Assembly: GCA_964036045.1 (NCBI GenBank) | Contig: OZ038379.1 | Span: forward strand, 5,890,001-5,954,000 | Length of the DNA stretch: 64,000 nt | Direction: 5' to 3' | Origin: Eutreptiella sp. 'Long Island Sound 2002' | Taxonomy: Eukaryota; Protista; Euglenida | In this document: one piece after another, positions 1 to 64,000 of the stretch | How the letters are laid out: every line of letters starts with the position of its first letter | How positions within the stretch are numbered: position 1 is the stretch's first letter | Made by a program: the position numbers and the translations under genes | The notes under the pieces: generated by a model | Told to the model about the DNA's origin: nothing | Seen by the model: only the letters and a program-made list of their open reading frames with translations | Databases searched by the model: none

Positions 1-3000
1 GCTGAGTCATAGTGGAAGCTTCAAGGGGTCTGTGTATGGCGCGTGGAAAGGCGTGGACAGACCAGGGACATGTGTGTCCTGTCGACACAGATGGATTTCT
101 TGGTGGACTTGGACTCAGTGGAGTGGGTGGAGGGAGGGGGGGATATGGGAATCCAAGCATGCTACGCCCCCGCACCCCTTCCTCGCCCCATGACATTGGC
201 TTTGGCATTGGCTGATTGGCTTTGAACCCGGCGTGAGGGGTTGCGGGCAGCGTTGAAAACCTGGTGTGTGACCATGACATGGATTTCTAAGTTGTCGAGT
301 CGGACACGGAAAGGTGCCCTCCCCCTTCACACACCGTATGCGAGCTGACCCCTGCTGGTGTCCCTCCTCTTCATGTGGGGTTTTTCGTCGTGCCTATGGC
401 GACCCAAAAAGGGCTGGGGCTGGGGTCAATCCCTTCTTTGGCTTTGCAACGAACCCCCAGGAGCACCAGCGTCCTGGACTTTAATGGTCTAGTGCCCTTT
501 TTAACATTGGTCTCCCCTTCCCGTACCCCCCCCCCCCCCCGCCCACCCCACCTTTGTGGCCAATGCGCTGTACATACCCGAATCACACCAATACTGTTGC
601 AGTGGAAATGATGATTGTGCCCCACCTTTGTGGCCCACCGTGCCCCACCACGACTCACTGGAGGTGTGCACAGGTATGCAGCGGTGTGCAGAGGTGTGTA
701 GGGTGTGCAGGGCTGTGCAGAGGCGTGTAGAGGTGTGCAGAGGTGAGCCTAAAAACACAACAACATGCCCACCCATCTGGATTACGATCATTGTTATTGT
801 TGATTAATTCCACCATGTTCACTACAAACTTTCACCAAACTTCGTCCCTGCTTATGTCCATGGACGGGCGACGATCATAGTTGTCCGCTTTACGGTCAAG
901 CCTTTCTGTTGCCGTCATTTGGACTGCACTTGTACAAAGCTGCAGCTAGCACCCGGTACAGTTTTGTGTTATGGGAGCTTCAAAGGTGCATGAACTGCCT
1001 CGCATTGGCCACCAAGAACGAATAATCGCGGATTCTCCCTCACTTCCTCCTTGCAGCATCAACTCCCTCCTCAACAGGGTCAAGCAAGCCAAATCCCTAA
1101 GAACGGCTAGCTTGTCAAGGAAGGGGACAGCAAAACCCATTCCACATATCCCATAGTTGAGCCACCAGGGCACGTGCTGGTGGGTTATCACTCAGGGCGG
1201 CATGCTGTTTTCATTGTGATGTTCCCGGATAAAATGGCTGACCACTTACCAAGGTGCTACCTGTGATGTCAATGGACAAACCGCCATCGTTAGTGAGGTG
1301 CTTGTGTGGTTGCAAACTTTGGGCTTTAGGAAGCCTTGATTTTGATTCAAGCAGCCGCTTGAGACCGGTCTTGTCCGTTGGATTCCTTCCGCCTTGTTGC
1401 ACCCATTTCACGTAACTTAAGCGCAATTGAAATCATGCCATCACAACCGGTATTCTTAATGCACTGCAGGAGGTGTCCTTGGTTGTCATTCATGGTTCAA
1501 ACACCGAAAAAAAAATAGATACTCAGAAAGTGCGTGTGAGGCGGGGGGGGGGGGCGTGGATTGGGGCAACCTCCATGCGATCATTTATTGCAGCAACGCC
1601 ATCGGCCACAATGGCCAGCTTGTAATTGGCCAGCTCGCGAATGGCCAGTCAAACGTGATTTGGATTTCATTAGGCAGTGCTTGTGGAAGAGAAGTCACCC
1701 GCAAGGTCCGCAGTGAATGGGCACCACTACTTTGATGGCCCTTTTGCATTTGGTATTGTGCGGTGGGACTCTAGAGTGGTACCGTGAAAGGGGATGTAGT
1801 GGAGGTTTATGAAGCCAAGGCTTGATAGAAACTTGTTGTGACATGCAAATAAAAAAAGGGTCCGTACCCCCTCTAGGCTTCCACAACAGAGGATGCAATG
1901 CGCCATTGCAACGAGGGGTGATGCATCTGTGCATGGCACTATGGGAATGCCGCGCACACGGTGCGCATGCACTGCAAAAGTTTTGTATGTGGGCAACTAC
2001 TTGAACCCTAGTCTTGGCCCCTTTTCACAAGTTTGTTGTTCCATAACAGGTTTTTTTACGCTTCTTGTGCATTGAGGATGTGGCATATTTGAATTGCCGC
2101 CCATTTTCACCCATTTTCAACCATTTTAGCCCATTTTCACCTGGTTTTGCAGCACATTCATTGTTGAGGTGATGATGGGAATTCACTGGACGTCGTGTAC
2201 ATTCACAATGCAACAAATCGGCAGGTGGGTTGTTACACACTCCTTAGCGGATTCCAACCTTCGTGGCCATTGTCTTGCTATCTCTAGGAAACAATGTCCT
2301 TTGTGGATTCTGGGACCCTCGCCGACCCCCGAATATGACGATGTGGATTTCACTGTGCCTGCGAGGTGGGGAAGGGAAGCACAAACATTAAACCCTGCAT
2401 CCGCACTCTCAGATCATCGCAAATCAGTACCAAGGCTTATTAGTAATAACCCACATAGTGCTGCATATTCCTACAAGTTGGGTCCCAATCGGGTCAAGGC
2501 AGAATGTCTATGTGCCCAAAAGGCTGCCACCATCTCCCAACACACCCACACACCAACAGATTGCACTTGGCCACAGCCACCAACCACCAAGGATATGAAG
2601 ACCCTTGTGATGCCTGCATAAATGCACGGTGGTTTCCTCCCTTTCTCCTGCACGCAGTGCAACAACTTGGCCTGTGCCTCAGTCTGGGGCCTGCCAACCA
2701 TCCCACCAGGCGTGTACCAAACAATTGTGCAACGGTCGGACAACGACCGTGCAGTATGTGTGTGGGCCACAATGTACACATGCTGATGTGGAATCAATGT
2801 TCGACTCTTCAGGCATGCTTTTAAGATACGCTGTGCTGTGCTAGGGCAGGGCCTACTTCCTGCCTTGACGATTAAATGGATGTGACCAATGCTCGCAAAG
2901 TGGTGTTGGTACGGTGCATTGGGAGGTGAACACAGGTTGTACTTGGGATCCCTTTGCATGCAGTGCAATGTTTTGTACTACCGGAACTACTGGGACCGTA

Positions 3001-3847
3001 TTTCAAGCCTCACACAGTGTGGTGAATTGTGGGCAGATGAGGTGCATCATGTATTGGTGCTTTTGTTTTTGCTCGAAGGAGTCATGGGTATACAAAACGG
3101 GTTCCAGCAACAAAGGTACATGTTGTGTGCATTGGCATGTCAACGAAAGCGTCCAAATCCGTCCCTTTCTGACGGCAGGCGAATCTCCATCGTGTTCGGC
3201 AATGCATCAAGTGGGCCTCCAATGCTGCATGGCCAAACACGGCCAAAAATCGGTCCTGCACGCAAAACGCAAGCCTTTTCAAGTGTTTACTTGTCCAAGT
3301 GGTCCATGATCACCGTTCAAATAGTTGCAATTTTTGTTACCATTTTGACCTAAATCTGCTTGTGCAACCTCCCCCCCATATCGCCGGCCAATTTTGCCCA
3401 GATTGAGGCCTTCCAAGGCACGGCGGGGCTGGGGAACCTATCCCACCAGAAGATGTTCTTCCACCCCAGTCCTGGGATGGGCTTCATTCATTTCATTGGC
3501 CGCAGTTGGACAACGTCATTCACCTTCCCCACAGGATGGTTGTATCTGTGAAATAAGGGAAGTTTTAGGTAAACAGCTGAAGTGGTCTCCTACCTTTGTA
3601 CCATTGATGCTTTTTTTGTTGCCTTGTGCACTAGCCATGTTGCCGTGTGCACTGCACACATTGCAAGCTGTGCACTGCACCCTAAACGCTGCACATTACG
3701 CACACTGCACTTGCACTCACGTTGTGCATGTTGCACCGTACACTCTACACACAGGACACTGTGCACCTCTACACAGTGCGTTGTGCATATCCAGCACATC
3801 TTGGGGGAGAGATTGGCCTGATTGGGTCCTATGGTCCAGCAGTGCAC

Positions 3848-3856
3848 TGCTGCTAC

Positions 3857-3890
<34 letters not shown>

Positions 3891-3895
3891 TGCTG
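3848..3895 (+). repeat. (CTG)n microsatellite
   Basis: Direct run of ctg/gct triplets. Confidence 0.9.
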
Positions 3896-3934
3896 CCGAT
3901 AAGCCGTGTTCAACGCACACCCTAAAACAGGGAT

Positions 3935-6187
3935 ATGAACCTTACTGCTTACACCAGATCAGTGACCCGAGCCCCAACCAGCCCTAATTTTCTTTCTGTT
4001 GTACAGACTGCCTTGCACAGCGTTGTCTTTTCATTTTCATTGCTTCATGGAATTATGTTGACTGCCAACAGCAATGAGAACTCCACGGAAGTGACCTGGG
4101 GTGCCACCAAGCTGCTCTCGTTTTGGAAGGACTTCCGGTTTTCATGTCCGTCGAAGGAGAGGGCTTTCCAGATGAGCCGGGCAAATGCGGCCAAGACCGT
4201 GTTTGTCTTCATCTGCCTGGCAGTCGCGGAGGGCTGGCAGTTTAGATTTGTTTCTAGCTCATGGTACTCATGGGTCGCTCTTTTGTCCGCGATTCCCATG
4301 TGTATTCTCCTCGTGGCGTCGCTGGTCCTGATCCGATGGTGGAATGCAGTCTCGCCCTATGCCTCACATATAATTTGCACGGTTATCATTGTGGGGGCTG
4401 TGGGCAAAATTGCGCAGTTGGTCATAGCATCGAATGATTTGCAGGCCAACGTTCGCCAAATTGCCGAGGGCATGAGCTCAGATTCGTTGGATACGACCAT
4501 AGCAGCGGTTGAACGTCACACAGCGGCAGCCATCTCTATGGTAGGCGGTCCGATCATGTCTGTTGTGGTGCAATGTTTGATGCTGCATGGCTTTCTGTAT
4601 ACGCGATGGATCCTGCTGACCAATTGTGTGCCCCCTGTGGGGGGCATTGTAGCAAGCTTCTTGGTTCCAAAGCTTTCTCCCGCTGTGTTTCCCCTTTTTG
4701 TCCCTTTGATCATGTTGTGGATCAACGTTTTGCACAGCGTTGCACAGCGAAAGCAGTTCTTGGCAGAGAGCAGACAAAGAGAGACACAAGCGTTACAAGC
4801 CGAACTGAGGCATGCACAAGCAGATGTTGAATCCGACAGCATCCTCAACCACCACCTCAAGAACATCGTGGCGGAGGTGAAAGGTTGCATTGAAACGTTC
4901 CTGGAGGATGGCACCGCAGATGAGCTCTTGCAGCGGGCCTTAGAGCGGCTGCAGAGTGGAATTAAATGGTGCAAGAATAGGCTTGTTCTGATCCGAGTGG
5001 TTTCCACTGAGTACGTCCCGCAGCTGACATCGGTGAACCTTGCAACATTTGTTGAAGGTCTGATCTCCGGCCGGCAAATGCCGCATGTCACATTCCCTGA
5101 CCAGTCCGTATGGATGGACGAGAGCCTGTGTGCATTTATGTTGGAAAATGTGATTGTCAACGCGCTTCGACATGGACATCCTGAAGGGCCTGCCGTTTCC
5201 CTGCACATTGATCTGCAGCCCAAGCCCAGCACTGCCGAACATACAATTACGTTCCGGGTGACGAATCGTGCAGATCCAGCCAAGCCTCGGATTACACCCG
5301 AGTTTTGGCGGCAAGCCTCCGAAGGCAACCATCAGGAGCTGAGGCCTGGTGGGCTATCTGATGGCCTTGGACTGAGCCACATATTCATGATTGCTGAAAG
5401 GCTTGGTACCGTAGCCTCACTAACTCAAGCAGAGGGTGACGACACAGTGGTTTTTGCGGCCTCTATGCCTGTCCGAGTCAGCGATGACCGTCGCATAAGC
5501 GTTTCAAGCACTGTTGTGCCAGAGCAGCCCGTGCCGTCCGCGATACAGCAACGGCCCTGGAACCTTCGCTTCTGCTGTGCCGATGACAGCCCACTTGCTC
5601 GGAGGCTATTGGACGTCAACCTCAAGCGTTATTTTCAGGGAAGTTGTGTGGAAATGTTCGGGGCAACCAAAGACGACTTGGAGGGCTTTGCGGAGGCCGC
5701 CATGGCACTGGCTGATGTCGTCATCCTGGATCAAAACATGGAGTACGGGCCAACAACGGTACGCGGCACGAACCTCTTGAAGCAGCTGACCGCCCTTGGC
5801 TTCGGGGGGCTTTGCTGCATCAGATCCGCCAACACTTCGGCTGACGACAGGGCGTTGTACACATCGTGCGGCGCGCACCTCACATTGGACAAGGGCCTCA
5901 GCTTCAGGGATATGGCATTGTGCCTTCAAAATGCATATGTCGAGCATGTGGCTTTTTCCGCTCCAACTACTATGTCTGCTGGCAGCAGCAGTTGCAGCGT
6001 CCGCAGCGATCGCCCCAGCAGCGCTAGCCCCTCTGGCGTGCTGAACAACGTAGGGACACCGAGGCAGGTGTGGGGACAGGGATGCAGCCGTGGCATCGCT
6101 GATGCGGTGACACCGAGGCAAGTGTGTGTGCAGGGTGGTAGGCCCGCGGACAGCGAGGCGGGTGTGTCAGCCGGCAGCTGTGGTTGA
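3935..6187 (+). CDS. Membrane-bound hybrid sensor histidine kinase / response regulator; likely true start ATG at 4055
   Basis: 750-codon open frame with about 6-7 hydrophobic segments, an H-box (SDSILNHHLKN), N-box (ENVIVNALRHG), G2 box (SDGLGLSH) and a receiver domain (ADDSPLARRLL, VILDQNM phospho-Asp, IRSAN, LDKG). Confidence 0.85.
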   Translation: MNLTAYTRSVTRAPTSPNFLSVVQTALHSVVFSFSLLHGIMLTANSNENSTEVTWGATKLLSFWKDFRFSCPSKERAFQMSRANAAKTVFVFICLAVAEGWQFRFVSSSWYSWVALLSAIPMCILLVASLVLIRWWNAVSPYASHIICTVIIVGAVGKIAQLVIASNDLQANVRQIAEGMSSDSLDTTIAAVERHTAAAISMVGGPIMSVVVQCLMLHGFLYTRWILLTNCVPPVGGIVASFLVPKLSPAVFPLFVPLIMLWINVLHSVAQRKQFLAESRQRETQALQAELRHAQADVESDSILNHHLKNIVAEVKGCIETFLEDGTADELLQRALERLQSGIKWCKNRLVLIRVVSTEYVPQLTSVNLATFVEGLISGRQMPHVTFPDQSVWMDESLCAFMLENVIVNALRHGHPEGPAVSLHIDLQPKPSTAEHTITFRVTNRADPAKPRITPEFWRQASEGNHQELRPGGLSDGLGLSHIFMIAERLGTVASLTQAEGDDTVVFAASMPVRVSDDRRISVSSTVVPEQPVPSAIQQRPWNLRFCCADDSPLARRLLDVNLKRYFQGSCVEMFGATKDDLEGFAEAAMALADVVILDQNMEYGPTTVRGTNLLKQLTALGFGGLCCIRSANTSADDRALYTSCGAHLTLDKGLSFRDMALCLQNAYVEHVAFSAPTTMSAGSSSCSVRSDRPSSASPSGVLNNVGTPRQVWGQGCSRGIADAVTPRQVCVQGGRPADSEAGVSAGSCG
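3984..4006 (+). promoter_or_regulatory. Candidate 3' splice / trans-splice acceptor upstream of the kinase ATG
   Basis: CTAAT branch-point-like motif at 3984, pyrimidine tract and TACAG ending at 4006, 48 nt before the in-frame ATG at 4055. Confidence 0.5.
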
Positions 6188-6212
6188 TCATCATCTCTCC
6201 ACGCAGTTCGTA

Positions 6213-6490
6213 GCCCCCCCCCGCCCCCCCTTGCAATCCCCTCCCCCCCTGGGGGGGAACGGTCACTTGGCCTAGAAACCTAGGAAATACTAGGTGCCAA
6301 AGTTGCCAAAAAAAATTTTACAAGGCGCCAAAGGCGCCGAAGCCGATTTACACTGTGATACTATGGTACAGATTTGTGGTGCAATTCCCCCCGTATGGGG
6401 GGGAAACGTCACATCATGACTGTTCCCCCCTCCCCTGGGGGGGAACCGGCCTGACAAAAGGGGGGAGATTGCAAGGGGGGCGGGGGGTAG
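6213..6490. mobile_element. Small palindromic MITE-like element
   Basis: Imperfect inverted arms: cccgccccccccttgcaatc (~6219) vs gattgcaaggggggcgggg (~6468), and gggggggaacggtca (~6251) vs tgactgttccccc (~6418); gtag lies at both edges. Confidence 0.4.
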
Positions 6491-6563
6491 GCACTGGTAG
6501 GTACAGAACCTTCAAACATTGCCGTTGGCCGCCAGCCCAGAGCAAGGCAGCACTGCCTGGGGC

Positions 6564-6665
6564 CAAGCATGTGCAGCCGCAGCATGCCGCAGCACCCGTT
6601 TTTTGGAGCTGCACATGGGGGTTTTGACGCATGCCGCAGCATGCTGCGGCATGCCGCAGCACCCG
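6564..6665. repeat. GCATGCCGCA-type subterminal repeats at the hAT left end
   Basis: Several gcatgccgcagc / gcatgctgcggc units; the same motif cluster recurs at 38656-38730. Confidence 0.6.
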
Positions 6666-6809
6666 TTTTTTTTGAGTTCATGTGTCTGTCTGCCTTGTCT
6701 GCTTGCTCCTGCTCTGTTTGCACGGGAGACATTCTGCCTGCCCCATGTCTCCCCAGTTTAATTTTATTTGTCTTGTCATGAGTCAGTCATCTGCACCAAC
6801 AACATGCAG

Positions 6810-8000
6810 TCAACAGTCAACACCAAGCTTAAATTTCCTGATGAGGTGAACCATGTCACGGTCAGTGATTGCTTGGATGAGGTTTGCCGTAGTTTTCACA
6901 TCGACCCTGCTGATGTGCGTTAGTTTGTACATGACTCACCGCCCTATATGTCTGCAGCAGCTGAGTGCTTCATCAAAGACAAGGGGTATATCAATTGTGT
7001 TCACCTCCCCTGCTGGCCGCACTTGTTTGCAAAGGTGCCTGAGGCTGTCTTTGACGCCAGTGTACTGAATTCCACAGGCTTGTCCAATTGTTGTTTGCAC
7101 GGTCACCATTTTGGCGCACCAAATGGTATCGTTATCAGAAGGCAGCTTTTAAAAAATGGAAGGACGTTCATGAGCAGTTGTCTGATGAACTGAAGCAACG
7201 ACACGAAAAAGAGAGGCCAGCCCCTGTTAAGAGTGTTGTGCGCCCAACGGACGCCAGGTGGGCCTCCCAATTTGATGCATATAAATATTGGCGGGGGCGC
7301 ATTTCAGCTTTTAAAAAGTTTCCGAGTGAAGTTCCTAGTGACTGATGCAGTTCGTTAAACAGCACTCAAGGTGCAGATTGCATTCACCTGCGAATCCATG
7401 CAGCCAATATATGACCTAATTCTGAGTTTTCAAAAGCAGACAGGTGGCCCAGCCGATCCTTTGGGTGCACTAAATGACATTAAGAGCGCACAGGCTGAGG
7501 TCATTCGTGGCAAATTTCCCCCTGGCGTACAGAAATTGCTCAGTGCATGTCCAGCTCCACAGGCTGCTGCTCAGAGCAAGGTTTTGCAACAGGCAGCCAC
7601 AGTGATGTCCAGCAAGGTGGATAATCTGCATGCAAAGACTATCAAAGGGCGAGGCAAGACTCAGGCGGCATTTAATTGTTTCAACCCAGAACTGCTGCCG
7701 ACCAAAGAAGTGATGTCTTATTCTGAGTTGTGTAAACACATACCCAATGTGCCACAATCTGAGTGGGTGCGGTATATTGCTCTGCCAGCCCCGAGCCCTC
7801 TGCCGGATTCTACTGCAGCCAGAGTGGCATGGTGGCATGCCAAAAAAGACGATTTTCCTACATTGAGTAGCATTGCTGTTTTCTTTGTCCGATGACCATG
7901 TTGAGCGAACGTTCAGTTTGGTGGGCCACATCCAGACAAAGGACCGTTTGCATATGGGCCACAACACTTTGCGCCATTTGGCTATGATGTATGTCAACAA
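6810..8000 (+). pseudogene. Degenerate, N-terminally deleted hAT-superfamily transposase
   Basis: FVHDSPPYMSAAA (catalytic-D region, 6924), CxxH motif HLPCWPHL (~7000), and the C-terminal dimerisation domain WWHAKKDDFPTLSSIA...HVERTFSLVGHIQTKDRLHMGHNTLRHLAMMYVN; split by stops and frameshifts. Confidence 0.8.
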
Positions 8001-8095
8001 ACCCACTACAGACGATCCCAGGTTTCCCCAGAAACCCCAGTTTGGCATCACTGCCTCTCTTATCCATAGTGTGCAGTATATTTTTTTTTGCTGCC

Positions 8096-8353
8096 ATGAT
8101 CGTCCTCAAGTTCAGCGGCACGTCGGTCGGGAACCCCACGAGCGTCCAACAGGTGATCACGCTGATCAAGCGCAGCGATGCTGCGGAGATGGCCAAGGCC
8201 AATGGGCGCCATATCGCCGTCATCTTCTCGGCGCTTGCGGGCGTCACCAACCATCTCCTGAAACTGGGGCAGACGGCCGAGGATGGCGGGGACTGGGAGC
8301 AGGAGTTCGCGGCTCTGACCCAGCGCCGCCTCGACGCCATCACGGAGCTGGTG
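8096..8353 (+). pseudogene. Aspartate kinase N-terminal fragment (captured)
   Basis: MIVLKFSGTSVG...VIFSALAGVTNHLL matches the aspartokinase KFGGTSV and SA-x-x-x-x-TN-x-L motifs; only about 86 codons present. Confidence 0.8.
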
Positions 8354-8379
8354 GCAGCACCGCAGCAGCCCCGCGTGTG

Positions 8380-8673
8380 CGCCCACGTCACGGACATGCT
8401 GCACGTCAAGACCGCTGTCAACCCCGTCGACATCAACGTGATGGCCGGTGCACTGGTGGACGCCGGATGGGCCATGCCGCTCCCGTTCTCCTTGGGCTAC
8501 GACTCTTCCGGCGTGGTCGACAACTTCCATGCGGACGATGTTGCGGGCGCGTTCAAGGCTGGCAACGCGGTCTCTGCCGTGAACTAGGAGCAGCACAAGC
8601 ACGACGAAAAGGGGCTGCCCACCGGCGGTGCCTTTGCGCAGTACATCACGATCCCGGTCGCGTCCGTGGTGCA
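8380..8673 (+). pseudogene. MDR-family (quinone oxidoreductase / Zn-ADH-like) N-terminal GroES-fold fragment
   Basis: AVNPVD...PLPFSLGYDSSGVV...FKAGNAV...GGAFAQYITIP; same frame as the aspartokinase piece, with one TAG at 8585. Confidence 0.75.
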
Positions 8674-8719
8674 CACCGACATCGCTGCGCGGGAGAAGCA
8701 GACGACTGCCCTGGCCGCG

Positions 8720-9130
8720 GACACACTTGCGACCAACTTGAAGTACAACGGCTTGGGCAGTAGCAGTGCACGGGCGCTCATGGCGCTGAGGGGTGCCCTA
8801 TCGCTGCGCGCCCTCTCGCCCGACCTCGGCGGGCACGGCGTTGGCAATGACGGCATCCACGCGATCGCGGATCTGCAGGGCGCGGCAGGGCTGTACATGT
8901 TGATCATCATCCTGGTGGAAAACAAGCTGACCGGCATCGCCGTGCGAACCATCGCAGCGCTGTAGGAGAGGCCCGCGCTGCGCAACATGGCCATCTACAC
9001 CCGGGGCAACAACGACAACGAGGCCGCGTGGCACACCCTCGTGGCGCTGACGGAGCCCCCCTCGCTGCACACCCTGATCCTCGATCCCGAGTCCCCGCGC
9101 CTCAACGACCAGGGCCTGTGCGCGTTGCTG
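8720..9130 (+). pseudogene. RNI-like leucine-rich-repeat fragment
   Basis: Repeated units NLKYNGLGSSSARAL, DLGGHGVGNDGIHAI, ILVENKLTGIAVRTI, PSLHTLILD; same frame, TAG at 8963. Confidence 0.6.
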
Positions 9131-9480
9131 TGGGAGGCACTGCTGTGCCACGTCGGCGTGAAAGAGCAGGTGCCGTTGGGGTCGGAGCGACGCCCCGACG
9201 GAGGAGGATTAGACACCGACGGTGCCGCAAGCGCACCAGCCAGGGATCCGATGGGGACTGCACGAGATTCGCCCCGGCCACTCCTGAAACTGCGGCTCCG
9301 TGGGCGACTCAGCAGCGGCCGCTTAACCCCCGGCGCACACAGCTTCGCCGCCTCCGCAGCCTTCGCAAGCGCCCCCACTTCGGCCACCTTTGCCAGCACC
9401 ACTACCGCAAGTCCAGTCGCCCACACCGATGCTGCCCCCGCTGCCCCAACCGGCCCCAACTCCGACCGAGTGCAAGGCGC

Positions 9481-9708
9481 TTTCCAGTGTACGTGCGCGG
9501 CCTGGACACGATGTTCGTGCTGCACCTGCTCCCCCATGAACGCGTCCGGAATGTGAAGAACATGGTTCAGCGCAAACTCAAAGTCCCCTGGAGGCACCAG
9601 CGCCTGCTGCACGGCAACACGCCACTTGCCGACAACCACGCCATCGCCGCCTACGACGTGCAGCGGAACAGCACAATTACCCGCGCGCTCTATCTGCGCG
9701 TTGGAGGC
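9481..9708 (+). pseudogene. Ubiquitin-like domain 1 (76 codons, ends LRVGG)
   Basis: FPVYVRGLD...VRNVKNMVQRKLKVPWRHQRLLHGNTPLADNHAIAAYDVQRNSTITRALYLRVGG is colinear with ubiquitin. Confidence 0.8.
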
Positions 9709-10272
9709 CCCGGCGACGGCACCACAGGGGTCCGTGCCAGCTGCTGCTGGGCACTGGACCTGGAGGCCGGGACACTCTGCCCAGCAGTGCTGTCCCACCG
9801 CGCACAGACCTCGGCACCGGCAGCGCGCTGGACAGCCCGCTGCAACACCAGCGCCCACGATAACATCTGCGACATCCACGAGCTGCAGGCGGCCCTACCG
9901 CAGCCCAGCAAGTGCACCCAGACTGCGGAGTCACTGCAAAGCACGATGCGAGCCCGGATACTCCAGTCGAAGGCCGACGTACGGGCGCGACACCGGGGGA
10001 AACCCCCAACACCGGGAGCGGCCCAACCAACGCCACCGGTGGAGCTGGAGACCGCGCACGCGCCGGCAGCAAATGCCGTGATGCGCACTGTGCTGAAGGG
10101 TCTGGCACTGGGGGCCCCGCGACTGCTGGTGGACGTGGCGGTCATGGGTGACACACCGGCCAACATCGGGCACCACAACCACGACGTCGGCCATGCAGTG
10201 ACCACGACGACGCGCGGCACCGGGACAGGGGCAAACGGCGCGGCCACCCATGGTACAGGCCGCACGCGTACA

Positions 10273-10506
10273 CACCAGTTCTTCGTGCGAGCGGACGCGG
10301 GGCACATCATCACCATCTGTGTCCAAACCTGGGACGCCCTTGTACGCGACATCCAGGTGCACGTCCACAACAAACTGCGCGCCCGGGCCCAGCGGCACAG
10401 GCTGGTGTTGGCGGGCAAGCAGCCGACCCGCGGTGAATGCACCGTGGCTGAATATGGTATCGGGGAGGGGTCAACCCTCGACTTCCTTGGCCGCCTTTGT
10501 GGCCGA
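10273..10506 (+). pseudogene. Ubiquitin-like domain 2, directly fused to Gag
   Basis: HQFFVRADAGHIITI...RLVLAGKQ...TVAEYGIGEGSTLDFLGRLCGR followed immediately by ATG at 10507. Confidence 0.8.
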
Positions 10507-11862
10507 ATGCCGGCAAAAGGCGACGTAACGAACGGGGACGCCACCATGACGCCTGCGGAGGGCGGCCCCAGCGTTGCCGCAGCATCTAACTCCTCCCTCC
10601 TCGCATGGGCAAAATGGGTGCGCGGCCCATACCAGGCCCCACTCAATAGTGCCCATTTTGAGCAGCAACTCCACAAGTGGGAGCTCGCCAGCCTGGAGGC
10701 CCTCACAAAGCAAGAGGTGCCAGAAGGGGCGGTGGCAGCCATGACGACGCGGGCAGGCCTAGCCCTAACCACGGAAGAGGCCACGCATGCCATGGCGGCG
10801 TACAAGGGGCGACGCCACCTACAGCCCGACTTCATTGCCGGAGTCTTCCACCGCGTGCCTAGCAGAATCACTGATGAGAGCGCAATAGCCCAGGGCCAGG
10901 GGGCAGTGCCCACACAACCGCACCCGACGGTACTGAAATGAGCACGCTGGGTCGCAGGCCCGTACGCTGCCATTGCGGGTCACAACACCTATGCGCACGA
11001 CTTGGACAGACGGGAGGTCGACTTCGAGGAGTACGTGATGGAGGTCGAGGCCACGACAGAGCAGCTCGGCGCATTGGTGGCGGCAGCGGGCCTGGACCTC
11101 AATCGGACGGCGGCAGTACGGGCCTTGGGCGCCTACGCTGCCCGCAAATCCCTCCGACCGGACCTACATGAGCTCCGCTTCACAGGTGTCCCGGCCGCAG
11201 ACGGAGCGGGCGCCACGACGGGTGACAACGCCACAGGCCAAGGCCGGATGCGTGAAACTGTGGCACTGCTCTCGGCCCAGAAGCGGGAGGTAGAGCAGAT
11301 GCGCCAGTCCCTCATCCCACCACTCACCCAGGTAGCGGTAGACCGCTTCCTCACGGAGGCCCTGCCATATGCTTGGATGACCTCCTTGGCGGCCTGCCTG
11401 AAAGAACTCTCCCTCGAGGACCCCACTGGTGCTTGGGCCAAGCAGCCACTTCCGTCCACTGTGTGGCGCGTCCTCAATGAGGGACTCCGCGCCAAGAGGC
11501 AGGGCCGTCCATCAGCCCCAGCGCTGACAAACCAACCCGGGCTGCCAGGGCAGATGGCACCATTGCAGCACCAGGTGATGGCGACTGGATCGGGCACCGT
11601 GTGCTTCAACTGCGGCAGTCGAGGGCACATCGCGCGCATGTGCCCACGGAAGGCTCTTGGGGGCCAAGTTCAGCAAATGGGACTCCACACCTTGTGGGTG
11701 CATCACAACCAAGCCTACGATATGAACGCACCACTGCCAGCCCCATGCAAACGATGCGGGCAGATGCATTGGGCACGGTTCCCGTGCCCCCAACCTCAGT
11801 CGGGGACGATCACCAACCCCACCACACACCAGCCCAGCAACCGCAAGCGCACAGGGGGCTGA
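10507..11862 (+). pseudogene. Gag-like ORF with CCHC zinc knuckle
   Basis: One frame with a single TGA (10939) at a position where the paralogous motif has Trp; knuckle CFNCGSRGHIARMC and a second CKRCGQMHWARFPC. Confidence 0.7.
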
Positions 11863-13021
11863 CTGGAGTGCGACCTTGCTGCAACTCCTCCAGCAGCAGC
11901 ACGGGGGGCAGCCACCGTCAGCTTGAACCGCCGTCCCCCCGCCCCCCCAACCCCCCACCCCGCACCACCAAGCCCCAGTGGCTGGCCAAGGAACAGCCAC
12001 CGTGGCAGACGCATGGGGCGCGTACCGCGAGGCGCTCAAAGCAGGCATCCGCGATAGCCTCGCAGACACCCTGGCGTGCGCCGCAAGAGCCTTCGCCAAG
12101 GGCACAAGGGACACATACCTCTGCGCTGTGCGCAACACCCTCATGGGCAACGCCGACGACACCGATCTGCAGTTGGCCATCGATAGCCGCCTCTTGCTCC
12201 TTGGGCACCGCAAGCGCGGCGGATCAGTGGCACGCAACACCGTCTCCGGATTCCAGATGCTGGCCAAACTGCAACTCCTCCCAGAGGTGGTTACCGCGCG
12301 AATGTGGCTACAAGTGCGAGCAATCGACAAAGGCACGGCGCACCTGGCCAAACCCCGAATCTGGGCGACAGGGCAAGACCTTGAGCGGCTAGGAAAGTGC
12401 AGGCACCACTGGGCCTGGGCCAGGACATTCTTCGCCGTGGCCTGTGCCGGTGTGTTTGCCCTTCGGGTTGGCGACGTTGGCAGCTTCACCTGGGACGGCA
12501 TCAGCACCCCAGGGTTCCTCACTTTCTGGGATCAAAAGGTCAATGCCGGGTGGGTTACCTTGCCCCTCAGCCCGTTCTTGGACCGCTGGAGGGGCTACAT
12601 CTACCGATTCCGCCGACCATACCAACTGCCGACCACCCCCATCCTCCTCGCATCCCGGTGCCTCCACGACATTCTGGAGGGCACACCCAGCGCCCACATC
12701 ACCTGGCACCCGTGGAAACGATTTGCTGCCGCGGCGTACATCTGGCTTGGGGGAAACACAGTCGGCCTCCAGCAATGGGCCTGATGGAGATCCCCCAGGC
12801 AGGCCTGCCACTACGCACGCCACCCCCCGACGTGGACACTTCCAGAAACAATGTGCTTACCCCTCCCTGCAAGGTTCACAGGCTCGCCGGCACGGGACCT
12901 TGACTACGGCATTATCTGCGCGCGGGACGTATGGCCACGAGAGGCGTGGGCGCCTACCGCAGCGCGAGCACCGCGACGGACGCCCCCGCCAGCACACGTT
13001 GTCGGCAACGCACACCTCTAA
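11860..13021 (+). pseudogene. Tyrosine recombinase of a DIRS-order retrotransposon
   Basis: AFAKGTRDTY N-terminal motif, LRVGD (catalytic R), DQKV (K), WHPWKR (HxxR-like), and QQWA*WRSPRQACHY (W and catalytic Y); TGA at 12782 is plausibly CGA>TGA. Confidence 0.8.
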
Positions 13022-14379
13022 AACGACGACTCATCCTGCTCAGGGGAGGAGTCGGTCGGTCACAGTATCCAGCGCCATCCGAGCCCTCCGCCGCAACCCC
13101 AAGCAGATGACCAGCCTGAAGATGCAGCGACTACGTGCCGAGAAATGGGGCACACGGACGACGACCGCACTGAGCTGCGTGGTACGGCAGATCACGCGCC
13201 ACCTGCCCACGCACGGCGTGACAGTGACGACATGCAATCAGCCAAAGACGGTCCCACAACCAATGACGGGGACCAAGCAGTCACCCAGACAACATTGGTC
13301 GATGCTGGCACCAGCCCTTATATCACTAGCGACGCTCCCAGAACCACAAACAACAGCACGATGGTCAGCCACGACGTTGCCACAGGCACTGACCACAGTG
13401 CACGAAGTCCAGATGCGCACCTGGCACCACCACCGCACCATGCAGCCCCCCCCCCCCCCCCCCAGGATCTCAGCCAGACGTCGACCGCCGCCTTTTCTGG
13501 ACCCCGCGGCCTGAATCACCGCCCCCGAGACCCTACCGCACGAGTTCATCGCCTGGACAAACCACGCCGGGCGCACCTGGACCTGTGCGGACTCCGGACG
13601 TTGACGACATGCCCATCGACGAAGCGGAAACGGGGACGCAAGCGGAAGACACGTCGAGCTCCAGCAGCCCAGCCCCAGACCCCGTCCCAGCCTGCACCCA
13701 TCAAACCCCTCACGCAACTCGCCCACAAAGCAAGCTCGACCAGATGGCCGGAGCACACGCTACCGACGGCGAACCCGCAGGCCCCACCGCCACAGCCATC
13801 GCGCTCCAGCCACAGCCGCCAGCGACCGAACGCCGCCACAAACGGCAGCACGTGCCCACGGCAGAGACCCCAGTGCCACACCGAAAAATACGACCGGCAT
13901 GTCCGCAGCTTACTCACACAGCCGAGGCCGCAGGGCCCAATGCACAGCCCGATAACGCTCCAGCACGGCCAGACCACGCCCCATTTTGGGGGTATGACCT
14001 CCTCGCGCCTCGGAAAGGGACAAGGTTCCTCCAGTGGCACCCAGGACCCATGCCACTGTCACCGGTGGACCGCACCGGATCAGCAGGGCGCTTTGACGGC
14101 ACTGCAGGACACCCTGAGCAAGGCGGCCCATCGCATGTCCATGAAGGGACCGAGAGTGAGCACCATCCTTCCGTTGCTGCAGGACATGGCCATGCTCACC
14201 ATGAATTGGGCGTGGGACACAAACACATGGTTGGGGAGTACTGACCACCTGTGCGCTATCATGGCAGTGCTCGCTGATCGCGACCCTCGGGAAGACGACA
14301 TCTCGCCCATTAGTGACACTAGCCCCCGCCCCAAGCAGCAACCCGGTGAGACCCTGCCCCTGCATGTGGCCAGCAAGGG

Positions 14380-15858
14380 GATAGGGGCGGCGGGCTCCAT
14401 ACCGATCAACCCCGAGGTGTGGAACAAGCACCTCCCGTGCGACATGAAGCGGGCACTCCTAGTGGCGCCCGACTTGGGGGACTCCGACGACAAGGCCCTG
14501 GCTGTATGGGCACACGCCATGCACAGGGACGGACTGCTGATCCGTTGCCACCACGGCACGGCTGCCAACATGCGCGCCTTTCCCAAGCCTAAGTCGCAAG
14601 AAAAGGGGGCACTGATCGCCGACCTCCGCCTCCTCAATGCGCTCATGGGGAAACCACCACGGCCGTTCGAGCTCCCCAGCATGGCGCAACTGGCTGCCCT
14701 CCTTGAACTCTTGAAGGCACACAACGTCAAGGCATTCTTTACCAAACTTGACGTCTCCAACATGTTTTGGTCCGTATTACTCCCGCCTGAGCACTCTACC
14801 AGCTTCCGCTTCCGGGTGCAGGGGGTCACATACGCCATCCCCAGCCTACCTTTTGGTTGGACGGCCAGTCCCAGCATGGCGGTGGAAGTGCTGGCGGCCT
14901 ACCTCACCCTTCACTTTCCTGGGGAAGTGATCCTCATCCAGCATGTTGACGATGTCTTGCTGTTCTCTGCTGACCGGGAACGCCTCCGGCTGGAAACGAG
15001 CCTGCTCACAGATGAACTCCGCGCTGCAGGTTGGATCATCAGTGCCAAGTCCCAAGTAGAGCCGACCGCCCATATTACATGGATGGGTAAACACCTGGAT
15101 GGAAGCTAGTACTCCTTGAAGCAGTCCGCAGAGTACATGGCCACGGCCACGGCCATGTGGGTGAAGCTGGCCACTAAGGGCTATGACCAAACGCACTATG
15201 CGCCGCCTCTGCGGAAAGCTGATTTGGGCCCCCCGGCCTGGGCGCGGTGCTATGCCGTTCCTTAGTGGGGCGCTTGCATGGCTAAACTGGGGCCCCAAGC
15301 AGTCCAAGTACACCCCGCCGGCAGTGCTACGTGGGCTTATGGAGGCGCTTGCCCTTGGTATCACTCCGTGGAAAGCACCGCCAAATCTGAGCCCGACAGA
15401 GGAGACTTGGTACGTAGACGCAGCATATGACGACTCCCGTTGGACTGCTGCTCTATGGACCCCGGGCCGCGGCATGCGCATCTCGAGGCTACCGACATGG
15501 GTGGCCACCCAACAGGGGGCTAAGCTCGCTGCAATTGAAATGGCCACCAAGACGGCGGCCTACGAGGGGCTGACGCAGCTCCACCTGGTCGCCGACAACA
15601 TGTCAGCCATCTGGTCCACCATCAGGAACAAAAGCAGCACTGCTAGCCCGGCGCGGGCTCGGCACCTGAGGCGGATCGCACACACCCTCCGCTGGTCCCG
15701 CCTCAAGATGCGCATCAGTTGGATCGCTTCACGGTTTAATCCAGCTGACTGTCCTTCCAGGGTGTCCACTTATGATTCCTTTGTGCATATGGCGGCGGAC
15801 GCGGAGGCCACGTACCGTGCCCTGCAGCACTACCCCCTGCACGCTCCCAAACACATGG
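14380..15858 (+). pseudogene. DIRS-type reverse transcriptase and RNase H; last codons resume at 24864-24886
   Basis: RAFPKPK...LIADLRLLN, TKLDVSNMFW, SLPFGWTASP, QHVDDVLL, ITWMG; RNase H YVDAA, LVADN, SRFNPADCPSR; TAG at 15107 and a +1 shift near 15183. Confidence 0.85.
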
Positions 15859-16295
15859 TGTCTGGTGTCTGGTGTCTGAGTGCCTGGAACCGATTCCACC
15901 GGACGCACCGGATACGGCTGCCCCGGCCAGGCTGGGCTGGACGTCGCCACACCGCGGCGGGCGAAGCGTCCATCGCGTCGCTCTCGTCTCCCCCTCGGTC
16001 CCCCCCCCCCCGACCCCCAGTTCCCCGCTGCCATCGGCCGGACGCCACACGGCGCGGGCCGGAGGGGGGTGTGGGCTGTCTACCGCCTGCCCATGCACTG
16101 CACAGTGTTGGGACGCTGGCGGGCCTGGGACGCTGATCTGCAAGCACGACATGCACTGCACAGCATCCGGGCGTTCTCTGGTCGTGTCGAGTAGCGAGCC
16201 GCGGGTCCCTGCGCACGCAGGGCCGGCATCAGGCTGGAAGGGCGGTGTGACAGCGCACGCTGCAGGGACCTCTGCCCCTCTGTCGAGGTGCGTCT

Positions 16296-19200
16296 TTATA
16301 GCCTCCAGTACTCCAGCTGGGTGCCTGGCTCCCAGAGCAACACTGCATCCGGGTTTAACTGGTGGACATATAGATCCGCTGGCCACTGCGCACGCAGGGC
16401 TGGCGCCAGGGCTGGGGTCAGCAGCCATACCGGTGGTAGGTGCTGCTGCAGCGCGCGCCACAGGAAACACGTGTCGTCGGCTTCGAAGGCGACTACCACA
16501 AGGCAGCCACTGCCGGGGCCAAGGCTACGGGGCGGGGGTAGGGGCAGGGCAGACAGGGTGTCCGGCGCCAGCTCCCAACGGGGCAGCACGCGGACCACCA
16601 TCCCAAGCAGTGCTGACTGCCGGTACGTTAAAGCGCCGGGGCGTCGCTCGCACCCCGCATTAACCGCATGGCCGACAGCCGTAGCCCGCCACAGCAAATG
16701 GCTTAGCTGCATCACCGGGCGGCTTAGCACGTGCAGTAGCTCTGTGACCATCGCCTTGTCCTCATCGTCTGCTCCAAATATCTCCGCCGTCATGGACACA
16801 AGGGCGTGCCGCTCAGGAGGGGCTGCCACGCCCGGGTGTAGGGGGTCCCACAGACCCACGACGCCGTCGGGTACGGCAACCCAGTACGCTGGGTGCTGGG
16901 CGGGCCCTTGAACGTGTCGGCGAACTCCGTCCAGCCAGCACACCGCTCCCAACGCGGAGACCACGAAGCCCAGGTAGTGCCAGCAGGCAGCTCGCAAGTG
17001 CACCACCAAGTCCTCGACCACGCCGTCACAGAACGGACAGCGCAACGCGGTTAGGGCTGCTGGTGGGTGACGGCGGTCCAAGAGGCGCAGCGCGTAGACC
17101 CGTCGAAGGGCTAGGCGGGGCACTGATCCCGCCAGGAAGGCGGCCACAAAAGCGGCGTGGGCCGGTGGCGAAGGTGGGGGCTGGAGCCGCGGCAGGCTGC
17201 CGGCTTGGGCGGAGTCGCTCTGCACTGATTCGAAGGCGGAGACGTCGACGATCAGTTGCCCAGTCCAGAACGCGGCCACGCGCCCGTGCAACAGTGGCAA
17301 CCAGGGCGCCGTATATGCTCGTGCTTCATGGCGTCCGCGACAAGCGAGGTCGTGGGCCTCCCGGTTGAGCTGTGTGAGCTGAGCCTGGCTGTCAGTGTTA
17401 TGCCCAGCGCGCAGCCAGATTTCCTTCGGAGGGCACGCGCCCCAGCGTGCAATGGCCTTGCGGTATAGTACGTTGAGGACCGAGAAGGGAGTTGGGCCAC
17501 GCGTCAGGTTGAGGTGCTGCGCCCCACTCGCGTCGGAGACCATGTACACCTCCGTGGCGGTCGGTGGCGGCAAGAGCATTGCAGTTGTCTTGGCCACCCA
17601 CTCTGCGTCCGTGGCGGATGCCTGATACGCGCGCAGGCCCCACCAGGCCCGATAGAAGACGCCGAGACTCGGGTGCCAAGCTGCCAGGCCCCCACTGAGG
17701 CGGCTCCCCAAGAGGCCCCCGTCGATGGCGACGACGACGTACTCGAGGGCCGGCAGCGGGTCCAGGCTGCCGGTACTGTGGATAACCATGGGGCTGACGG
17801 AGGGGCTGGGTAGGGGGACGAAATCGAGGCCCAGAGGCAGCCATACGCGGCGCATGACGGCGCCCTCTGGCGCCCATCCTGCCACGTCGTCGACCTCCAG
17901 AAGGTAGCGGGCCGCCGACGCCGCCAATGGGTTCCGGCCCCAGGACGCCGCGTAATAGGTGCTGGCCAGCAGGAGGGCGGCTCGCGTGAACAAGTCTGGG
18001 GACTGGGGGCCACCAGCAGTCAGCGGCAAGCGGAGGAAGCGCCGGGGTGCCCAAGAAGGTAGTCCGAACACTCGCCGGTAGTGCTTGTCCACGGAGGCCT
18101 GCATGGCTGCCAGTTGGAGGCGGGGGAAATGGACTCCGCGCCATACGTAGTCGCACGCGGACAGGGCGTGCACATGAAGGGCTCGAAGTTGCAGTATGGG
18201 ATGGTGGTCGGGGCGGAGGGCGGCGGCCGAGACCGAGCGGATGAGCTGGAGGAGCTTGGAGATCTTGGCTGTCATGGGCAAGTCGTGGAGGAGGGGGATC
18301 TTCAACGGGGCCGGGGGTTGGGTGGACGAGGGCTTGTCCGAGAACGGCACGTGGGTGGAAATCGCATGGAGGCCACCGGCCGTCAGTCGCACACCGTGAA
18401 ATTGGAGCTTGGAGGGGTGGACGATGCGGCCCACTCCAGTGGAAAGAACGGAGCACGTCGCCGCGTCTGCTGTGACCGCGCGTAGGGAGTTGCCGAGGAA
18501 GTGGCGGTCGTCGACGAACATGACACGGTCACATGGCAGCGGTGGGGAGTGGAGGTCGAAGGCGTTGGGTATCGTGAGGCCACCGGGCTGGCGGGCAAAG
18601 CAGGAGTTGATCAGGCACTGGGTCGCTTGGAATCCCTCTCCTGCGAAGGAATCACCCTGGTTGCGTCCCTCGCCCGTGCGGAACGGCGGCGCCAGGCCTT
18701 CGCTGGTGACGGGGTGGATCCGCAGGTGGCTGTAGACCCGATCTGCCCACGCCCCGAAGTTCCACACGTCGGGAAGTGCCGCCATGAGCGGAGCGCAGGC
18801 ATCGCGAGGCTCCCGCAAGAAGGCATCGCTTTCATCCCAGTCGCCGTCCCAGAACTCTCCCGCGCTCTGGAAGGCGGCCACTGCGCCAGCTCGGCAGACC
18901 AGCGTTAAAAACTGGGGCAGGATGGCGGTGCGGTAGCTGAAGACATCTGGCGTGTAGGCTGCTGCTACCTCCAGGGACTCATTCAAGCGTCCGCGGCCAA
19001 TCCCAGTCCAATCACGGATGATGGCCGACTCCATGGTGACCGGGCGATAAGAGCCGTAGAGGTGTCGTGGGCCCTTGTGCTTGTAGATCCCCAGCTGCAC
19101 GGCATCGAGGACCAGGCTGTCTACTCCTACATCCGTCTGCGCCAGAACGTTATATTCTCCGATAAGGATGCCGCCCGTGCCGCGCCTTGTGGCCCGCGCA

Positions 19201-20795
19201 GGGACGTTGTCCAGGGAGGCGGATAACGAGCCTGCCCGGTCAGTGTACATCGCCAGCTCCGGCACGGTGAGAAGCGGGGCCCGCGCCCGAGCGCGGGCGT
19301 ACGCTCGGCGGTCTGCTTCATTGGACGGGTCGAACCCGGCCCGGAGTAGATGCTGCAGCACAGGGAGGGGCAGAGACAGGGCAAAATCGACGTCTCCCCA
19401 TGGCGAGGGCTGCTGGGCCAGGCTGTACAACTCTGGGTCGACGGAAATGAAGCGATCCTGGGTTTCGTAACTGGCCTGGGCGGTGATTTCCTCCAAACGT
19501 TGCTGGCGGCTGTGAAGCTGCACTTCCGGGCTGGGCCGGATGTCCCGATATGGTTCCAGACGAGCACAGGGGAGGCGCATCGAGGACCTGGTGAAGGTGT
19601 TGACCGATACAGCGCCGAGTTCGGCCTCGCGTTGTCGAGAGAGGCGTTCGTCCGCGACCGCCTGAGCTTCGTCCAAGAAGGCGGAGAGGTCATCAGCGGT
19701 CCACGGCGGGGGACACCGGCGAAGGCGGCGCAGCGTGGTGGAGAGTTGTAGGGGTCTCGGGATGTACTGTTCAGCCACCGTGTGGAGGGCACGTAGGTAG
19801 GCGGGGGCTGGAGTCGGGGCCAGGGCCAGCCAACCCCAGACGACGGAGAGGGCCGCTCGAAATTGCCGGAACTGAGCCGCTGTCGCAGAGCGCCAGCGGA
19901 ACAGTCTCCAGCTGTAGGGGTCTGTGCGACCGGCGGAGAGGGTGAAGGATACGTGAAGGCCCACATGGGAGCTCGGGGTCGGGATCACTTCGTAGACGGC
20001 ATCGAGGACGGGTCCCCTGATGAACACGTGGTCGATGGACGTTTGGCGGGGGCGGCCTGCCACGGTGGTGAAGTTGGTGGGCACTCCTGGGGGTAGCACT
20101 CGACGCCACAGGTGGAGGGCACCGCGCTGGCCCAGGGCAGAGGCCAGTGGCGTTCCCGACGCTCCTGTGGAGTTAAAATCACCGAATAGCAGTGACAGGG
20201 CCGCGCCGACGCGGCGGACACACGCATCCATCTGGCGGACCTCCTGCAGCCACTCACGGTATCGCAGGTGGGGGCGGAGGTGCAGGTTGACGGCGAGGAC
20301 GCGGCCCACAGGGAAGAGTTCATACAACACTGCCATCCAGTGGTGGCCGTCGTGGCACAATTCTCCTGGTGAGCCGCGCGAGAGCAAGGAGCGGCGCACT
20401 GCCAGGAGCAGGCCCGCTCCGCGTCCGTCGGATTCGCCGCGGTGAACTGCATACCGGCGTGGGATGAGGGCTTCTGCGCGGGCGGTGTCCCAGCACTCCT
20501 GCAGGCCCACGAAGTCAGGGTCCAGGGCTTCGAGGGTCGCCGGGAGGGCGCTGGTGTGCTGTTGGGCCCCGCCGAGGTTGTTGTTGTACAGGGTGTACGC
20601 GCCGGCGCCGGGCTGCTGCTGGGGGTCGGTCGGGTCTGTGGGGGACGCGCGGGCCCATGGTGGGGGGTTCGTCACCTCGGCTGGGGGCATTGGTACGCAG
20701 GGAAGTCCCGAGGACAGGCCAGCGAGGCCGAGGGCTCCGGGGCAGGGCTGCCCGGGAAGGTACGTGACACAGCGGTCTGCCACGTCAGCCGCCAT
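16296..20795 (-). CDS. LINE Pol: APE endonuclease - RT - RNase H - CCHC zinc finger (1499 aa)
   Basis: APE: NNNLGG, GLQEC, GDFNS, IDHVF, SSH. RT: YRPV, DESDAF, QGD, FVDD. RNase H: IDGG, AEWV, VSDA, AHDLA. Zinc finger: CPFCDGVVEDLVVHLRAAC. Confidence 0.9.
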   Translation of the reverse strand: MAADVADRCVTYLPGQPCPGALGLAGLSSGLPCVPMPPAEVTNPPPWARASPTDPTDPQQQPGAGAYTLYNNNLGGAQQHTSALPATLEALDPDFVGLQECWDTARAEALIPRRYAVHRGESDGRGAGLLLAVRRSLLSRGSPGELCHDGHHWMAVLYELFPVGRVLAVNLHLRPHLRYREWLQEVRQMDACVRRVGAALSLLFGDFNSTGASGTPLASALGQRGALHLWRRVLPPGVPTNFTTVAGRPRQTSIDHVFIRGPVLDAVYEVIPTPSSHVGLHVSFTLSAGRTDPYSWRLFRWRSATAAQFRQFRAALSVVWGWLALAPTPAPAYLRALHTVAEQYIPRPLQLSTTLRRLRRCPPPWTADDLSAFLDEAQAVADERLSRQREAELGAVSVNTFTRSSMRLPCARLEPYRDIRPSPEVQLHSRQQRLEEITAQASYETQDRFISVDPELYSLAQQPSPWGDVDFALSLPLPVLQHLLRAGFDPSNEADRRAYARARARAPLLTVPELAMYTDRAGSLSASLDNVPARATRRGTGGILIGEYNVLAQTDVGVDSLVLDAVQLGIYKHKGPRHLYGSYRPVTMESAIIRDWTGIGRGRLNESLEVAAAYTPDVFSYRTAILPQFLTLVCRAGAVAAFQSAGEFWDGDWDESDAFLREPRDACAPLMAALPDVWNFGAWADRVYSHLRIHPVTSEGLAPPFRTGEGRNQGDSFAGEGFQATQCLINSCFARQPGGLTIPNAFDLHSPPLPCDRVMFVDDRHFLGNSLRAVTADAATCSVLSTGVGRIVHPSKLQFHGVRLTAGGLHAISTHVPFSDKPSSTQPPAPLKIPLLHDLPMTAKISKLLQLIRSVSAAALRPDHHPILQLRALHVHALSACDYVWRGVHFPRLQLAAMQASVDKHYRRVFGLPSWAPRRFLRLPLTAGGPQSPDLFTRAALLLASTYYAASWGRNPLAASAARYLLEVDDVAGWAPEGAVMRRVWLPLGLDFVPLPSPSVSPMVIHSTGSLDPLPALEYVVVAIDGGLLGSRLSGGLAAWHPSLGVFYRAWWGLRAYQASATDAEWVAKTTAMLLPPPTATEVYMVSDASGAQHLNLTRGPTPFSVLNVLYRKAIARWGACPPKEIWLRAGHNTDSQAQLTQLNREAHDLACRGRHEARAYTAPWLPLLHGRVAAFWTGQLIVDVSAFESVQSDSAQAGSLPRLQPPPSPPAHAAFVAAFLAGSVPRLALRRVYALRLLDRRHPPAALTALRCPFCDGVVEDLVVHLRAACWHYLGFVVSALGAVCWLDGVRRHVQGPAQHPAYWVAVPDGVVGLWDPLHPGVAAPPERHALVSMTAEIFGADDEDKAMVTELLHVLSRPVMQLSHLLWRATAVGHAVNAGCERRPGALTYRQSALLGMVVRVLPRWELAPDTLSALPLPPPRSLGPGSGCLVVVAFEADDTCFLWRALQQHLPPVWLLTPALAPALRAQWPADLYVHQLNPDAVLLWEPGTQLEYWRL

Positions 20796-20894
20796 GATGG
20801 GGGGTGCGCGCTTGAAATGGACACAAAAAGCATGTTGGAGGAGCAGCTGGGGAACATGGGAGACGATGGCGGCAGTGTGCGGGTACGGGCGGGC

Positions 20895-21512
20895 TCAGGC
20901 GGGGCAGACGGGGGCGGCTATCAGGGCTGCTGCTGGGGCGGGAGGGCTCAGCACCCACGTACCCGTCGGCGTGCGGGCGTACTGCACTGGAAGCCCACAA
21001 GAGGGAGGGTAGGGGGGATCCTGCTGCGGCCCAGGACCACTCCAGCAAAAAATCCATTCGTTACCAACCCACAAGGGCGGGGTGGCACAGCCGCCCGGCG
21101 GCACCACTCGTAATACCTCCTGTAGCCACATGCGGAGGGATCCCAGGGCAGCCGCCCATACGGAGCTAGGGGTGCGGGCCAGCACTGTGCCGAGGTCAGG
21201 GAGGGGAGGGTGGAGGGTCGCGCCTGGCTGGGAGGGCAGGTGGTAGGGCTGAAGGAGTGTCGAGTGGCCACACACTTCGCACTTCCACCCCAGCAGGTGC
21301 GGGGCGAAGGGGATGCGCAGGGTGCCGCATGCTAGGCAGATAACGCCGTCGATGCGGCTAGGCGCGCACTTGGGGGCGGCGTCCGACCATTGTTCCAACG
21401 CACGGAGGGCCGGGCGGAGGCGGGACCACGGTCGAGACGCTAGAGCGACTGCGAGAGCCCACACTACGGTGTCGGGCGCGCTACCGACAGGGAGCACGTG
21501 GGGAAGGTGTAG
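20895..21512 (-). CDS. Small middle ORF with a C4 zinc-ribbon-like motif, in frame with ORF1 and Pol
   Basis: CLACG-x-CEVCG cysteine pairs; bounded by single TGA codons; no ATG start. Confidence 0.55.
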   Translation of the reverse strand, partial: LHLPHVLPVGSAPDTVVWALAVALASRPWSRLRPALRALEQWSDAAPKCAPSRIDGVICLACGTLRIPFAPHLLGWKCEVCGHSTLLQPYHLPSQPGATLHPPLPDLGTVLARTPSSVWAAALGSLRMWLQEVLRVVPPGGCATPPLWVGNEWIFCWSGPGPQQDPPYPPSCGLPVQYARTPTGTWVLSPPAPAAALIAAPVCPA

Positions 21513-23483
21513 TCAATTATTCCGCCGGCCTCCCCACATGGAAGATGTGCGAGTGCTGCCTGGGGCCGTGCTTTCTTGTGAGCGGCGGGTCACTCCCGCG
21601 GCTGTGGCTGCTCGGGTAGCGGGCCGTGGAGGGGACTCGATCTTTTTGCGCTTGGAGGCCCGGGTGTCGGGCGACTCACCGGGGCGGAGGGAGGGGGGCA
21701 CGGACAGGGCGTTGGAGTCGGCGCGGAAGGGTTCCCCTGTGGAATCTCGCCGCCCATGTATGACCGCTTCCCAACCCGTGGGGTGGATGTAGGTACGGGT
21801 CCAGCGGGTGGCGAACAGGGTGTGGTAGACCTGGGTGGGGATCGCGGCGAAGCCAAAACCTGCCTTGACGTCAGAGGGTGTGACGTATACGGGCACCTCG
21901 AGGAGCTGCGAGAGGGCGGCCGAGGCTTCTGTGGGGTCTAGCTTCGCCAGACCCTGAACTCGGACTACGGACACGGCCGGGGGCTCAATCGCTGGCTGTA
22001 GCCCTGGGAGAGGGTTGGTGCCAATCAGCTGCGCAATCGGAGGCCCAGTCAGGGGTGCCGCGACTGCCGGGGGGGGCGGTTGGCTGGGGGCTGATACCGA
22101 CGCGGTCGCTGAGGTCGGTGGGGGCGGGGCACCCTCGTGCAGGAACCAAGCATGACCATCAGCCGCCGTGGGCTTGAGGGCCCGTTGCACGACCGCCACC
22201 AGGGCGCTGTGTTGTGACGGGCGGGTGAGGGCTAGTGTTGTGGCGAGGATGCTCTTACGGAACGTGACGGGGTCCTTCGCAGTGCTCATGTCGGTGAAGG
22301 TGGACATGGGGAGGGCCTCGTCGGATGCTACCACTACGGCGGCTTGCGCCCAATTGCTGAAACCGCGCTGTGCGGCCCGCGTGATGGTCTCGCCCAGGGT
22401 GGTGAGGGTGGCCCGCTGCTTGGCCTCGAGGTCTGGCCCCCCGTATTTGTCGGTCACTTTCTGCACGAACTGCTCGAGCTCCTTCGCCAGCCGCGGGCGG
22501 GAACCGGGGGGGCACGCCTCCCAGACCGACTTGGCCCCCAGGACCAGTGCGGCTGTCGTGGAGATGGCCCCCAGGTTGGTGGTGATGCGGGCTGGAAGGC
22601 CGTAGGGGCGGGCCAACAACGCTAGCGCAGAGGAGAGCGTGGCGGCCTGGTAGTTGGCTATGACGGACAGGTTGTCAAGAAGGGATTGGATGCTCGCTGG
22701 GTCGTGCGCTGGGGGGGCGTCCAGAAACTCCTCCCACGCGGCGGGAGCGGGGGGGGCATTGGGGCCTGCTTGTACCAGAGCGTCGCGCGCCTGCAGCTCT
22801 GCTCGAATGGATGGGTAGGTGAGGGTCCCGTCCTTCTCGCGCTCACTCAGCTCAGACTGCCACCCAGACAGTGCAAGCGGCCCAGGGCCCGGGTACTTGG
22901 CCCCCTTGTCGTTCTGCAAGACCAGGATGGTTGGGTAGGCAAGTTGGAGTCCTCGGTGCGTCGCAGCCCACAGCGTAAGCCAATGGATCAATGGGAAGCG
23001 AAGGACTACAGGGCGCACCGCTGTCACCCACCCAAGGACGTCCAGCAGGTCCTCGAACGCCAAGTTACGCAGTGAGTCATCGCCAAACTCACGGCAATGG
23101 GAGATGGCTGCGCGGAGGAGGACGTCGCGGTCGGTTGCTGGTTTCCCCGTGGCGTAGTCCAGCAGCAAGTGCACGCACTCCTGGTACGACAGCCAAGAGT
23201 AGGCGGGGAAGTGAGTGCGCAGCGTCTTGACGTCCAAGTCCTTGAGCTTGCCCGTCACCACTGCCCAGTACAACGCAAGCGAGGCCAGGACGCTGGACTG
23301 CGATGTCAAGAGAACGTTGTTGACGTTGACGTTGGACTCGTAGTGACGGGCTGTAGCGTACACCCGAGCGGTCGCAGCGTCTTCGGAGATGGACAGCACT
23401 GGCCACGTTTCGGCCCCACGAAGAGAGGCCTGCCGCTCAGCCGGGGACAGGGCCGCGAAAGTGTTGCGCGCAGCAGGAGGCAT
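21513..23483 (-). CDS. LINE ORF1 with RRM-like domain (ATG 23483, MPPAARNTF...)
   Basis: About 656 open codons; RNP2-like VVRVQGL and RNP1-like KAGFGFAAI followed by a basic low-complexity tail. Confidence 0.7.
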   Translation of the reverse strand: MPPAARNTFAALSPAERQASLRGAETWPVLSISEDAATARVYATARHYESNVNVNNVLLTSQSSVLASLALYWAVVTGKLKDLDVKTLRTHFPAYSWLSYQECVHLLLDYATGKPATDRDVLLRAAISHCREFGDDSLRNLAFEDLLDVLGWVTAVRPVVLRFPLIHWLTLWAATHRGLQLAYPTILVLQNDKGAKYPGPGPLALSGWQSELSEREKDGTLTYPSIRAELQARDALVQAGPNAPPAPAAWEEFLDAPPAHDPASIQSLLDNLSVIANYQAATLSSALALLARPYGLPARITTNLGAISTTAALVLGAKSVWEACPPGSRPRLAKELEQFVQKVTDKYGGPDLEAKQRATLTTLGETITRAAQRGFSNWAQAAVVVASDEALPMSTFTDMSTAKDPVTFRKSILATTLALTRPSQHSALVAVVQRALKPTAADGHAWFLHEGAPPPPTSATASVSAPSQPPPPAVAAPLTGPPIAQLIGTNPLPGLQPAIEPPAVSVVRVQGLAKLDPTEASAALSQLLEVPVYVTPSDVKAGFGFAAIPTQVYHTLFATRWTRTYIHPTGWEAVIHGRRDSTGEPFRADSNALSVPPSLRPGESPDTRASKRKKIESPPRPATRAATAAGVTRRSQESTAPGSTRTSSMWGGRRNN

Positions 23484-24149
23484 GAAACCTGAAGGCGAGG
23501 AGTGCGCGATGCGGGGCTCTGGGCCTCGGATCCTGCGGGCAGGGGTGGGCTGAGCATCATCTGTCCTATTGCGGCGGTGTTCCCCGTTCCCCCTCGCCCT
23601 GTGTGCACCCTCTGGTCGGCCCCCGCGTGTTCCCCGTCGCTGCGCTACTTGCTGTCCACGTGCTGTCACCCGCGCTGGCGTCCCTGTACTGTTACCCCTT
23701 CGTCGCCCCTCACCCTGACGCCCCTGTTCTTACAGTCACTGGCACTCGCGGCCTGGGTCGTGCACACAGCATATAACAGCACAGGCAATAGGGTCAGACA
23801 CAAGGACAGGCAGTTGGTTGCAGGGTGATGAAATTGGAACAGGGGGAGGGGGCATATGGCTTTGTCGGGGCAAGTCCGCAGGGCGTCGGGGGCGGACAGC
23901 TAGTGTGGGCTGGTCACGACCGCAGTTGTGGGTGCAGTCGTTGGCGGTCCCCTACGTCAGGTTCAGGGAGTGCAGCTGCCGCCAATCTCCAGTCAACGCG
24001 GCCTCCCTGTTCACGCTGGCCATCGCAGTTGGCGGTGGTCTGGTTCCCGACGGCCCAGGCTGGCCGTCCGCCCGTCCTCGGCTAGACAAAATGCCCCGGG
24101 CTGGGCTACCACCGAAGCCCAGCGCTGCCTTATCCCGGACGTCCACTGT

Positions 24150-24550
24150 GCACATCTGGTGCATGCCAGCTGCCACACGGCAGAGCCTGGGCCCCAGAGC
24201 CGTCCATAGCCGCACGGCGTCACGGGTGGGGGTTTCCTGGCTGGGGTATGCGCACACCTGGTGTCAGGTGTCTGCCACACGGCAGAGCCCGGGCCCCAAA
24301 GCCGTCCATAGCCGCACGGCGTCACGGTTGGGGGTATCCTGGCTGGGTTGGTGCACACCTGGTGTCTCGTTGCTGCCGCACGGCAGAGCCCGGGCCCCAG
24401 AGCCGTCCATAGCCGCACGGCGTCACGGATGGGGGTATCCTGGCTGGGTTGGTGCACACCTGGTGTTTTGTCGCTGCCCTACGGCAGAGCCTGGGCCGCA
24501 GAGCCGTCCATAGCCGCACGGCGTCACGGTTGGGGGTACTCTGGCTGGGG
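24150..24550 (-). repeat. About four ~101-bp tandem monomers in the LINE 5' UTR
   Basis: ccgtccatagccgcacggcgtcacgg recurs at 24200, 24302, 24403 and 24504. Confidence 0.9.
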
Positions 24551-25071
24551 GACCGCACGATCCCAGTGTATACTAAAAAAAAAAACCGGCTCTTGGTCAC
24601 GCACGTGACCGTGGGGACGAAAAGGGGCCATGTTGTTTCATGGCCAGGAGGCAGGAGGAGGGCCCTGATCCTCCCCGGAAGTCCTTGCGTTGCGCACTGT
24701 TTTCCCTCCCCCCCCCTGCTGGTGGTCACCGCACGGTGCCCCTCCAGTGCGGTCTGCCCCGCACGGGACACCGCAGTGTCGCCGAGCCTTGCGACTGGTG
24801 TTTTCCTCCTGGCGCCCCGGTCGCACGACCACCAGGGGGACTCCCGCGGTCCCAAACACATGGGATGGGCCCACCATCGGGGCTAGTGCTCGTCCCTTAT
24901 CCCAGGGGCGGGGGGGCGGTTCCTAGCTCGCTCAGTCTCCTGTCTTTGCCCGCGAGCTGCTGCTCTTCATTTCACCTTCTTTTTATTTTCTGGTTCCAGT
25001 GTCGCTGGATCACCTCGCATGGTGTTTTCTGCCCCCCCCCCCCCCCCCCCGCTGCCCTCTTTCTTGCACTT

Positions 25072-25401
25072 CCGCCTGGCTGACCAGGGCAGGCAACTGC
25101 ACCCGCGGTTCCCTCACCCACGTACCCCATCCCTGCTGCTCTCTGTGGCTGGCACACCGCGTGCCCCAAAAAAGCCTAAGCTACTTACACTAGACGGCTC
25201 TCCGCTTCCGGTGAAACGTCTTAATTTTGGCGCACAGGCATCACCTCCGCAAAAAATGCTTCACTGTACTTTACATAGTGGAGCACCCCAACCAAGAAGG
25301 GGACACGTGCATTGATTGGACTTCGCAGTACTGCTGGACTAATGGCTGGAATTGTCTATGGCGGGGACATTCAGTCTATCGGAACCGACCATTGATCCCC
25401 C
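25072..25401 (+). mobile_element. Short (~330 bp) retroposon-like insertion
   Basis: Flanked by the 13-bp direct repeat ctttcttgcactt (25059-25071, 25402-25414); ends in the same ...gaccattgatcccc 3' end seen at ~53310 and ~59850. Confidence 0.5.
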
Positions 25402-28400
25402 CTTTCTTGCACTTTGCTGCGGCCGGAGAGCATCGGCGGCCGTGGCAGTTCCTAACCGGGGCCGCGCGCTCCCGCCCGTCATTTGGATTTCCGGTTTTCC
25501 TGTGCCCTGTCTGGAGGGCAGCGGAGCTTGGGCACCCAGCAATACCCCAGCTTGGCTTCGCTGCCTCTCTCTCTCTTTCCACTGTGTGCAGTATATTTCC
25601 CCCAGGTTCCCCCGAGCCCCCCAAAGACCCAGGGTGGCGGCACTGCCTCTCCTGTCCGATGTATCAGGTTTTGCGCATGCGCTACCGCCCGTCAGATGGG
25701 TGCTCGTCTTATACCGTGGCCTTGTCTTGCAGGCAGGGTGGATCCAGGGAACGTGCTGGGCCACGTGGCGCTGAACTGCGCTGTTGTCCCGGCCTTGCAC
25801 CGCTTCGGTCCGTATAAACATTATTGTCTCTTCCTGCCTTGCATTTGTTTGAAACTAACCGATCGCATGCGGTGGTGAAGGTTGCGCGCCCGTTACCATC
25901 TTTTCTCCAACCGTTGGCCGGTTGGCCCGCCTGTGGTTCCTCTATCCCTTCCCACATGCCACAGGTGTGGAATGCCACCCCAGCGCGCCTGAACCCTGCG
26001 TGTGGTATTTTATTCCCTCCCTGTTGTTGCTCCAGCTAGTTATAAATTACCTTTAGCGGCGCTGCCGCCAGTTGCGTGTGGCCGGTGGTGCTTTGTATCC
26101 ACTGGCGCTGTGGTTTCCGCGCCAGTTTACCACCCTCACACCCTCTTCTCCTCCTATTGTATGTTTCTCCCTGCTCTGTTTGAAACTAAACAGCAACTGA
26201 AGGGGACAGGCCGAATGAGTGCCATGCTATGCAGCCCAGTCAGTTTGCAAGTAGTACAATGAATGCAGTCCACACCTTATGGACGACTGCTATTTTATTG
26301 ATCCTGGTTGTTCTTTAGAGTCGGCAGAAAGGACAGGCACTCAAGTGACCCGCAGAGCTAACCGCAAAAAACGCTTCCCTGTACTTTACATAACGGAGCA
26401 CCCCAACCCAGAAGGGGACACGTGCATTGATTGGACTTCGCAGTACTGCTGGACTAATGGCTGGAATTGTCTATGGCGGGGACATTCAGTCTATCGGAAC
26501 CGACCATTGATCCCCCCTTTCTTGCACTTTGCTGCGGCCGGAGAGCATCGGCGGCCGTGGCAGTTCCTAACCGGGGCCGCGCGCTCCCGCCCGTCATTTG
26601 GATTTCCGGTTTTCCTGTGCCCTGTCTGGAGGGCAGCGGAGCTTGGGCACCCAGCAATACCCCAGCTTGGCTTCGCTGCCTCTCTCTCTCTTTCCACTGT
26701 GTGCAGTATATTTCCCCCAGGTTCCCCCGAGCCCCCCAAAGACCCAGGGTGGCGGCACTGCCTCTCCTGTCCGATGTATCAGGTTTTGCGCATGCGCTAC
26801 CGCCCGTCAGATGGGTGCTCGTCTTATACCGTGGCCTTGTCTTGCAGGCAGGGTGGATCCAGGGAACGTGCTGGGCCACGTGGCGCTGAACTGCGCTGTT
26901 GTCCCGGCCTTGCACCGCTTCGGTCCGTATAAACATTATTGTCTCTTCCTGCCTTGCATTTGTTTGAAACTAACCGATCGCATGCGGTGGTGAAGGTTGC
27001 GCGCCCGTTACCATCTTTTCTCCAACCGTTGGCCGGTTGGCCCGCCTGTGGTTCCTCTATCCCTTCCCACATGCCACAGGTGTGGAATGCCACCCCAGCG
27101 CGCCTGAACCCTGCGTGTGGTATTTTATTCCCTCCCTGTTGTTGCTCCAGCTAGTTATAAATTACCTTTAGCGGCGCTGCCGCCAGTTGCGTGTGGCCGG
27201 TGGTGCTTTGTATCCACTGGCGCTGTGGTTTCCACGCCAGTTTACCAACCTCACACCCTCTTCTCCTCCTATTGTATGTTTCTCCCTGCTCTGTTTGAAA
27301 CTAAACAGCAACTGAAGGGGACAGGCCGAATGAGTGCCATGCTATGCAGCCCAGTCAGTTTGCAAGTAGTACAATGAATGCAGTCCACACCTTATGGACG
27401 ACTGCGATTTTTTTGATCCTGGTTGTTCTTTAGAGTCGGCAGAAAGGACAAGCACTCAAGTGACCCGCAGAGCTAACCGCAAAAAACGCTTCACTGTACT
27501 TTACATAGTGGAGCACCCCAACCAAGAAGGGGACACGTGCATTGATTGGACTTCGCAGTACTGCTGGACTAATGGCTGGAATTGTCTATGGCGGGGACAT
27601 TCAGTCTATCGGAACCGACCATTGATCCCCCCTTTCTTGCACTTTGCTGCGGCCGGAGAGCATCGGCGGCCGTGGCAGTTCCTAACCGGGGCCGCGCGCT
27701 CCCGCCCGTCATTTGGATTTCCGGTTTTCCTGTGCCCTGTCTGGAGGGCAGCGGAGCTTGGGCACCCAGCAATACCCCAGCTTGGCTTCGCTGCCTCTCT
27801 CTCTCTTTCCACTGTGTGCAGTATATTTCCCCCAGGTTCCCCCGAGCCCCCCAAAGACCCAGGGTGGCGGCACTGCCTCTCCTGTCCGATGTATCAGGTT
27901 TTGCGCATGCGCTACCGCCCGTCAGATGGGTGCTCGTCTTATACCGTGGCCTTGTCTTGCAGGCAGGGTGGATCCAGGGAACGTGCTGGGCCACGTGGCG
28001 CTGAACTGCGCTGTTGTCCCGGCCTTGCACCGCTTCGGTCCGTATAAACATTATTGTCTCTTCCTGCCTTGCATTTGTTTGAAACTAACCGATCGCATGC
28101 GGTGGTGAAGGTTGCGCGCCCGTTACCATCTTTTCTCCAACCGTTGGCCGGTTGGCCCGCCTGTGGTTCCTCTATCCCTTCCCACATGCCACAGGTGTGG
28201 AATGCCACCCCAGCGCGCCTGAACCCTGCGTGTGGTATTTTATTCCCTCCCTGTTGTTGCTCCAGCTAGTTATAAATTACCTTTAGCGGCGCTGCCGCCA
28301 GTTGCGTGTGGCCGGTGGTGCTTTGTATCCACTGGCGCTGTGGTTTCCACGCCAGTTTACCACCCTCACACCCTCTTCTCCTCCTATTGTATGTTTCTCC

Positions 28401-31400
28401 CTGCTCTGTTTGAAACTAAACAGCAACTGAAGGGGACAGGCCGAATGAGTGCCATGCTATGCAGCCCAGTCAGTTTGCAAGTAGTACAATGAATGCAGTC
28501 CACACCTTATGGACGACTGCTATTTTATTGATCCTGGTTGTTCTTTAGAGTCGGCAGAAAGGACAAGCACTCAAGTGACCCGCAGAGCTAACCGCAAAAA
28601 ACGCTTCCCTGTACTTTACATAACGGAGCACCCCAACCCAGAAGGGGACACGTGCATTGATTGGACTTCGCAGTACTGCTGGACTAATGGCTGGAATTGT
28701 CTATGGCGGGGACATTCAGTCTATCGGAACCGACCATTGATCCCCCCTTTCTTGCACTTTGCTGCGGCCGGAGAGCATCGGCGGCCGTGGCAGTTCCTAA
28801 CCGGGGCCGCGCGCTCCCGCCCGTCATTTGGATTTCCGGTTTTCCTGTGCCCTGTCTGGAGGGCAGCGGAGCTTGGGCACCCAGCAATACCCCAGCTTGG
28901 CTTCGCTGCCTCTCTCTCTCTTTCCACTGTGTGCAGTATATTTCCCCCAGGTTCCCCCGAGCCCCCCAAAGACCCAGGGTGGCGGCACTGCCTCTCCTGT
29001 CCGATGTATCAGGTTTTGCGCATGCGCTACCGCCCGTCAGATGGGTGCTCGTCTTATACCGTGGCCTTGTCTTGCAGGCAGGGTGGATCCAGGGAACGTG
29101 CTGGGCCACGTGGCGCTGAACTGCGCTGTTGTCCCGGCCTTGCACCGCTTCGGTCCGTATAAACATTATTGTCTCTTCCTGCCTTGCATTTGTTTGAAAC
29201 TAACCGATCGCATGCGGTGGTGAAGGTTGCGCGCCCGTTACCATCTTTTCTCCAACCGTTGGCCGGTTGGCCCGCCTGTGGTTCCTCTATCCCTTCCCAC
29301 ATGCCACAGGTGTGGAATGCCACCCCAGCGCGCCTGAACCCTGCGTGTGGTATTTTATTCCCTCCCTGTTGTTGCTCCAGCTAGTTATAAATTACCTTTA
29401 GCGGCGCTGCCGCCAGTTGCGTGTGGCCGGTGGTGCTTTGTATCCACTGGCGCTGTGGTTTCCGCGCCAGTTTACCAACCTCACACCCTCTTCTCCTCCT
29501 ATTGTATGTTTCTCCCTGCTCTGTTTGAAACTAAACAGCAACTGAAGGGGACAGGCCGAATGAGTGCCATGCTATGCAGCCCAGTCAGTTTGCAAGTAGT
29601 ACAATGAATGCAGTCCACACCTTATGGACGACTGCGATTTTTTTGATCCTGGTTGTTCTTTAGAGTCGGCAGAAAGGACAAGCACTCAAGTGACCCGCAG
29701 AGCTAACCGCAAAAAACGCTTCACTGTACTTTACATAGTGGAGCACCCCAACCAAGAAGGGGACACGTGCATTGATTGGACTTCGCAGTACTGCTGGACT
29801 AATGGCTGGAATTGTCTATGGCGGGGACATTCAGTCTATCGGAACCGACCATTGATCCCCCCTTTCTTGCACTTTGCTGCGGCCGGAGAGCATCGGCGGC
29901 CGTGGCAGTTCCTAACCGGGGCCGCGCGCTCCCGCCCGTCATTTGGATTTCCGGTTTTCCTGTGCCCTGTCTGGAGGGCAGCGGAGCTTGGGCACCCAGC
30001 AATACCCCAGCTTGGCTTCGCTGCCTCTCTCTCTCTTTCCACTGTGTGCAGTATATTTCCCCCAGGTTCCCCCGAGCCCCCCAAAGACCCAGGGTGGCGG
30101 CACTGCCTCTCCTGTCCGATGTATCAGGTTTTGCGCATGCGCTACCGCCCGTCAGATGGGTGCTCGTCTTATACCGTGGCCTTGTCTTGCAGGCAGGGTG
30201 GATCCAGGGAACGTGCTGGGCCACGTGGCGCTGAACTGCGCTGTTGTCCCGGCCTTGCACCGCTTCGGTCCGTATAAACATTATTGTCCCCTCCTGCCTT
30301 GCATTTGTTTGAAACTAACCGATCGCATGCGGTGGTGAAGGTTGCGCGCCCGTTACCATCTTTTCTCCAACCGTTGGCCGGTTGGCCCGCCTGTGGTTCC
30401 TCTATCCCTTCCCACATGCCACAGGTGTGGAATGCCACCCCAGCGCGCCTGAACCCTGCGTGTGGTATTTTATTCCCTCCCTGTTGTTGCTCCAGCTAGT
30501 TATAAATTACCTTTAGCGGCGCTGCCGCCAGTTGCGTGTGGCCGGTGGTGCTTTGTATCCACTGGCGCTGTGGTTTCCACGCCAGTTTACCACCCTCACA
30601 CCCTCTTCTCCTCCTATTGTATGTTTCTCCCTGCTCTGTTTGAAACTAAACAGCAACTGAAGGGGACAGGCCGAATGAGTGCCATGCTATGCAGCCCAGT
30701 CAGTTTGCAAGTAGTACAATGAATGCAGTCCACACCTTATGGACGACTGCTATTTTATTGATCCTGGTTGTTCTTTAGAGTCGGCAGAAAGGACAAGCAC
30801 TCAAGTGACCCGCAGAGCTAACCGCAAAAAACGCTTCCCTGTACTTTACATAACGGAGCACCCCAACCCAGAAGGGGACACGTGCATTGATTGGACTTCG
30901 CAGTACTGCTGGACTAATGGCTGGAATTGTCTATGGCGGGGACATTCAGTCTATCGGAACCGACCATTGATCCCCCCTTTCTTGCACTTTGCTGCGGCCG
31001 GAGAGCATCGGCGGCCGTGGCAGTTCCTAACCGGGGCCGCGCGCTCCCGCCCGTCATTTGGATTTCCGGTTTTCCTGTGCCCTGTCTGGAGGGCAGCGGA
31101 GCTTGGGCACCCAGCAATACCCCAGCTTGGCTTCGCTGCCTCTCTCTCTCTTTCCACTGTGTGCAGTATATTTCCCCCAGGTTCCCCCGAGCCCCCCAAA
31201 GACCCAGGGTGGCGGCACTGCCTCTCCTGTCCGATGTATCAGGTTTTGCGCATGCGCTACCGCCCGTCAGATGGGTGCTCGTCTTATACCGTGGCCTTGT
31301 CTTGCAGGCAGGGTGGATCCAGGGAACGTGCTGGGCCACGTGGCGCTGAACTGCGCTGTTGTCCCGGCCTTGCACCGCTTCGGTCCGTATAAACATTATT

Positions 31401-34400
31401 GTCTCTTCCTGCCTTGCATTTGTTTGAAACTAACCGATCGCATGCGGTGGTGAAGGTTGCGCGCCCGTTACCATCTTTTCTCCAACCGTTGGCCGGTTGG
31501 CCCGCCTGTGGTTCCTCTATCCCTTCCCACATGCCACAGGTGTGGAATGCCACCCCAGCGCGCCTGAACCCTGCGTGTGGTATTTTATTCCCTCCCTGTT
31601 GTTGCTCCAGCTAGTTATAAATTACCTTTAGCGGCGCTGCCGCCAGTTGCGTGTGGCCGGTGGTGCTTTGTATCCACTGGCGCTGTGGTTTCCACGCCAG
31701 TTTACCACCCTCACACCCTCTTCTCCTCCTATTGTATGTTTCTCCCTGCTCTGTTTGAAACTAAACAGCAACTGAAGGGGACAGGCCGAATGAGTGCCAT
31801 GCTATGCAGCCCAGTCAGTTTGCAAGTAGTACAATGAATGCAGTCCACACCTTATGGACGACTGCTATTTTATTGATCCTGGTTGTTCTTTAGAGTCGGC
31901 AGAAAGGACAGGCACTCAAGTGACCCGCAGAGCTAACCGCAAAAAACGCTTCCCTGTACTTTACATAACGGAGCACCCCAACCCAGAAGGGGACACGTGC
32001 ATTGATTGGACTTCGCAGTACTGCTGGACTAATGGCTGGAATTGTCTATGGCGGGGACATTCAGTCTATCGGAACCGACCATTGATCCCCCCTTTCTTGC
32101 ACTTTGCTGCGGCCGGAGAGCATCGGCGGCCGTGGCAGTTCCTAACCGGGGCCGCGCGCTCCCGCCCGTCATTTGGATTTCCGGTTTTCCTGTGCCCTGT
32201 CTGGAGGGCAGCGGAGCTTGGGCACCCAGCAATACCCCAGCTTGGCTTCGCTGCCTCTCTCTCTCTTTCCACTGTGTGCAGTATATTTCCCCCAGGTTCC
32301 CCCGAGCCCCCCAAAGACCCAGGGTGGCGGCACTGCCTCTCCTGTCCGATGTATCAGGTTTTGCGCATGCGCTACCGCCCGTCAGATGGGTGCTCGTCTT
32401 ATACCGTGGCCTTGTCTTGCAGGCAGGGTGGATCCAGGGAACGTGCTGGGCCACGTGGCGCTGAACTGCGCTGTTGTCCCGGCCTTGCACCGCTTCGGTC
32501 CGTATAAACATTATTGTCTCTTCCTGCCTTGCATTTGTTTGAAACTAACCGATCGCATGCGGTGGTGAAGGTTGCGCGCCCGTTACCATCTTTTCTCCAA
32601 CCGTTGGCCGGTTGGCCCGCCTGTGGTTCCTCTATCCCTTCCCACATGCCACAGGTGTGGAATGCCACCCCAGCGCGCCTGAACCCTGCGTGTGGTATTT
32701 TATTCCCTCCCTGTTGTTGCTCCAGCTAGTTATAAATTACCTTTAGCGGCGCTGCCGCCAGTTGCGTGTGGCCGGTGGTGCTTTGTATCCACTGGCGCTG
32801 TGGTTTCCACGCCAGTTTACCACCCTCACACCCTCTTCTCCTCCTATTGTATGTTTCTCCCTGCTCTGTTTGAAACTAAACAGCAACTGAAGGGGACAGG
32901 CCGAATGAGTGCCATGCTATGCAGCCCAGTCAGTTTGCAAGTAGTACAATGAATGCAGTCCACACCTTATGGACGACTGCTATTTTATTGATCCTGGTTG
33001 TTCTTTAGAGTCGGCAGAAAGGACAGGCACTCAAGTGACCCGCAGAGCTAACCGCAAAAAACGCTTCCCTGTACTTTACATAACGGAGCACCCCAACCCA
33101 GAAGGGGACACGTGCATTGATTGGACTTCGCAGTACTGCTGGACTAATGGCTGGAATTGTCTATGGCGGGGACATTCAGTCTATCGGAACCGACCATTGA
33201 TCCCCCCTTTCTTGCACTTTGCTGCGGCCGGAGAGCATCGGCGGCCGTGGCAGTTCCTAACCGGGGCCGCGCGCTCCCGCCCGTCATTTGGATTTCCGGT
33301 TTTCCTGTGCCCTGTCTGGAGGGCAGCGGAGCTTGGGCACCCAGCAATACCCCAGCTTGGCTTCGCTGCCTCTCTCTCTCTTTCCACTGTGTGCAGTATA
33401 TTTCCCCCAGGTTCCCCCGAGCCCCCCAAAGACCCAGGGTGGCGGCACTGCCTCTCCTGTCCGATGTATCAGGTTTTGCGCATGCGCTACCGCCCGTCAG
33501 ATGGGTGCTCGTCTTATACCGTGGCTTTGTCTTGCAGGCAGGGTGGATCCAGGGAACGTGCTGGGCCACGTGGCGCTGAACTGCGCTGTTGTCCCGGCCT
33601 TGCACCGCTTCGGTCCGTATAAACATTATTGTCTCTTGCATTTGTTTGAAACTAACCGATCGCATGCGGTGGTGAAGGTTGCGCGCCCGTTACCATCTTT
33701 TCTCCAACCGTTGGCCGGTTGGCCCGCCTGTGGTTCCTCTATCCCTTCCCACATGCCACAGGTGTGGAATGCCACCCCAGCGCGCCTGAACCCTGCGTGT
33801 GGTATTTTATTCCCTCCCTGTTGTTGCTCCAGCTAGTTATAAATTACCTTTAGCGGCGCTGCCGCCAGTTGCGTGTGGCCGGTGGTGCTTTGTATCCACT
33901 GGCGCTGTGGTTTCCACGCCAGTTTACCACCCTCACACCCTCTTCTCCTCCTATTGTATGTTTCTCCCTGCTCTGTTTGAAACTAAACAGCAACTGAAGG
34001 GGACAGGCCGAATGAGTGCCATGCTATGCAGCCCAGTCAGTTTGCAAGTAGTACAATGAATGCAGTCCACACCTTATGGACGACTGCTATTTTATTGATC
34101 CTGGTTGTTCTTTAGAGTCGGCAGAAAGGACAAGCACTCAAGTGACCCGCAGAGCTAACCGCAAAAAACGCTTCACTGTACTTTACATAGTGGAGCACCC
34201 CAACCCAGAAGGGGACACGTGCATTGATTGGACTTCGCAGTACTGCTGGACTAATGGCTGGAATTGTCTATGGCGGGGACATTCAGTCTATCGGAACCGA
34301 CCATTGATCCCCCCTTTCTTGCACTTTGCTGCGGCCGGAGGGCATCGGCGGCCGTGGCAGTTCCTAACCGGGGCCGCGCGCTCCCGCCCGTCATTTGGAT

Positions 34401-37400
34401 TTCCGGTTTTCCTGTGCCCTGTCTGGAGGGCAGCGGAGCTTGGGCACCCAGCAATACCCCAGCTTGGCTTCGCTGCCTCTCTCTCTCTTTCCACTGTGTG
34501 CAGTATATTTCCCCCAGGTTCCCCCGAGCCCCCCAAAGACCCAGGGTGGCGGCACTGCCTCTCCTGTCCGATGTATCAGGTTTTGCGCATGCGCTACCGC
34601 CCGTCAGATGGGTGCTCGTCTTATACCGTGGCCTTGTCTTGCAGGCAGGGTGGATCCAGGGAACGTGCTGGGCCACGTGGCGCTGAACTGCGCTGTTGTC
34701 CCGGCCTTGCACCGCTTCGGTCCGTATAAACATTATTGTCCCCTCCTGCCTTGCATTTGTTTGAAACTAACCGATCGCATGCGGTGGTGAAGGTTGCGCG
34801 CCCGTTACCATCTTTTCTCCAACCGTTGGCCGGTTGGCCCGCCTGTGGTTCCTCTATCCCTTCCCACATGCCACAGGTGTGGAATGCCACCCCAGCGCGC
34901 CTGAACCCTGCGTGTGGTATTTTATTCCCTCCCTGTTGTTGCTCCAGCTAGTTATAATTGTATATATTATACATTGTATATATTATTATAATATAGTTGG
35001 GCTGCATAGCATGGCACTCATTCGGCCTGTCCCCTTCAGTTGCTGTTTAGTTTCAAACAGAGCAGGGAGAAACATACAATAGGAGGAGAAGAGGGTGTGA
35101 GGGTGGTAAACTGGCGTGGAAACCACAGCGCCAGTGGATACAAAGCACCACCGGCCACACGCAACTGGCGGCAGCGCCGCTAAAGGTAATTTATAACCCA
35201 GTTAGTTTGCAAGTAGTACAATGAATGCAGTCCACACCTTATGGACGACTGCTATTTTATTGATCCTGGTTGTTCTTTAGAGTCGGCAGAAAGGACAAGC
35301 ACTCAAGTGACCCGCAGAGCTAACCGCAAAAAACGCTTCACTGTACTTTACATAGTGGAGCACCCCAACCAAGAAGGGGGCACGTGCATTGATTGGACTT
35401 CGCAGTACTGCTGGACTAATGGCTGGAATTGTCTATGGCGGGGACATTCAGTCTATCGGAACCGACCATTGATCCCCCCTTTCTTGCACTTTGCTGCGGC
35501 CGGAGAGCATCGGCGGCCGTGGCAGTTCCTAACCGGGGCCGCGCGCTCCCGCCCGTCATTTGGATTTCCGGTTTTCCTGTGCCCTGTCTGGAGGGCAGCG
35601 GAGCTTGGGCACCCAGCAATACCCCAGCTTGGCTTCGCTGCCTCTCTCTCTCTTTCCACTGTGTGCAGTATATTTCCCCCAGGTTCCCCCGAGCCCCCCA
35701 AAGACCCAGGGTGGCGGCACTGCCTCTCCTGTCCGATGTATCAGGTTTTGCGCATGCGCTACCGCCCGTCAGATGGGTGCTCGTCTTATACCGTGGCTTT
35801 GTCTTGCAGGCAGGGTGGATCCAGGGAACGTGCTGGGCCACGTGGCGCTGAACTGCGCTGTTGTCCCGGCCTTGCACCGCTTCGGTCCGTATAAACATTA
35901 TTGTCCCCTCCTGCCTTGCATTTGTTTGAAACTAACCGATCGCATGCGGTGGTGAAGGTTGCGCGCCCGTTACCATCTTTTCTCCAACCGTTGGCCGGTT
36001 GGCCCGCCTGTGGTTCCTCTATCCCTTCCCACATGCCACAGGTGTGGAATGCCACCCCAGCGCGCCTGAACCCTGCGTGTGGTATTTTATTCCCTCCCTG
36101 TTGTTGCTCCAGCTAGTTATAAATTACCTTTAGCGGCGCTGCCGCCAGTTGCGTGTGGCCGGTGGTGCTTTGTATCCACTGGCGCTGTGGTTTCCACGCC
36201 AGTTTACCACCCTCACACCCTCTTCTCCTCCTATTGTATGTTTCTCCCTGCTCTGTTTGAAACTAAACAGCAACTGAAGGGGACAGGCCGAATGAGTGCC
36301 ATGCTATGCAGCCCAGTCAGTTTGCAAGTAGTACAATGAATGCAGTCCACACCTTATGGACGACTGCTATTTTTTTGATCCTGGTTGTTCTTTAGAGTCG
36401 GCAGAAAGGACAAGCACTCAAGTGACCCGCAGAGCTAACCGCAAAAAACGCTTCACTGTACTTTACATAGTGGAGCACCCCAACCCAGAAGGGGACACGT
36501 GCATTGATTGGACTTCGCAGTACTGCTGGACTAATGGCTGGAATTGTCTATGGCGGGGACATTCAGTCTATCGGAACCGACCATTGATCCCCCCTTTCTT
36601 GCACTTTGCTGCGGCCGGAGAGCATCGGCGGCCGTGGCAGTTCCTAACCGGGGCCGCGCGCTCCCGCCCGTCATTTGGATTTCCGGTTTTCCTGTGCCCT
36701 GTCTGGAGGGCAGCGGAGCTTGGGCACCCAGCAATACCCCAGCTTGGCTTCGCTGCCTCTCTCTCTCTTTCCACTGTGTGCAGTATATTTCCCCCAGGTT
36801 CCCCCGAGCCCCCCAAAGACCCAGGGTGGCGGCACTGCCTCTCCTGTCCGATGTATCAGGTTTTGCGCATGCGCTACCGCCCGTCAGATGGGTGCTCGTC
36901 TTATACCGTGGCCTTGTCTTGCAGGCAGGGTGGATCCAGGGAACGTGCTGGGCCACGTGGCGCTGAACTGCGCTGTTGTCCCGGCCTTGCACCGCTTCGG
37001 TCCGTATAAACATTATTGTCCCCTCCTGCCTTGCATTTGTTTGAAACTAACCGATCGCATGCGGTGGTGAAGGTTGCGCGCCCGTTACCATCTTTTCTCC
37101 AACCGTTGGCCGGTTGGCCCGCCTGTGGTTCCTCTATCCCTTCCCACATGCCACAGGTGTGGAATGCCACCCCAGCGCGCCTGAACCCTGCGTGTGGTAT
37201 TTTATTCCCTCCCTGTTGTTGCTCCAGCTAGTTATAATTGTATATATTATACATTGTATATATTATTATAATATAGTTGGGCTGCATAGCATGGCACTCA
37301 TTCGGCCTGTCCCCTTCAGTTGCTGTTTAGTTTCAAACAGAGCAGGGAGAAACATACAATAGGAGGAGAAGATGGTGTGAGGGTGGTAAACTGGCGTGGA

Positions 37401-38435
37401 AACCACAGCGCCAGTGGATACAAAGCACCACCGGCCACACGCAACTGGCGGCAGCGCCGCTAAAGGTAATTTATAACCCAGTTAGTTTGCAAGTAGTACA
37501 ATGAATGCAGTCCACACCTTATGGACGACTGCTATTTTATTGATCCTGGTTGTTCTTTAGAGTCGGCAGAAAGGACAAGCACTCAAGTGACCCGCAGAGC
37601 TAACCGCAAAAAACGCTTCACTGTACTTTACATAGTGGAGCACCCCAACCAAGAAGGGGGCACGTGCATTGATTGGACTTCGCAGTACTGCTGGACTAAT
37701 GGCTGGAATTGTCTATGGCGGGGACATTCAGTCTATCGGAACCGACCATTGATCCCCCCTTTCTTGCACTTTGCTGCGGCCGGAGAGCATCGGCGGCCGT
37801 GGCAGTTCCTAACCGGGGCCGCGCGCTCCCGCCCGTCATTTGGATTTCCGGTTTTCCTGTGCCCTGTCTGGAGGGCAGCGGAGCTTGGGCACCCAGCAAT
37901 ACCCCAGCTTGGCTTCGCTGCCTCTCTCTCTCTTTCCACTGTGTGCAGTATATTTCCCCCAGGTTCCCCCGAGCCCCCCAAAGACCCAGGGTGGCGGCAC
38001 TGCCTCTCCTGTCCGATGTATCAGGTTTTGCGCATGCGCTACCGCCCGTCAGATGGGTGCTCGTCTTATACCGTGGCCTTGTCTTGCAGGCAGGGTGGAT
38101 CCAGGGAACGTGCTGGGCCACGTGGCGCTGAACTGCGCTGTTGTCCCGGCCTTGCACCGCTTCGGTCCGTATAAACATTATTGTCTCTTGCATTTGTTTG
38201 AAACTAACCGATCGCATGCGGTGGTGAAGGTTGCGCGCCCGTTACCATCTTTTCTCCAACCGTTGGCCGGTTGGCCCGCCTGTGGTTCCTCTATCCCTTC
38301 CCACATGCCACAGGTGTGGAATGCCACCCCAGCGCGCCTGAACCCTGCGTGTGGTATTTTATTCCCTCCCTGTTGTTGCTCCAGCTAGTTATAAATTACC
38401 TTTAGCGGCGCTGCCGCCAGTTGCGTGTGGCCGGT
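25247..38435 (+). repeat. Tandem array of ~1115-bp units (11 full plus 1 partial)
   Basis: Unit starts (ccgcaaaaaa) at 25247, 26362, 27477, 28592, 29707, 30822, 31937, 33052, 34159, 35324, 36439, 37604; units near-identical. Confidence 0.97.
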
Positions 38436-39614
38436 CGTGACAGGGTGTGACAGGGCGGGGCCGCGCGCTCCCGCCCGTCAGATGGTTGTTCGACTTATAC
38501 TGTGCCCGTGTCTTGAGGGCAGGGAGGATCCAGAGATCCAGCCAAACCGGACGGTGAAAGTGATTAATTCGGCCCAACAGTGTTGTGCATGTTGTCTCTT
38601 GCATGTGAGCTGAATTCCCCACAGAAGCGTAGGTACGCACATGTGCAGGTCGAAGCATGCTGCGGCATGCCGCAGCATGCCGCAGCATGCCGCAGCACAA
38701 GAGATTTTTCCGAGGGACTGCACATGCTTGCCTGGGGCCACGGAGCTGGATCAGGAGATGGGGGGTGTGCCAAGAAAGGTGTGCCCCTGGAGCTGCGCGT
38801 TCTGCTGATCGTCGTGCCTCGCAGTCTGTTCTTGAGCACGGGGGACGACGTGGCCGAGCCCGTCGCGCGTGTCCGTCCATAGCGTGTCCATAGCGTGTCC
38901 TTCACTCGCGGGGCTGTGGCGATGCTGATACCCCATATAGAGGAAAGGCATTGCTGTAGCCGCACGCGTCCTGTAGATGTTTGAAAGTTCAGGCTGCCCA
39001 GCGCAGGAAATCCGCGCAGTCCGCCTGGTGATGCCATCCGGGATTCACTTTCTTCTACAAGAACCCTGCAAAGGTGGCTTTGCCATGGACGAGGCTGTAA
39101 GATCTTGTCCCCACACATGCTGTCAGGTTTTGATGCTGTTTCTGCAAAGTTTATCTGCCTGTCAGATTTTCTTTTCTTTTCCCTCACCACTCTCTCTGCA
39201 TTCTCCCGATTTGCCTTTCGAAAGGGCAGTGAGCTGGCCAATGAAGTTCTTCTCGCAACTCGCAACAAAGAAACTTTCCAGATTCGCCAGTCTGGATTAT
39301 GAAAGCAGTGCTTAGCCACAGAAAAGTTTCAAAGGGCTGAACAGGCCTCCATTTGTGACTGAAGGGCATTAGCAGATGGTACCCCACCCTGTAAGCCCAA
39401 ACGAGTTGCGGTGACCACACTTTTGCAGTTGCATTCCAACCCCTATATATGTATGTATATGTACATATACATACATATATTACTACACCCCTCTCCACTT
39501 AAATCTAGCTAACAAGCAAGCAAGCAAGCAACAAGCAACAAGCAAGCACTTCACCTTTTCGTTTTGGCCATTCCTCGGCCTCATCGCTCCGGGCTCTACT
39601 CTACCCTAGCCATC

Positions 39615-40610
39615 CTAGAGCCTAGGTGGAGGCCTTGCCAAATCTAAGTTTTGAGCCAAAAAATCACCGGTGGTGCCCCGGGCCGGGGGCGCTACGTCGG
39701 GAGGTGCCCTCCCAAAACTGCGCATTTTGTGCCCCACAACAGCCTTTTTTTTTGGCCCAAAACGGCCCCGAAACCCAGTCAAAACGGCCAAATGAAGGCA
39801 AGCTGTTGCAACATTCCACGTGCGCCTCGATTGCCCCGTAACCAAGAGCCCTTTCTTGCCCTCTAGCTCCACGATATGTCCGAGAAACGGCCCAAAAAAT
39901 GGCCAAAAATGGCCTAAATGTGCGCTGTTTGTGCCAAACAGGCCCGAAACCAAGAACGGGCTGTATCTTGGGCTACGTGGCTCAAAGCCGAATTCCAGGG
40001 GCACCTTGTCCACCCGCAACCACCCACTTTGTGTGGTTTCCAAGCCTCAGAATGGCCCAGCGAGACTCGTAGACCCCCGTACCAGTGGTGACTTGGTGCA
40101 GCCGGAGGGCAACCCAGCCCGCGCACAGTTGGGGCCAACGGTTGGTCCACCGGGGTTCCCGGGGCGAAAAAAATGTTTTTTTTTCAAAGTTGGTCCTAGA
40201 CCACTTGGGATGCTCAAACAAGTGTTTTTAGGCCGTTTTGAGCCCGTGGTGGCGCATTTTGGGCCATGGAAAATCCCAAAATGCCTTAAAAATGGGCCGT
40301 TTCAAGACCAAAAATGGGTCAAAAATGAATCAAAAACGCATTTTTCCAAAAGTGATCTTGGACCATTTGGGGCGCTCAAACAAGTGTTTTTTTTGCCAAT
40401 TTTGAGCCCGTGGGGTCGCATTTTTCCGCATGAAAAATCCCAAAATGCCTTGAAAATGGGTCGTTTTGGGACCAAAAATGGGTCCAAAAATGGGTCAAAA
40501 ACGTGTTTTTCCATAAGTGATCCCGGACCATTTGGGATGCTCAGACAAGTGTTTTTAGCCCATTTTGAGCCCATTGGGACGGGTTTTGGCCCATGCAAAA
40601 TCCCAATATG
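39615..40610 (+). repeat. Dispersed repeat family with ~162-165-bp internal subunits
   Basis: gacca(c/t)ttggg...caagtgtttt subunits at 40199, 40361, 40526; opposite-strand relative at 63430-64000. Confidence 0.75.
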
Positions 40611-41369
40611 AGGGGAGCAGACGAAGAGGAGAGCCGCCGCCATGATGCTTAGACGGGTTGGGACAGAAACCCCCCTCTCGGTCGCGGTCAGACCGGTGAG
40701 GGCCGGGGGGCACCATGGGGATGTGCCGCGGGGGCGCCCTACCGGGGGACCGCATCTCCTCCTCCTCCTCACCGTCACTTTGATGTGCTTTTGACACAGG
40801 GTTGTTGTGTTGTGCTTTATTGTTCTTTGTGTGCTACTCCCCACCATCATAGTTTACTCATTCAGACACAAATGTATGCCACAAGCAATCATGTCTGGTA
40901 CCACTCTCGTAGCAGGGGTGCCCCACTGTTGGCAACTGTCAGTGGGCCCTCACCCTCTAGGCGTGAGTTCCTCCACATTCAATACCGGGGCATTGGTCAA
41001 TGTTGTGGACCATCCTACAACCAAGTAATCTCGGTTAAAGGCAATGCAAGCATCATCTCCAAGGTGTCATCTCTTGTATCACCATGTATCACCACAATCT
41101 CCGAACCGCTCTTCGCAACCTTCACTTGTAGCTTCACCACAAGCACCTCCACCCACACTAGAGGCACCCATACCCAAACTTGCACCCAAGCGTGGTGTAA
41201 AACCGGACCCTCCAAACGTTGTGAATCCCCGTCAAAATCTTCCGAAGGTTCCAATTTTGATTCTCATTTTGATTCTAATTTTCATTTTGATTCTGATTCT
41301 GTTTCTCATGATGACTCCGAAAGTGATGCACTATCGGTGCCTTCCTGTTGTGATGGTGATTCACACGCG

Positions 41370-41422
41370 GAGGAGGAGAAGGAGGAGGAGGAGGAGGAGG
41401 AGGAGGAGGAGGAGGAGGAGGA
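41370..41422 (+). repeat. (GAG)n microsatellite
   Basis: Direct triplet run. Confidence 0.9.
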
Positions 41423-44009
41423 TGAGACTGAGGTAGGGGTGGTATGGGCAAAGGCTGTGTGTGGGGCTTGGGGACAAGGTCACGTGTTTGATGGCAAGTT
41501 GTATTTGACCCGTGATATTTGCAAAGACGACCATTTTCCCAAGCATGCTATGCACACCCCCAGGCATCTCACCGGCAGAGGAGGAGGTAAGAAGAGCGCC
41601 ACCTTGTTCGCGGCTGACTACTTTCCAGCACACCGCAACCCTGGAGCTCCCCCCACGCGGCCCTACCGGTTGCTCTGACCTGCCAAGCAGGCGGCCCCGC
41701 CTCCACCTGATGTAGCTGTGGGCTCGAGTCACCAAGCGGCACTGCCGGCGGGGCGAACGGCAGCGCCCAGCGATTTGTCTCAGCGCGTAGATGCGCTAAC
41801 CCCCCCGGATGCACCTCTGAGTTGGGCCCCGCTGTCGCCGTCACCCCCAATGCAGATGGAGTACACCTCGGAGGAAGGGCCCTCTACCCCGGAGGTCTTC
41901 TCCTCGTCGTCCTCATGGGAATCTGAGCCCATCAACAACGGGGGACACTACCGACGAGCGACTACGGGGCCCAGATGCGGCCCCGCGCGGTCTGCACCGC
42001 CACGCGCAGTGCCCCGCACACGCGCTCCCAGGGCCCGATCCGTTCACCGGTCAGGGAACCCGGCGCTGAGGAAGTCACGGCGTAAGGCGCCTCCTGTGCG
42101 GGCGCCCCGGGGGGTCAAAAGGCGGCAGTCAGTCACGGAAGGGCCGGGGAGCCCACGACGCAAGCGACCCCAGCTGCAGCAAGGGGATGCGCAGTCACAT
42201 ACGGCCCTGGAGGCCCCAGACCGTCACGGGAGCCCAGCCGGAGCTCCCCTTCCCATGTCCCGGCATGCGCTCTCGTACCTACAGCTCACAGGAGCCATCA
42301 CTCCTGAGCGGGCGTCACGCATAGTGGTGGTAAGCACCCCAAAGGGGCAGCGCACCCCACTACCGACACGGAGCCCGGAGCAGCCTCCAAACGAAAAGGG
42401 ACGCGACATCCCACAGGGGATAGCAAGGATGTTGCAGCAGATCCGAACGCCGCAAGCACGGCCACAACCGCTACCGCCCAGAAGGGAAACACGGCCCAGC
42501 GCGCGGACTTCCCGCGCCGCCGCCCTGCCCACCGGCCCTCCGGCGGGGTTCAACATAATTAGCACCCCGTCTCCGCGGGTGCTGAGTAGGCCAGGGCAAT
42601 ACTCGCCGTCTCCGGCATGGTCGCCGGCGGTGACTTCCAGCTGGCACTCAGTGCGGCACGTGTCCCCGGAACATTGGTCGCCCGCATGCACACCGGGGGG
42701 GGGGGGGGGGGCTAACCGACAGCAGGACTCACCTCACCTGCCCCCCGTCCTGCTGACTATGCTGGTTATGACCATGCGCCTGTGACACGGGGGCGTATGC
42801 GAGCCCAATATCCGTTGCCTCATGGCCCCCGTCCTGCTGGCGCCCCTATTTGAGAGCGCCATGTCTACCCTGCGAAGGGACAGCACTCAGAGTGCGTCTG
42901 ATGAGGACGTGCAACAATACGCAGTCCGGTGTTCTGCCCCCCCCCGACCTGCCCCCCACCCTGCTGGCGCCACTTTTTGAAAGTGTGATGTCTGCCCCAC
43001 GAGCGGGCAGCACTCATCGTGAGTGCGATGAGGACATGGGTCAGTACTCTGTCCCACCCTCCGTGGGGGAGTGCCCCCCTAACCCCTTTACCTTTCCCTC
43101 TCTTCGCGGAGCACAGCGTCTCTGCACGGAATTGCCTGGCATGGCCCGACAGGGCCAGGGGTGGGTTCGTGATCCCCATGCACGACACTCCACCATGCTG
43201 TACAACATGCAGGAGAGTACTCTGTCTCCCAACAGTGCGGCAGGGCTCATGAAGCATGGACGGGCCTCACGTGAGGCAACCTAAAGGACGGAGGGAGGAG
43301 CCTCTTGTCATACAGGGCGGCAGCTCTCCAAAAACCCGCGCGACTTGCCCCTTGGGTGAGTTTGGGAGCTGGAATGGGTGGAAGCCCCATGGACTATTGC
43401 TCCTTAATATGATTTCCTTCCGACCATTTTCCCAAGCAATTGAAGGTGCCTGCACGGTCCAAGCCAGCCAAGCTAGCCCCCAAAAGGGTTGCCAAGCGGG
43501 GTGCAGTGTCCAATGCAGCCTCAATGTCTAATCCTCTGCCTACCCCTGAAATGCCCAATGAGCATGTCCAAGAGTTCGAGGTCGTTTGAACTCAAAAGAA
43601 AAAAGCTCCATATAGTGCCCGTGGAACGGGCATGTGCATAGTAATAACAGTGCCTGTGGAGGGGGCACTTAGAAAAATAACATCGATGTTTCAGTTGGAT
43701 GGGTGCCACCCGTGTTGGGCATGCGGTGTTCCAATTATCAAGTGGTACGGTTTTGTGGTGCACCCCCCCCCCCCCCCCCTCCCCAATGACACTGTGACAC
43801 TGTGACACGGGGGCGTATGCGAGCCCAGTTTCCGTTGCCTCATGGCCCCCTCCCCAATGCCAATTAGTCAGCAACCACCTGGTGTGGTACAGAACTGGTC
43901 TGCGCTACAGTGCAGCAAGAAAAACACTGAACAATGTGGTTATGACCATGCGCCTGTGACACGGGGGCGTATGCGAGCCCAGTATCCGTTGCCTCATGGC
44001 CCAATGCCA

Positions 44010-47000
44010 ATTGCGTATGGGAACCACGCGTCGTTGGCGCTTTCCGGATGAGCTGTTGAAAGATGAAGAATCGGTACAGCAATTGAGTGAGCAGTTGTGT
44101 TCATTGCAGGGAGAAGGCGAGCTGCGGTGGGGCTCGGCCCATCGGGTTCTGCGGGAGGCGGCTCAGTCTTGGAGCAGGAAACAAACGGAGGTTCGGGCGC
44201 CTGTGCTAACATGAAACAGGACAAGTCTGGACAGTTGGAATCTTTCCGGTTGATGTGCAGGCTGTGTCCCTTAATCCCCACCCGCCCCCATGGAGTTGTT
44301 TTGGTTTGCCTGGTGTGTCATTGAAATACAAACTCTGAGATAGTCGGAGCAAATTCATAACAGCAAAGCAACAACGACGTCACAAAACCTGGGTCTCCCG
44401 GACAAGATCCGGCGGGCCATGCCGTTGCTTATGAGGCCACTCTCTGAGGACATCGTGCTGGCAGCTCTAGAGCGCATGCCCGAAGGAGTCGTCGCCAAGG
44501 GTGGACGGGGTAACCACAGATGTCTACAAAGTTTTTCCATCCATTTTTGTTCCTAGGCTCTTGGTGTCCATGCGGGAGTTTTTGGAAGCGGGGGCAGTGC
44601 CAGATGCATGGTCCACATGCCTGATGCGATGTACCCCAAAGCATTCCGCGGAGGTGGGGTTGGGGGATCTACGCCCAATGTGTGTGCAAAACAGCTGTGT
44701 CAAGTGGGTCACCCAAGTCATTTTACCGCAGTTGGAGGACACGTTTCAATAGCTGGCAGCCCCGGAACAGAAGGGTTTTATGCGTAAGCGAAGGATGATA
44801 GACCATGTCTGGAGGGTGCGCAGTCTGTGGGACACGCACGGGCATGGGGGGTATCTGACGATGGATTTTTCTAAGGCGTAGGATTATGTGTCCCATGATC
44901 ATATGTATATATATAGATAGATAGGTAGATATATGTATATATCTACCTTCGTTTTTTGGGGTTGCCTGAGCCGTATCTGCGGCTCATAATGTCGTTGGTG
45001 GTGTCCCCAATCCTTTTTTGTGTCGGGTCGGGCTACGTCCCGGATGTGCAGCTACGGCCGTCGTTGGGGGTGACCCACTGTGGCCCGCCTTGTTTGCTGT
45101 CCTCACGACCATCCTGGTATACGAGTTACGTCAACTGTGCATGGACCTGCAAATTTATTTATATGCAGATGATGTCCCCCTCTACATACCGGGTACTCGG
45201 TCGGAGGTGGCAGGCACAATGGAGGTCATAATGTGGCGGTTCCTGGTGTACGGAAATTTTTCCAGGGTTGAGGGTCAATGTTTCGAAAAGCAAACTGGTG
45301 CTCAAAAAACATAAAGTGCATTCTCAGCAAACTACGGTTTACTCGGTAGTGGCAATGTGTGACGCCTTCCGGTACCTGGGTATACAGTTCGGACATGCAT
45401 CGCCAACAGAGGCGTATTCCGCCAACATGCGTAAGATATTATGGAGGGCGCATGTGTTGGCAAAGCTCAACCTAGGCATGAAAGAAGAGGTCTACTTGTT
45501 GAAGACCTGGGTGTTCCCATGCGTTTTCTTGGCAGCTCGGGCCTACCATCCGGACAACATGGTTATAGCTGAGTTGCGTAAGGTGTATCAGGCGGCATTG
45601 TCCTTGTCCTCCTGGGGCATAACCCTGGAGTGCCTGGCGCGCCCAGAGGCGGAGGGGGATATGCATTGGCACCCCCCCCATGTATTCCTGCACTGGCTGC
45701 ATTCTGGCAATTTTGCGACGGCGCTGCAAGACCCACATCGTTTTGATGCAGGAGCCCTGGCCAATTTTCGGCGCTGGGCGGCGTCAATCGGGTTGGTGCT
45801 GGATCCCCATTTTCTACGCTACCTGCAGCTGGCGCCAGTGCAACACAGCTCCATGGGTTTTCTGGCGTGGTCCGTAAAATCCTTTTCTCTGGCCAGGGCC
45901 GACTACCAGAGCCTGCCTCCACCCCTGTCCTATGACAATGTGCTGGTGACATCCAAGCCGGGTCACACTTATTATAGTCCCAAGTTGGTTCGGTTCGGCA
46001 AATTGCTGTATTACCATGTGTTTGAGGATGTGGGGGTCCATGCTAGCATCAGAAAACATGTAGCCCCCACGTGCAGGGGGCAATATGATTTACCGGGAGT
46101 TGCCCAGCGACAACCACCTCAGCCAGTACCCAAGGGTGAGGAGAGATGGGATCTGGAGGACACGTGGCTGAAGGGTTGGCAAAATCAGGCCATGCTGCGC
46201 TGCATTTTGGCAAAGCGGCCACGCCAAGTGTGAGGCGCGCCAAGAAAAGTCGGTGTGGTTGCAATTCCGCAGGCTTAAACTCCCGCCGGCAGACATGGAC
46301 TTTATCCAAAAAGTTTTGTGGCGCACGCTACAGCTGGGGGGGAGGATGTGCCACCTTTACCCTGCTGACAAATTGTGCCCGATTGATCACAAAAAGGAGA
46401 CACATCTGCACTTCCTTCGTGGGTGCTTAACCTCTTCTGTGATGTTCGATTTGGTAAGGCAATCCTTTGGGGTGGTACAGACTAAGGATGGTAGTGTGGT
46501 AGAGCCGAGCCGCCCGGTGGTAGATGCCCCCCTCTCGCTGGGTACAGGGTCTGCTTATCCGGGCAGGGCTGCGTGTGCAGTGGGTGCTGCGATGCGCCAC
46601 AGGTGTCGCGGGGAGGCGTATTCGAACGAGATTGTTATAGCCAAGTGGCTGTCGGTCTGTAGGTGCTGGCTTCACCAGGCCGAGATATCAGTGTCACGTC
46701 AGGATCTGTGGCACTTCGTATCAGTGCTTGAGAGCTGGTTTCAGCCTGGCTCTTCGATCGAGCATAAGGTACCGCGGCCGGTTATTACACCGCCCTCGGC
46801 ACAGCAACAACGAGCACACAAGAAACAGCGCCTCGCAGAAGACAGAGAGATTTTTGAGGCGGTGTTTATGCGCAAACAAAAGGGGGCTGGGACGTGGTGT
46901 TCACCGATGGGTCATCGAAGATTGCCTATCAGCTGTTGACAGGTGGATACGGGGTTTGGTATGGGGAGGGGGATGAGTGCAACAGGTCATTTGTTTTAGA

Positions 47001-47870
47001 CAGGGATGAGGAGCAGACAAATAACACAGGGGAATTGCGTGCCGCCTTCTATGCCCTTTCGCGGCAGCCAGCGGGGAAGCAGGGCTCAGAAGTACCCAGT
47101 TTGGGTACGTTTAGCGGAACACTATCCGGGAAATGGGCCAAAGTAGGAAAAATGGGGGAAAATGGGGGTAAATGAGGGAAATTCAGATTGCTTGGTGGAA
47201 AAATGGGAAATTTAGGGGCTGAAAAGGCCAAAAATCAAGGTTTAGGTTGGCCACAAGGCTGTGGGGGGGGCGCATTGGTGAAAGCCCCTGAGGAAAAATG
47301 GGGGAAAATGGGGAAAGCTCCCGAGGAAAAATGGGGAAAGCTCCTGAGGAAAAATGGGGGAAAATGGGGGAAAATGGGGAGGAAATGGGGAGGAAATGGG
47401 GGGAAATGGGACCAGTTGCACCACCCAAGTTTCCTTATTTCCCCCCATTTTTCCCCATTTCCCCCCCCATTTTCCCCCATTTTCCCCCATTTTTCCCCAT
47501 TTTCCCCCATTTTCCCCCATTTTTCCTTGCCATGGGTACATTGTGGGTACGTTTGTGGGTACAGTACCCGCCACCGGAGCCGGGTACTTCTGAGCCCTGG
47601 GGAAGCCCCTCCATATGGTAGTTGATTCGGAATGGGTGCATAAGGGAGTGACGGAGTGGAGGGTGGTATGGCAGCGCCACTAGTGGCGCACAGGGACCTT
47701 TGGGAGCCATTTCTAGACCTGGTGCAGGCACAGGGGGAACTCTGTTCGTACCCTCGCATATAGACATCATGGGGAACGAGAAAGCGGACTAGTTGGCAGA
47801 GGAAGGGAGGGTGAGGCATTGGGCCTACTCTCGTGAGTGGGTGAGGAGGTGCACCGCTCATAGTCATCGG
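44010..47870 (+). pseudogene. Decayed L1/Tx1-like LINE ORF2: RT, CCHC finger and C-terminal RNase H
   Basis: WRFPDELLKDE post-APE motif, DLRPMCVQN, EQKGF, DFSKA*D, GDPLWP, YADD, FRYLG, CPIDHKKETHLHFLRGC, VFTDGS...QTNNTGEL and PSHIDIMGNEKAD; many stops and frameshifts. Confidence 0.85.
47080..47599. mobile_element. 520-bp MITE inserted in the RNase H domain
   Basis: Perfect 18-bp TIR CAGGGCTCAGAAGTACCC, 6-bp direct repeat GGGAAG on both sides, internal fold-back of GGGAAAATG-type repeats; RNase H frame QPAGK|PLHMVVDSE is restored on removal. Confidence 0.85.
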
Positions 47871-48759
47871 AGTGGCAGGCGCTGGGCCTGCAGGAGTTAG
47901 ATTCGGAAGTAAGCGACAGTGTGGAGCGTAGCAAAGGGCGATCCTCAGAAGGTCGCCGTAGTTGTGGGTGCAGCACAGACTGCACATGCCGTGGCCCCTC
48001 GTCAGACTGTGCGAGTGAACTAGGGTCGGCTGTCATTGTGGAGTCGTGGGACACTGACCCCACCTAGGGACCTGCCTCGATAAAGTCACGTAGGATTGAC
48101 CATGAACGTGAGAGCACGGTGCATGGCAGTGCCCACGGTGTATTGTAGACATGGTGCAGGGTGGAGTCCTCCATCATCAACTGTCGAACATACTCCACGC
48201 ACTAAGATTTGGTTTAATGAATTGCGCCCCCCCCCCCCCCAATGCCCAATGCCCATGTGAGGGTGTTGGATGCGAGTGGACATGAAAATGAGGGCGGCTT
48301 GTGCACGCATGGTGTGGTGCTGAAAAGGTATGCGCCACACGCAATACAGCAATGATCTGTTGAGGTGTCCGGCAGCTGGAATTTTTGTTGAAATGTTGAG
48401 ACGCCTTTGCGCCACCAAAGGCGCCTTTGCGCCCCCGAGGTTCGGGTACGACACGTCCTCACGTGCCAGAGAGCAAGTGCATGACAGGGGCACGACCTGC
48501 AGGGCAAGGGTTAGAGACTAACCGGCACCGTGGGAGGGTGGTGGGTGCGAGCTGACCTCAGTGTCCAGAGGACCAAAGCCAAAGCACAGTCAGCAACCAC
48601 CTGGTGTGGTACAGAACTGGTCTGCGCTGCAGTGCAGCAAGAAAAACACTGAACAATGTGGTTATGACCATGCGCCTGTGACACGGGGGCGTATGCGAGC
48701 CCAGTATCCGTTGCCTCATGGCCCCCAATGCCCCCCCCCTCAGAGCTACGACCACAATT

Positions 48760-49415
48760 GAGAATCTCTGAGTCGTTAAGTGAGGATGAGAGACAAACCA
48801 ATAACGCCGCAGAGTTGGTGGCCGTGATTGCAGCGCTGAGACGCTTTGAAACTGCGGTTTGTAAAGTATGTGTGATCGCGGATTTAGAATATGTAGTGTT
48901 AGGAGCGGGGGGGGGGGGGGGGCAGCGCGCAAATGGCAACAAAATGGATGGGTGGGCTCCAGGAGGCCGTTAACGAACGTGAGATTGTGGGTCTGCTTGA
49001 CATGCTGTCCTACATGGGAGACAGAGTGCAATGGGCTCAGGTACCATCACATGTGGGACTCGAAGGCAATGAAATTGCTAATGATCTGGCAATTTCTGGC
49101 ATGTGCCACAGTCCTTTGTGGGGGGTGATACACGGGGGACCAGCCCCACCCCCGGATGTCGGTGCAGTGACGGAGCCGGAAGTCCGATCCCTGTCGGTGT
49201 CATCTTTTGAAGGCAGCGATGATGAGTCGCTAAGAGAATTTGCGGTTGATCTACCAGACAAGAGTTCGGATAGTTCAGGTCACAGTTCAGGATCCAGGGG
49301 TTCTAGCGAAGCATCAAGCTTCGCCCCAACACGTGATCATAGTCTGTATGCGAATGTGATGGCTGGATATCCCGAGGATACTGACACGGCACCAAGCACG
49401 GACGTAAGTGACTAG
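48760..49415 (+). pseudogene. LINE RNase H and acidic C-terminal tail remnant
   Basis: QTNNAAELVAVIAAL, VIADLEYV, VPSHVGLEGNEIANDLA. Confidence 0.75.
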
Positions 49416-52149
49416 GAGGGTCACGTGAGACGAAAGTGTGCCACGTTACTGAAAAAGTGAGACTGAACTGAATAAGGCAGAACTCTGTACCTTGTGCTAG
49501 ACTATAGAGACTATACTATATATATACTATACTATATATGCTCGGTGCTCATCTTCGTGAGCGGGGGTTCGAACCCCGCACTTCTTCCTCTTGCGTGGTA
49601 GACGGGATGAACTGGGGGCCCGAAACACAGGTCCAGTGGATGAGGGGGATGCACCGAACGCCCCAAATGCCCCAGTTACTCCACCATGTCTCGGCACATT
49701 GATTGGGAAGGGAAGTCCGAAAGGTCTCTGGAATGATATGTAACAGGTATAGCCAGCATACTGTACTGGTATCATCCACGACCCGTGCGCCGCCCTGGGG
49801 GGGTTCGAACCCCGGCGGAGGCACGTAGATTGTCAACATAGTGGTATCATCAAGGAATACGTGGCTCTCTTTGTTCCCTCTCCCCACCCTCCCCAGGGGT
49901 TTTTCTTGTGCCTCTGCCGCCTCTTACACCCCCCTGCATGCTGTCCCCTGTCAGGCATATCGCCGTTCGCACGGCGGTGTGCTCAGCAGCGTGTAGAGGA
50001 ACCGTACGGCGTCTCCGGATACCGGGTCTGCTTGCCTGAAGAGCGTTCTTTGGAACAGCCTTAAGAGGTCAGTGGGGGGGGGGTTGGCACAAGGCCTCGG
50101 TATCTGATTGTTTGCCTTTGGCGGCGTCTATGGGCCTCTCGCCACTGCTCATTCTGACCCTCTGTGGGCCCGGACGTGTTTTGGTTGTGTCAACGGAGCC
50201 CCTGGATGACTTGTCCTGTTTGACTACTTCAAGGTCGGTTGTCCCGGAGACGCGTTGTTGCCTGTGCCGTTGACCAGGTGCATCCAGATGCACACTCCAA
50301 GTCCATGCTGGGTTTGCCGACTCCAACAGTGACTTGAGCGTGCTGGAGTGTGCAGGATAATTTTCCTGACACGGGCTTCTAACAACCACAATGATTCTTT
50401 CCCGTTTTTCCTTTCCTTCTTCTCCTTCTGCGCTCTGCACCGTTTTCGGCGAGCGCGGTCTACCCTGTCCTGTTACCCTCCTTGGTTCGTCCCTTTCCCC
50501 CTGCCCAGTTTCTTCCCTGCCCTTTTCATTCTTTCTGCATGGGGGCATTGGCCATGAGCAACGGATACAGGACTCGCATACACGACACAGGTATATGGTC
50601 ATAGTCATAACTCTCAGTTCATTGTGTCAATTTGTCGCACTACACCACGGTGCTGCTGTTCTTCGGGCCTTGTCGTGGCACCCCTCAGCCTGGCACGGGA
50701 GCATGATGTCTTTGTGACCCACTGTCTTGGCGCTGGCGGGCTGCAAATCGAGGTCTGGCCTGCTGCCTGTGCGACCCTGATGGGGTTTGGTACTCCAACT
50801 CGACCAAGAGCCAGGCGGTGCTGTGCCGCGCAGGGCACTAGTTGATAGTGGAGGCATCGACGATGGACGGGAGGTCATAGGTCGCATGCAAGAAGTGTGG
50901 TCGGACATTATGCAAGCTGCAAATGTACCCTTGGCCGACCGTGTTGCTCTCCAGCCTCAAAAAAAGGATACGGTTGACCTTACGTCAGCAAGAATATTTT
51001 TGGAAAAGCCGGAGTATCAGAAGCGTGTGGTGGAGTTGTTGCTCGAGTTTTCCTTGGTAGCACCGCACAAATTTTCCTTGGGCCATCTGGGTCACCTCTC
51101 ACCCGGTAGCGGCGTTGTGTTCTGCATCTGCATGAAGATGCAACATATATATTGTAGGCTTAAAGGGACAGATATGCCATAGGTCATGCAGGCTGCAGAT
51201 GGGATGTGCATGACTAACCGGCGCCTGTAGGGGGCATTGGCCATGAGCAACGGATACAGAGCTCGCATATACCCCCGTGACACAGGCATATGGTCATCGC
51301 CAACAATCTTAGTTCATTGTATTGTCTCGCTGCACTGCAGCGCAAGCCAGATCAGCTCCGAATGTTGCCTTGGGGTCACCGCACAAGGTGGCTATCGAAT
51401 ATTTCATGGGCCGTCTGGGTCAACTCATCCCCCTTCCCTAGGTGCCGGTTAGTCACAGACCATGCACACATCAGCATACGGTATGGCCCACCCAGTCCAT
51501 TCCTTTCACCATTTACAACCTATACAGCGCTTCTTCATGCAGATGCCAGAACACAATATCCCGGCCCTCAACCGGTCCTGTCAAAACATGGTGGATACAA
51601 TCCACTGCTGGACCCCATCCCTGAGCCCACAGCCACATGTCCCCACTGACTTCGCTCCTTGTACCACTAGCTTTGATCGATTTGACACCAGCGCGGGTAG
51701 GTATCTGGCCAGACTACACCCTGTAGCAGGCATGCACATTTTCTTTGTGTTCCACCTGCACTGCCAGGTCTGGGAAATGCACCTTTAGCACGCTGAAAAC
51801 CAACGCAAGTAGTCGGTGCGGCCTCTGCTCAGTTTCCGGCTATCGCAACTTGATCCGCACATAGTTGGGGGCTCACAACTCAAGTGCCAATGGGACGAGG
51901 TCCACGATAAAACCCAGCAACACAGCAAATGCAGTGCGTTCCTCGTCAAGTATTGTGCACCGTGTCTCGTGCTTTTGCTTCTTAAATTCGCGGGGACGCA
52001 TTCGGGCACTTGCTGACTGTTGACAGTGACTCGCACTGCTGGAGGTCTCGCCTCACAATAATACCGCTGCAGCAAATAAACACGAACCTTTCACCAAAAA
52101 AAAAAACGATCTCCCTGCCGGTTGGGAGCGGAAGATTTGTCCGGAGAGG

Positions 52150-52510
52150 TAGGAGGGAGAGAGAGAGCGAGACACAGAGAGAGAGAGAGAGAGGGAGACA
52201 CAGATAGAGAGCAGAACAGGTCAGAGCTACAGTGCGGAAAGCATCGCTTCGTAGCACAGTGGGTATAGCACACCTCTTCTGTCCTGTAGAGGAGGGTTCG
52301 AACCCCGGGGGGGATAGAGACCCACCGGACATCCCGAAAAACCCCTTTATGCGAGAGAAAGAGAGCGGGTCACAGAGAGGGTCACAGAGAGAGAGAGAGA
52401 GTGGAGGGTCACAGAGAGAGAGAGAGTGGGGGGAAGGCCAGAGAGAGAGAAAGAGAGAGATAGAGAGACAACGAGAGAGAGAGAGAGAGAGAGTCGCAGA
52501 GCGAGTGTTA
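52150..52510 (+). repeat. (GA)n-rich low-complexity tracts
   Basis: Direct observation. Confidence 0.85.
52243..52312 (+). repeat. tRNA-derived SINE-like head / pseudo-tRNA
   Basis: A-box TAGCACAGTGG (52252) and B-box GGTTCGAACCC (52295); no normal anticodon loop; similar B-boxes near 49565 and 49802. Confidence 0.4.
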
Positions 52511-55379
52511 GAGACTAACCGGCACTGTGGGAGGGTGGCGGGTGCGAGCTGACCCAGATGTACAGGCAGCCAACGCACAATCGCAAACCACCTGGAGTGG
52601 TACAGAACTGGTCAGCGCTGCAGTGCAGCAAGGCGAAACAATGAACTGAGTGGTGATGACCATATGCCTGTGTCACGGGGGTATATGCGAGCTCTGTATC
52701 CGTTGCTCATGGCCCACTGACTTCTTGGTACCACCGCACAAATTTTCCTTACCAAGGTAAGGTGGTACCAAGGAAAGCTCGATGTAGAACTGGATCATGG
52801 TGCAGTGCGACAAATTGACACAATGAACTGGGAGTTGTGACTATGACCACACACCTGTGTCACGGGGGTGTATGCGAGTCCTGTACCCGTTGCTCATGGC
52901 CCCACTGATTTCTGAACTCTTCCGCTTCTAATTTAGAGAATGGGTGGAACTTGATCAACAGGGATCAGCCACAGGCAAGGTGAAGCCGAACACCCGAGAG
53001 CCGAAGTGCCCTTCTTGTGTTGTACCATATAAACTGCACGCAGTTGACAAAACACGGCCAAGCCAGGCAGGAAGACACCCACAGAGCAAAGATTGTAGCA
53101 TAGCAATTGTGTGGCTCAGGCCTTTTGATTTGAACTGCCGAACAATGCTATATATGCATACTAGGACGCGCATGTGTGGAGCACTTTGTGACCTGCGGGG
53201 CTCTGTGACCTATGGGGCACATATGGGACCTATGGGACACATGATCAGATTGATACTGTCTGGACTAATGGCTGGAATTGTCTGTGGTGGGGACATTCAG
53301 TCTATCGGAACCGACCATTGATCCCCCTCGTGGGGGGGACCGACCTGACATTGGGGGGGGGGGGGGGGGTTAAGTATCGGTTGCTTCATGGCCCCAAGTG
53401 GTGCGGGGGCACCGTCACTTAGCAATCATCCCCTCCTGCGTGGGGGGGGGGGGGGGGGGGCAGGGGAAAATCACGTGCAGGGTCAGGGGGGTTGACATGG
53501 GGATACTCAGTTTCCGGCAGAAGTCTGAATTGTTTTTTTTTTCGGGGGTGCCTTTTTTCGGGGTACCTGAACTGTGTGCACAAGGATACTATTCCACTGA
53601 GAAGCAATCTCATGTTCCACATCCATGCAAAGAGCCCCACCAGCGGGCGCAAACAGCAAAGACACAATGATGCAGTGCCCCAGCATTGCAATTGTAGTGT
53701 CTGCTGCAATGCACGCCATGAGGCCGTGGGTTGAATTCGACGGGTCTATTTCAGGAAGCCTCAACACTCAGCCTGTGCTAACTTGTTGCCTTCGATGATA
53801 CTGGGCACCCACAATCTGGACCTGACACCATCACGACGAGCTGCACGGCCTCAGGGTCTCAAGTTGCACCTGCCCTCTCTTTCTCTCTTTGACAGAAGCA
53901 ATGGCACCTTGTGTGCAGAGAGCATGCGCTTCGGCGAATGTGCCAACACCGTTCTCTGACAATGAGGAGTCGTACCTGCGACCCGTTGCAGTGCAACCCC
54001 CTGTCGTCCCCAGGCCCCGATGCAATGTATGCCAGGGATGTGCAAGTGAGGGGGTAAGAGCTGGTGTAGAACCCAAACAATGTGCTGACATGTCGGAGGG
54101 TGTTGAGGTTGGGGGGGGGTTTCTGCAGGGATGCTAGCAGAGGGAGGGGAGGTTTATGAGTGGTCACAAAGAGAGTACGTTAGCGCGCCAGGCACGCGCC
54201 CGGCGCGCCGGGCAAAGTTTTCCCATGCTTTGGTGTGGCCCCTCGAGTTGGGGTTAAGGACTCCCACGCTTCGGTGTGGCCACTTAAGTGGTCCGTCACA
54301 CACAAGAGGAGGATTCTTTGATTTTGAGGTGGGTGGCCATGATGGGGCCTACAAGGGTAGGGTGCATGTGATCGTCCCATTTGTTGGGATAATTGATCGC
54401 CAACAGTCATACAATGTGCTTGTGCTTAGGGTTCCTGGGTTGGAGGAGGGAGTGGCGTTTGGGGGTAAAGCATTGTGATAGATGGCTGAACGTTCATTTG
54501 GATGCCGGGCGCACCGGGCATCAAAAGCAGTTACTAGCGGTTGGCAAAGGGGGCAGTTTCACGCGAGTACAAACCAGTTGGAGGGTCGTTGGAGACGGAC
54601 CGAGCAGTTGGCCCGCCCAGTCGGCACCCAAAAGGGCAGCGGTTATCCCTCCCCCCTTTCAAGCGTAACTCTAGGGGCCTGGTCTGGCCTGGTCTGGGCA
54701 GTTTGGTGGTCGGTCGGGGCGGAGTGCAGTCCCTTTACCGCCCCATTTGGGCAAAAACAATTCACCAAACATTCGCCACCCCTCTGGCGGCTGTCCTGTG
54801 CTGCGTAAACAGCAGCATTTTTCGCTTGGACCAATGGGATGCCCACTGATCTTCGCGGAAATTGTGGGTGTTGTGGCGCAAGCTTCCAGTAGGGGTGTGG
54901 ATGGAGCCCCTCGATGGGATGGTGGAGGATCGTGCCCAGGTGTTAAAGAACTGTGTCTCCGTTCATGTTTGACACAGCGCCACGCGCCGTTGGACTGGAT
55001 CAGGGAGAGAGAACACAGACCGAAACCAGCCAGCTGCAACTGGATGAGCCAGAGCTTTCCATGCAATGCACGCAGGGGCTGGTTTTGTGGGCGGGGCTGA
55101 AAGCGCAAGTGAAGCGCGTGAAGGTGATATCAGCGAAGGTCAGTGACCTTAGATCTGAATTTGGGCGCTGTGGGTGTTCATTCTGGAGGGTGGAGGGGGG
55201 AGCGCAATATGTAGTGCAGCAGGTTGGACCTTGATCGCGCAGCTCCAGGGCTGGTTTAAGTCTGAGCCACAGTTTAAACGGCCACCGATGGAGCTGACAA
55301 TAATTTCCAAGCCAGTGGCTCTGGCGGGCCCATGGAAGGCTAAGTGGGAAGCCCACCTGCTGCAGGAGTTGGAGAAACT

Positions 55380-55996
55380 GGCAGTGAATGGGCGGGTGGT
55401 AGTCTCCACAGACAGATCCGCTAAACGTGTGCAAGCGGGGTATGGGGTTTGGTATGGGGAGGGGAATGAGCAGAATTTTTCCGCCCACATGCCCGCGCAT
55501 GAACGCCAAAGCATCAACAAAGGGGTGCTGCGGTGTTCTGCAGGCATTTTGCTCGGCCGGGTTCCCATAGCGCATGGTGGTGGTGGTGGACTCGAAAAGT
55601 GTTTTCAAAGGAACTGTATAGTGGTCCACAAACTGGTGGCGCTATGGCTGGAAGAACTCCTCAGGAGAGGTGGATCAAAGACCCCTGTGGGAGCAGATTT
55701 TGTGGTTGAGGGACGGGGCAGGGGATATGGTGCAGGTCAAGTGGGTGTCACCCCATGTCAATCAGGGCCACGAGGCGGTAGATGTGCTGGCCCACAAGGG
55801 TAGGCTTTGGCACCCGAATAACGTGCTGCCGTTGTCTAAACAGCGGAGGGTCACGGGGTGGGAGGCCTTGGGAAGATGGCAGTCTGACGATTGGGAGGTG
55901 GGGTCGGAAGTGGACTCAGGGGGAGAGACGTCAGAGGCTGTGTCCGGGAGTGAGGGGTATGTCGGAGGGGGTGGCGTACAGTACAGACGCCAGTGA
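55380..55996 (+). pseudogene. Third LINE RNase H remnant
   Basis: VSTDRS...AGYGVWYGEG, LWEQIL, KWVSPHV-x-GHEAVDVLA, followed by an acidic tail. Confidence 0.7.
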
Positions 55997-58900
55997 CACG
56001 CGAGCCCATTCTTGGTGAATGAGACCTGGATGAGCGTAGATCTGTCAGTGGAGATCTACTGCTGGTCATTTCCACTGTTTCATGGCCAAGCTACGGTCTC
56101 GTCCGAGCTACAGCGGGCGTAGGGACCGTATTAACCTGGGATTTTTTTGTGGCTTGGACAAGGGTGGGGGAGGCGTACAGCACCAGACCATGTTTTGCCG
56201 TGCAGTGCCTGTGCGCCCTGCCACAGAGCCGCACTCAGTCCCCGGCATGCACGACCCCCACATTGCGCAGCCAGGTCCACATGCGCACCGACAGCCAGGC
56301 CCCGTGCCGAATCCACGCACACCCGCACGTTCATCCGCATGTTCCACAGGCCTTGACAGACGGCCGCGTTTGGTTTGCAGCCAATTATATCTACCCGAAT
56401 GGCTGGACCCACAACAGCCTCCACAAACTGGTGGCTCTGGTATTGTTGCGTGACCCCCATTGCATCCGCCCCCTTCCCCATCCCCGCGGCCTTGGCACGC
56501 CCACCTCTCTCCCCTGAAGTGGATTCGCATTGAGCTCCCCCAATCCCGCCCTAAGATGCAGTATCACATGCGGTGCGCGCGCGGTGCGTATACTGGGGCT
56601 GTCCCATAGACCGTTTCAGCTAGTTTAGAGGCTAGTGCGTCCAGTTGGGAGCCCAAACACTTTTTTGCTTGTGCCATGTCCTTTTTAATGTTCCCTTCTT
56701 GGCAGGCCTGTAATTTGTCTTCTTTCAGCCTGTTGGTGCACTGGTTGCATGTGAGCTCGCCCAAGGGGGCCCTTGCACCCCGCCATCACTCTTCCCCCAG
56801 CAACCCCACCAAGAGGCAGTATTTACAAGGGCTTCAAAGGTAGACCATTTCCTGGAGAAGTTGTTCAAATGCCTGACATAGTGTGCGTGCGGTGCGTGCA
56901 TTCCCTCTGACAGTGTGTCACACCCTGTTCACTGTTTGGGCCCCTGCCTGCCTGTCCGCGTCAGTGCCTCCCTGTGCCCCTGCTCCGTGCCTGCCCCCCC
57001 CCCCCCCCATCCCTGCTTCCCAACCTCCCTCATGGTGAATGGGGAACGGGTATGTGTTGTGCATTCGCACTGCTCAGTGTTAAGTGGGAAATTCAAAAAT
57101 GTCAAAAAAAAAACACGCCCCCCGGGACGTGCCCACTCACGCCGCGGGTGTTGGTGTCCAGAACTGAACCTGATTCCTTCTCGATTCTTCGCGTTCCAGG
57201 ACAATCCGACCCCAATCTGGAAGCCCTATTTGGACCGAGTGCTGGCGTTTCTGAAGGCTGCACTTGTACTAGGTCCCTGTCGTGCTGCTGTGCAAGTGCG
57301 CGTACCACCGTAGCATGGTGTGTCGTTCTGCCGCTGCTCCACGCCCCCCCCCCCCCCTTCTTTTCCCACGGCCCCCGTTGTAACGAGCACTGGGTGTTCG
57401 AACCGTATTCAATTGGGACATAAATTGAATTTGCGACCAAGTCTGAGGCAACAACGTTTTGGCAATTTGGGAAGTGGAGCAAAGGATATGACGTGGTTGT
57501 GGAATGATTATTAGGCTATTAGCATGCGGCTGTAAGGCACCAAAGGCCTTTCCCTTGCACAACATGAAGGAATCTGCGTTCGCTCCCGGCCAGGGGGTCC
57601 TGTACAAACAACTAGTGCCCGTGAACCTGAGCGCGCGCGATAGGCCCCCATGTCCAGCGGACGCGAGGTGTGCCGGCCCGTCTCAGGTTGGGGCGTTGGT
57701 GTTCGTTGCACACGGGGGTGGACATGGATGACGGTTTTGTCGTGCATGGGGGCTGAGCCCGGGTCGGCAGTTGTAGTGGCAGCGCTCGAACCAGTACGGG
57801 AGGGGGGGGGGGGGGGGGGCTCTGTCGGCCTATTGCACTGTTCGGCGCATGTGCTGCGGAGGAGTGGTACCGTCGTCCCATCCGCCCTTACGGAAGAAAC
57901 AGGGGTGCTTGGAGTGCACCTGTTGTACCTGTTGGAGACAAACAGGGGACTGTTGAGGTTGCCATAGGAAAGGGAAGGGGGGCTGGCAGGGGCTTCAAGA
58001 GGTTGCGAAGCGGTTCATGGCGGTGGCAAAAGCGGGTTGGGGGCACGTTTGGGTGGTGACCAAGCGGTTGGAGGGCGGTTGGGGGTTGGCAGAAGCGGTT
58101 GGGGGCGGGGCTGGCCGTCATTTCCCCGCAGCCCACAATGTCCGTTCCAACTCTCATCATTGATCCCAGCCAGGAACACAAGCACTGACACATCAACACC
58201 CAGGACGCAGTGGTCTCCCAGGAATTGCTAGCTCAGCAGCACATGAAGCAGAGAAGAGGCGCGTCAGTGGCCGCGAAACAACCATAGCCACTTTTCCGCC
58301 ACAAAGAGGGACGGAGCGGTGGCAGTGCCCTGACAAGGGCAAATGCACCCCGGCAGTGATACGCATTGGTGCTGGCGCCAGGCCGAGCCATCGGACCGGC
58401 ATGGAGACAATGCGAAAGCCACCCCCCCTCGGGGCTCAATGTCGATTCATGGCCCAGGGCGCACGGGTGTGGGTCCCGACTCTCGCCCCCAGTGGTTCTT
58501 CGTGGTTTTTGGGCCTGGGTTTGTTTTACTTTGGGCGGGGGGGGGGGGGGGGGCTACGGAGCTGTTTCGGGCGATGACTGTGGGCGCCCATCGCGGAGAG
58601 GTGAGCAGCCTCCCAAGGCAAAACCCCAGGCGGCCTCTACACACTGGGGAACCACCGCTGCCCCCAATCAGGGAGGGGTTGGCAGATTTGGTGCCCTCTG
58701 GGCCCATTCGCCCGCGGTGGCCATGGCGCTTGAGGCTCACCAGAGTGGCTCCGTCACGCATGTTTTCAAGGGCAGGGAAGAGCTCAGCACGCCCCAGGCG
58801 ACCTCTGGGAGATCCAAGCGCCGCGCCTGCAGCGCCGCAGCCTCCTGCGCTTGGATGACCCCGTGCATGTTTCCCATGCGGCCATGCACAGAGATACATA

Positions 58901-59771
58901 AGAAGGGGAGGGACCTCAGAGGTGGCCTCAGAGGCGGGTAGATAGGCGGTTGGGGGAGGATGCCAAAGCGGTTGGGGGCAGTTACTGTCGTTTACAAGTA
59001 CCATTGAGCCTGGCACTTGGCGTCAGGAGACACAGGCTGGGCATAGGCTGGGCGCCCTGGAGGGGGGACGGGTACCCCCCCGCCTTCCACTGCATCCCTG
59101 GTCGTGCATTCCCCTTGGAGGCCCATATACCACTCGACCCATAACTCCACTGGCATGCTGAGCGGTGGACTCTATTGGTCCAACTGCAAGGGCCCGGAGC
59201 ATCGGGCACAGACAACATCCCAACGACCACCAACCATGGAGCAAGCGCGTGTGCCAACATGCCCATGCCCCCCCCCTCTCCTCCACCAGCCCCCAGTAAC
59301 CGAGAGCCGAAGGAGTGCTTGAGTATGGTGTCCATGGTTGGCAGGACAGACAGTAAGTAGTATGCAGGCAACCCTGGATGCCGAAACGTTCCATCATCTC
59401 TCTAGTTGCTTTTTCGAAGTTTGATTGCAGATATGTACGCAATTTTTTTTGCGACGGATGGATGTATTGTAGTTCATCGAGATGGTTCATAGCATATCCC
59501 TTCGGACACCAGCGCTGACGCAGTGTGAATGATGATTGCGCCCCCAGCCCCCAGCCACAGCCACCGCCCCCACCTGCCGCAGCTCATGCGCAGGTCAGAA
59601 CAAGGGGAGCAGCCCCTTGCGGTACCCGGCAAGAGGGGGGTTCTCCATTGCCAGGGCACATACACGCACAGGGGGATACCGCCTGCATGCGCCGTGGCGG
59701 GGTCACGGGGGGATCGCCGGGCCCGGGTCCTTTACGCCGACACCCCCCCCCCCCCCTTGTAGGCTTGTAGG

Positions 59772-59848
59772 ACTTCGCAATGCTGCTGGACTAATGGCTG
59801 GAATTGTCTATGGAGGCGACCTTCAGTCTATCGGAACTGACCATTGAT
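59772..59848 (+). mobile_element. 77-bp 5'-truncated retroposon tail with TSD
   Basis: ccccttgtaggcttgtagg flanks the insert at 59753-59771 and 59849-59867. Confidence 0.7.
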
Positions 59849-62800
59849 CCCCTTGTAGGCTTGTAGGCTTTATCCAAACGGGCCAAGAAACATTCGATAG
59901 CCGCTGACTGCGGTGAGCTCAAGGCAACATTCGGCCCTCGTTTGAGGTGTGCTGTAGAGCAGCAGGTCAAACAATGAAATGAAGTTTGTGGCGATGACCA
60001 TATGCCTGTGACACGGGGGCATATGTGAGCTCTGTATCCGTTGCTTTATGGCCCCTCCCTAGAAATTGGCACCAAAGTGCCGGACCATCGGCGCCAAAGG
60101 TGCCGAAAGCAAATCCCGATGTGGCAAAGGGTAAAAAATGGTGTTTTCACCCTATGTGTCTATACTCAATATACTGGGAATTTTCGGGAGAAATCAATAA
60201 TGGGCAAACATGGGTATTTTTTCAGTCCGCCCGAAATAAGTATCCCACCTCTGAGCAGAGTTTCTCAGAGATGGCCACTACCCTAGTTGGTGGGACACTG
60301 TGCTGACAAACAGAGGGCCCTTGCTTCAATTCTCAGTGGAAGCAAAAGCACACTGTGGACATAAAGGGGGGGGGACACGGGGGCCGATCCTGGTCAGGAC
60401 CCGATGCCAAAGGGGGGGGGGTACCCCCCCCCCCCCTCTACGGACCCCAAAACGGTTGTACAGAACAATGGGTTTTGTGGGTGCCGGAGGCGCCGGAGAT
60501 TTTGTTTTAGGCATATGGCAAGGGGTAATTTTTTTGTTCGACCCTATGTGTTTGTACTCAAAATACTCAGAATTTTGTGGAGAATTCAAAAATGGCTGAA
60601 AGGCACAACAAAGGATTTTGACCCCGACCCGGCCTGTGGGTTGGACCTTGGCTGATGGGAGCCTGAGTTGATGGGCAAATTTTTTTTGAAAAATTTTTAC
60701 CCCACTTGTGCATATTCAAAATGATCAGTGTGTCATGGGGATCGTTTTGAGGTATGTATGTTGGGGTAGCCACCGACCCCCCCCCCCCCCCCCGGGGAGC
60801 CTGGCGGCTGACCGCCTGACCCGCCGACCCCCAAGGTTTGGGTCCACCAAGGGGGGGGGGTCCCCCCCCCCAACAGCCCCCAAAACTGTCGCACACCCCT
60901 CGGGCTCACACATTGGCTGGCGGCGACTCCCGTGGGGGGGGATAGGGGCTACATGATGTGCTCGCTACAAAAGGAGGACCGAGCATGGGATTGGACAAGC
61001 AAAAGGTTATTATGTGCCCCCGTTGGGGAAAAGACCCCGCAAGTGGACATCCGAGGGCCCAAAAACCGCCGTTTGGGAGAGGCCCCTCACTGCCGGTTTG
61101 GGATGACCGCTTGGAGGCACTTGGCCAACGGTTTTTTTCCCCATAGCTCACCAAGAGTCTACTATGCAAAGGCAGATGACATGCAGCCAATTCTGATTTT
61201 GTCCCCTTTGTTGGGGTCCCGAGAATGCAGGGGTTACGTAGCATTCCCGCCCACTTGTGGGCCCCCGAGAAGGCAGGGGTGAGGCAGCCAATTCTAATTT
61301 TGTCCCCATTAAACCCCCTTGAACAAACGTACCACCTACCATCCCCCCCCCCCTTGTTGCAATATTATTCTGCCGCTACATCTGCACCTCCAAGTGATCA
61401 ACGCAATGAGAAGGCCATTTCAAGCCATATATGTAGGGGTCCGGACCCCCCCCCCCCCCCGCCGCCTCCAGCTGACCCCCCCACCAGACCCTGAAAGTGG
61501 CATGGACGCAGGAAGGAGTCGGCGTATGGCCCGTTGCTGCGACCCCCCCGTGGGCGGGGTCTGGGGAATGTGGACAGTTCGGGCAGCCGTGAGACTGGAC
61601 ACTTGGGTGTGTCAGACCGAGTCAAGTGCAGGTGCGTGGCCGTGCGTGCCGCGCAGCGGGGGCTGTATCCCAAGGCTGAGGTGTGGGGCAAATGACGAGG
61701 GGCGGTGGGGTGGTGGCCTCTCGCGTCTGCAGAGCACATGAGCAGCAGCCGAGCGTCGCAGTTTGCGACTTGGACACACCAAAGGGCGGACTTGCAGTCC
61801 ATATCATGGCGGACTTGGGACATTTTGGAGTTTCGGTGGCCTGTTGAGACCCACATCGCATGGGGGGTGGGGGGTGGGGGGGTTGATTCGACCCTGTCCC
61901 CGGCAACACCCATGGCTCGTTGATTCAACCCCTGCCCCATATCTCTCTGCAGCCGTTACGCTTGCGATGCTCTGGTTTCTGACGATGAGGGCGCTGCCTT
62001 GGGGTTGCCACAACCTGTTTGCAGCGGGAGTGCAGGTATGTTGCTCTGTCCCTGGGGCTCTGTTGAATGCCAATAGTTTAGACTTGGCTGCAAATAGGAG
62101 GGCTGCCCTCTTGATGGTGGGGCGTCTGGAGGAGAGGCTCAAGTGGCCGCTACTGAGAAGCTAGCTCTTGGGTGGGGGGGGGTACCGAAAGGGAGCTCAA
62201 GCCCACCCACCACCTCCGCCCTTTTCAGTTTTTCGGAATGGGCTTGGGAATGCGGTCCATGCGATGTGGCATGAGGCAGGCATCATTTTGGACATGGAAT
62301 TTGGGACGTCGTGCATGCGATGCGGGATGGAAGGGGGGAAGGGGATGTGGGATGTGGCTGCAGGATTTGATGTGGTGTGTGGAATTGGATGGGGGATGTC
62401 AGGGGAGGTGGCGATGGAGCAGAGGGCTTTGCCTTTCTACCTATGGTCAAAAGTTGCTGGGAAATCGCCAAATGCTAAACCGCTTTGTTCGCCAAGGGGC
62501 ACAGTCGCAACCGCCACCAGTGCCTTTGTGCCCTTCCATTTTTGTGGAAGCCCCGGGCACTGACGAGGGAAGCCCATCCACAACCCGGACAAACCGGCCG
62601 CGAAAGCCGATGGTAGGGCGCGCGCCAAAACAAAGCCAGCCTCGCGTGCACTCCCCCAGTGTGCAATGGGGGGCCGTGCTGCATTACAAGTTTAGCAATG
62701 CGCCTCTGTGACAATGCGCATCCCTGTGCCTTCGGCCGCGGCCAAGTATTCCGTGTAGCGCTGTCATGGCAGGTTGGCTTCAGTGCAAGTGGGACAATGT

Positions 62801-63429
62801 GCGTGGGGGCGTTGGCCTTTTTGCGTGACCAGAAACACAGGACAAGCATGCACACCATCTTGCATTGGGCCCAAAACCCGTAGGTAGCGGGCACAAAACC
62901 CATTTCAAATACCATGTGTGCACCGAACGACACTCTTTGTTAGAATCATGCACCTATGGCCACCCACGAAGTGTACCCGGGAAGAAGGGAGGGTTCGTGG
63001 CTCGTAAGTAGTTTCAGGCCATGTTGGTCAGACACGCCTTCAAACCATCTGACCATGAACAACAAGCCTGCCTGGGCGTGGCCCACCACGTCCCAAAGCT
63101 ACTCCGGGCTGGGCTGCCAGTAACCCGCCACCGATGACCCGTACCGATGACCCCCATGCCGTGCCCTTACAAGGTTAGGACAGCTAGGGCACCAGCAGTG
63201 GGACCGTCAATCAACACCCTATGCAAACAACAATGTCCTTCAACTACGATAGTCCTCCATGCACGGTTTGTTTCACCTTTTCCTTTGGTTTTTTCAACCA
63301 CAATGGTTGTCCACGCCGTGGGATGCAGATATTGAATGCTAACCAGGATTGAATATTGGGACCGCGCTGGTGGGGGAAGGAATATCATCTGTGAGAGTTC
63401 AACAAAAAGTGAGGTACGCACTGGAAAGT

Positions 63430-64000
63430 GGATGAGAGCGGCTCAAAAGGGGCTCAAAATGAGTTGTATTCATCCGTTTGGGCACCACATCTGGACGAGG
63501 ATCATTTTTCCAAAACCATGGTTTTGACCCGTTTTTGAGCCGTTTGTGGTCCCAAAGTGGTCCATTTCCAAGGCCCTTTCGGCCTTGAGAGGGGCCTAAA
63601 TTGCTCAACATGGGCCCAAAACGGGCTCATTCTACTTGTTTGTGCACCCCAAATAGTCCAAAAGTATCTTTGGGAAATCTTTTTTGATCCATTTTTTGAT
63701 TGATCTTTGGTCCCAAAACAGCCCATTTTCAAGGCATTTTGTGACTTTGGAGGGGCCAAAATGGCTTGCAATGGGCTCAAAAAGGGCTCATTTCACTTGT
63801 TTAAGGACCCCAAATGGTCTCGGATCATTTTTGGAAAAACCCATTTTTGACCCATTTTTGACCCATTTTTGTCCCCAAACAGCCCATTTTCAAGGCATTT
63901 TGGGATTTTAGGAGGGCCAAAACGGGCCACCACGAGCTCAAAACGCGCCAAAAACACTTGTTTTGGCATTCCATGTGGTCCACGATCATTTTTGAAAAAA
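63430..64000 (-). repeat. Opposite-strand copy of the ~163-bp-subunit repeat family
   Basis: ccaaat(a/g)gtc subunits at about 63649, 63810 and 63971. Confidence 0.7.

What the first reader, a model, noticed from the sequence alone, without database searches (positions are those of the whole stretch)
8096..9480. One reading frame stitched from three unrelated host genes in front of the element
Seen: aspartokinase N-terminus, MDR oxidoreductase N-terminus and LRRs follow one another in a single frame for ~460 codons with only two TAG codons (plausibly CAG>TAG) and no introns, then shift -1 into the Ubl-Gag frame. Inference: serial capture of spliced mRNA pieces by RT template switching, with the frame kept either by selection or by chance. 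That would make this a gene-shuffling YR retrotransposon.
Basis: partly seen in the sequence, partly recalled or inferred. Interest (0 to 1): 0.8.

Follow-up and report, generated by a model that had tools for sequence, protein, structure and literature searches.

The report
Host-gene mosaic inside a Euglena retrotransposon
A dead copy of a Euglena jumping gene carries pieces of three ordinary host genes joined in one reading frame, and a sister lineage carries other host pieces at the same spot; such capture is well known for other retroelements, but I found no report of it for this class.

Summary
Window 8091-9130 holds three host-gene pieces in one sense frame:
- 8091-8408 is exon 1 of an aspartokinase gene (94% to its parent on C23).
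- 8409-8659 is codons ~37-123 of an MDR oxidoreductase (90%, parent on C8).
- 8661-9130 is an internal stretch of an RNI-type LRR gene (82%, C11).

The mosaic lies inside a VIPER-like tyrosine-recombinase retrotransposon, not in front of it. It sits between an 80-nt terminal repeat (8014-8093) and the element's first ORF.

Capture was stepwise and recurrent. A sister copy on C10 has the repeat followed by the MDR gene from its own ATG, with no aspartokinase. An 860-bp fragment on C11 shares the junctions. Another subfamily carries an aldehyde dehydrogenase N-terminus plus a further fragment in the same slot.

The cargo frame matches the ORF1 frame. The shift to the ubiquitin-like/Gag frame is a 1-nt gap near 9263. 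Cargo now drifts neutrally (dN/dS about 1).

RNA-level capture is unproven, because no fragment spans a parental intron. The first junction has a 9-nt microhomology.

The scan had noted such elements elsewhere in this genome, but not cargo. I rate it a new variant of a known kind (Bs1, gag-onc).

The parts
8014..8093 (+). 5' terminal repeat (A1, 'leader') of the YR element; ends in a T-run
   Evidence: It is shared by all 5'-complete copies, while the DNA upstream of it is unrelated between copies. A 49-55 nt direct copy lies near the 3' end. The same ~75 nt occurs in at least 837 first-look places genome-wide.
8091..8408 (+). Fragment A: aspartokinase exon 1, from 5 nt before the ATG to the last exon base
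   Evidence: It is 94% identical to C23:3432257-3432569. Pfam gives AA_kinase. The parent has later AA_kinase exons. Parent exon 2 aligns to PDB aspartokinase residues 102-141.
8400..8408 (+). A/B junction: 9-nt identity TGCAGGTCA between the two parents (now TGCACGTCA)
   Evidence: Alignment of the window, the C11 fragment, the C10 copy and both parents.
8409..8659 (+). Fragment B: MDR/quinone-oxidoreductase-like gene, codons ~37-123
   Evidence: It is 90.5% identical to C8:66369237-66369499(-). The parent ORF continues on both sides, and has ADH_N 2e-14 plus ADH_zinc_N.
8585..8587 (+). TAG private to this copy
   Evidence: The parent has TGG, the C11 fragment AGG and the C10 copy TTG.
8661..9130 (+). 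Fragment C: internal part of an RNI-type LRR gene
   Evidence: It is 82% identical to C11:11228179-11228648. The parent is a 678-codon open frame with LRR_6 at 1.8e-10.
8963..8965 (+). TAG shared with the C10 copy (TAA there), followed by a shared new ATG at 8987
   Evidence: The parent has AAG and CTG at these two sites.
9131..9188 (+). Filler of unknown origin, open in the cargo frame
   Evidence: It is shared only with the C10 copy and has no other match in the genome search.
9189..9480 (+). Element's own ORF1 N-terminal extension; a 1-nt gap near 9263 moves the frame
   Evidence: It is homologous to the ALDH-subfamily copies. Codon-phase counts show the Ubl frame constrained from about 9300.
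9481..9708 (+). First ubiquitin-like domain of ORF1, ending in GG
   Evidence: Pfam ubiquitin 1.2e-11; coordinates.
10273..10506 (+). Second ubiquitin-like domain, ending CGR here and CGG followed by Met in sister copies
   Evidence: Pfam ubiquitin 6e-4, below the cut-off; translations.
11002..11862 (+). Gag-like ORF with a CCHC zinc knuckle
   Evidence: zf-CCHC 9e-7.
11978..12784 (+). Tyrosine-recombinase-like ORF
   Evidence: The ten best language-model neighbours are all integrase clusters at 0.96-0.97. There is no Pfam hit.
13145..15861 (+). Reverse transcriptase and RNase H-like region, cut by a LINE insertion
   Evidence: RVT_1 7.4e-11. The C10 copy bridges 15861 to 24847. The LINE target duplication is at 15846-15858 and 24850-24862.
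24847..25598 (+). 3' end of the element, including the direct copy (A2) of the terminal repeat at 25544-25598

Best explanation
Window 8014 to about 25600 is one decayed copy of a VIPER-like tyrosine-recombinase retrotransposon of a euglenid. It is interrupted by a LINE.

A mosaic of three host-gene fragments sits between the element's 80-nt terminal repeat and the conserved start of its first ORF. That ORF consists of an N-terminal extension, two ubiquitin-like domains and a CCHC gag.

The mosaic was built in steps in an active lineage. An LRR piece and the 5' end of an MDR gene (from a few bases before its ATG) came first. Later, aspartokinase exon 1 replaced the first 36 MDR codons, through a crossover at a 9-nt identity. 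The product was then spread by transposition.

The most likely joining process is copy-choice (template switching) during reverse transcription between element RNA and host RNA. It would be guided by short identities: the T-rich end of the terminal repeat against the pyrimidine-rich tract just upstream of host start codons, and TGCAGGTCA at the A/B joint. Only in-frame, sense products would have survived, because the slot is translated as the head of ORF1.

The cargo has no function of its own and now drifts neutrally.

Shown: the anatomy, the parent genes, the order of steps, the recurrence and the neutrality.
Inferred: the RNA-level mechanism, the in-frame filter, and the idea that the ubiquitin-like GG sites make the slot tolerant of cargo.
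For: -
- The same leader/A, A/B and B/C junctions occur in a second locus with different flanks (L002). The B and C pieces occur in a third (C10).
- The C10 copy has the repeat followed directly by the MDR ATG.
- A sister subfamily has Aldedh cargo starting at an ATG right after the repeat, plus a second foreign piece.
- Element identity: RVT_1, zf-CCHC and ubiquitin by Pfam; YR-like ORF; terminal direct repeat.
- The cargo frame equals the ORF1-homologous frame from 9189 to ~9262.
- In L010 the ALDH cargo is in the ORF1 frame, and a C22 copy has a 925-codon open frame that includes cargo.
- dN/dS is 0.7-2.2 between element copies, against 0.34 between the two host MDR paralogues.
- There is microhomology at the A/B joint and T-rich overlap at the leader joints.
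Against: - No fragment crosses a parental intron site, so RNA-level capture is not demonstrated.
- The 9-nt identity at A/B includes 4 intron bases of the aspartokinase parent. A mature-mRNA template would leave only 6 nt of identity.
- No spliced-leader remnant lies between the repeat and the host 5' UTR pieces. Only the last 5-7 UTR bases are present, so the host RNA 5' end was not the crossover point.
- The B/C joint has no microhomology, only a single G.
- The window and C10 copies share a stop at 8963 and a frame offset near 9263. Their last common ancestor therefore may not have translated the cargo together with gag.
- The window's terminal repeat is 97-99% identical to the abundant genome-wide repeat but only 79% to its C10 sibling. 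The 5' block may therefore have come in by recombination with another repeat-bearing sequence.
Confidence: 0.7

Rival explanations
1. The same mosaic was assembled at the DNA level. A break in an element copy, or in its DNA intermediate, just after the terminal repeat was repaired by synthesis that hopped between ectopic genomic templates. This is microhomology-mediated templated insertion, as in filler DNA or Pack-type capture. The product was then amplified by transposition.
For: - Each fragment matches contiguous genomic DNA.
- The full 9-nt identity at A/B exists only in the genomic or pre-mRNA form of the aspartokinase gene.
- The B/C joint is blunt with one extra base, which is typical of end joining.
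- No spliced leader or poly(A) trace is present.
Against: - All fragments are sense and in phase with each other and with ORF1. Three independent first fragments (aspartokinase, MDR, ALDH) start within about 0-14 nt of a host ATG. Random templated repair does not predict this without the same selection filter.
- The aspartokinase piece stops exactly at the exon end rather than running into the intron.
Confidence: 0.22
2. The aspartokinase step was exon trapping by splicing. An MDR-bearing element sat downstream of aspartokinase exon 1. The exon-1 donor was spliced to a cryptic acceptor (TGCAG|G) inside the MDR cargo, and the chimeric RNA was retrotransposed. The SVA-F1 subfamily acquired MAST2 exon 1 in this way.
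For: - Fragment A is exactly exon 1 and ends at CAG|GT.
- Fragment B starts exactly after a CAG in its parent.
- The precedent is described in PMC6139936.
Against: - The terminal repeat still lies upstream of exon 1, whereas a spliced 5' transduction should replace the element's 5' end.
- Only 5 nt of 5' UTR and no spliced leader precede the ATG.
- Splicing does not require the extra identity (TGC upstream, TCA downstream) seen between the two parents.
Confidence: 0.1
3. The chimeric frame is a functional fusion protein, either a new host gene or an element accessory protein maintained by selection.
For: - The fragments are in-frame and sense, and start at a host ATG.
- The naive expectation of 10 stops in 461 codons compares with 2 observed.
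Against: - dN/dS is about 1 or above between copies, with no third-position excess.
- There are stops, one of them shared by two copies.
- The catalytic motif KFGGTS has become KFSGTS in the window.
- Each domain is truncated.
- Three other frames (+2, -0, -2) are equally free of stops.
Confidence: 0.03

Closest known systems
Bs1 LTR retroelement of maize (three host-gene transductions forming a hybrid ORF; reviewed in PMC13317346)
   Same: A retroelement carries fragments of three unrelated host genes, none full length. They are joined into one hybrid reading frame next to gag, and the product is multiplied by transposition.
   Different: - The carrier here is a tyrosine-recombinase (VIPER-like) element with a short split terminal repeat, not an LTR element.
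- The cargo sits at the very head of ORF1, upstream of ubiquitin-like domains.
- Here there is no sign of expression or selection.
Acutely transforming retroviruses with gag-onc fusions (my own knowledge)
   Same: Host coding sequence is inserted in frame with gag. Junctions show short or no homology, and read-through or co-packaged RNA plus copy-choice recombination is the accepted route.
   Different: - Here the host piece is upstream of gag and begins at the host start codon.
- The pieces are small, inactive domain fragments.
- No intron-loss evidence is available.
SVA-F1 subfamily, which acquired MAST2 exon 1 by splicing (PMC6139936)
   Same: A complete first exon of a host gene is joined at an AG acceptor inside a retroelement and then propagated.
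   Different: In SVA-F1 the exon replaces the element's 5' end. Here the element's terminal repeat is still upstream, and the joint also has 9 nt of identity.
VIPER/TATE elements and SIRE of trypanosomatids (PMC6681497)
   Same: - The host is also a euglenozoan.
- The order is gag, then tyrosine recombinase, then RT/RNase H.
- There are short split direct repeats.
- A short, highly abundant repeat shares the element's terminal sequence.
   Different: - No host-gene cargo or ubiquitin-like domains are described for VIPER or TATE in that paper.
- Kinship of this family to VIPER was not tested by phylogeny here.
Pack-MULE, Pack-CACTA and Helitron gene-fragment capture (PMC13317346, PMC4224331)
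   Same: These are mosaics of several host gene fragments inside a mobile element, with different cargo in sister elements.
   Different: Those are DNA transposons. Their fragments often include introns and have mixed orientations. Here all fragments are sense, in phase, and placed in a translated slot.

Membership tests
Tyrosine-recombinase retrotransposon (order DIRS, VIPER-like) | Reverse transcriptase domain | tested here: met
   RVT_1 at 7.4e-11 in 13145-15106, and 8.2e-10 in the C10 copy.
Tyrosine-recombinase retrotransposon (order DIRS, VIPER-like) | Tyrosine recombinase ORF instead of a DDE integrase | tested here: inconclusive
   ORF 11978-12781 has only integrase clusters among its ten nearest language-model neighbours, at 0.96-0.97. 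Pfam and a PDB sequence search gave no hit. The catalytic residues were not verified.
Tyrosine-recombinase retrotransposon (order DIRS, VIPER-like) | Gene order gag, YR, RT/RNase H | tested here: met
   zf-CCHC lies at 11002-11859, the YR-like ORF at 11978-12781, RVT_1 around 14600-15100, and a faint RVT_3 follows it in the C10 copy.
Tyrosine-recombinase retrotransposon (order DIRS, VIPER-like) | Split direct terminal repeats (A1 ... B1 A2 B2) | tested here: inconclusive
   An A1/A2 direct repeat of 49-55 nt was found in the window and in the C10 copy. The B repeats were not resolved. The 3' end runs into a 1115-bp tandem array.
Retroelement-mediated host gene transduction (Bs1-like) | Host-derived fragments lie inside the element's boundaries | tested here: met
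   The terminal repeat is upstream and the conserved ORF1 downstream. DNA upstream of the repeat is unrelated between copies.
Retroelement-mediated host gene transduction (Bs1-like) | Complete parent genes exist elsewhere in the genome | tested here: met
   The aspartokinase parent has several exons on C23. The MDR parent has ADH_N plus ADH_zinc_N. The LRR parent is a 678-codon frame.
Retroelement-mediated host gene transduction (Bs1-like) | The chimera is propagated to several loci with identical junctions | tested here: met
   The window and C11:40.93 Mb share the leader/A, A/B and B/C joints. The C10 copy shares the B end and the C piece.
Retroelement-mediated host gene transduction (Bs1-like) | Cargo lacks parental introns (an RNA intermediate) | tested here: inconclusive
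   Every fragment lies within a single parental exon, so the test has no power.
Retroelement-mediated host gene transduction (Bs1-like) | The hybrid ORF is transcribed or translated | not testable with these tools
   No transcript or peptide data were available.
5' exon trapping by splicing (SVA-F1-like) | The captured piece is a complete first exon joined at an AG acceptor in the element | tested here: met
   The piece ends at the CAG|GT of exon 1, and the MDR part starts after TGCAG.
5' exon trapping by splicing (SVA-F1-like) | The host exon replaces the element's own 5' end | tested here: not met
   The element's terminal repeat 8014-8093 still precedes the exon, in both the window and L002.

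The most novel reading that the evidence does not exclude
This euglenid element family has a built-in cargo slot, which is the head of ORF1. The slot lies between a terminal repeat whose T-rich, acceptor-like end resembles the tracts just upstream of host start codons, and two ubiquitin-like domains that end in Gly-Gly. Host deubiquitinases would clip off whatever is translated upstream, so any in-frame host 5' exon is tolerated. The repeat's tail steers crossovers to host start codons. If so, the family would be a systematic shuffler of host first exons, including targeting peptides, rather than the victim of a one-off accident.
Probability: 0.22. Interest if true: 0.75.

Novelty: new variant of a known kind. 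Interest (0 to 1): 0.5.

Why it matters
Capture of host coding pieces is well documented for retroviruses, LTR elements, SVA/L1, Pack-type transposons and Helitrons. In my limited literature search I found no case for tyrosine-recombinase retroelements.

This family shows at least three independent captures that each start at a host start codon, at one fixed slot, with one intermediate preserved. That gives a small natural series in which to study how such elements recombine with host sequences. It may also show how ubiquitin-like modules let an element tolerate foreign N-terminal sequence.

The practical weight is modest. All copies seen are dead, and the cargo shows no sign of function.

Tried and rejected
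1. **Spliced-leader idea.** The T-rich end of the terminal repeat resembles the euglenid spliced leader, which raised the idea that the cargo came from trans-spliced mRNAs.
   - The parents have no AG directly before the first shared base.
   - The idea was dropped.

2. **The repeat as a known RNA gene.** Rfam gave no hit. The fold is weak, with z = -2.

3. **hAT remnant upstream.** My reading by eye of a hAT transposase C-terminus at 7873-8010 was not supported by Pfam.

4. **Pfam on the window's LRR pieces.** This found nothing. The LRR call rests on the parent.

5. **Intron-junction test.** It is uninformative, because every fragment lies within one exon.

6. **Stop-codon scarcity as evidence of selection.** Rejected, because frames +2, -0 and -2 are equally open.

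7. **Selection on cargo.** dN/dS and codon-phase counts show none.

8. **PDB sequence search with ORF 12444-13511.** No hit.

9. **Survey of the ~837 repeat-bearing loci for other cargo.** This was not possible.

10. **Spliced aspartokinase model.** The exons were searched one by one, and the joined sequence was not built or searched.

11. **Big protein searches.** Not used, because the family scans had already settled the proteins.
Full report
**What is there**

- Pfam finds AA_kinase (6.4e-6, residues 1-153 nominally) and ADH_N (7e-5, residues 105-160) in the first stop-free piece, 8096-8584. It finds nothing in the next two pieces.
- A ubiquitin domain (1.2e-11), a CCHC knuckle and RVT_1 follow downstream.
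- The region from 8001 to about 25000 is 61-69% G+C, against about 50-56% in the surrounding DNA.
- The window is C2:5890001-5954000 of a 2.28-Gb genome. Earlier notes of this scan call it a Euglena.
- A relic of the euglenid spliced leader lies at 1506-1529(-).

**Parents of the three pieces**

A DNA search of the genome splits 8096-9480 into blocks that occur separately elsewhere.

Block A, 8091-8408:
- It is 94% identical to C23:3432257-3432569.
- That locus has the canonical KFGGTSV motif, where the window has KFSGTSV.
- It has a later AA_kinase exon 7 kb downstream.
- An intervening exon aligns to residues 102-141 of solved aspartokinases, and exon 1 covers residues 3 to about 100. I searched the exons one by one and did not join them.
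- Block A is therefore exactly exon 1, from 5 nt before the ATG to the last base before the GT of intron 1.

Block B, 8400-8659:
- It is 90.5% identical to C8:66369237-66369499(-).
- It lies inside a 297-codon open frame with ADH_N (2e-14) and ADH_zinc_N.
- A decayed paralogue lies at C11:2.54 Mb.

Block C, 8661-9130:
- It is 82% identical to C11:11228179-11228648.
- It lies inside a 678-codon RNI-type LRR frame with LRR_6 at 1.8e-10.
- The parental reading frames of B and C continue on both sides of the captured stretch, so their ends are not exon edges.

**Junctions**
- Leader/A: the T-run that ends the terminal repeat abuts CTGCC-ATG. The parent has a pyrimidine tract there, so the crossover lies in T-rich overlap.
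- A/B: both parents read TGCAGGTCA across the joint. In the aspartokinase gene the last four of these bases are the start of intron 1.
- B/C: blunt, with one extra G.
- C/next: LRR homology stops at 9130. 9131-9188 has no match other than the sister copy. Homology to all other family members starts near 9189.

**The mosaic is inside the element**
- Copies on C1, C10, C12 and C25 share 8014-8093 and then, after 0.76-1.1 kb, the ubiquitin-like/Gag region.
- The DNA upstream of the 80-nt block is unrelated between copies, so the block is the element's 5' end.
- A 49-55-nt direct copy of the block lies near the 3' end, at window 25544-25598 and at 17104-17152 of the joined C10 region (C10:35277103-35277151).
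- The C10 copy bridges the LINE insertion and shows that the window element resumes at 24847. The target duplication is visible at 15846-15858 and 24850-24862.
- ORF 11978-12781 has only integrase clusters among its ten nearest neighbours by protein-language features, at 0.96-0.97. Pfam is silent on it.
- The order is gag, YR-like, RT, RNase H-like, with a short split repeat.
- The 80-nt block itself is very abundant. There were 837 first-look candidates, and the 40 places scored were 91-99% identical to it, many of them in tandem arrays. The 1115-bp array at 25247 to about 38000 carries a look-alike in each unit. By analogy with SIRE this may be a non-autonomous derivative of such elements. 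That is inference.

**Stepwise and recurrent capture**
- The C10 copy is 85-91% identical to the window over the core. It has the terminal repeat followed, after six bases, by the MDR gene's own ATG. It then has the MDR sequence contiguous with block B as in the parent, and no aspartokinase. It also holds the LRR block from 8795 on, within a derived inversion.
- The window and an 860-bp fragment at C11:40.93 Mb share the leader/A, A/B and B/C joints, including a derived G-to-C change inside the 9-mer.
- The simplest order is LRR and the MDR 5' end first, then aspartokinase exon 1 replacing MDR codons 1-36. Identity to the parents fits this loosely (82%, 91.5% and 94%).
- A second subfamily (L010, L011/L012, L013, L015, and places on C8 and C22) has different cargo in the same slot. 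An ATG lies right after the repeat, followed by a presequence, an aldehyde dehydrogenase N-terminus (Aldedh 1.5e-18, profile 7-106), and a further fragment with its own matches elsewhere.
- At least three independent captures therefore begin within about 0-14 nt of a host start codon.

**Frame and selection**
- The two TAGs derive from TGG (8585, private to the window) and AAG (8963, shared with C10 as TAA). Neither derives from CAG.
- Three other frames (+2, -0 and -2) also have only 2-3 stops, so stop scarcity reflects composition and coding ancestry.
- Between element copies dN/dS is 0.7-2.2. There is no third-position excess in either subfamily's cargo. The two host MDR paralogues give 0.34.
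- The phase relations are nevertheless not random:
  - A, B, C and the filler are all in one phase.
  - That phase is the one homologous to ORF1 of the ALDH subfamily from 9189 to about 9262.
  - The window lacks one base near 9263 relative to that subfamily, and C10 lacks seven. This is what puts the ubiquitin-like/Gag part in the next frame.
  - In L010 the ALDH cargo is in the ORF1 frame, apart from one stop and a private 1-nt gap.
  - A C22 copy has a 925-codon open frame containing cargo residues 131-208.
- I infer that only sense, in-frame captures were propagated, because the slot is translated as the head of ORF1. After capture the amino-acid sequence did not matter.
- Both ubiquitin-like domains end in Gly-Gly in several copies, the second followed by Met. 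Cleavage there would free gag from anything upstream. This is inference, not shown.
- One caveat applies. The stop at 8963, a new ATG at 8987 and the frame offset are shared by the window and C10 copies. Their last common ancestor may already have uncoupled the cargo from gag, or have been moved in trans.

**Mechanism**

Every fragment seen lies within one parental exon.
- The aspartokinase piece ending exactly at the exon boundary fits splicing, as when SVA-F1 acquired MAST2 exon 1 (PMC6139936). However, the terminal repeat is still upstream of the exon, and the two parents share more identity than splice signals need.
- The 9-mer is complete only in the genomic or pre-mRNA form. The mature mRNA would share 6 nt.
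- No spliced leader and only 5-7 nt of host 5' UTR are present, so the crossovers were internal, in T-rich overlap.
- My ranking:
  - copy-choice during reverse transcription with host RNA, possibly unspliced, is first;
  - DNA-level templated repair is second;
  - exon trapping by splicing for the aspartokinase step is third.
- The window's repeat is closer to the abundant genome-wide repeat (97-99%) than to its C10 sibling (79%). This hints that the repeat-plus-exon-1 block came in by recombination with another repeat-bearing molecule.

**Comparison and verdict**

The closest precedent is maize Bs1. It is an LTR element with three host-gene transductions in a hybrid ORF (PMC13317346). Retroviral gag-onc fusions are a further precedent (my own knowledge).

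This case differs in three ways:
- the carrier class is a tyrosine-recombinase, VIPER-like element;
- the slot is fixed at the head of ORF1, before ubiquitin-like domains;
- host start codons are taken repeatedly.

I found no report of host-gene cargo in this class in the searches I ran. That is a limited library, not proof of absence.

All copies examined are broken and the cargo is neutral. I rate this a real and tidy example of a known process in a new carrier, of moderate interest.

Noticed in passing
window 8014-8093; genome-wide places listed: The element's 80-nt terminal repeat is a very abundant sequence. There were 837 first-look candidates, and the 40 places scored were 91-99% identical to it. 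Many lie in tandem arrays with spacings of about 560-940 bp. It may be a SIRE-like non-autonomous derivative. It contains a pyrimidine tract plus CAG that looks like a trans-splice acceptor.
   Followed up: partly
window 25247 to about 38000: This is a tandem array with a 1115-bp period (some units about 1107 or 1165 bp). Each unit holds a 55-nt look-alike of the terminal repeat followed head-to-tail by a second partial copy. TRF missed it because its longest period is 500.
   Followed up: partly
window 9481-9708 and 10273-10506: ORF1 has two ubiquitin-like domains. The first ends LRVGG. The second ends RLCGG followed by Met in sister copies (CGR here). They look like host-protease cleavage sites that would release gag.
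   Followed up: partly
window 8963-8989; C10 copy (L036 around 600-1040, reverse strand): The window and C10 copies share a nonsense change (parent AAG) and, eight codons later, a new in-frame ATG (parent CTG). ORF1 may have been restarted inside the LRR-derived segment.
   Followed up: no
L030 9434-10000 and L036 1-1022 (C10:35269433-35271021): In the C10 copy the segment equivalent to window 8795-10227 is inverted. A 175-bp piece that lies at 13635-13809 in the window sits inside the inversion and is missing from its window position.
   Followed up: no
G000:C22:14031196-14031814 and G000:C2:166080140-166080322: A C22 copy of the ALDH-cargo subfamily has a 925-codon open frame that includes cargo. 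A C2 locus matches only the presequence and the first ALDH residues (5-69, 64%), and could be exon 1 of the true ALDH parent. Neither could be fetched.
   Followed up: no
L002 (C11:40933396-40934219, reverse strand): This 860-bp fragment of the mosaic has a branch about three times longer than the window copy's, measured from their common ancestor (12% against 6% from the aspartokinase parent). It also has a 38-nt deletion.
   Followed up: no
window 15846-15858 and 24850-24862: The 9-kb LINE that splits the element's RNase H-like region is flanked by a 13-nt target duplication, CCCAAACACATGG.
   Followed up: partly
There is also a 66-nt fragment of large-subunit rRNA (Rfam 54.9 bits).
   Followed up: no
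window 3935-6187 (+): This 750-codon ORF has weak HATPase_c and Response_reg matches, both below Pfam's cut-offs. It may be a hybrid histidine-kinase-like gene.
   Followed up: no

What the first reader, a model, noticed from the sequence alone, without database searches (positions are those of the whole stretch)
9481..11862. Ubiquitin-like domains fused in frame to the Gag of a protease-less YR retrotransposon
Seen: two ubiquitin-length domains (76 and 78 codons) lie in the same frame as the CCHC Gag. The second ends RLCGR, two substitutions from RLRGG, exactly before a Met; the first ends LRVGG followed by Pro. Known: DIRS-order elements lack an aspartic protease, host deubiquitinases cut after GG, and Pro at P1' blocks that cut. 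Inference: the element may use host DUB cleavage to release Gag from a longer precursor. I do not know of this architecture being described for YR retroelements.
Basis: partly seen in the sequence, partly recalled or inferred. Interest (0 to 1): 0.85.

Follow-up and report, generated by a model that had tools for sequence, protein, structure and literature searches.

The report
Ubiquitin-fused Gag in algal YR retrotransposons
A family of recombinase-bearing retrotransposons in this alga makes its capsid-like Gag protein as a fusion behind a ubiquitin domain whose cutting site (RLRGG, then Met) is conserved, so the host's own ubiquitin-trimming enzymes most likely release Gag in place of the protease the element lacks.

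Summary
Window 9481-9708 and 10273-10506 encode two ubiquitin-family domains (Pfam PF00240; end-to-end matches to ubiquitin in the PDB). Both lie in the frame of a CCHC Gag, which is followed by YR, RT and RNase H ORFs.

The window copy is decayed. Its junction reads RLCGR|M, TGA sits at 10939-10941 where other copies have Trp, and the YR ORF has a stop.

Across the family the second domain (Ubl2) is always fused directly to Gag:
- 16 of 25 copies read end in GG|M.
- 30 genomic sites encode L[R/C]GG|MPAK, with synonymous variation; the reversed-pattern control gives 0.
- Ubl2 is under purifying selection (dN/dS 0.33; tail 0.11; Gag 0.12-0.15).
- Host-gene fragments upstream (LHC, GAPDH, kinase) differ between subfamilies. 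The LHC piece evolves neutrally (omega about 1) yet stays in frame.
- Ubl2 has no start Met, so translation must begin upstream.

Three related gag-YR lineages lack ubiquitin. Ubl1 occurs only in the window's subfamily and has a poor tail.

Best reading: a host-DUB-cleaved ubiquitin cassette frees Gag. Cleavage is inferred, not shown. I found no published description. Other first-stage notes on this genome saw the same fusion elsewhere.

The parts
8017..8085 (+). A 68-nt ultra-conserved motif that marks the 5' boundary of the element. A similar copy lies 3' of RNase H in other copies.
   Evidence: It is 90-96% identical in copies whose bodies are about 70% identical. There are more than 800 candidate sites genome-wide at 96-99% identity. 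L031 and L032 homology starts exactly at the motif. Contigs show discrete ends and depth 100-400 times that of the element body.
7991..9480 (+). Patchwork of host-gene fragments between the 5' motif and Ubl1. In this copy it is decayed, with stops and a frame change.
Evidence: Pfam finds AA_kinase (9e-6) and ADH_N (1e-4) fragments in 7991-8584. Other subfamilies carry LHC or LHC plus GAPDH fragments at this place, in frame.
9481..9708 (+). Ubl1: a ubiquitin-family domain specific to this subfamily. It ends LRVGG and is followed by Pro.
   Evidence: Pfam PF00240. PDB phmmer against ubiquitin gives E 1.5e-6. It is present only in the window, L042, L043, L007 and L044. It is 27-37% identical to host Ub and 17-35% identical to Ubl2.
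9709..10272 (+). Linker. Its last part is a diverged copy of the leader that precedes Ubl2 in all subfamilies.
   Evidence: tblastn finds the 'link' segment upstream of Ubl2 in L041-L043 and L008. The leader peptide resembles the peptide encoded by the 68-nt motif. It has no Pfam family.
10273..10506 (+). Ubl2: the family-wide ubiquitin domain fused to Gag. Here it ends RLCGR; most copies end RLRGG and the window's subfamily ends RLCGG.
   Evidence: Pfam PF00240. PDB phmmer covers Ub residues 2-75. Family alignment and dN/dS are 0.33 overall and 0.11 for the tail. Residue table.
10507..10938 (+). First Gag repeat, starting at Met-Pro-Ala-Lys directly after Ubl2.
   Evidence: It is 66-80% identical at protein level across copies. 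It shows internal similarity of about 33% to the start of the next Gag part. dN/dS is 0.15.
10939..10941 (+). In-frame TGA that breaks ORF1 in this copy.
   Evidence: The same position is Trp in the other copies.
10942..11862 (+). Second Gag part, with the CCHC zinc knuckle at 11602-11643.
   Evidence: zf-CCHC E 9e-7. dN/dS is 0.12.
11978..12880 (+). Tyrosine-recombinase ORF. A stop at 12782-12784 interrupts it just before the conserved ...HY motif.
   Evidence: Conserved ALRVGD...K...WHPWKR...W.S....A(R/C)HY. Atlas feature search: the 10 best named clusters are all Phage_integrase, scores 0.97-0.98. All top Foldseek hits are Cre, Xer or phage integrases, though weak. Pfam and the PDB profile search are negative.
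13145..15109 (+). Reverse transcriptase ORF.
   Evidence: RVT_1 E 7e-11. The nearest PDB sequences are retroviral RTs.
15183..16136 (+). RNase H-like ORF. A LINE (16296 to about 24886, minus strand) interrupts the element near the ORF's end.
   Evidence: It is 75-85% identical to the same ORF in other copies. Only a weak RVT_3 hit (0.22). The LINE ORF is listed; see note s1-195427.

Best explanation
**What it is.** The window holds a dead copy of a VIPER-like tyrosine-recombinase retrotransposon. Its order is gag, YR, RT, RNase H, with no protease. ORF1 is built as a variable N-terminal extension, then a ubiquitin domain (Ubl2), then Gag.

**Proposed mechanism.**
1. Translation starts upstream of Ubl2, in a leader or in captured host-gene fragments.
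2. Host deubiquitinating enzymes cut after the conserved ...RLRGG. These are the enzymes that process polyubiquitin and ubiquitin-ribosomal-protein precursors.
3. The cut releases Gag with its own Met-Pro-Ala-Lys N-terminus and discards whatever lies upstream.

The ubiquitin domain would thus act as a portable cleavage cassette operated by the host. It supplies the one processing step that ORF1 needs in an element without a protease. It also makes Gag insensitive to what is fused in front of it.

**Shown here:** the architecture, its conservation across the family, the selection pattern, the absence of a protease, and the absence of the domain in sister lineages.

**Inferred:** that translation starts upstream, and that a DUB cuts at GG|M.
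For: 1. **Ubl2 derives from ubiquitin proper.** Pfam PF00240 gives 1.5e-10 to 4e-11 in copies with an uninterrupted ORF1. The PDB alignment runs end to end with ubiquitin. Identity to the host's own ubiquitin is 43-53%.
2. **The junction is precise and conserved.** 18 of 25 copies end in GG and 16 of 25 read GG|M. Genome-wide, 27 sites encode LRGG|MPAK and 3 encode LCGG|MPAK, against 0 in the reversed-pattern control. Nearly every codon shows synonymous variation.
3. **Selection.** Ubl2 dN/dS is 0.33: 0.47 for the core and 0.11 for the tail (residues 59-78). Gag is 0.12-0.15. R72, L73, R74, G75 and G76 are kept while surface residues drift.
4. **Ubl2 must be translated from upstream.** Ub Met1 is Arg or His in all 12 aligned copies.
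5. **An internal control.** The captured LHC segment evolves neutrally (omega 0.91-1.0), while Ubl2 in the same copy pairs has omega 0.26. Yet the frame stays open through 450-600 upstream codons in two lineages (simulated P of no stop: 0.01-0.025 per lineage).
6. **Upstream content varies, Ubl2-Gag does not.** Subfamilies carry LHC twice, LHC plus GAPDH, AA-kinase plus ADH fragments with Ubl1, a short leader, or other sequence.
7. **A single acquisition, then retained.** The related gag-YR lineages L045, L052 and L053 start Gag at Met after in-frame stops and have no Ub-like sequence.
8. **No alternative processing device.** There is no protease family, no D[ST]G[AS] motif in ORF1 and no 2A motif.
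Against: - There is no experimental or proteomic evidence of cleavage.
- I obtained no RNA evidence. The only runs holding the sequence behave like fragmentary DNA contigs. The mRNA 5' end and the start codon are therefore unknown.
- Parts of the DUB-contact surface are altered. L8 is variable, H68 is Glu, L71 is Gly, and R74 is Cys in the window's subfamily. Efficiency of cutting is uncertain.
- The AlphaFold model of Ubl2-Gag was of low confidence (pLDDT 44), so the fold rests on sequence alone.
- dN/dS comes from non-independent pairs of decayed copies, and dS is partly saturated.
- A minimal copy (L034) has the 5' motif 20 nt before Ubl2 and leaves little room for an upstream start.
Confidence: 0.65

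Rival explanations
1. The ubiquitin domain stays attached and works as a functional N-terminal domain of Gag. It might, for example, dock Gag or its particles to ubiquitin receptors, the proteasome, or the sorting or nuclear-import machinery, as in UBL-domain proteins.
For: The domain is conserved and under purifying selection. K48 and R42 are kept. Some DUB-contact residues (L8, H68, L71) are changed, which could lower cleavage.
Against: - Integral UBL domains generally do not keep a C-terminal RLRGG (established knowledge of UBL-domain proteins). Here the tail is the most constrained part (omega 0.11), and it is followed exactly by the Met at which Gag starts in Ub-less sister lineages.
- The sequences upstream of the domain are neutral junk that would remain attached to Gag.
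Confidence: 0.12
2. Ubiquitin serves mainly as a cis chaperone or expression enhancer for Gag, as in the ubiquitin-ribosomal-protein fusion genes, and is cut off afterwards. Insulating Gag from upstream sequence is incidental.
For: The junction logic (Ub-GG|partner) is the same as in eL40 and eS31 precursors, which also appear among the PDB hits. The subfamily represented by P0003 has only a 65-residue leader in front of Ubl2.
Against: - It does not explain why Ub Met1 is lost in all copies and an upstream ORF is kept open.
- It does not explain why the domain persists behind very different N-terminal extensions.
- It still requires DUB cleavage, so it is a variant of the best explanation rather than an alternative.
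Confidence: 0.15
3. The ubiquitin sequences are neutral passengers. They would be fragments of the host's very abundant polyubiquitin mRNA, captured like the LHC, GAPDH and kinase fragments, and have no function.
For: - The 5' region of these elements demonstrably captures host coding fragments.
- The host has huge polyubiquitin arrays.
- Ubl1 looks like such a passenger: it is subfamily-specific and its tail decays.
Against: - Ubl2 is present in all subfamilies, across Gag dS of about 1-2, and always abuts the Gag Met.
- Its omega is 0.33 (tail 0.11), against about 1.0 for the LHC passenger in the same copy pairs.
- The junction peptide is kept through synonymous changes at 30 sites.
Confidence: 0.06

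Closest known systems
VIPER / TATE tyrosine-recombinase retrotransposons of kinetoplastids (order DIRS sensu Wicker); PMC6681497
   Same: - ORF order is gag-like (with a CCHC box in some), then YR, then RT/RNase H.
- There is no protease or integrase.
- A short direct repeat sits at the 5' end and again in the 3' region.
- An abundant short repeat derives from the termini (SIRE in T. cruzi; the 68-nt motif here).
- The host belongs to a lineage with LHC polyproteins, probably a euglenid, which would make it a fellow euglenozoan (inference).
   Different: - No ubiquitin domain is reported for VIPER, TATE or other YR elements (0 occurrences in PMC6681497; literature searches found none).
- Here Gag has a duplicated N-terminal repeat and a variable 5' region derived from host genes.
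- I did not test the RT/YR phylogenetic placement.
Natural ubiquitin-fusion genes (polyubiquitin; Ub-eL40 and Ub-eS31 precursors)
   Same: Ubiquitin ending RLRGG is joined directly to the first residue of the partner. In those genes host DUBs release the partner (established knowledge). These precursors appear among the PDB matches of Ubl2.
   Different: In those genes ubiquitin is the N-terminus and carries Met1. Here Met1 is replaced, and the domain is internal, behind a leader or captured ORF. The partner is a transposon Gag.
Cytopathic pestivirus (BVDV) genomes with inserted host ubiquitin (own knowledge, not checked here)
   Same: A mobile genetic agent carries host-derived ubiquitin inside a polyprotein, and host ubiquitin C-terminal hydrolases create a new protein N-terminus.
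   Different: Those are sporadic recombinants of an RNA virus that has its own proteases. Here the fusion is a fixed, long-lived feature of a whole retrotransposon family that has no protease.
2A-like ribosome-skipping peptides at the N-terminus of ORF1 in non-LTR retrotransposons (L1Tc, ingi and others); PMC3708506, PMC3894237
   Same: The proposed role is analogous: a short cis module at the front of a retrotransposon ORF separates the element's protein from whatever was translated upstream. It is also prominent in Euglenozoa.
   Different: The mechanism differs: ribosome skipping versus host protease. The motif differs too. No NPGP or D.E.NPG motif is present in ORF1 here.

Membership tests
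Ubiquitin family domain (PF00240) | Sequence match to the family over its curated threshold, along the whole domain. | tested here: met
   The window ORF scores 43.6 bits against a cut-off of 25.4, with two stretches. L031 and L032 Ubl2 cover profile positions 1-72 of 72 at E 1.5e-10 and 4e-11. PDB alignments run end to end with ubiquitin.
Ubiquitin family domain (PF00240) | Processable C-terminus ...RLRGG followed by a residue other than Pro. | tested here: met
   Met for the family: RLRGG|M, or RLCGG|M in the window's subfamily, in 16 of 25 copies and at 30 genomic sites. Not met in the window copy itself (RLCGR|M). Not met for Ubl1 (LRVGG|P).
Ubiquitin family domain (PF00240) | Beta-grasp fold. 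| tested here: inconclusive
   The AlphaFold model of Ubl2-Gag has pLDDT 44. The Ubl part shows strand-strand-helix elements only at low confidence.
Ubiquitin-fusion precursor processed by DUBs | Actual cleavage after Gly76 by a deubiquitinase. | not testable with these tools
   This needs expression or proteomics. A complex prediction with a host DUB was not possible, because no further host sequence could be fetched.
YR retrotransposons (order DIRS; VIPER/TATE-like) | Tyrosine recombinase ORF in place of a DDE integrase. | tested here: met
   - The conserved motif series R (ALRVGD), K, H-x-x-(K/R) (WHPWKR), W, Y (ARHY) is shared with the distant relatives L045, L052 and L053.
- In the Atlas feature search, the 10 best named clusters are all Phage_integrase, scores 0.97-0.98.
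- The top 50 Foldseek hits are all Cre, Xer or phage integrases, but they are weak (E 6e-3 and above) and come from a low-confidence model.
- Pfam and the PDB profile search are negative.
YR retrotransposons (order DIRS; VIPER/TATE-like) | RT and RNase H of the LTR/DIRS type. | tested here: inconclusive
   RVT_1 matches at 7e-11 to 2e-13. The nearest PDB sequences are retroviral RTs. The RNase H ORF is conserved among copies but has only a weak RVT_3 hit. No RT phylogeny with reference DIRS, Ngaro or VIPER sequences was possible.
YR retrotransposons (order DIRS; VIPER/TATE-like) | No aspartic protease and no integrase. | tested here: met
   No such Pfam family appears in any ORF of the window copy, L031, L032, L045 or L053 at E up to 1. 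ORF1 has no D[ST]G[AS] motif.
YR retrotransposons (order DIRS; VIPER/TATE-like) | Gene order gag-like, YR, RT/RH (as in VIPER/TATE). | tested here: met
   The order is the same in the window and in L031-L041. It matches the description in PMC6681497.
YR retrotransposons (order DIRS; VIPER/TATE-like) | Split direct repeats (A1 ... B1 A2 B2) or ITR/ICR termini. | tested here: inconclusive
   The 68-nt motif lies at the 5' end and, in direct orientation, about 1.2 kb 3' of RNase H (L035, L037, L038; a motif-like copy at window 25544-25598).
2A-like recoding peptides of retrotransposons | D(V/I)ExNPGP motif at the front of ORF1. | tested here: not met
   No NPGP or D.E.NPG occurs in seven ORF1 products. 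The resemblance to 2A is in the proposed role only.

The most novel reading that the evidence does not exclude
The ubiquitin cassette lets this retrotransposon be translated as the C-terminal passenger of any upstream ORF.

- The element repeatedly picks up in-frame fragments of highly expressed host mRNAs (LHC polyprotein, GAPDH, kinase or ADH fragments, perhaps ubiquitin itself as Ubl1).
- It borrows their start codons, and possibly their transcription or trans-splicing context.
- Host DUBs then trim everything off, so Gag is always native.

This would be a protease-based counterpart of the 2A peptides of trypanosomatid LINEs. It would point to a general euglenozoan solution for transposons that lack their own promoters.
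Probability: 0.3. Interest if true: 0.9.

Novelty: new variant of a known kind. Interest (0 to 1): 0.78.

Why it matters
YR retrotransposons (DIRS, Ngaro, VIPER) have no protease, and how their Gag-like proteins are expressed and matured is essentially unknown.

A family-wide ubiquitin-Gag fusion under selection would be the first case I know of in which a retrotransposon hands a processing step to the host ubiquitin system as a fixed part of its design. It is directly testable with a simple cleavage assay.

It also offers a natural example of a module that tolerates in-frame capture of host exons. That links transposon biology, gene-fragment shuffling and the unusual gene-expression regime of euglenozoans. 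The same cassette logic is already used by biotechnologists (ubiquitin-fusion expression), and here evolution appears to have found it in a mobile element.

Tried and rejected
- **Structure prediction.** The Ubl2-Gag model (pLDDT 44) and the YR model (pLDDT 42) were both of low confidence. I used only the YR Foldseek ranking, and only as weak support.
- **RNA evidence.** The four runs that hold the sequence are fragmentary contigs that also cover the single-copy flank, so they behave like DNA. They give no starts, splice joints or spliced-leader evidence. No statement about expression is possible.
- **Exhaustive protein search with Ubl2-Gag.** It was swamped by polyubiquitins. It yielded only three distant Gag relatives. 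A Gag-only word search found only same-genome proteins. An RT search likewise gave only unnamed same-genome hits.
- **Pfam and PDB-profile searches for the YR.** Both negative.
- **Rfam on the 68-nt motif.** No credible family.
- **Fixed splice-acceptor junction.** I considered whether a fixed acceptor explains the host-fragment captures. The junctions with the leader differ between L031 and L036/L037, so this simple version is not supported.
- **LVDAGTS as a protease remnant.** I considered whether this motif in the window's RT ORF is a protease remnant. That stretch is not conserved in other copies, so I rejected it.
- **Fetching more sequence.** No complex prediction was therefore run.
Full report
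**1. The observation**

In the window, frame 1 carries an ORF from 9028 to 10941.
- Ubl1 is 9481-9708. It ends LRVGG and is followed by Pro.
- Ubl2 is 10273-10506. It ends RLCGR and is followed by Met-Pro-Ala-Lys.
- Pfam's ubiquitin family matches with two stretches (E 2.5e-11).
- phmmer against all PDB sequences aligns each domain with ubiquitin itself over nearly its whole length.
- A CCHC knuckle lies at 11602-11643 in the same frame.
- A TGA at 10939-10941 interrupts the frame in this copy.

Downstream follow three more ORFs:
- A recombinase-like ORF at 11978-12784. It continues in frame after a stop, through ...CHY.
- An RT ORF at 13145-15109 (RVT_1).
- An RNase H-like ORF at 15183-16136.

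A LINE on the minus strand then interrupts the element.

**2. The family**

The window's genome is 2.28 Gb. It holds at least 53 matches to the Ubl-Gag stretch at 69-89% nucleotide identity.

I read 30 loci plus 14 longer ones.
- The order variable 5' region, Ubl2, Gag, YR, RT, RNase H recurs throughout.
- Ubl2 abuts Gag in the same frame in almost every copy.
- Among 25 independent copies, 18 end in Gly-Gly and 16 read GG|M. Most read LGRLRGG|MPAK. The window's own subfamily reads RLCGG|M.
- The window's TGA lies where the others have Trp.
- L031 and L032 carry uninterrupted ORF1s of 1071 and 1112 codons.

A degenerate DNA pattern for LRGG|MPAK finds 27 sites in the genome, and LCGG|MPAK finds 3. 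The reversed-pattern control finds none. The sites differ at synonymous positions in nearly every codon.

**3. Selection**

I computed Nei-Gojobori estimates on 12 copies.

| Region | dN/dS |
|---|---|
| Ubl2, whole | 0.33 |
| Ubl2 core | 0.47 |
| Ubl2 tail, last 20 residues | 0.11 |
| Two Gag parts | 0.15 and 0.12 |

Residue by residue against the host's canonical ubiquitin:
- R72, L73, R74, G75, G76, R42 and K48 are kept.
- I44 is Val throughout.
- L8 varies, K63 is Glu, H68 is Glu and L71 is Gly.
- Met1 is Arg or His in every copy.

A domain that is under purifying selection must be translated. Since it has no start codon of its own, translation must begin upstream of it.

**4. What lies upstream**

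The element's 5' boundary is a 68-nt motif at window 8017-8085.
- It is 90-99% conserved even between copies whose bodies are about 70% identical.
- It is very abundant in the genome.
- It recurs 3' of RNase H.

The content between this motif and Ubl2 differs by subfamily:
- Almost nothing (L034).
- A short leader with a Met (P0003).
- Two decayed LHC units (L031, L032; Pfam 2.6e-45).
- LHC interrupted by a GAPDH fragment (L036, L037).
- In the window's subfamily, kinase and ADH fragments, then Ubl1, then a linker.

The LHC passenger evolves neutrally. Its omega is 0.91-1.0, while Ubl2 in the same copy pairs has omega 0.26. Even so, 450-600 upstream codons remain free of stops in two lineages. 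Simulation makes that unlikely under neutrality, with P about 0.01-0.025 per lineage. Selection therefore seems to act on the reading frame of the extension but not on its sequence. That is what one expects if the extension is translated and then thrown away.

**5. Ubl1**

- It occurs only in the window, L042, L043, L007 and L044.
- It is 27-37% identical to host ubiquitin and only 17-35% identical to Ubl2.
- Its end is GG-Pro in three copies and GR/GQ-Thr in two.
- It looks like one more captured or old duplicated piece, not a general feature. I did not test whether it is selected.

**6. Relatives without ubiquitin**

Three more distant gag-YR(-RT-RH) elements are L045, L052 and L053, from two ENA assemblies.
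- Their Gag is 31-42% identical.
- Gag starts at a Met shortly after in-frame stops.
- They contain nothing similar to ubiquitin.
- L052 and L053 also have a single copy of the Gag repeat that is duplicated in the window's family.

The ubiquitin fusion is therefore a derived character of one clade. It was acquired at the Gag initiator and then kept through a long diversification; Gag dS between subfamilies is 1-2.

**7. Identity of the element**

*No protease or integrase.* No such family is found in any ORF.

*Recombinase.* The ORF is negative in Pfam and in a PDB profile search. Three other lines support it:
- It keeps an R...K...HxxK/R...W...Y motif series across distant relatives.
- Its language-model features sit among Phage_integrase clusters.
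- A low-confidence model retrieves only Cre, Xer and phage integrases.

*VIPER/TATE match.* Three features match VIPER/TATE of kinetoplastids as described in PMC6681497:
- The gene order.
- The CCHC box.
- The short terminal direct repeat with an abundant derivative.

That paper does not mention ubiquitin.

*Host.* Its LHC polyprotein genes and an earlier follow-up note calling it an alga suggest a euglenid (inference).

**8. Mechanism and rivals**

The most economical reading is a ubiquitin cassette cleaved by host DUBs, which frees Gag. The following remain unproven:
- The cleavage itself.
- The start codon.
- Expression of the element.

The rivals are:
- An uncleaved UBL domain.
- A pure chaperone role.
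- A neutral passenger.

They are weighed in their own sections of this report. The neutral-passenger reading is largely excluded for Ubl2 but is plausible for Ubl1.

**9. Novelty**

- Full-text searches for ubiquitin together with DIRS, YR, Gag, ORF1 or retrotransposon found no description of such a fusion.
- A 2026 preprint on Euglena DIRS and LTR elements does not mention it.
- The closest functional analogue is the 2A peptide at the front of trypanosomatid and metazoan LINE ORFs (PMC3708506, PMC3894237).
- Five other first-stage notes of this scan recorded the same Ub-Gag junction elsewhere in this genome. They are unchecked and are not independent evidence, but they are consistent with my own genome-wide count.

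**10. Limits**

All statements rest on individual natural copies.
- The align_proteins tool prints a majority line by itself, and I did not use it.
As a result, 3' termini and host DUB genes could not be read.

Noticed in passing
window 8017-8085; L031:2525-2592; L034:4046-4110: A 68-nt motif is 90-99% conserved, with more than 800 candidate sites genome-wide and also in tandem arrays. It forms the 5' end of these elements and recurs 3' of RNase H. It contains a pyrimidine tract followed by AG and a T-run, and it recalls SIRE of T. cruzi VIPER. A diverged copy of the peptide it encodes (PGFPRN..LPLL) lies just before Ubl2.
   Followed up: partly
window 25455-28000 (and probably further): A tandem repeat of period 1115 bp lies after the LINE. 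It is homologous to the region 3' of RNase H in L008, L035 and L038. Each unit contains an 80%-identical copy of the 68-nt motif.
   Followed up: partly
L036/L037 (G000:C21:12427500-12437499, C8:25893000-25902999), upstream of Ubl2: A GAPDH N-domain fragment (Gp_dh_N, 6.9e-6) is inserted in frame inside a captured LHC unit. The 5' extensions are mosaics of several host mRNAs.
   Followed up: partly
L031 versus L034, L036 and L037: Ubl2 and the leader differ by dS 0.2-0.3, while Gag in the same copies differs by dS of about 2. The 5' module seems to have been exchanged between subfamilies by recombination.
   Followed up: no
window 10507-10938 versus 10942-11250: The N-terminal Gag domain (W..W..GPY ... 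Y..R..L.PDF) is tandemly duplicated at about 33% identity in this family. It is single in the Ub-less relatives L052 and L053.
   Followed up: partly
G000:C15:29319000-29380000: The host has very large polyubiquitin arrays, with open frames up to 1701 codons (about 22 units) and many arrays in 60 kb. It also has LHC polyprotein genes with open frames up to 4424 codons elsewhere (for example C9:43682018).
   Followed up: no
L044 (G000:C10:35264000-35273999), 5461-6789: In the window's closest relative (89% identical), the upstream block of host fragments, Ubl1 and linker lies inverted relative to Ubl2-Gag, with an RT fragment in between. This is a rearranged copy.
   Followed up: no
window 16296-24886 (minus strand): A full-length LINE with an endonuclease-RT ORF of 1499 codons is inserted near the end of the RNase H ORF.
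   Followed up: no
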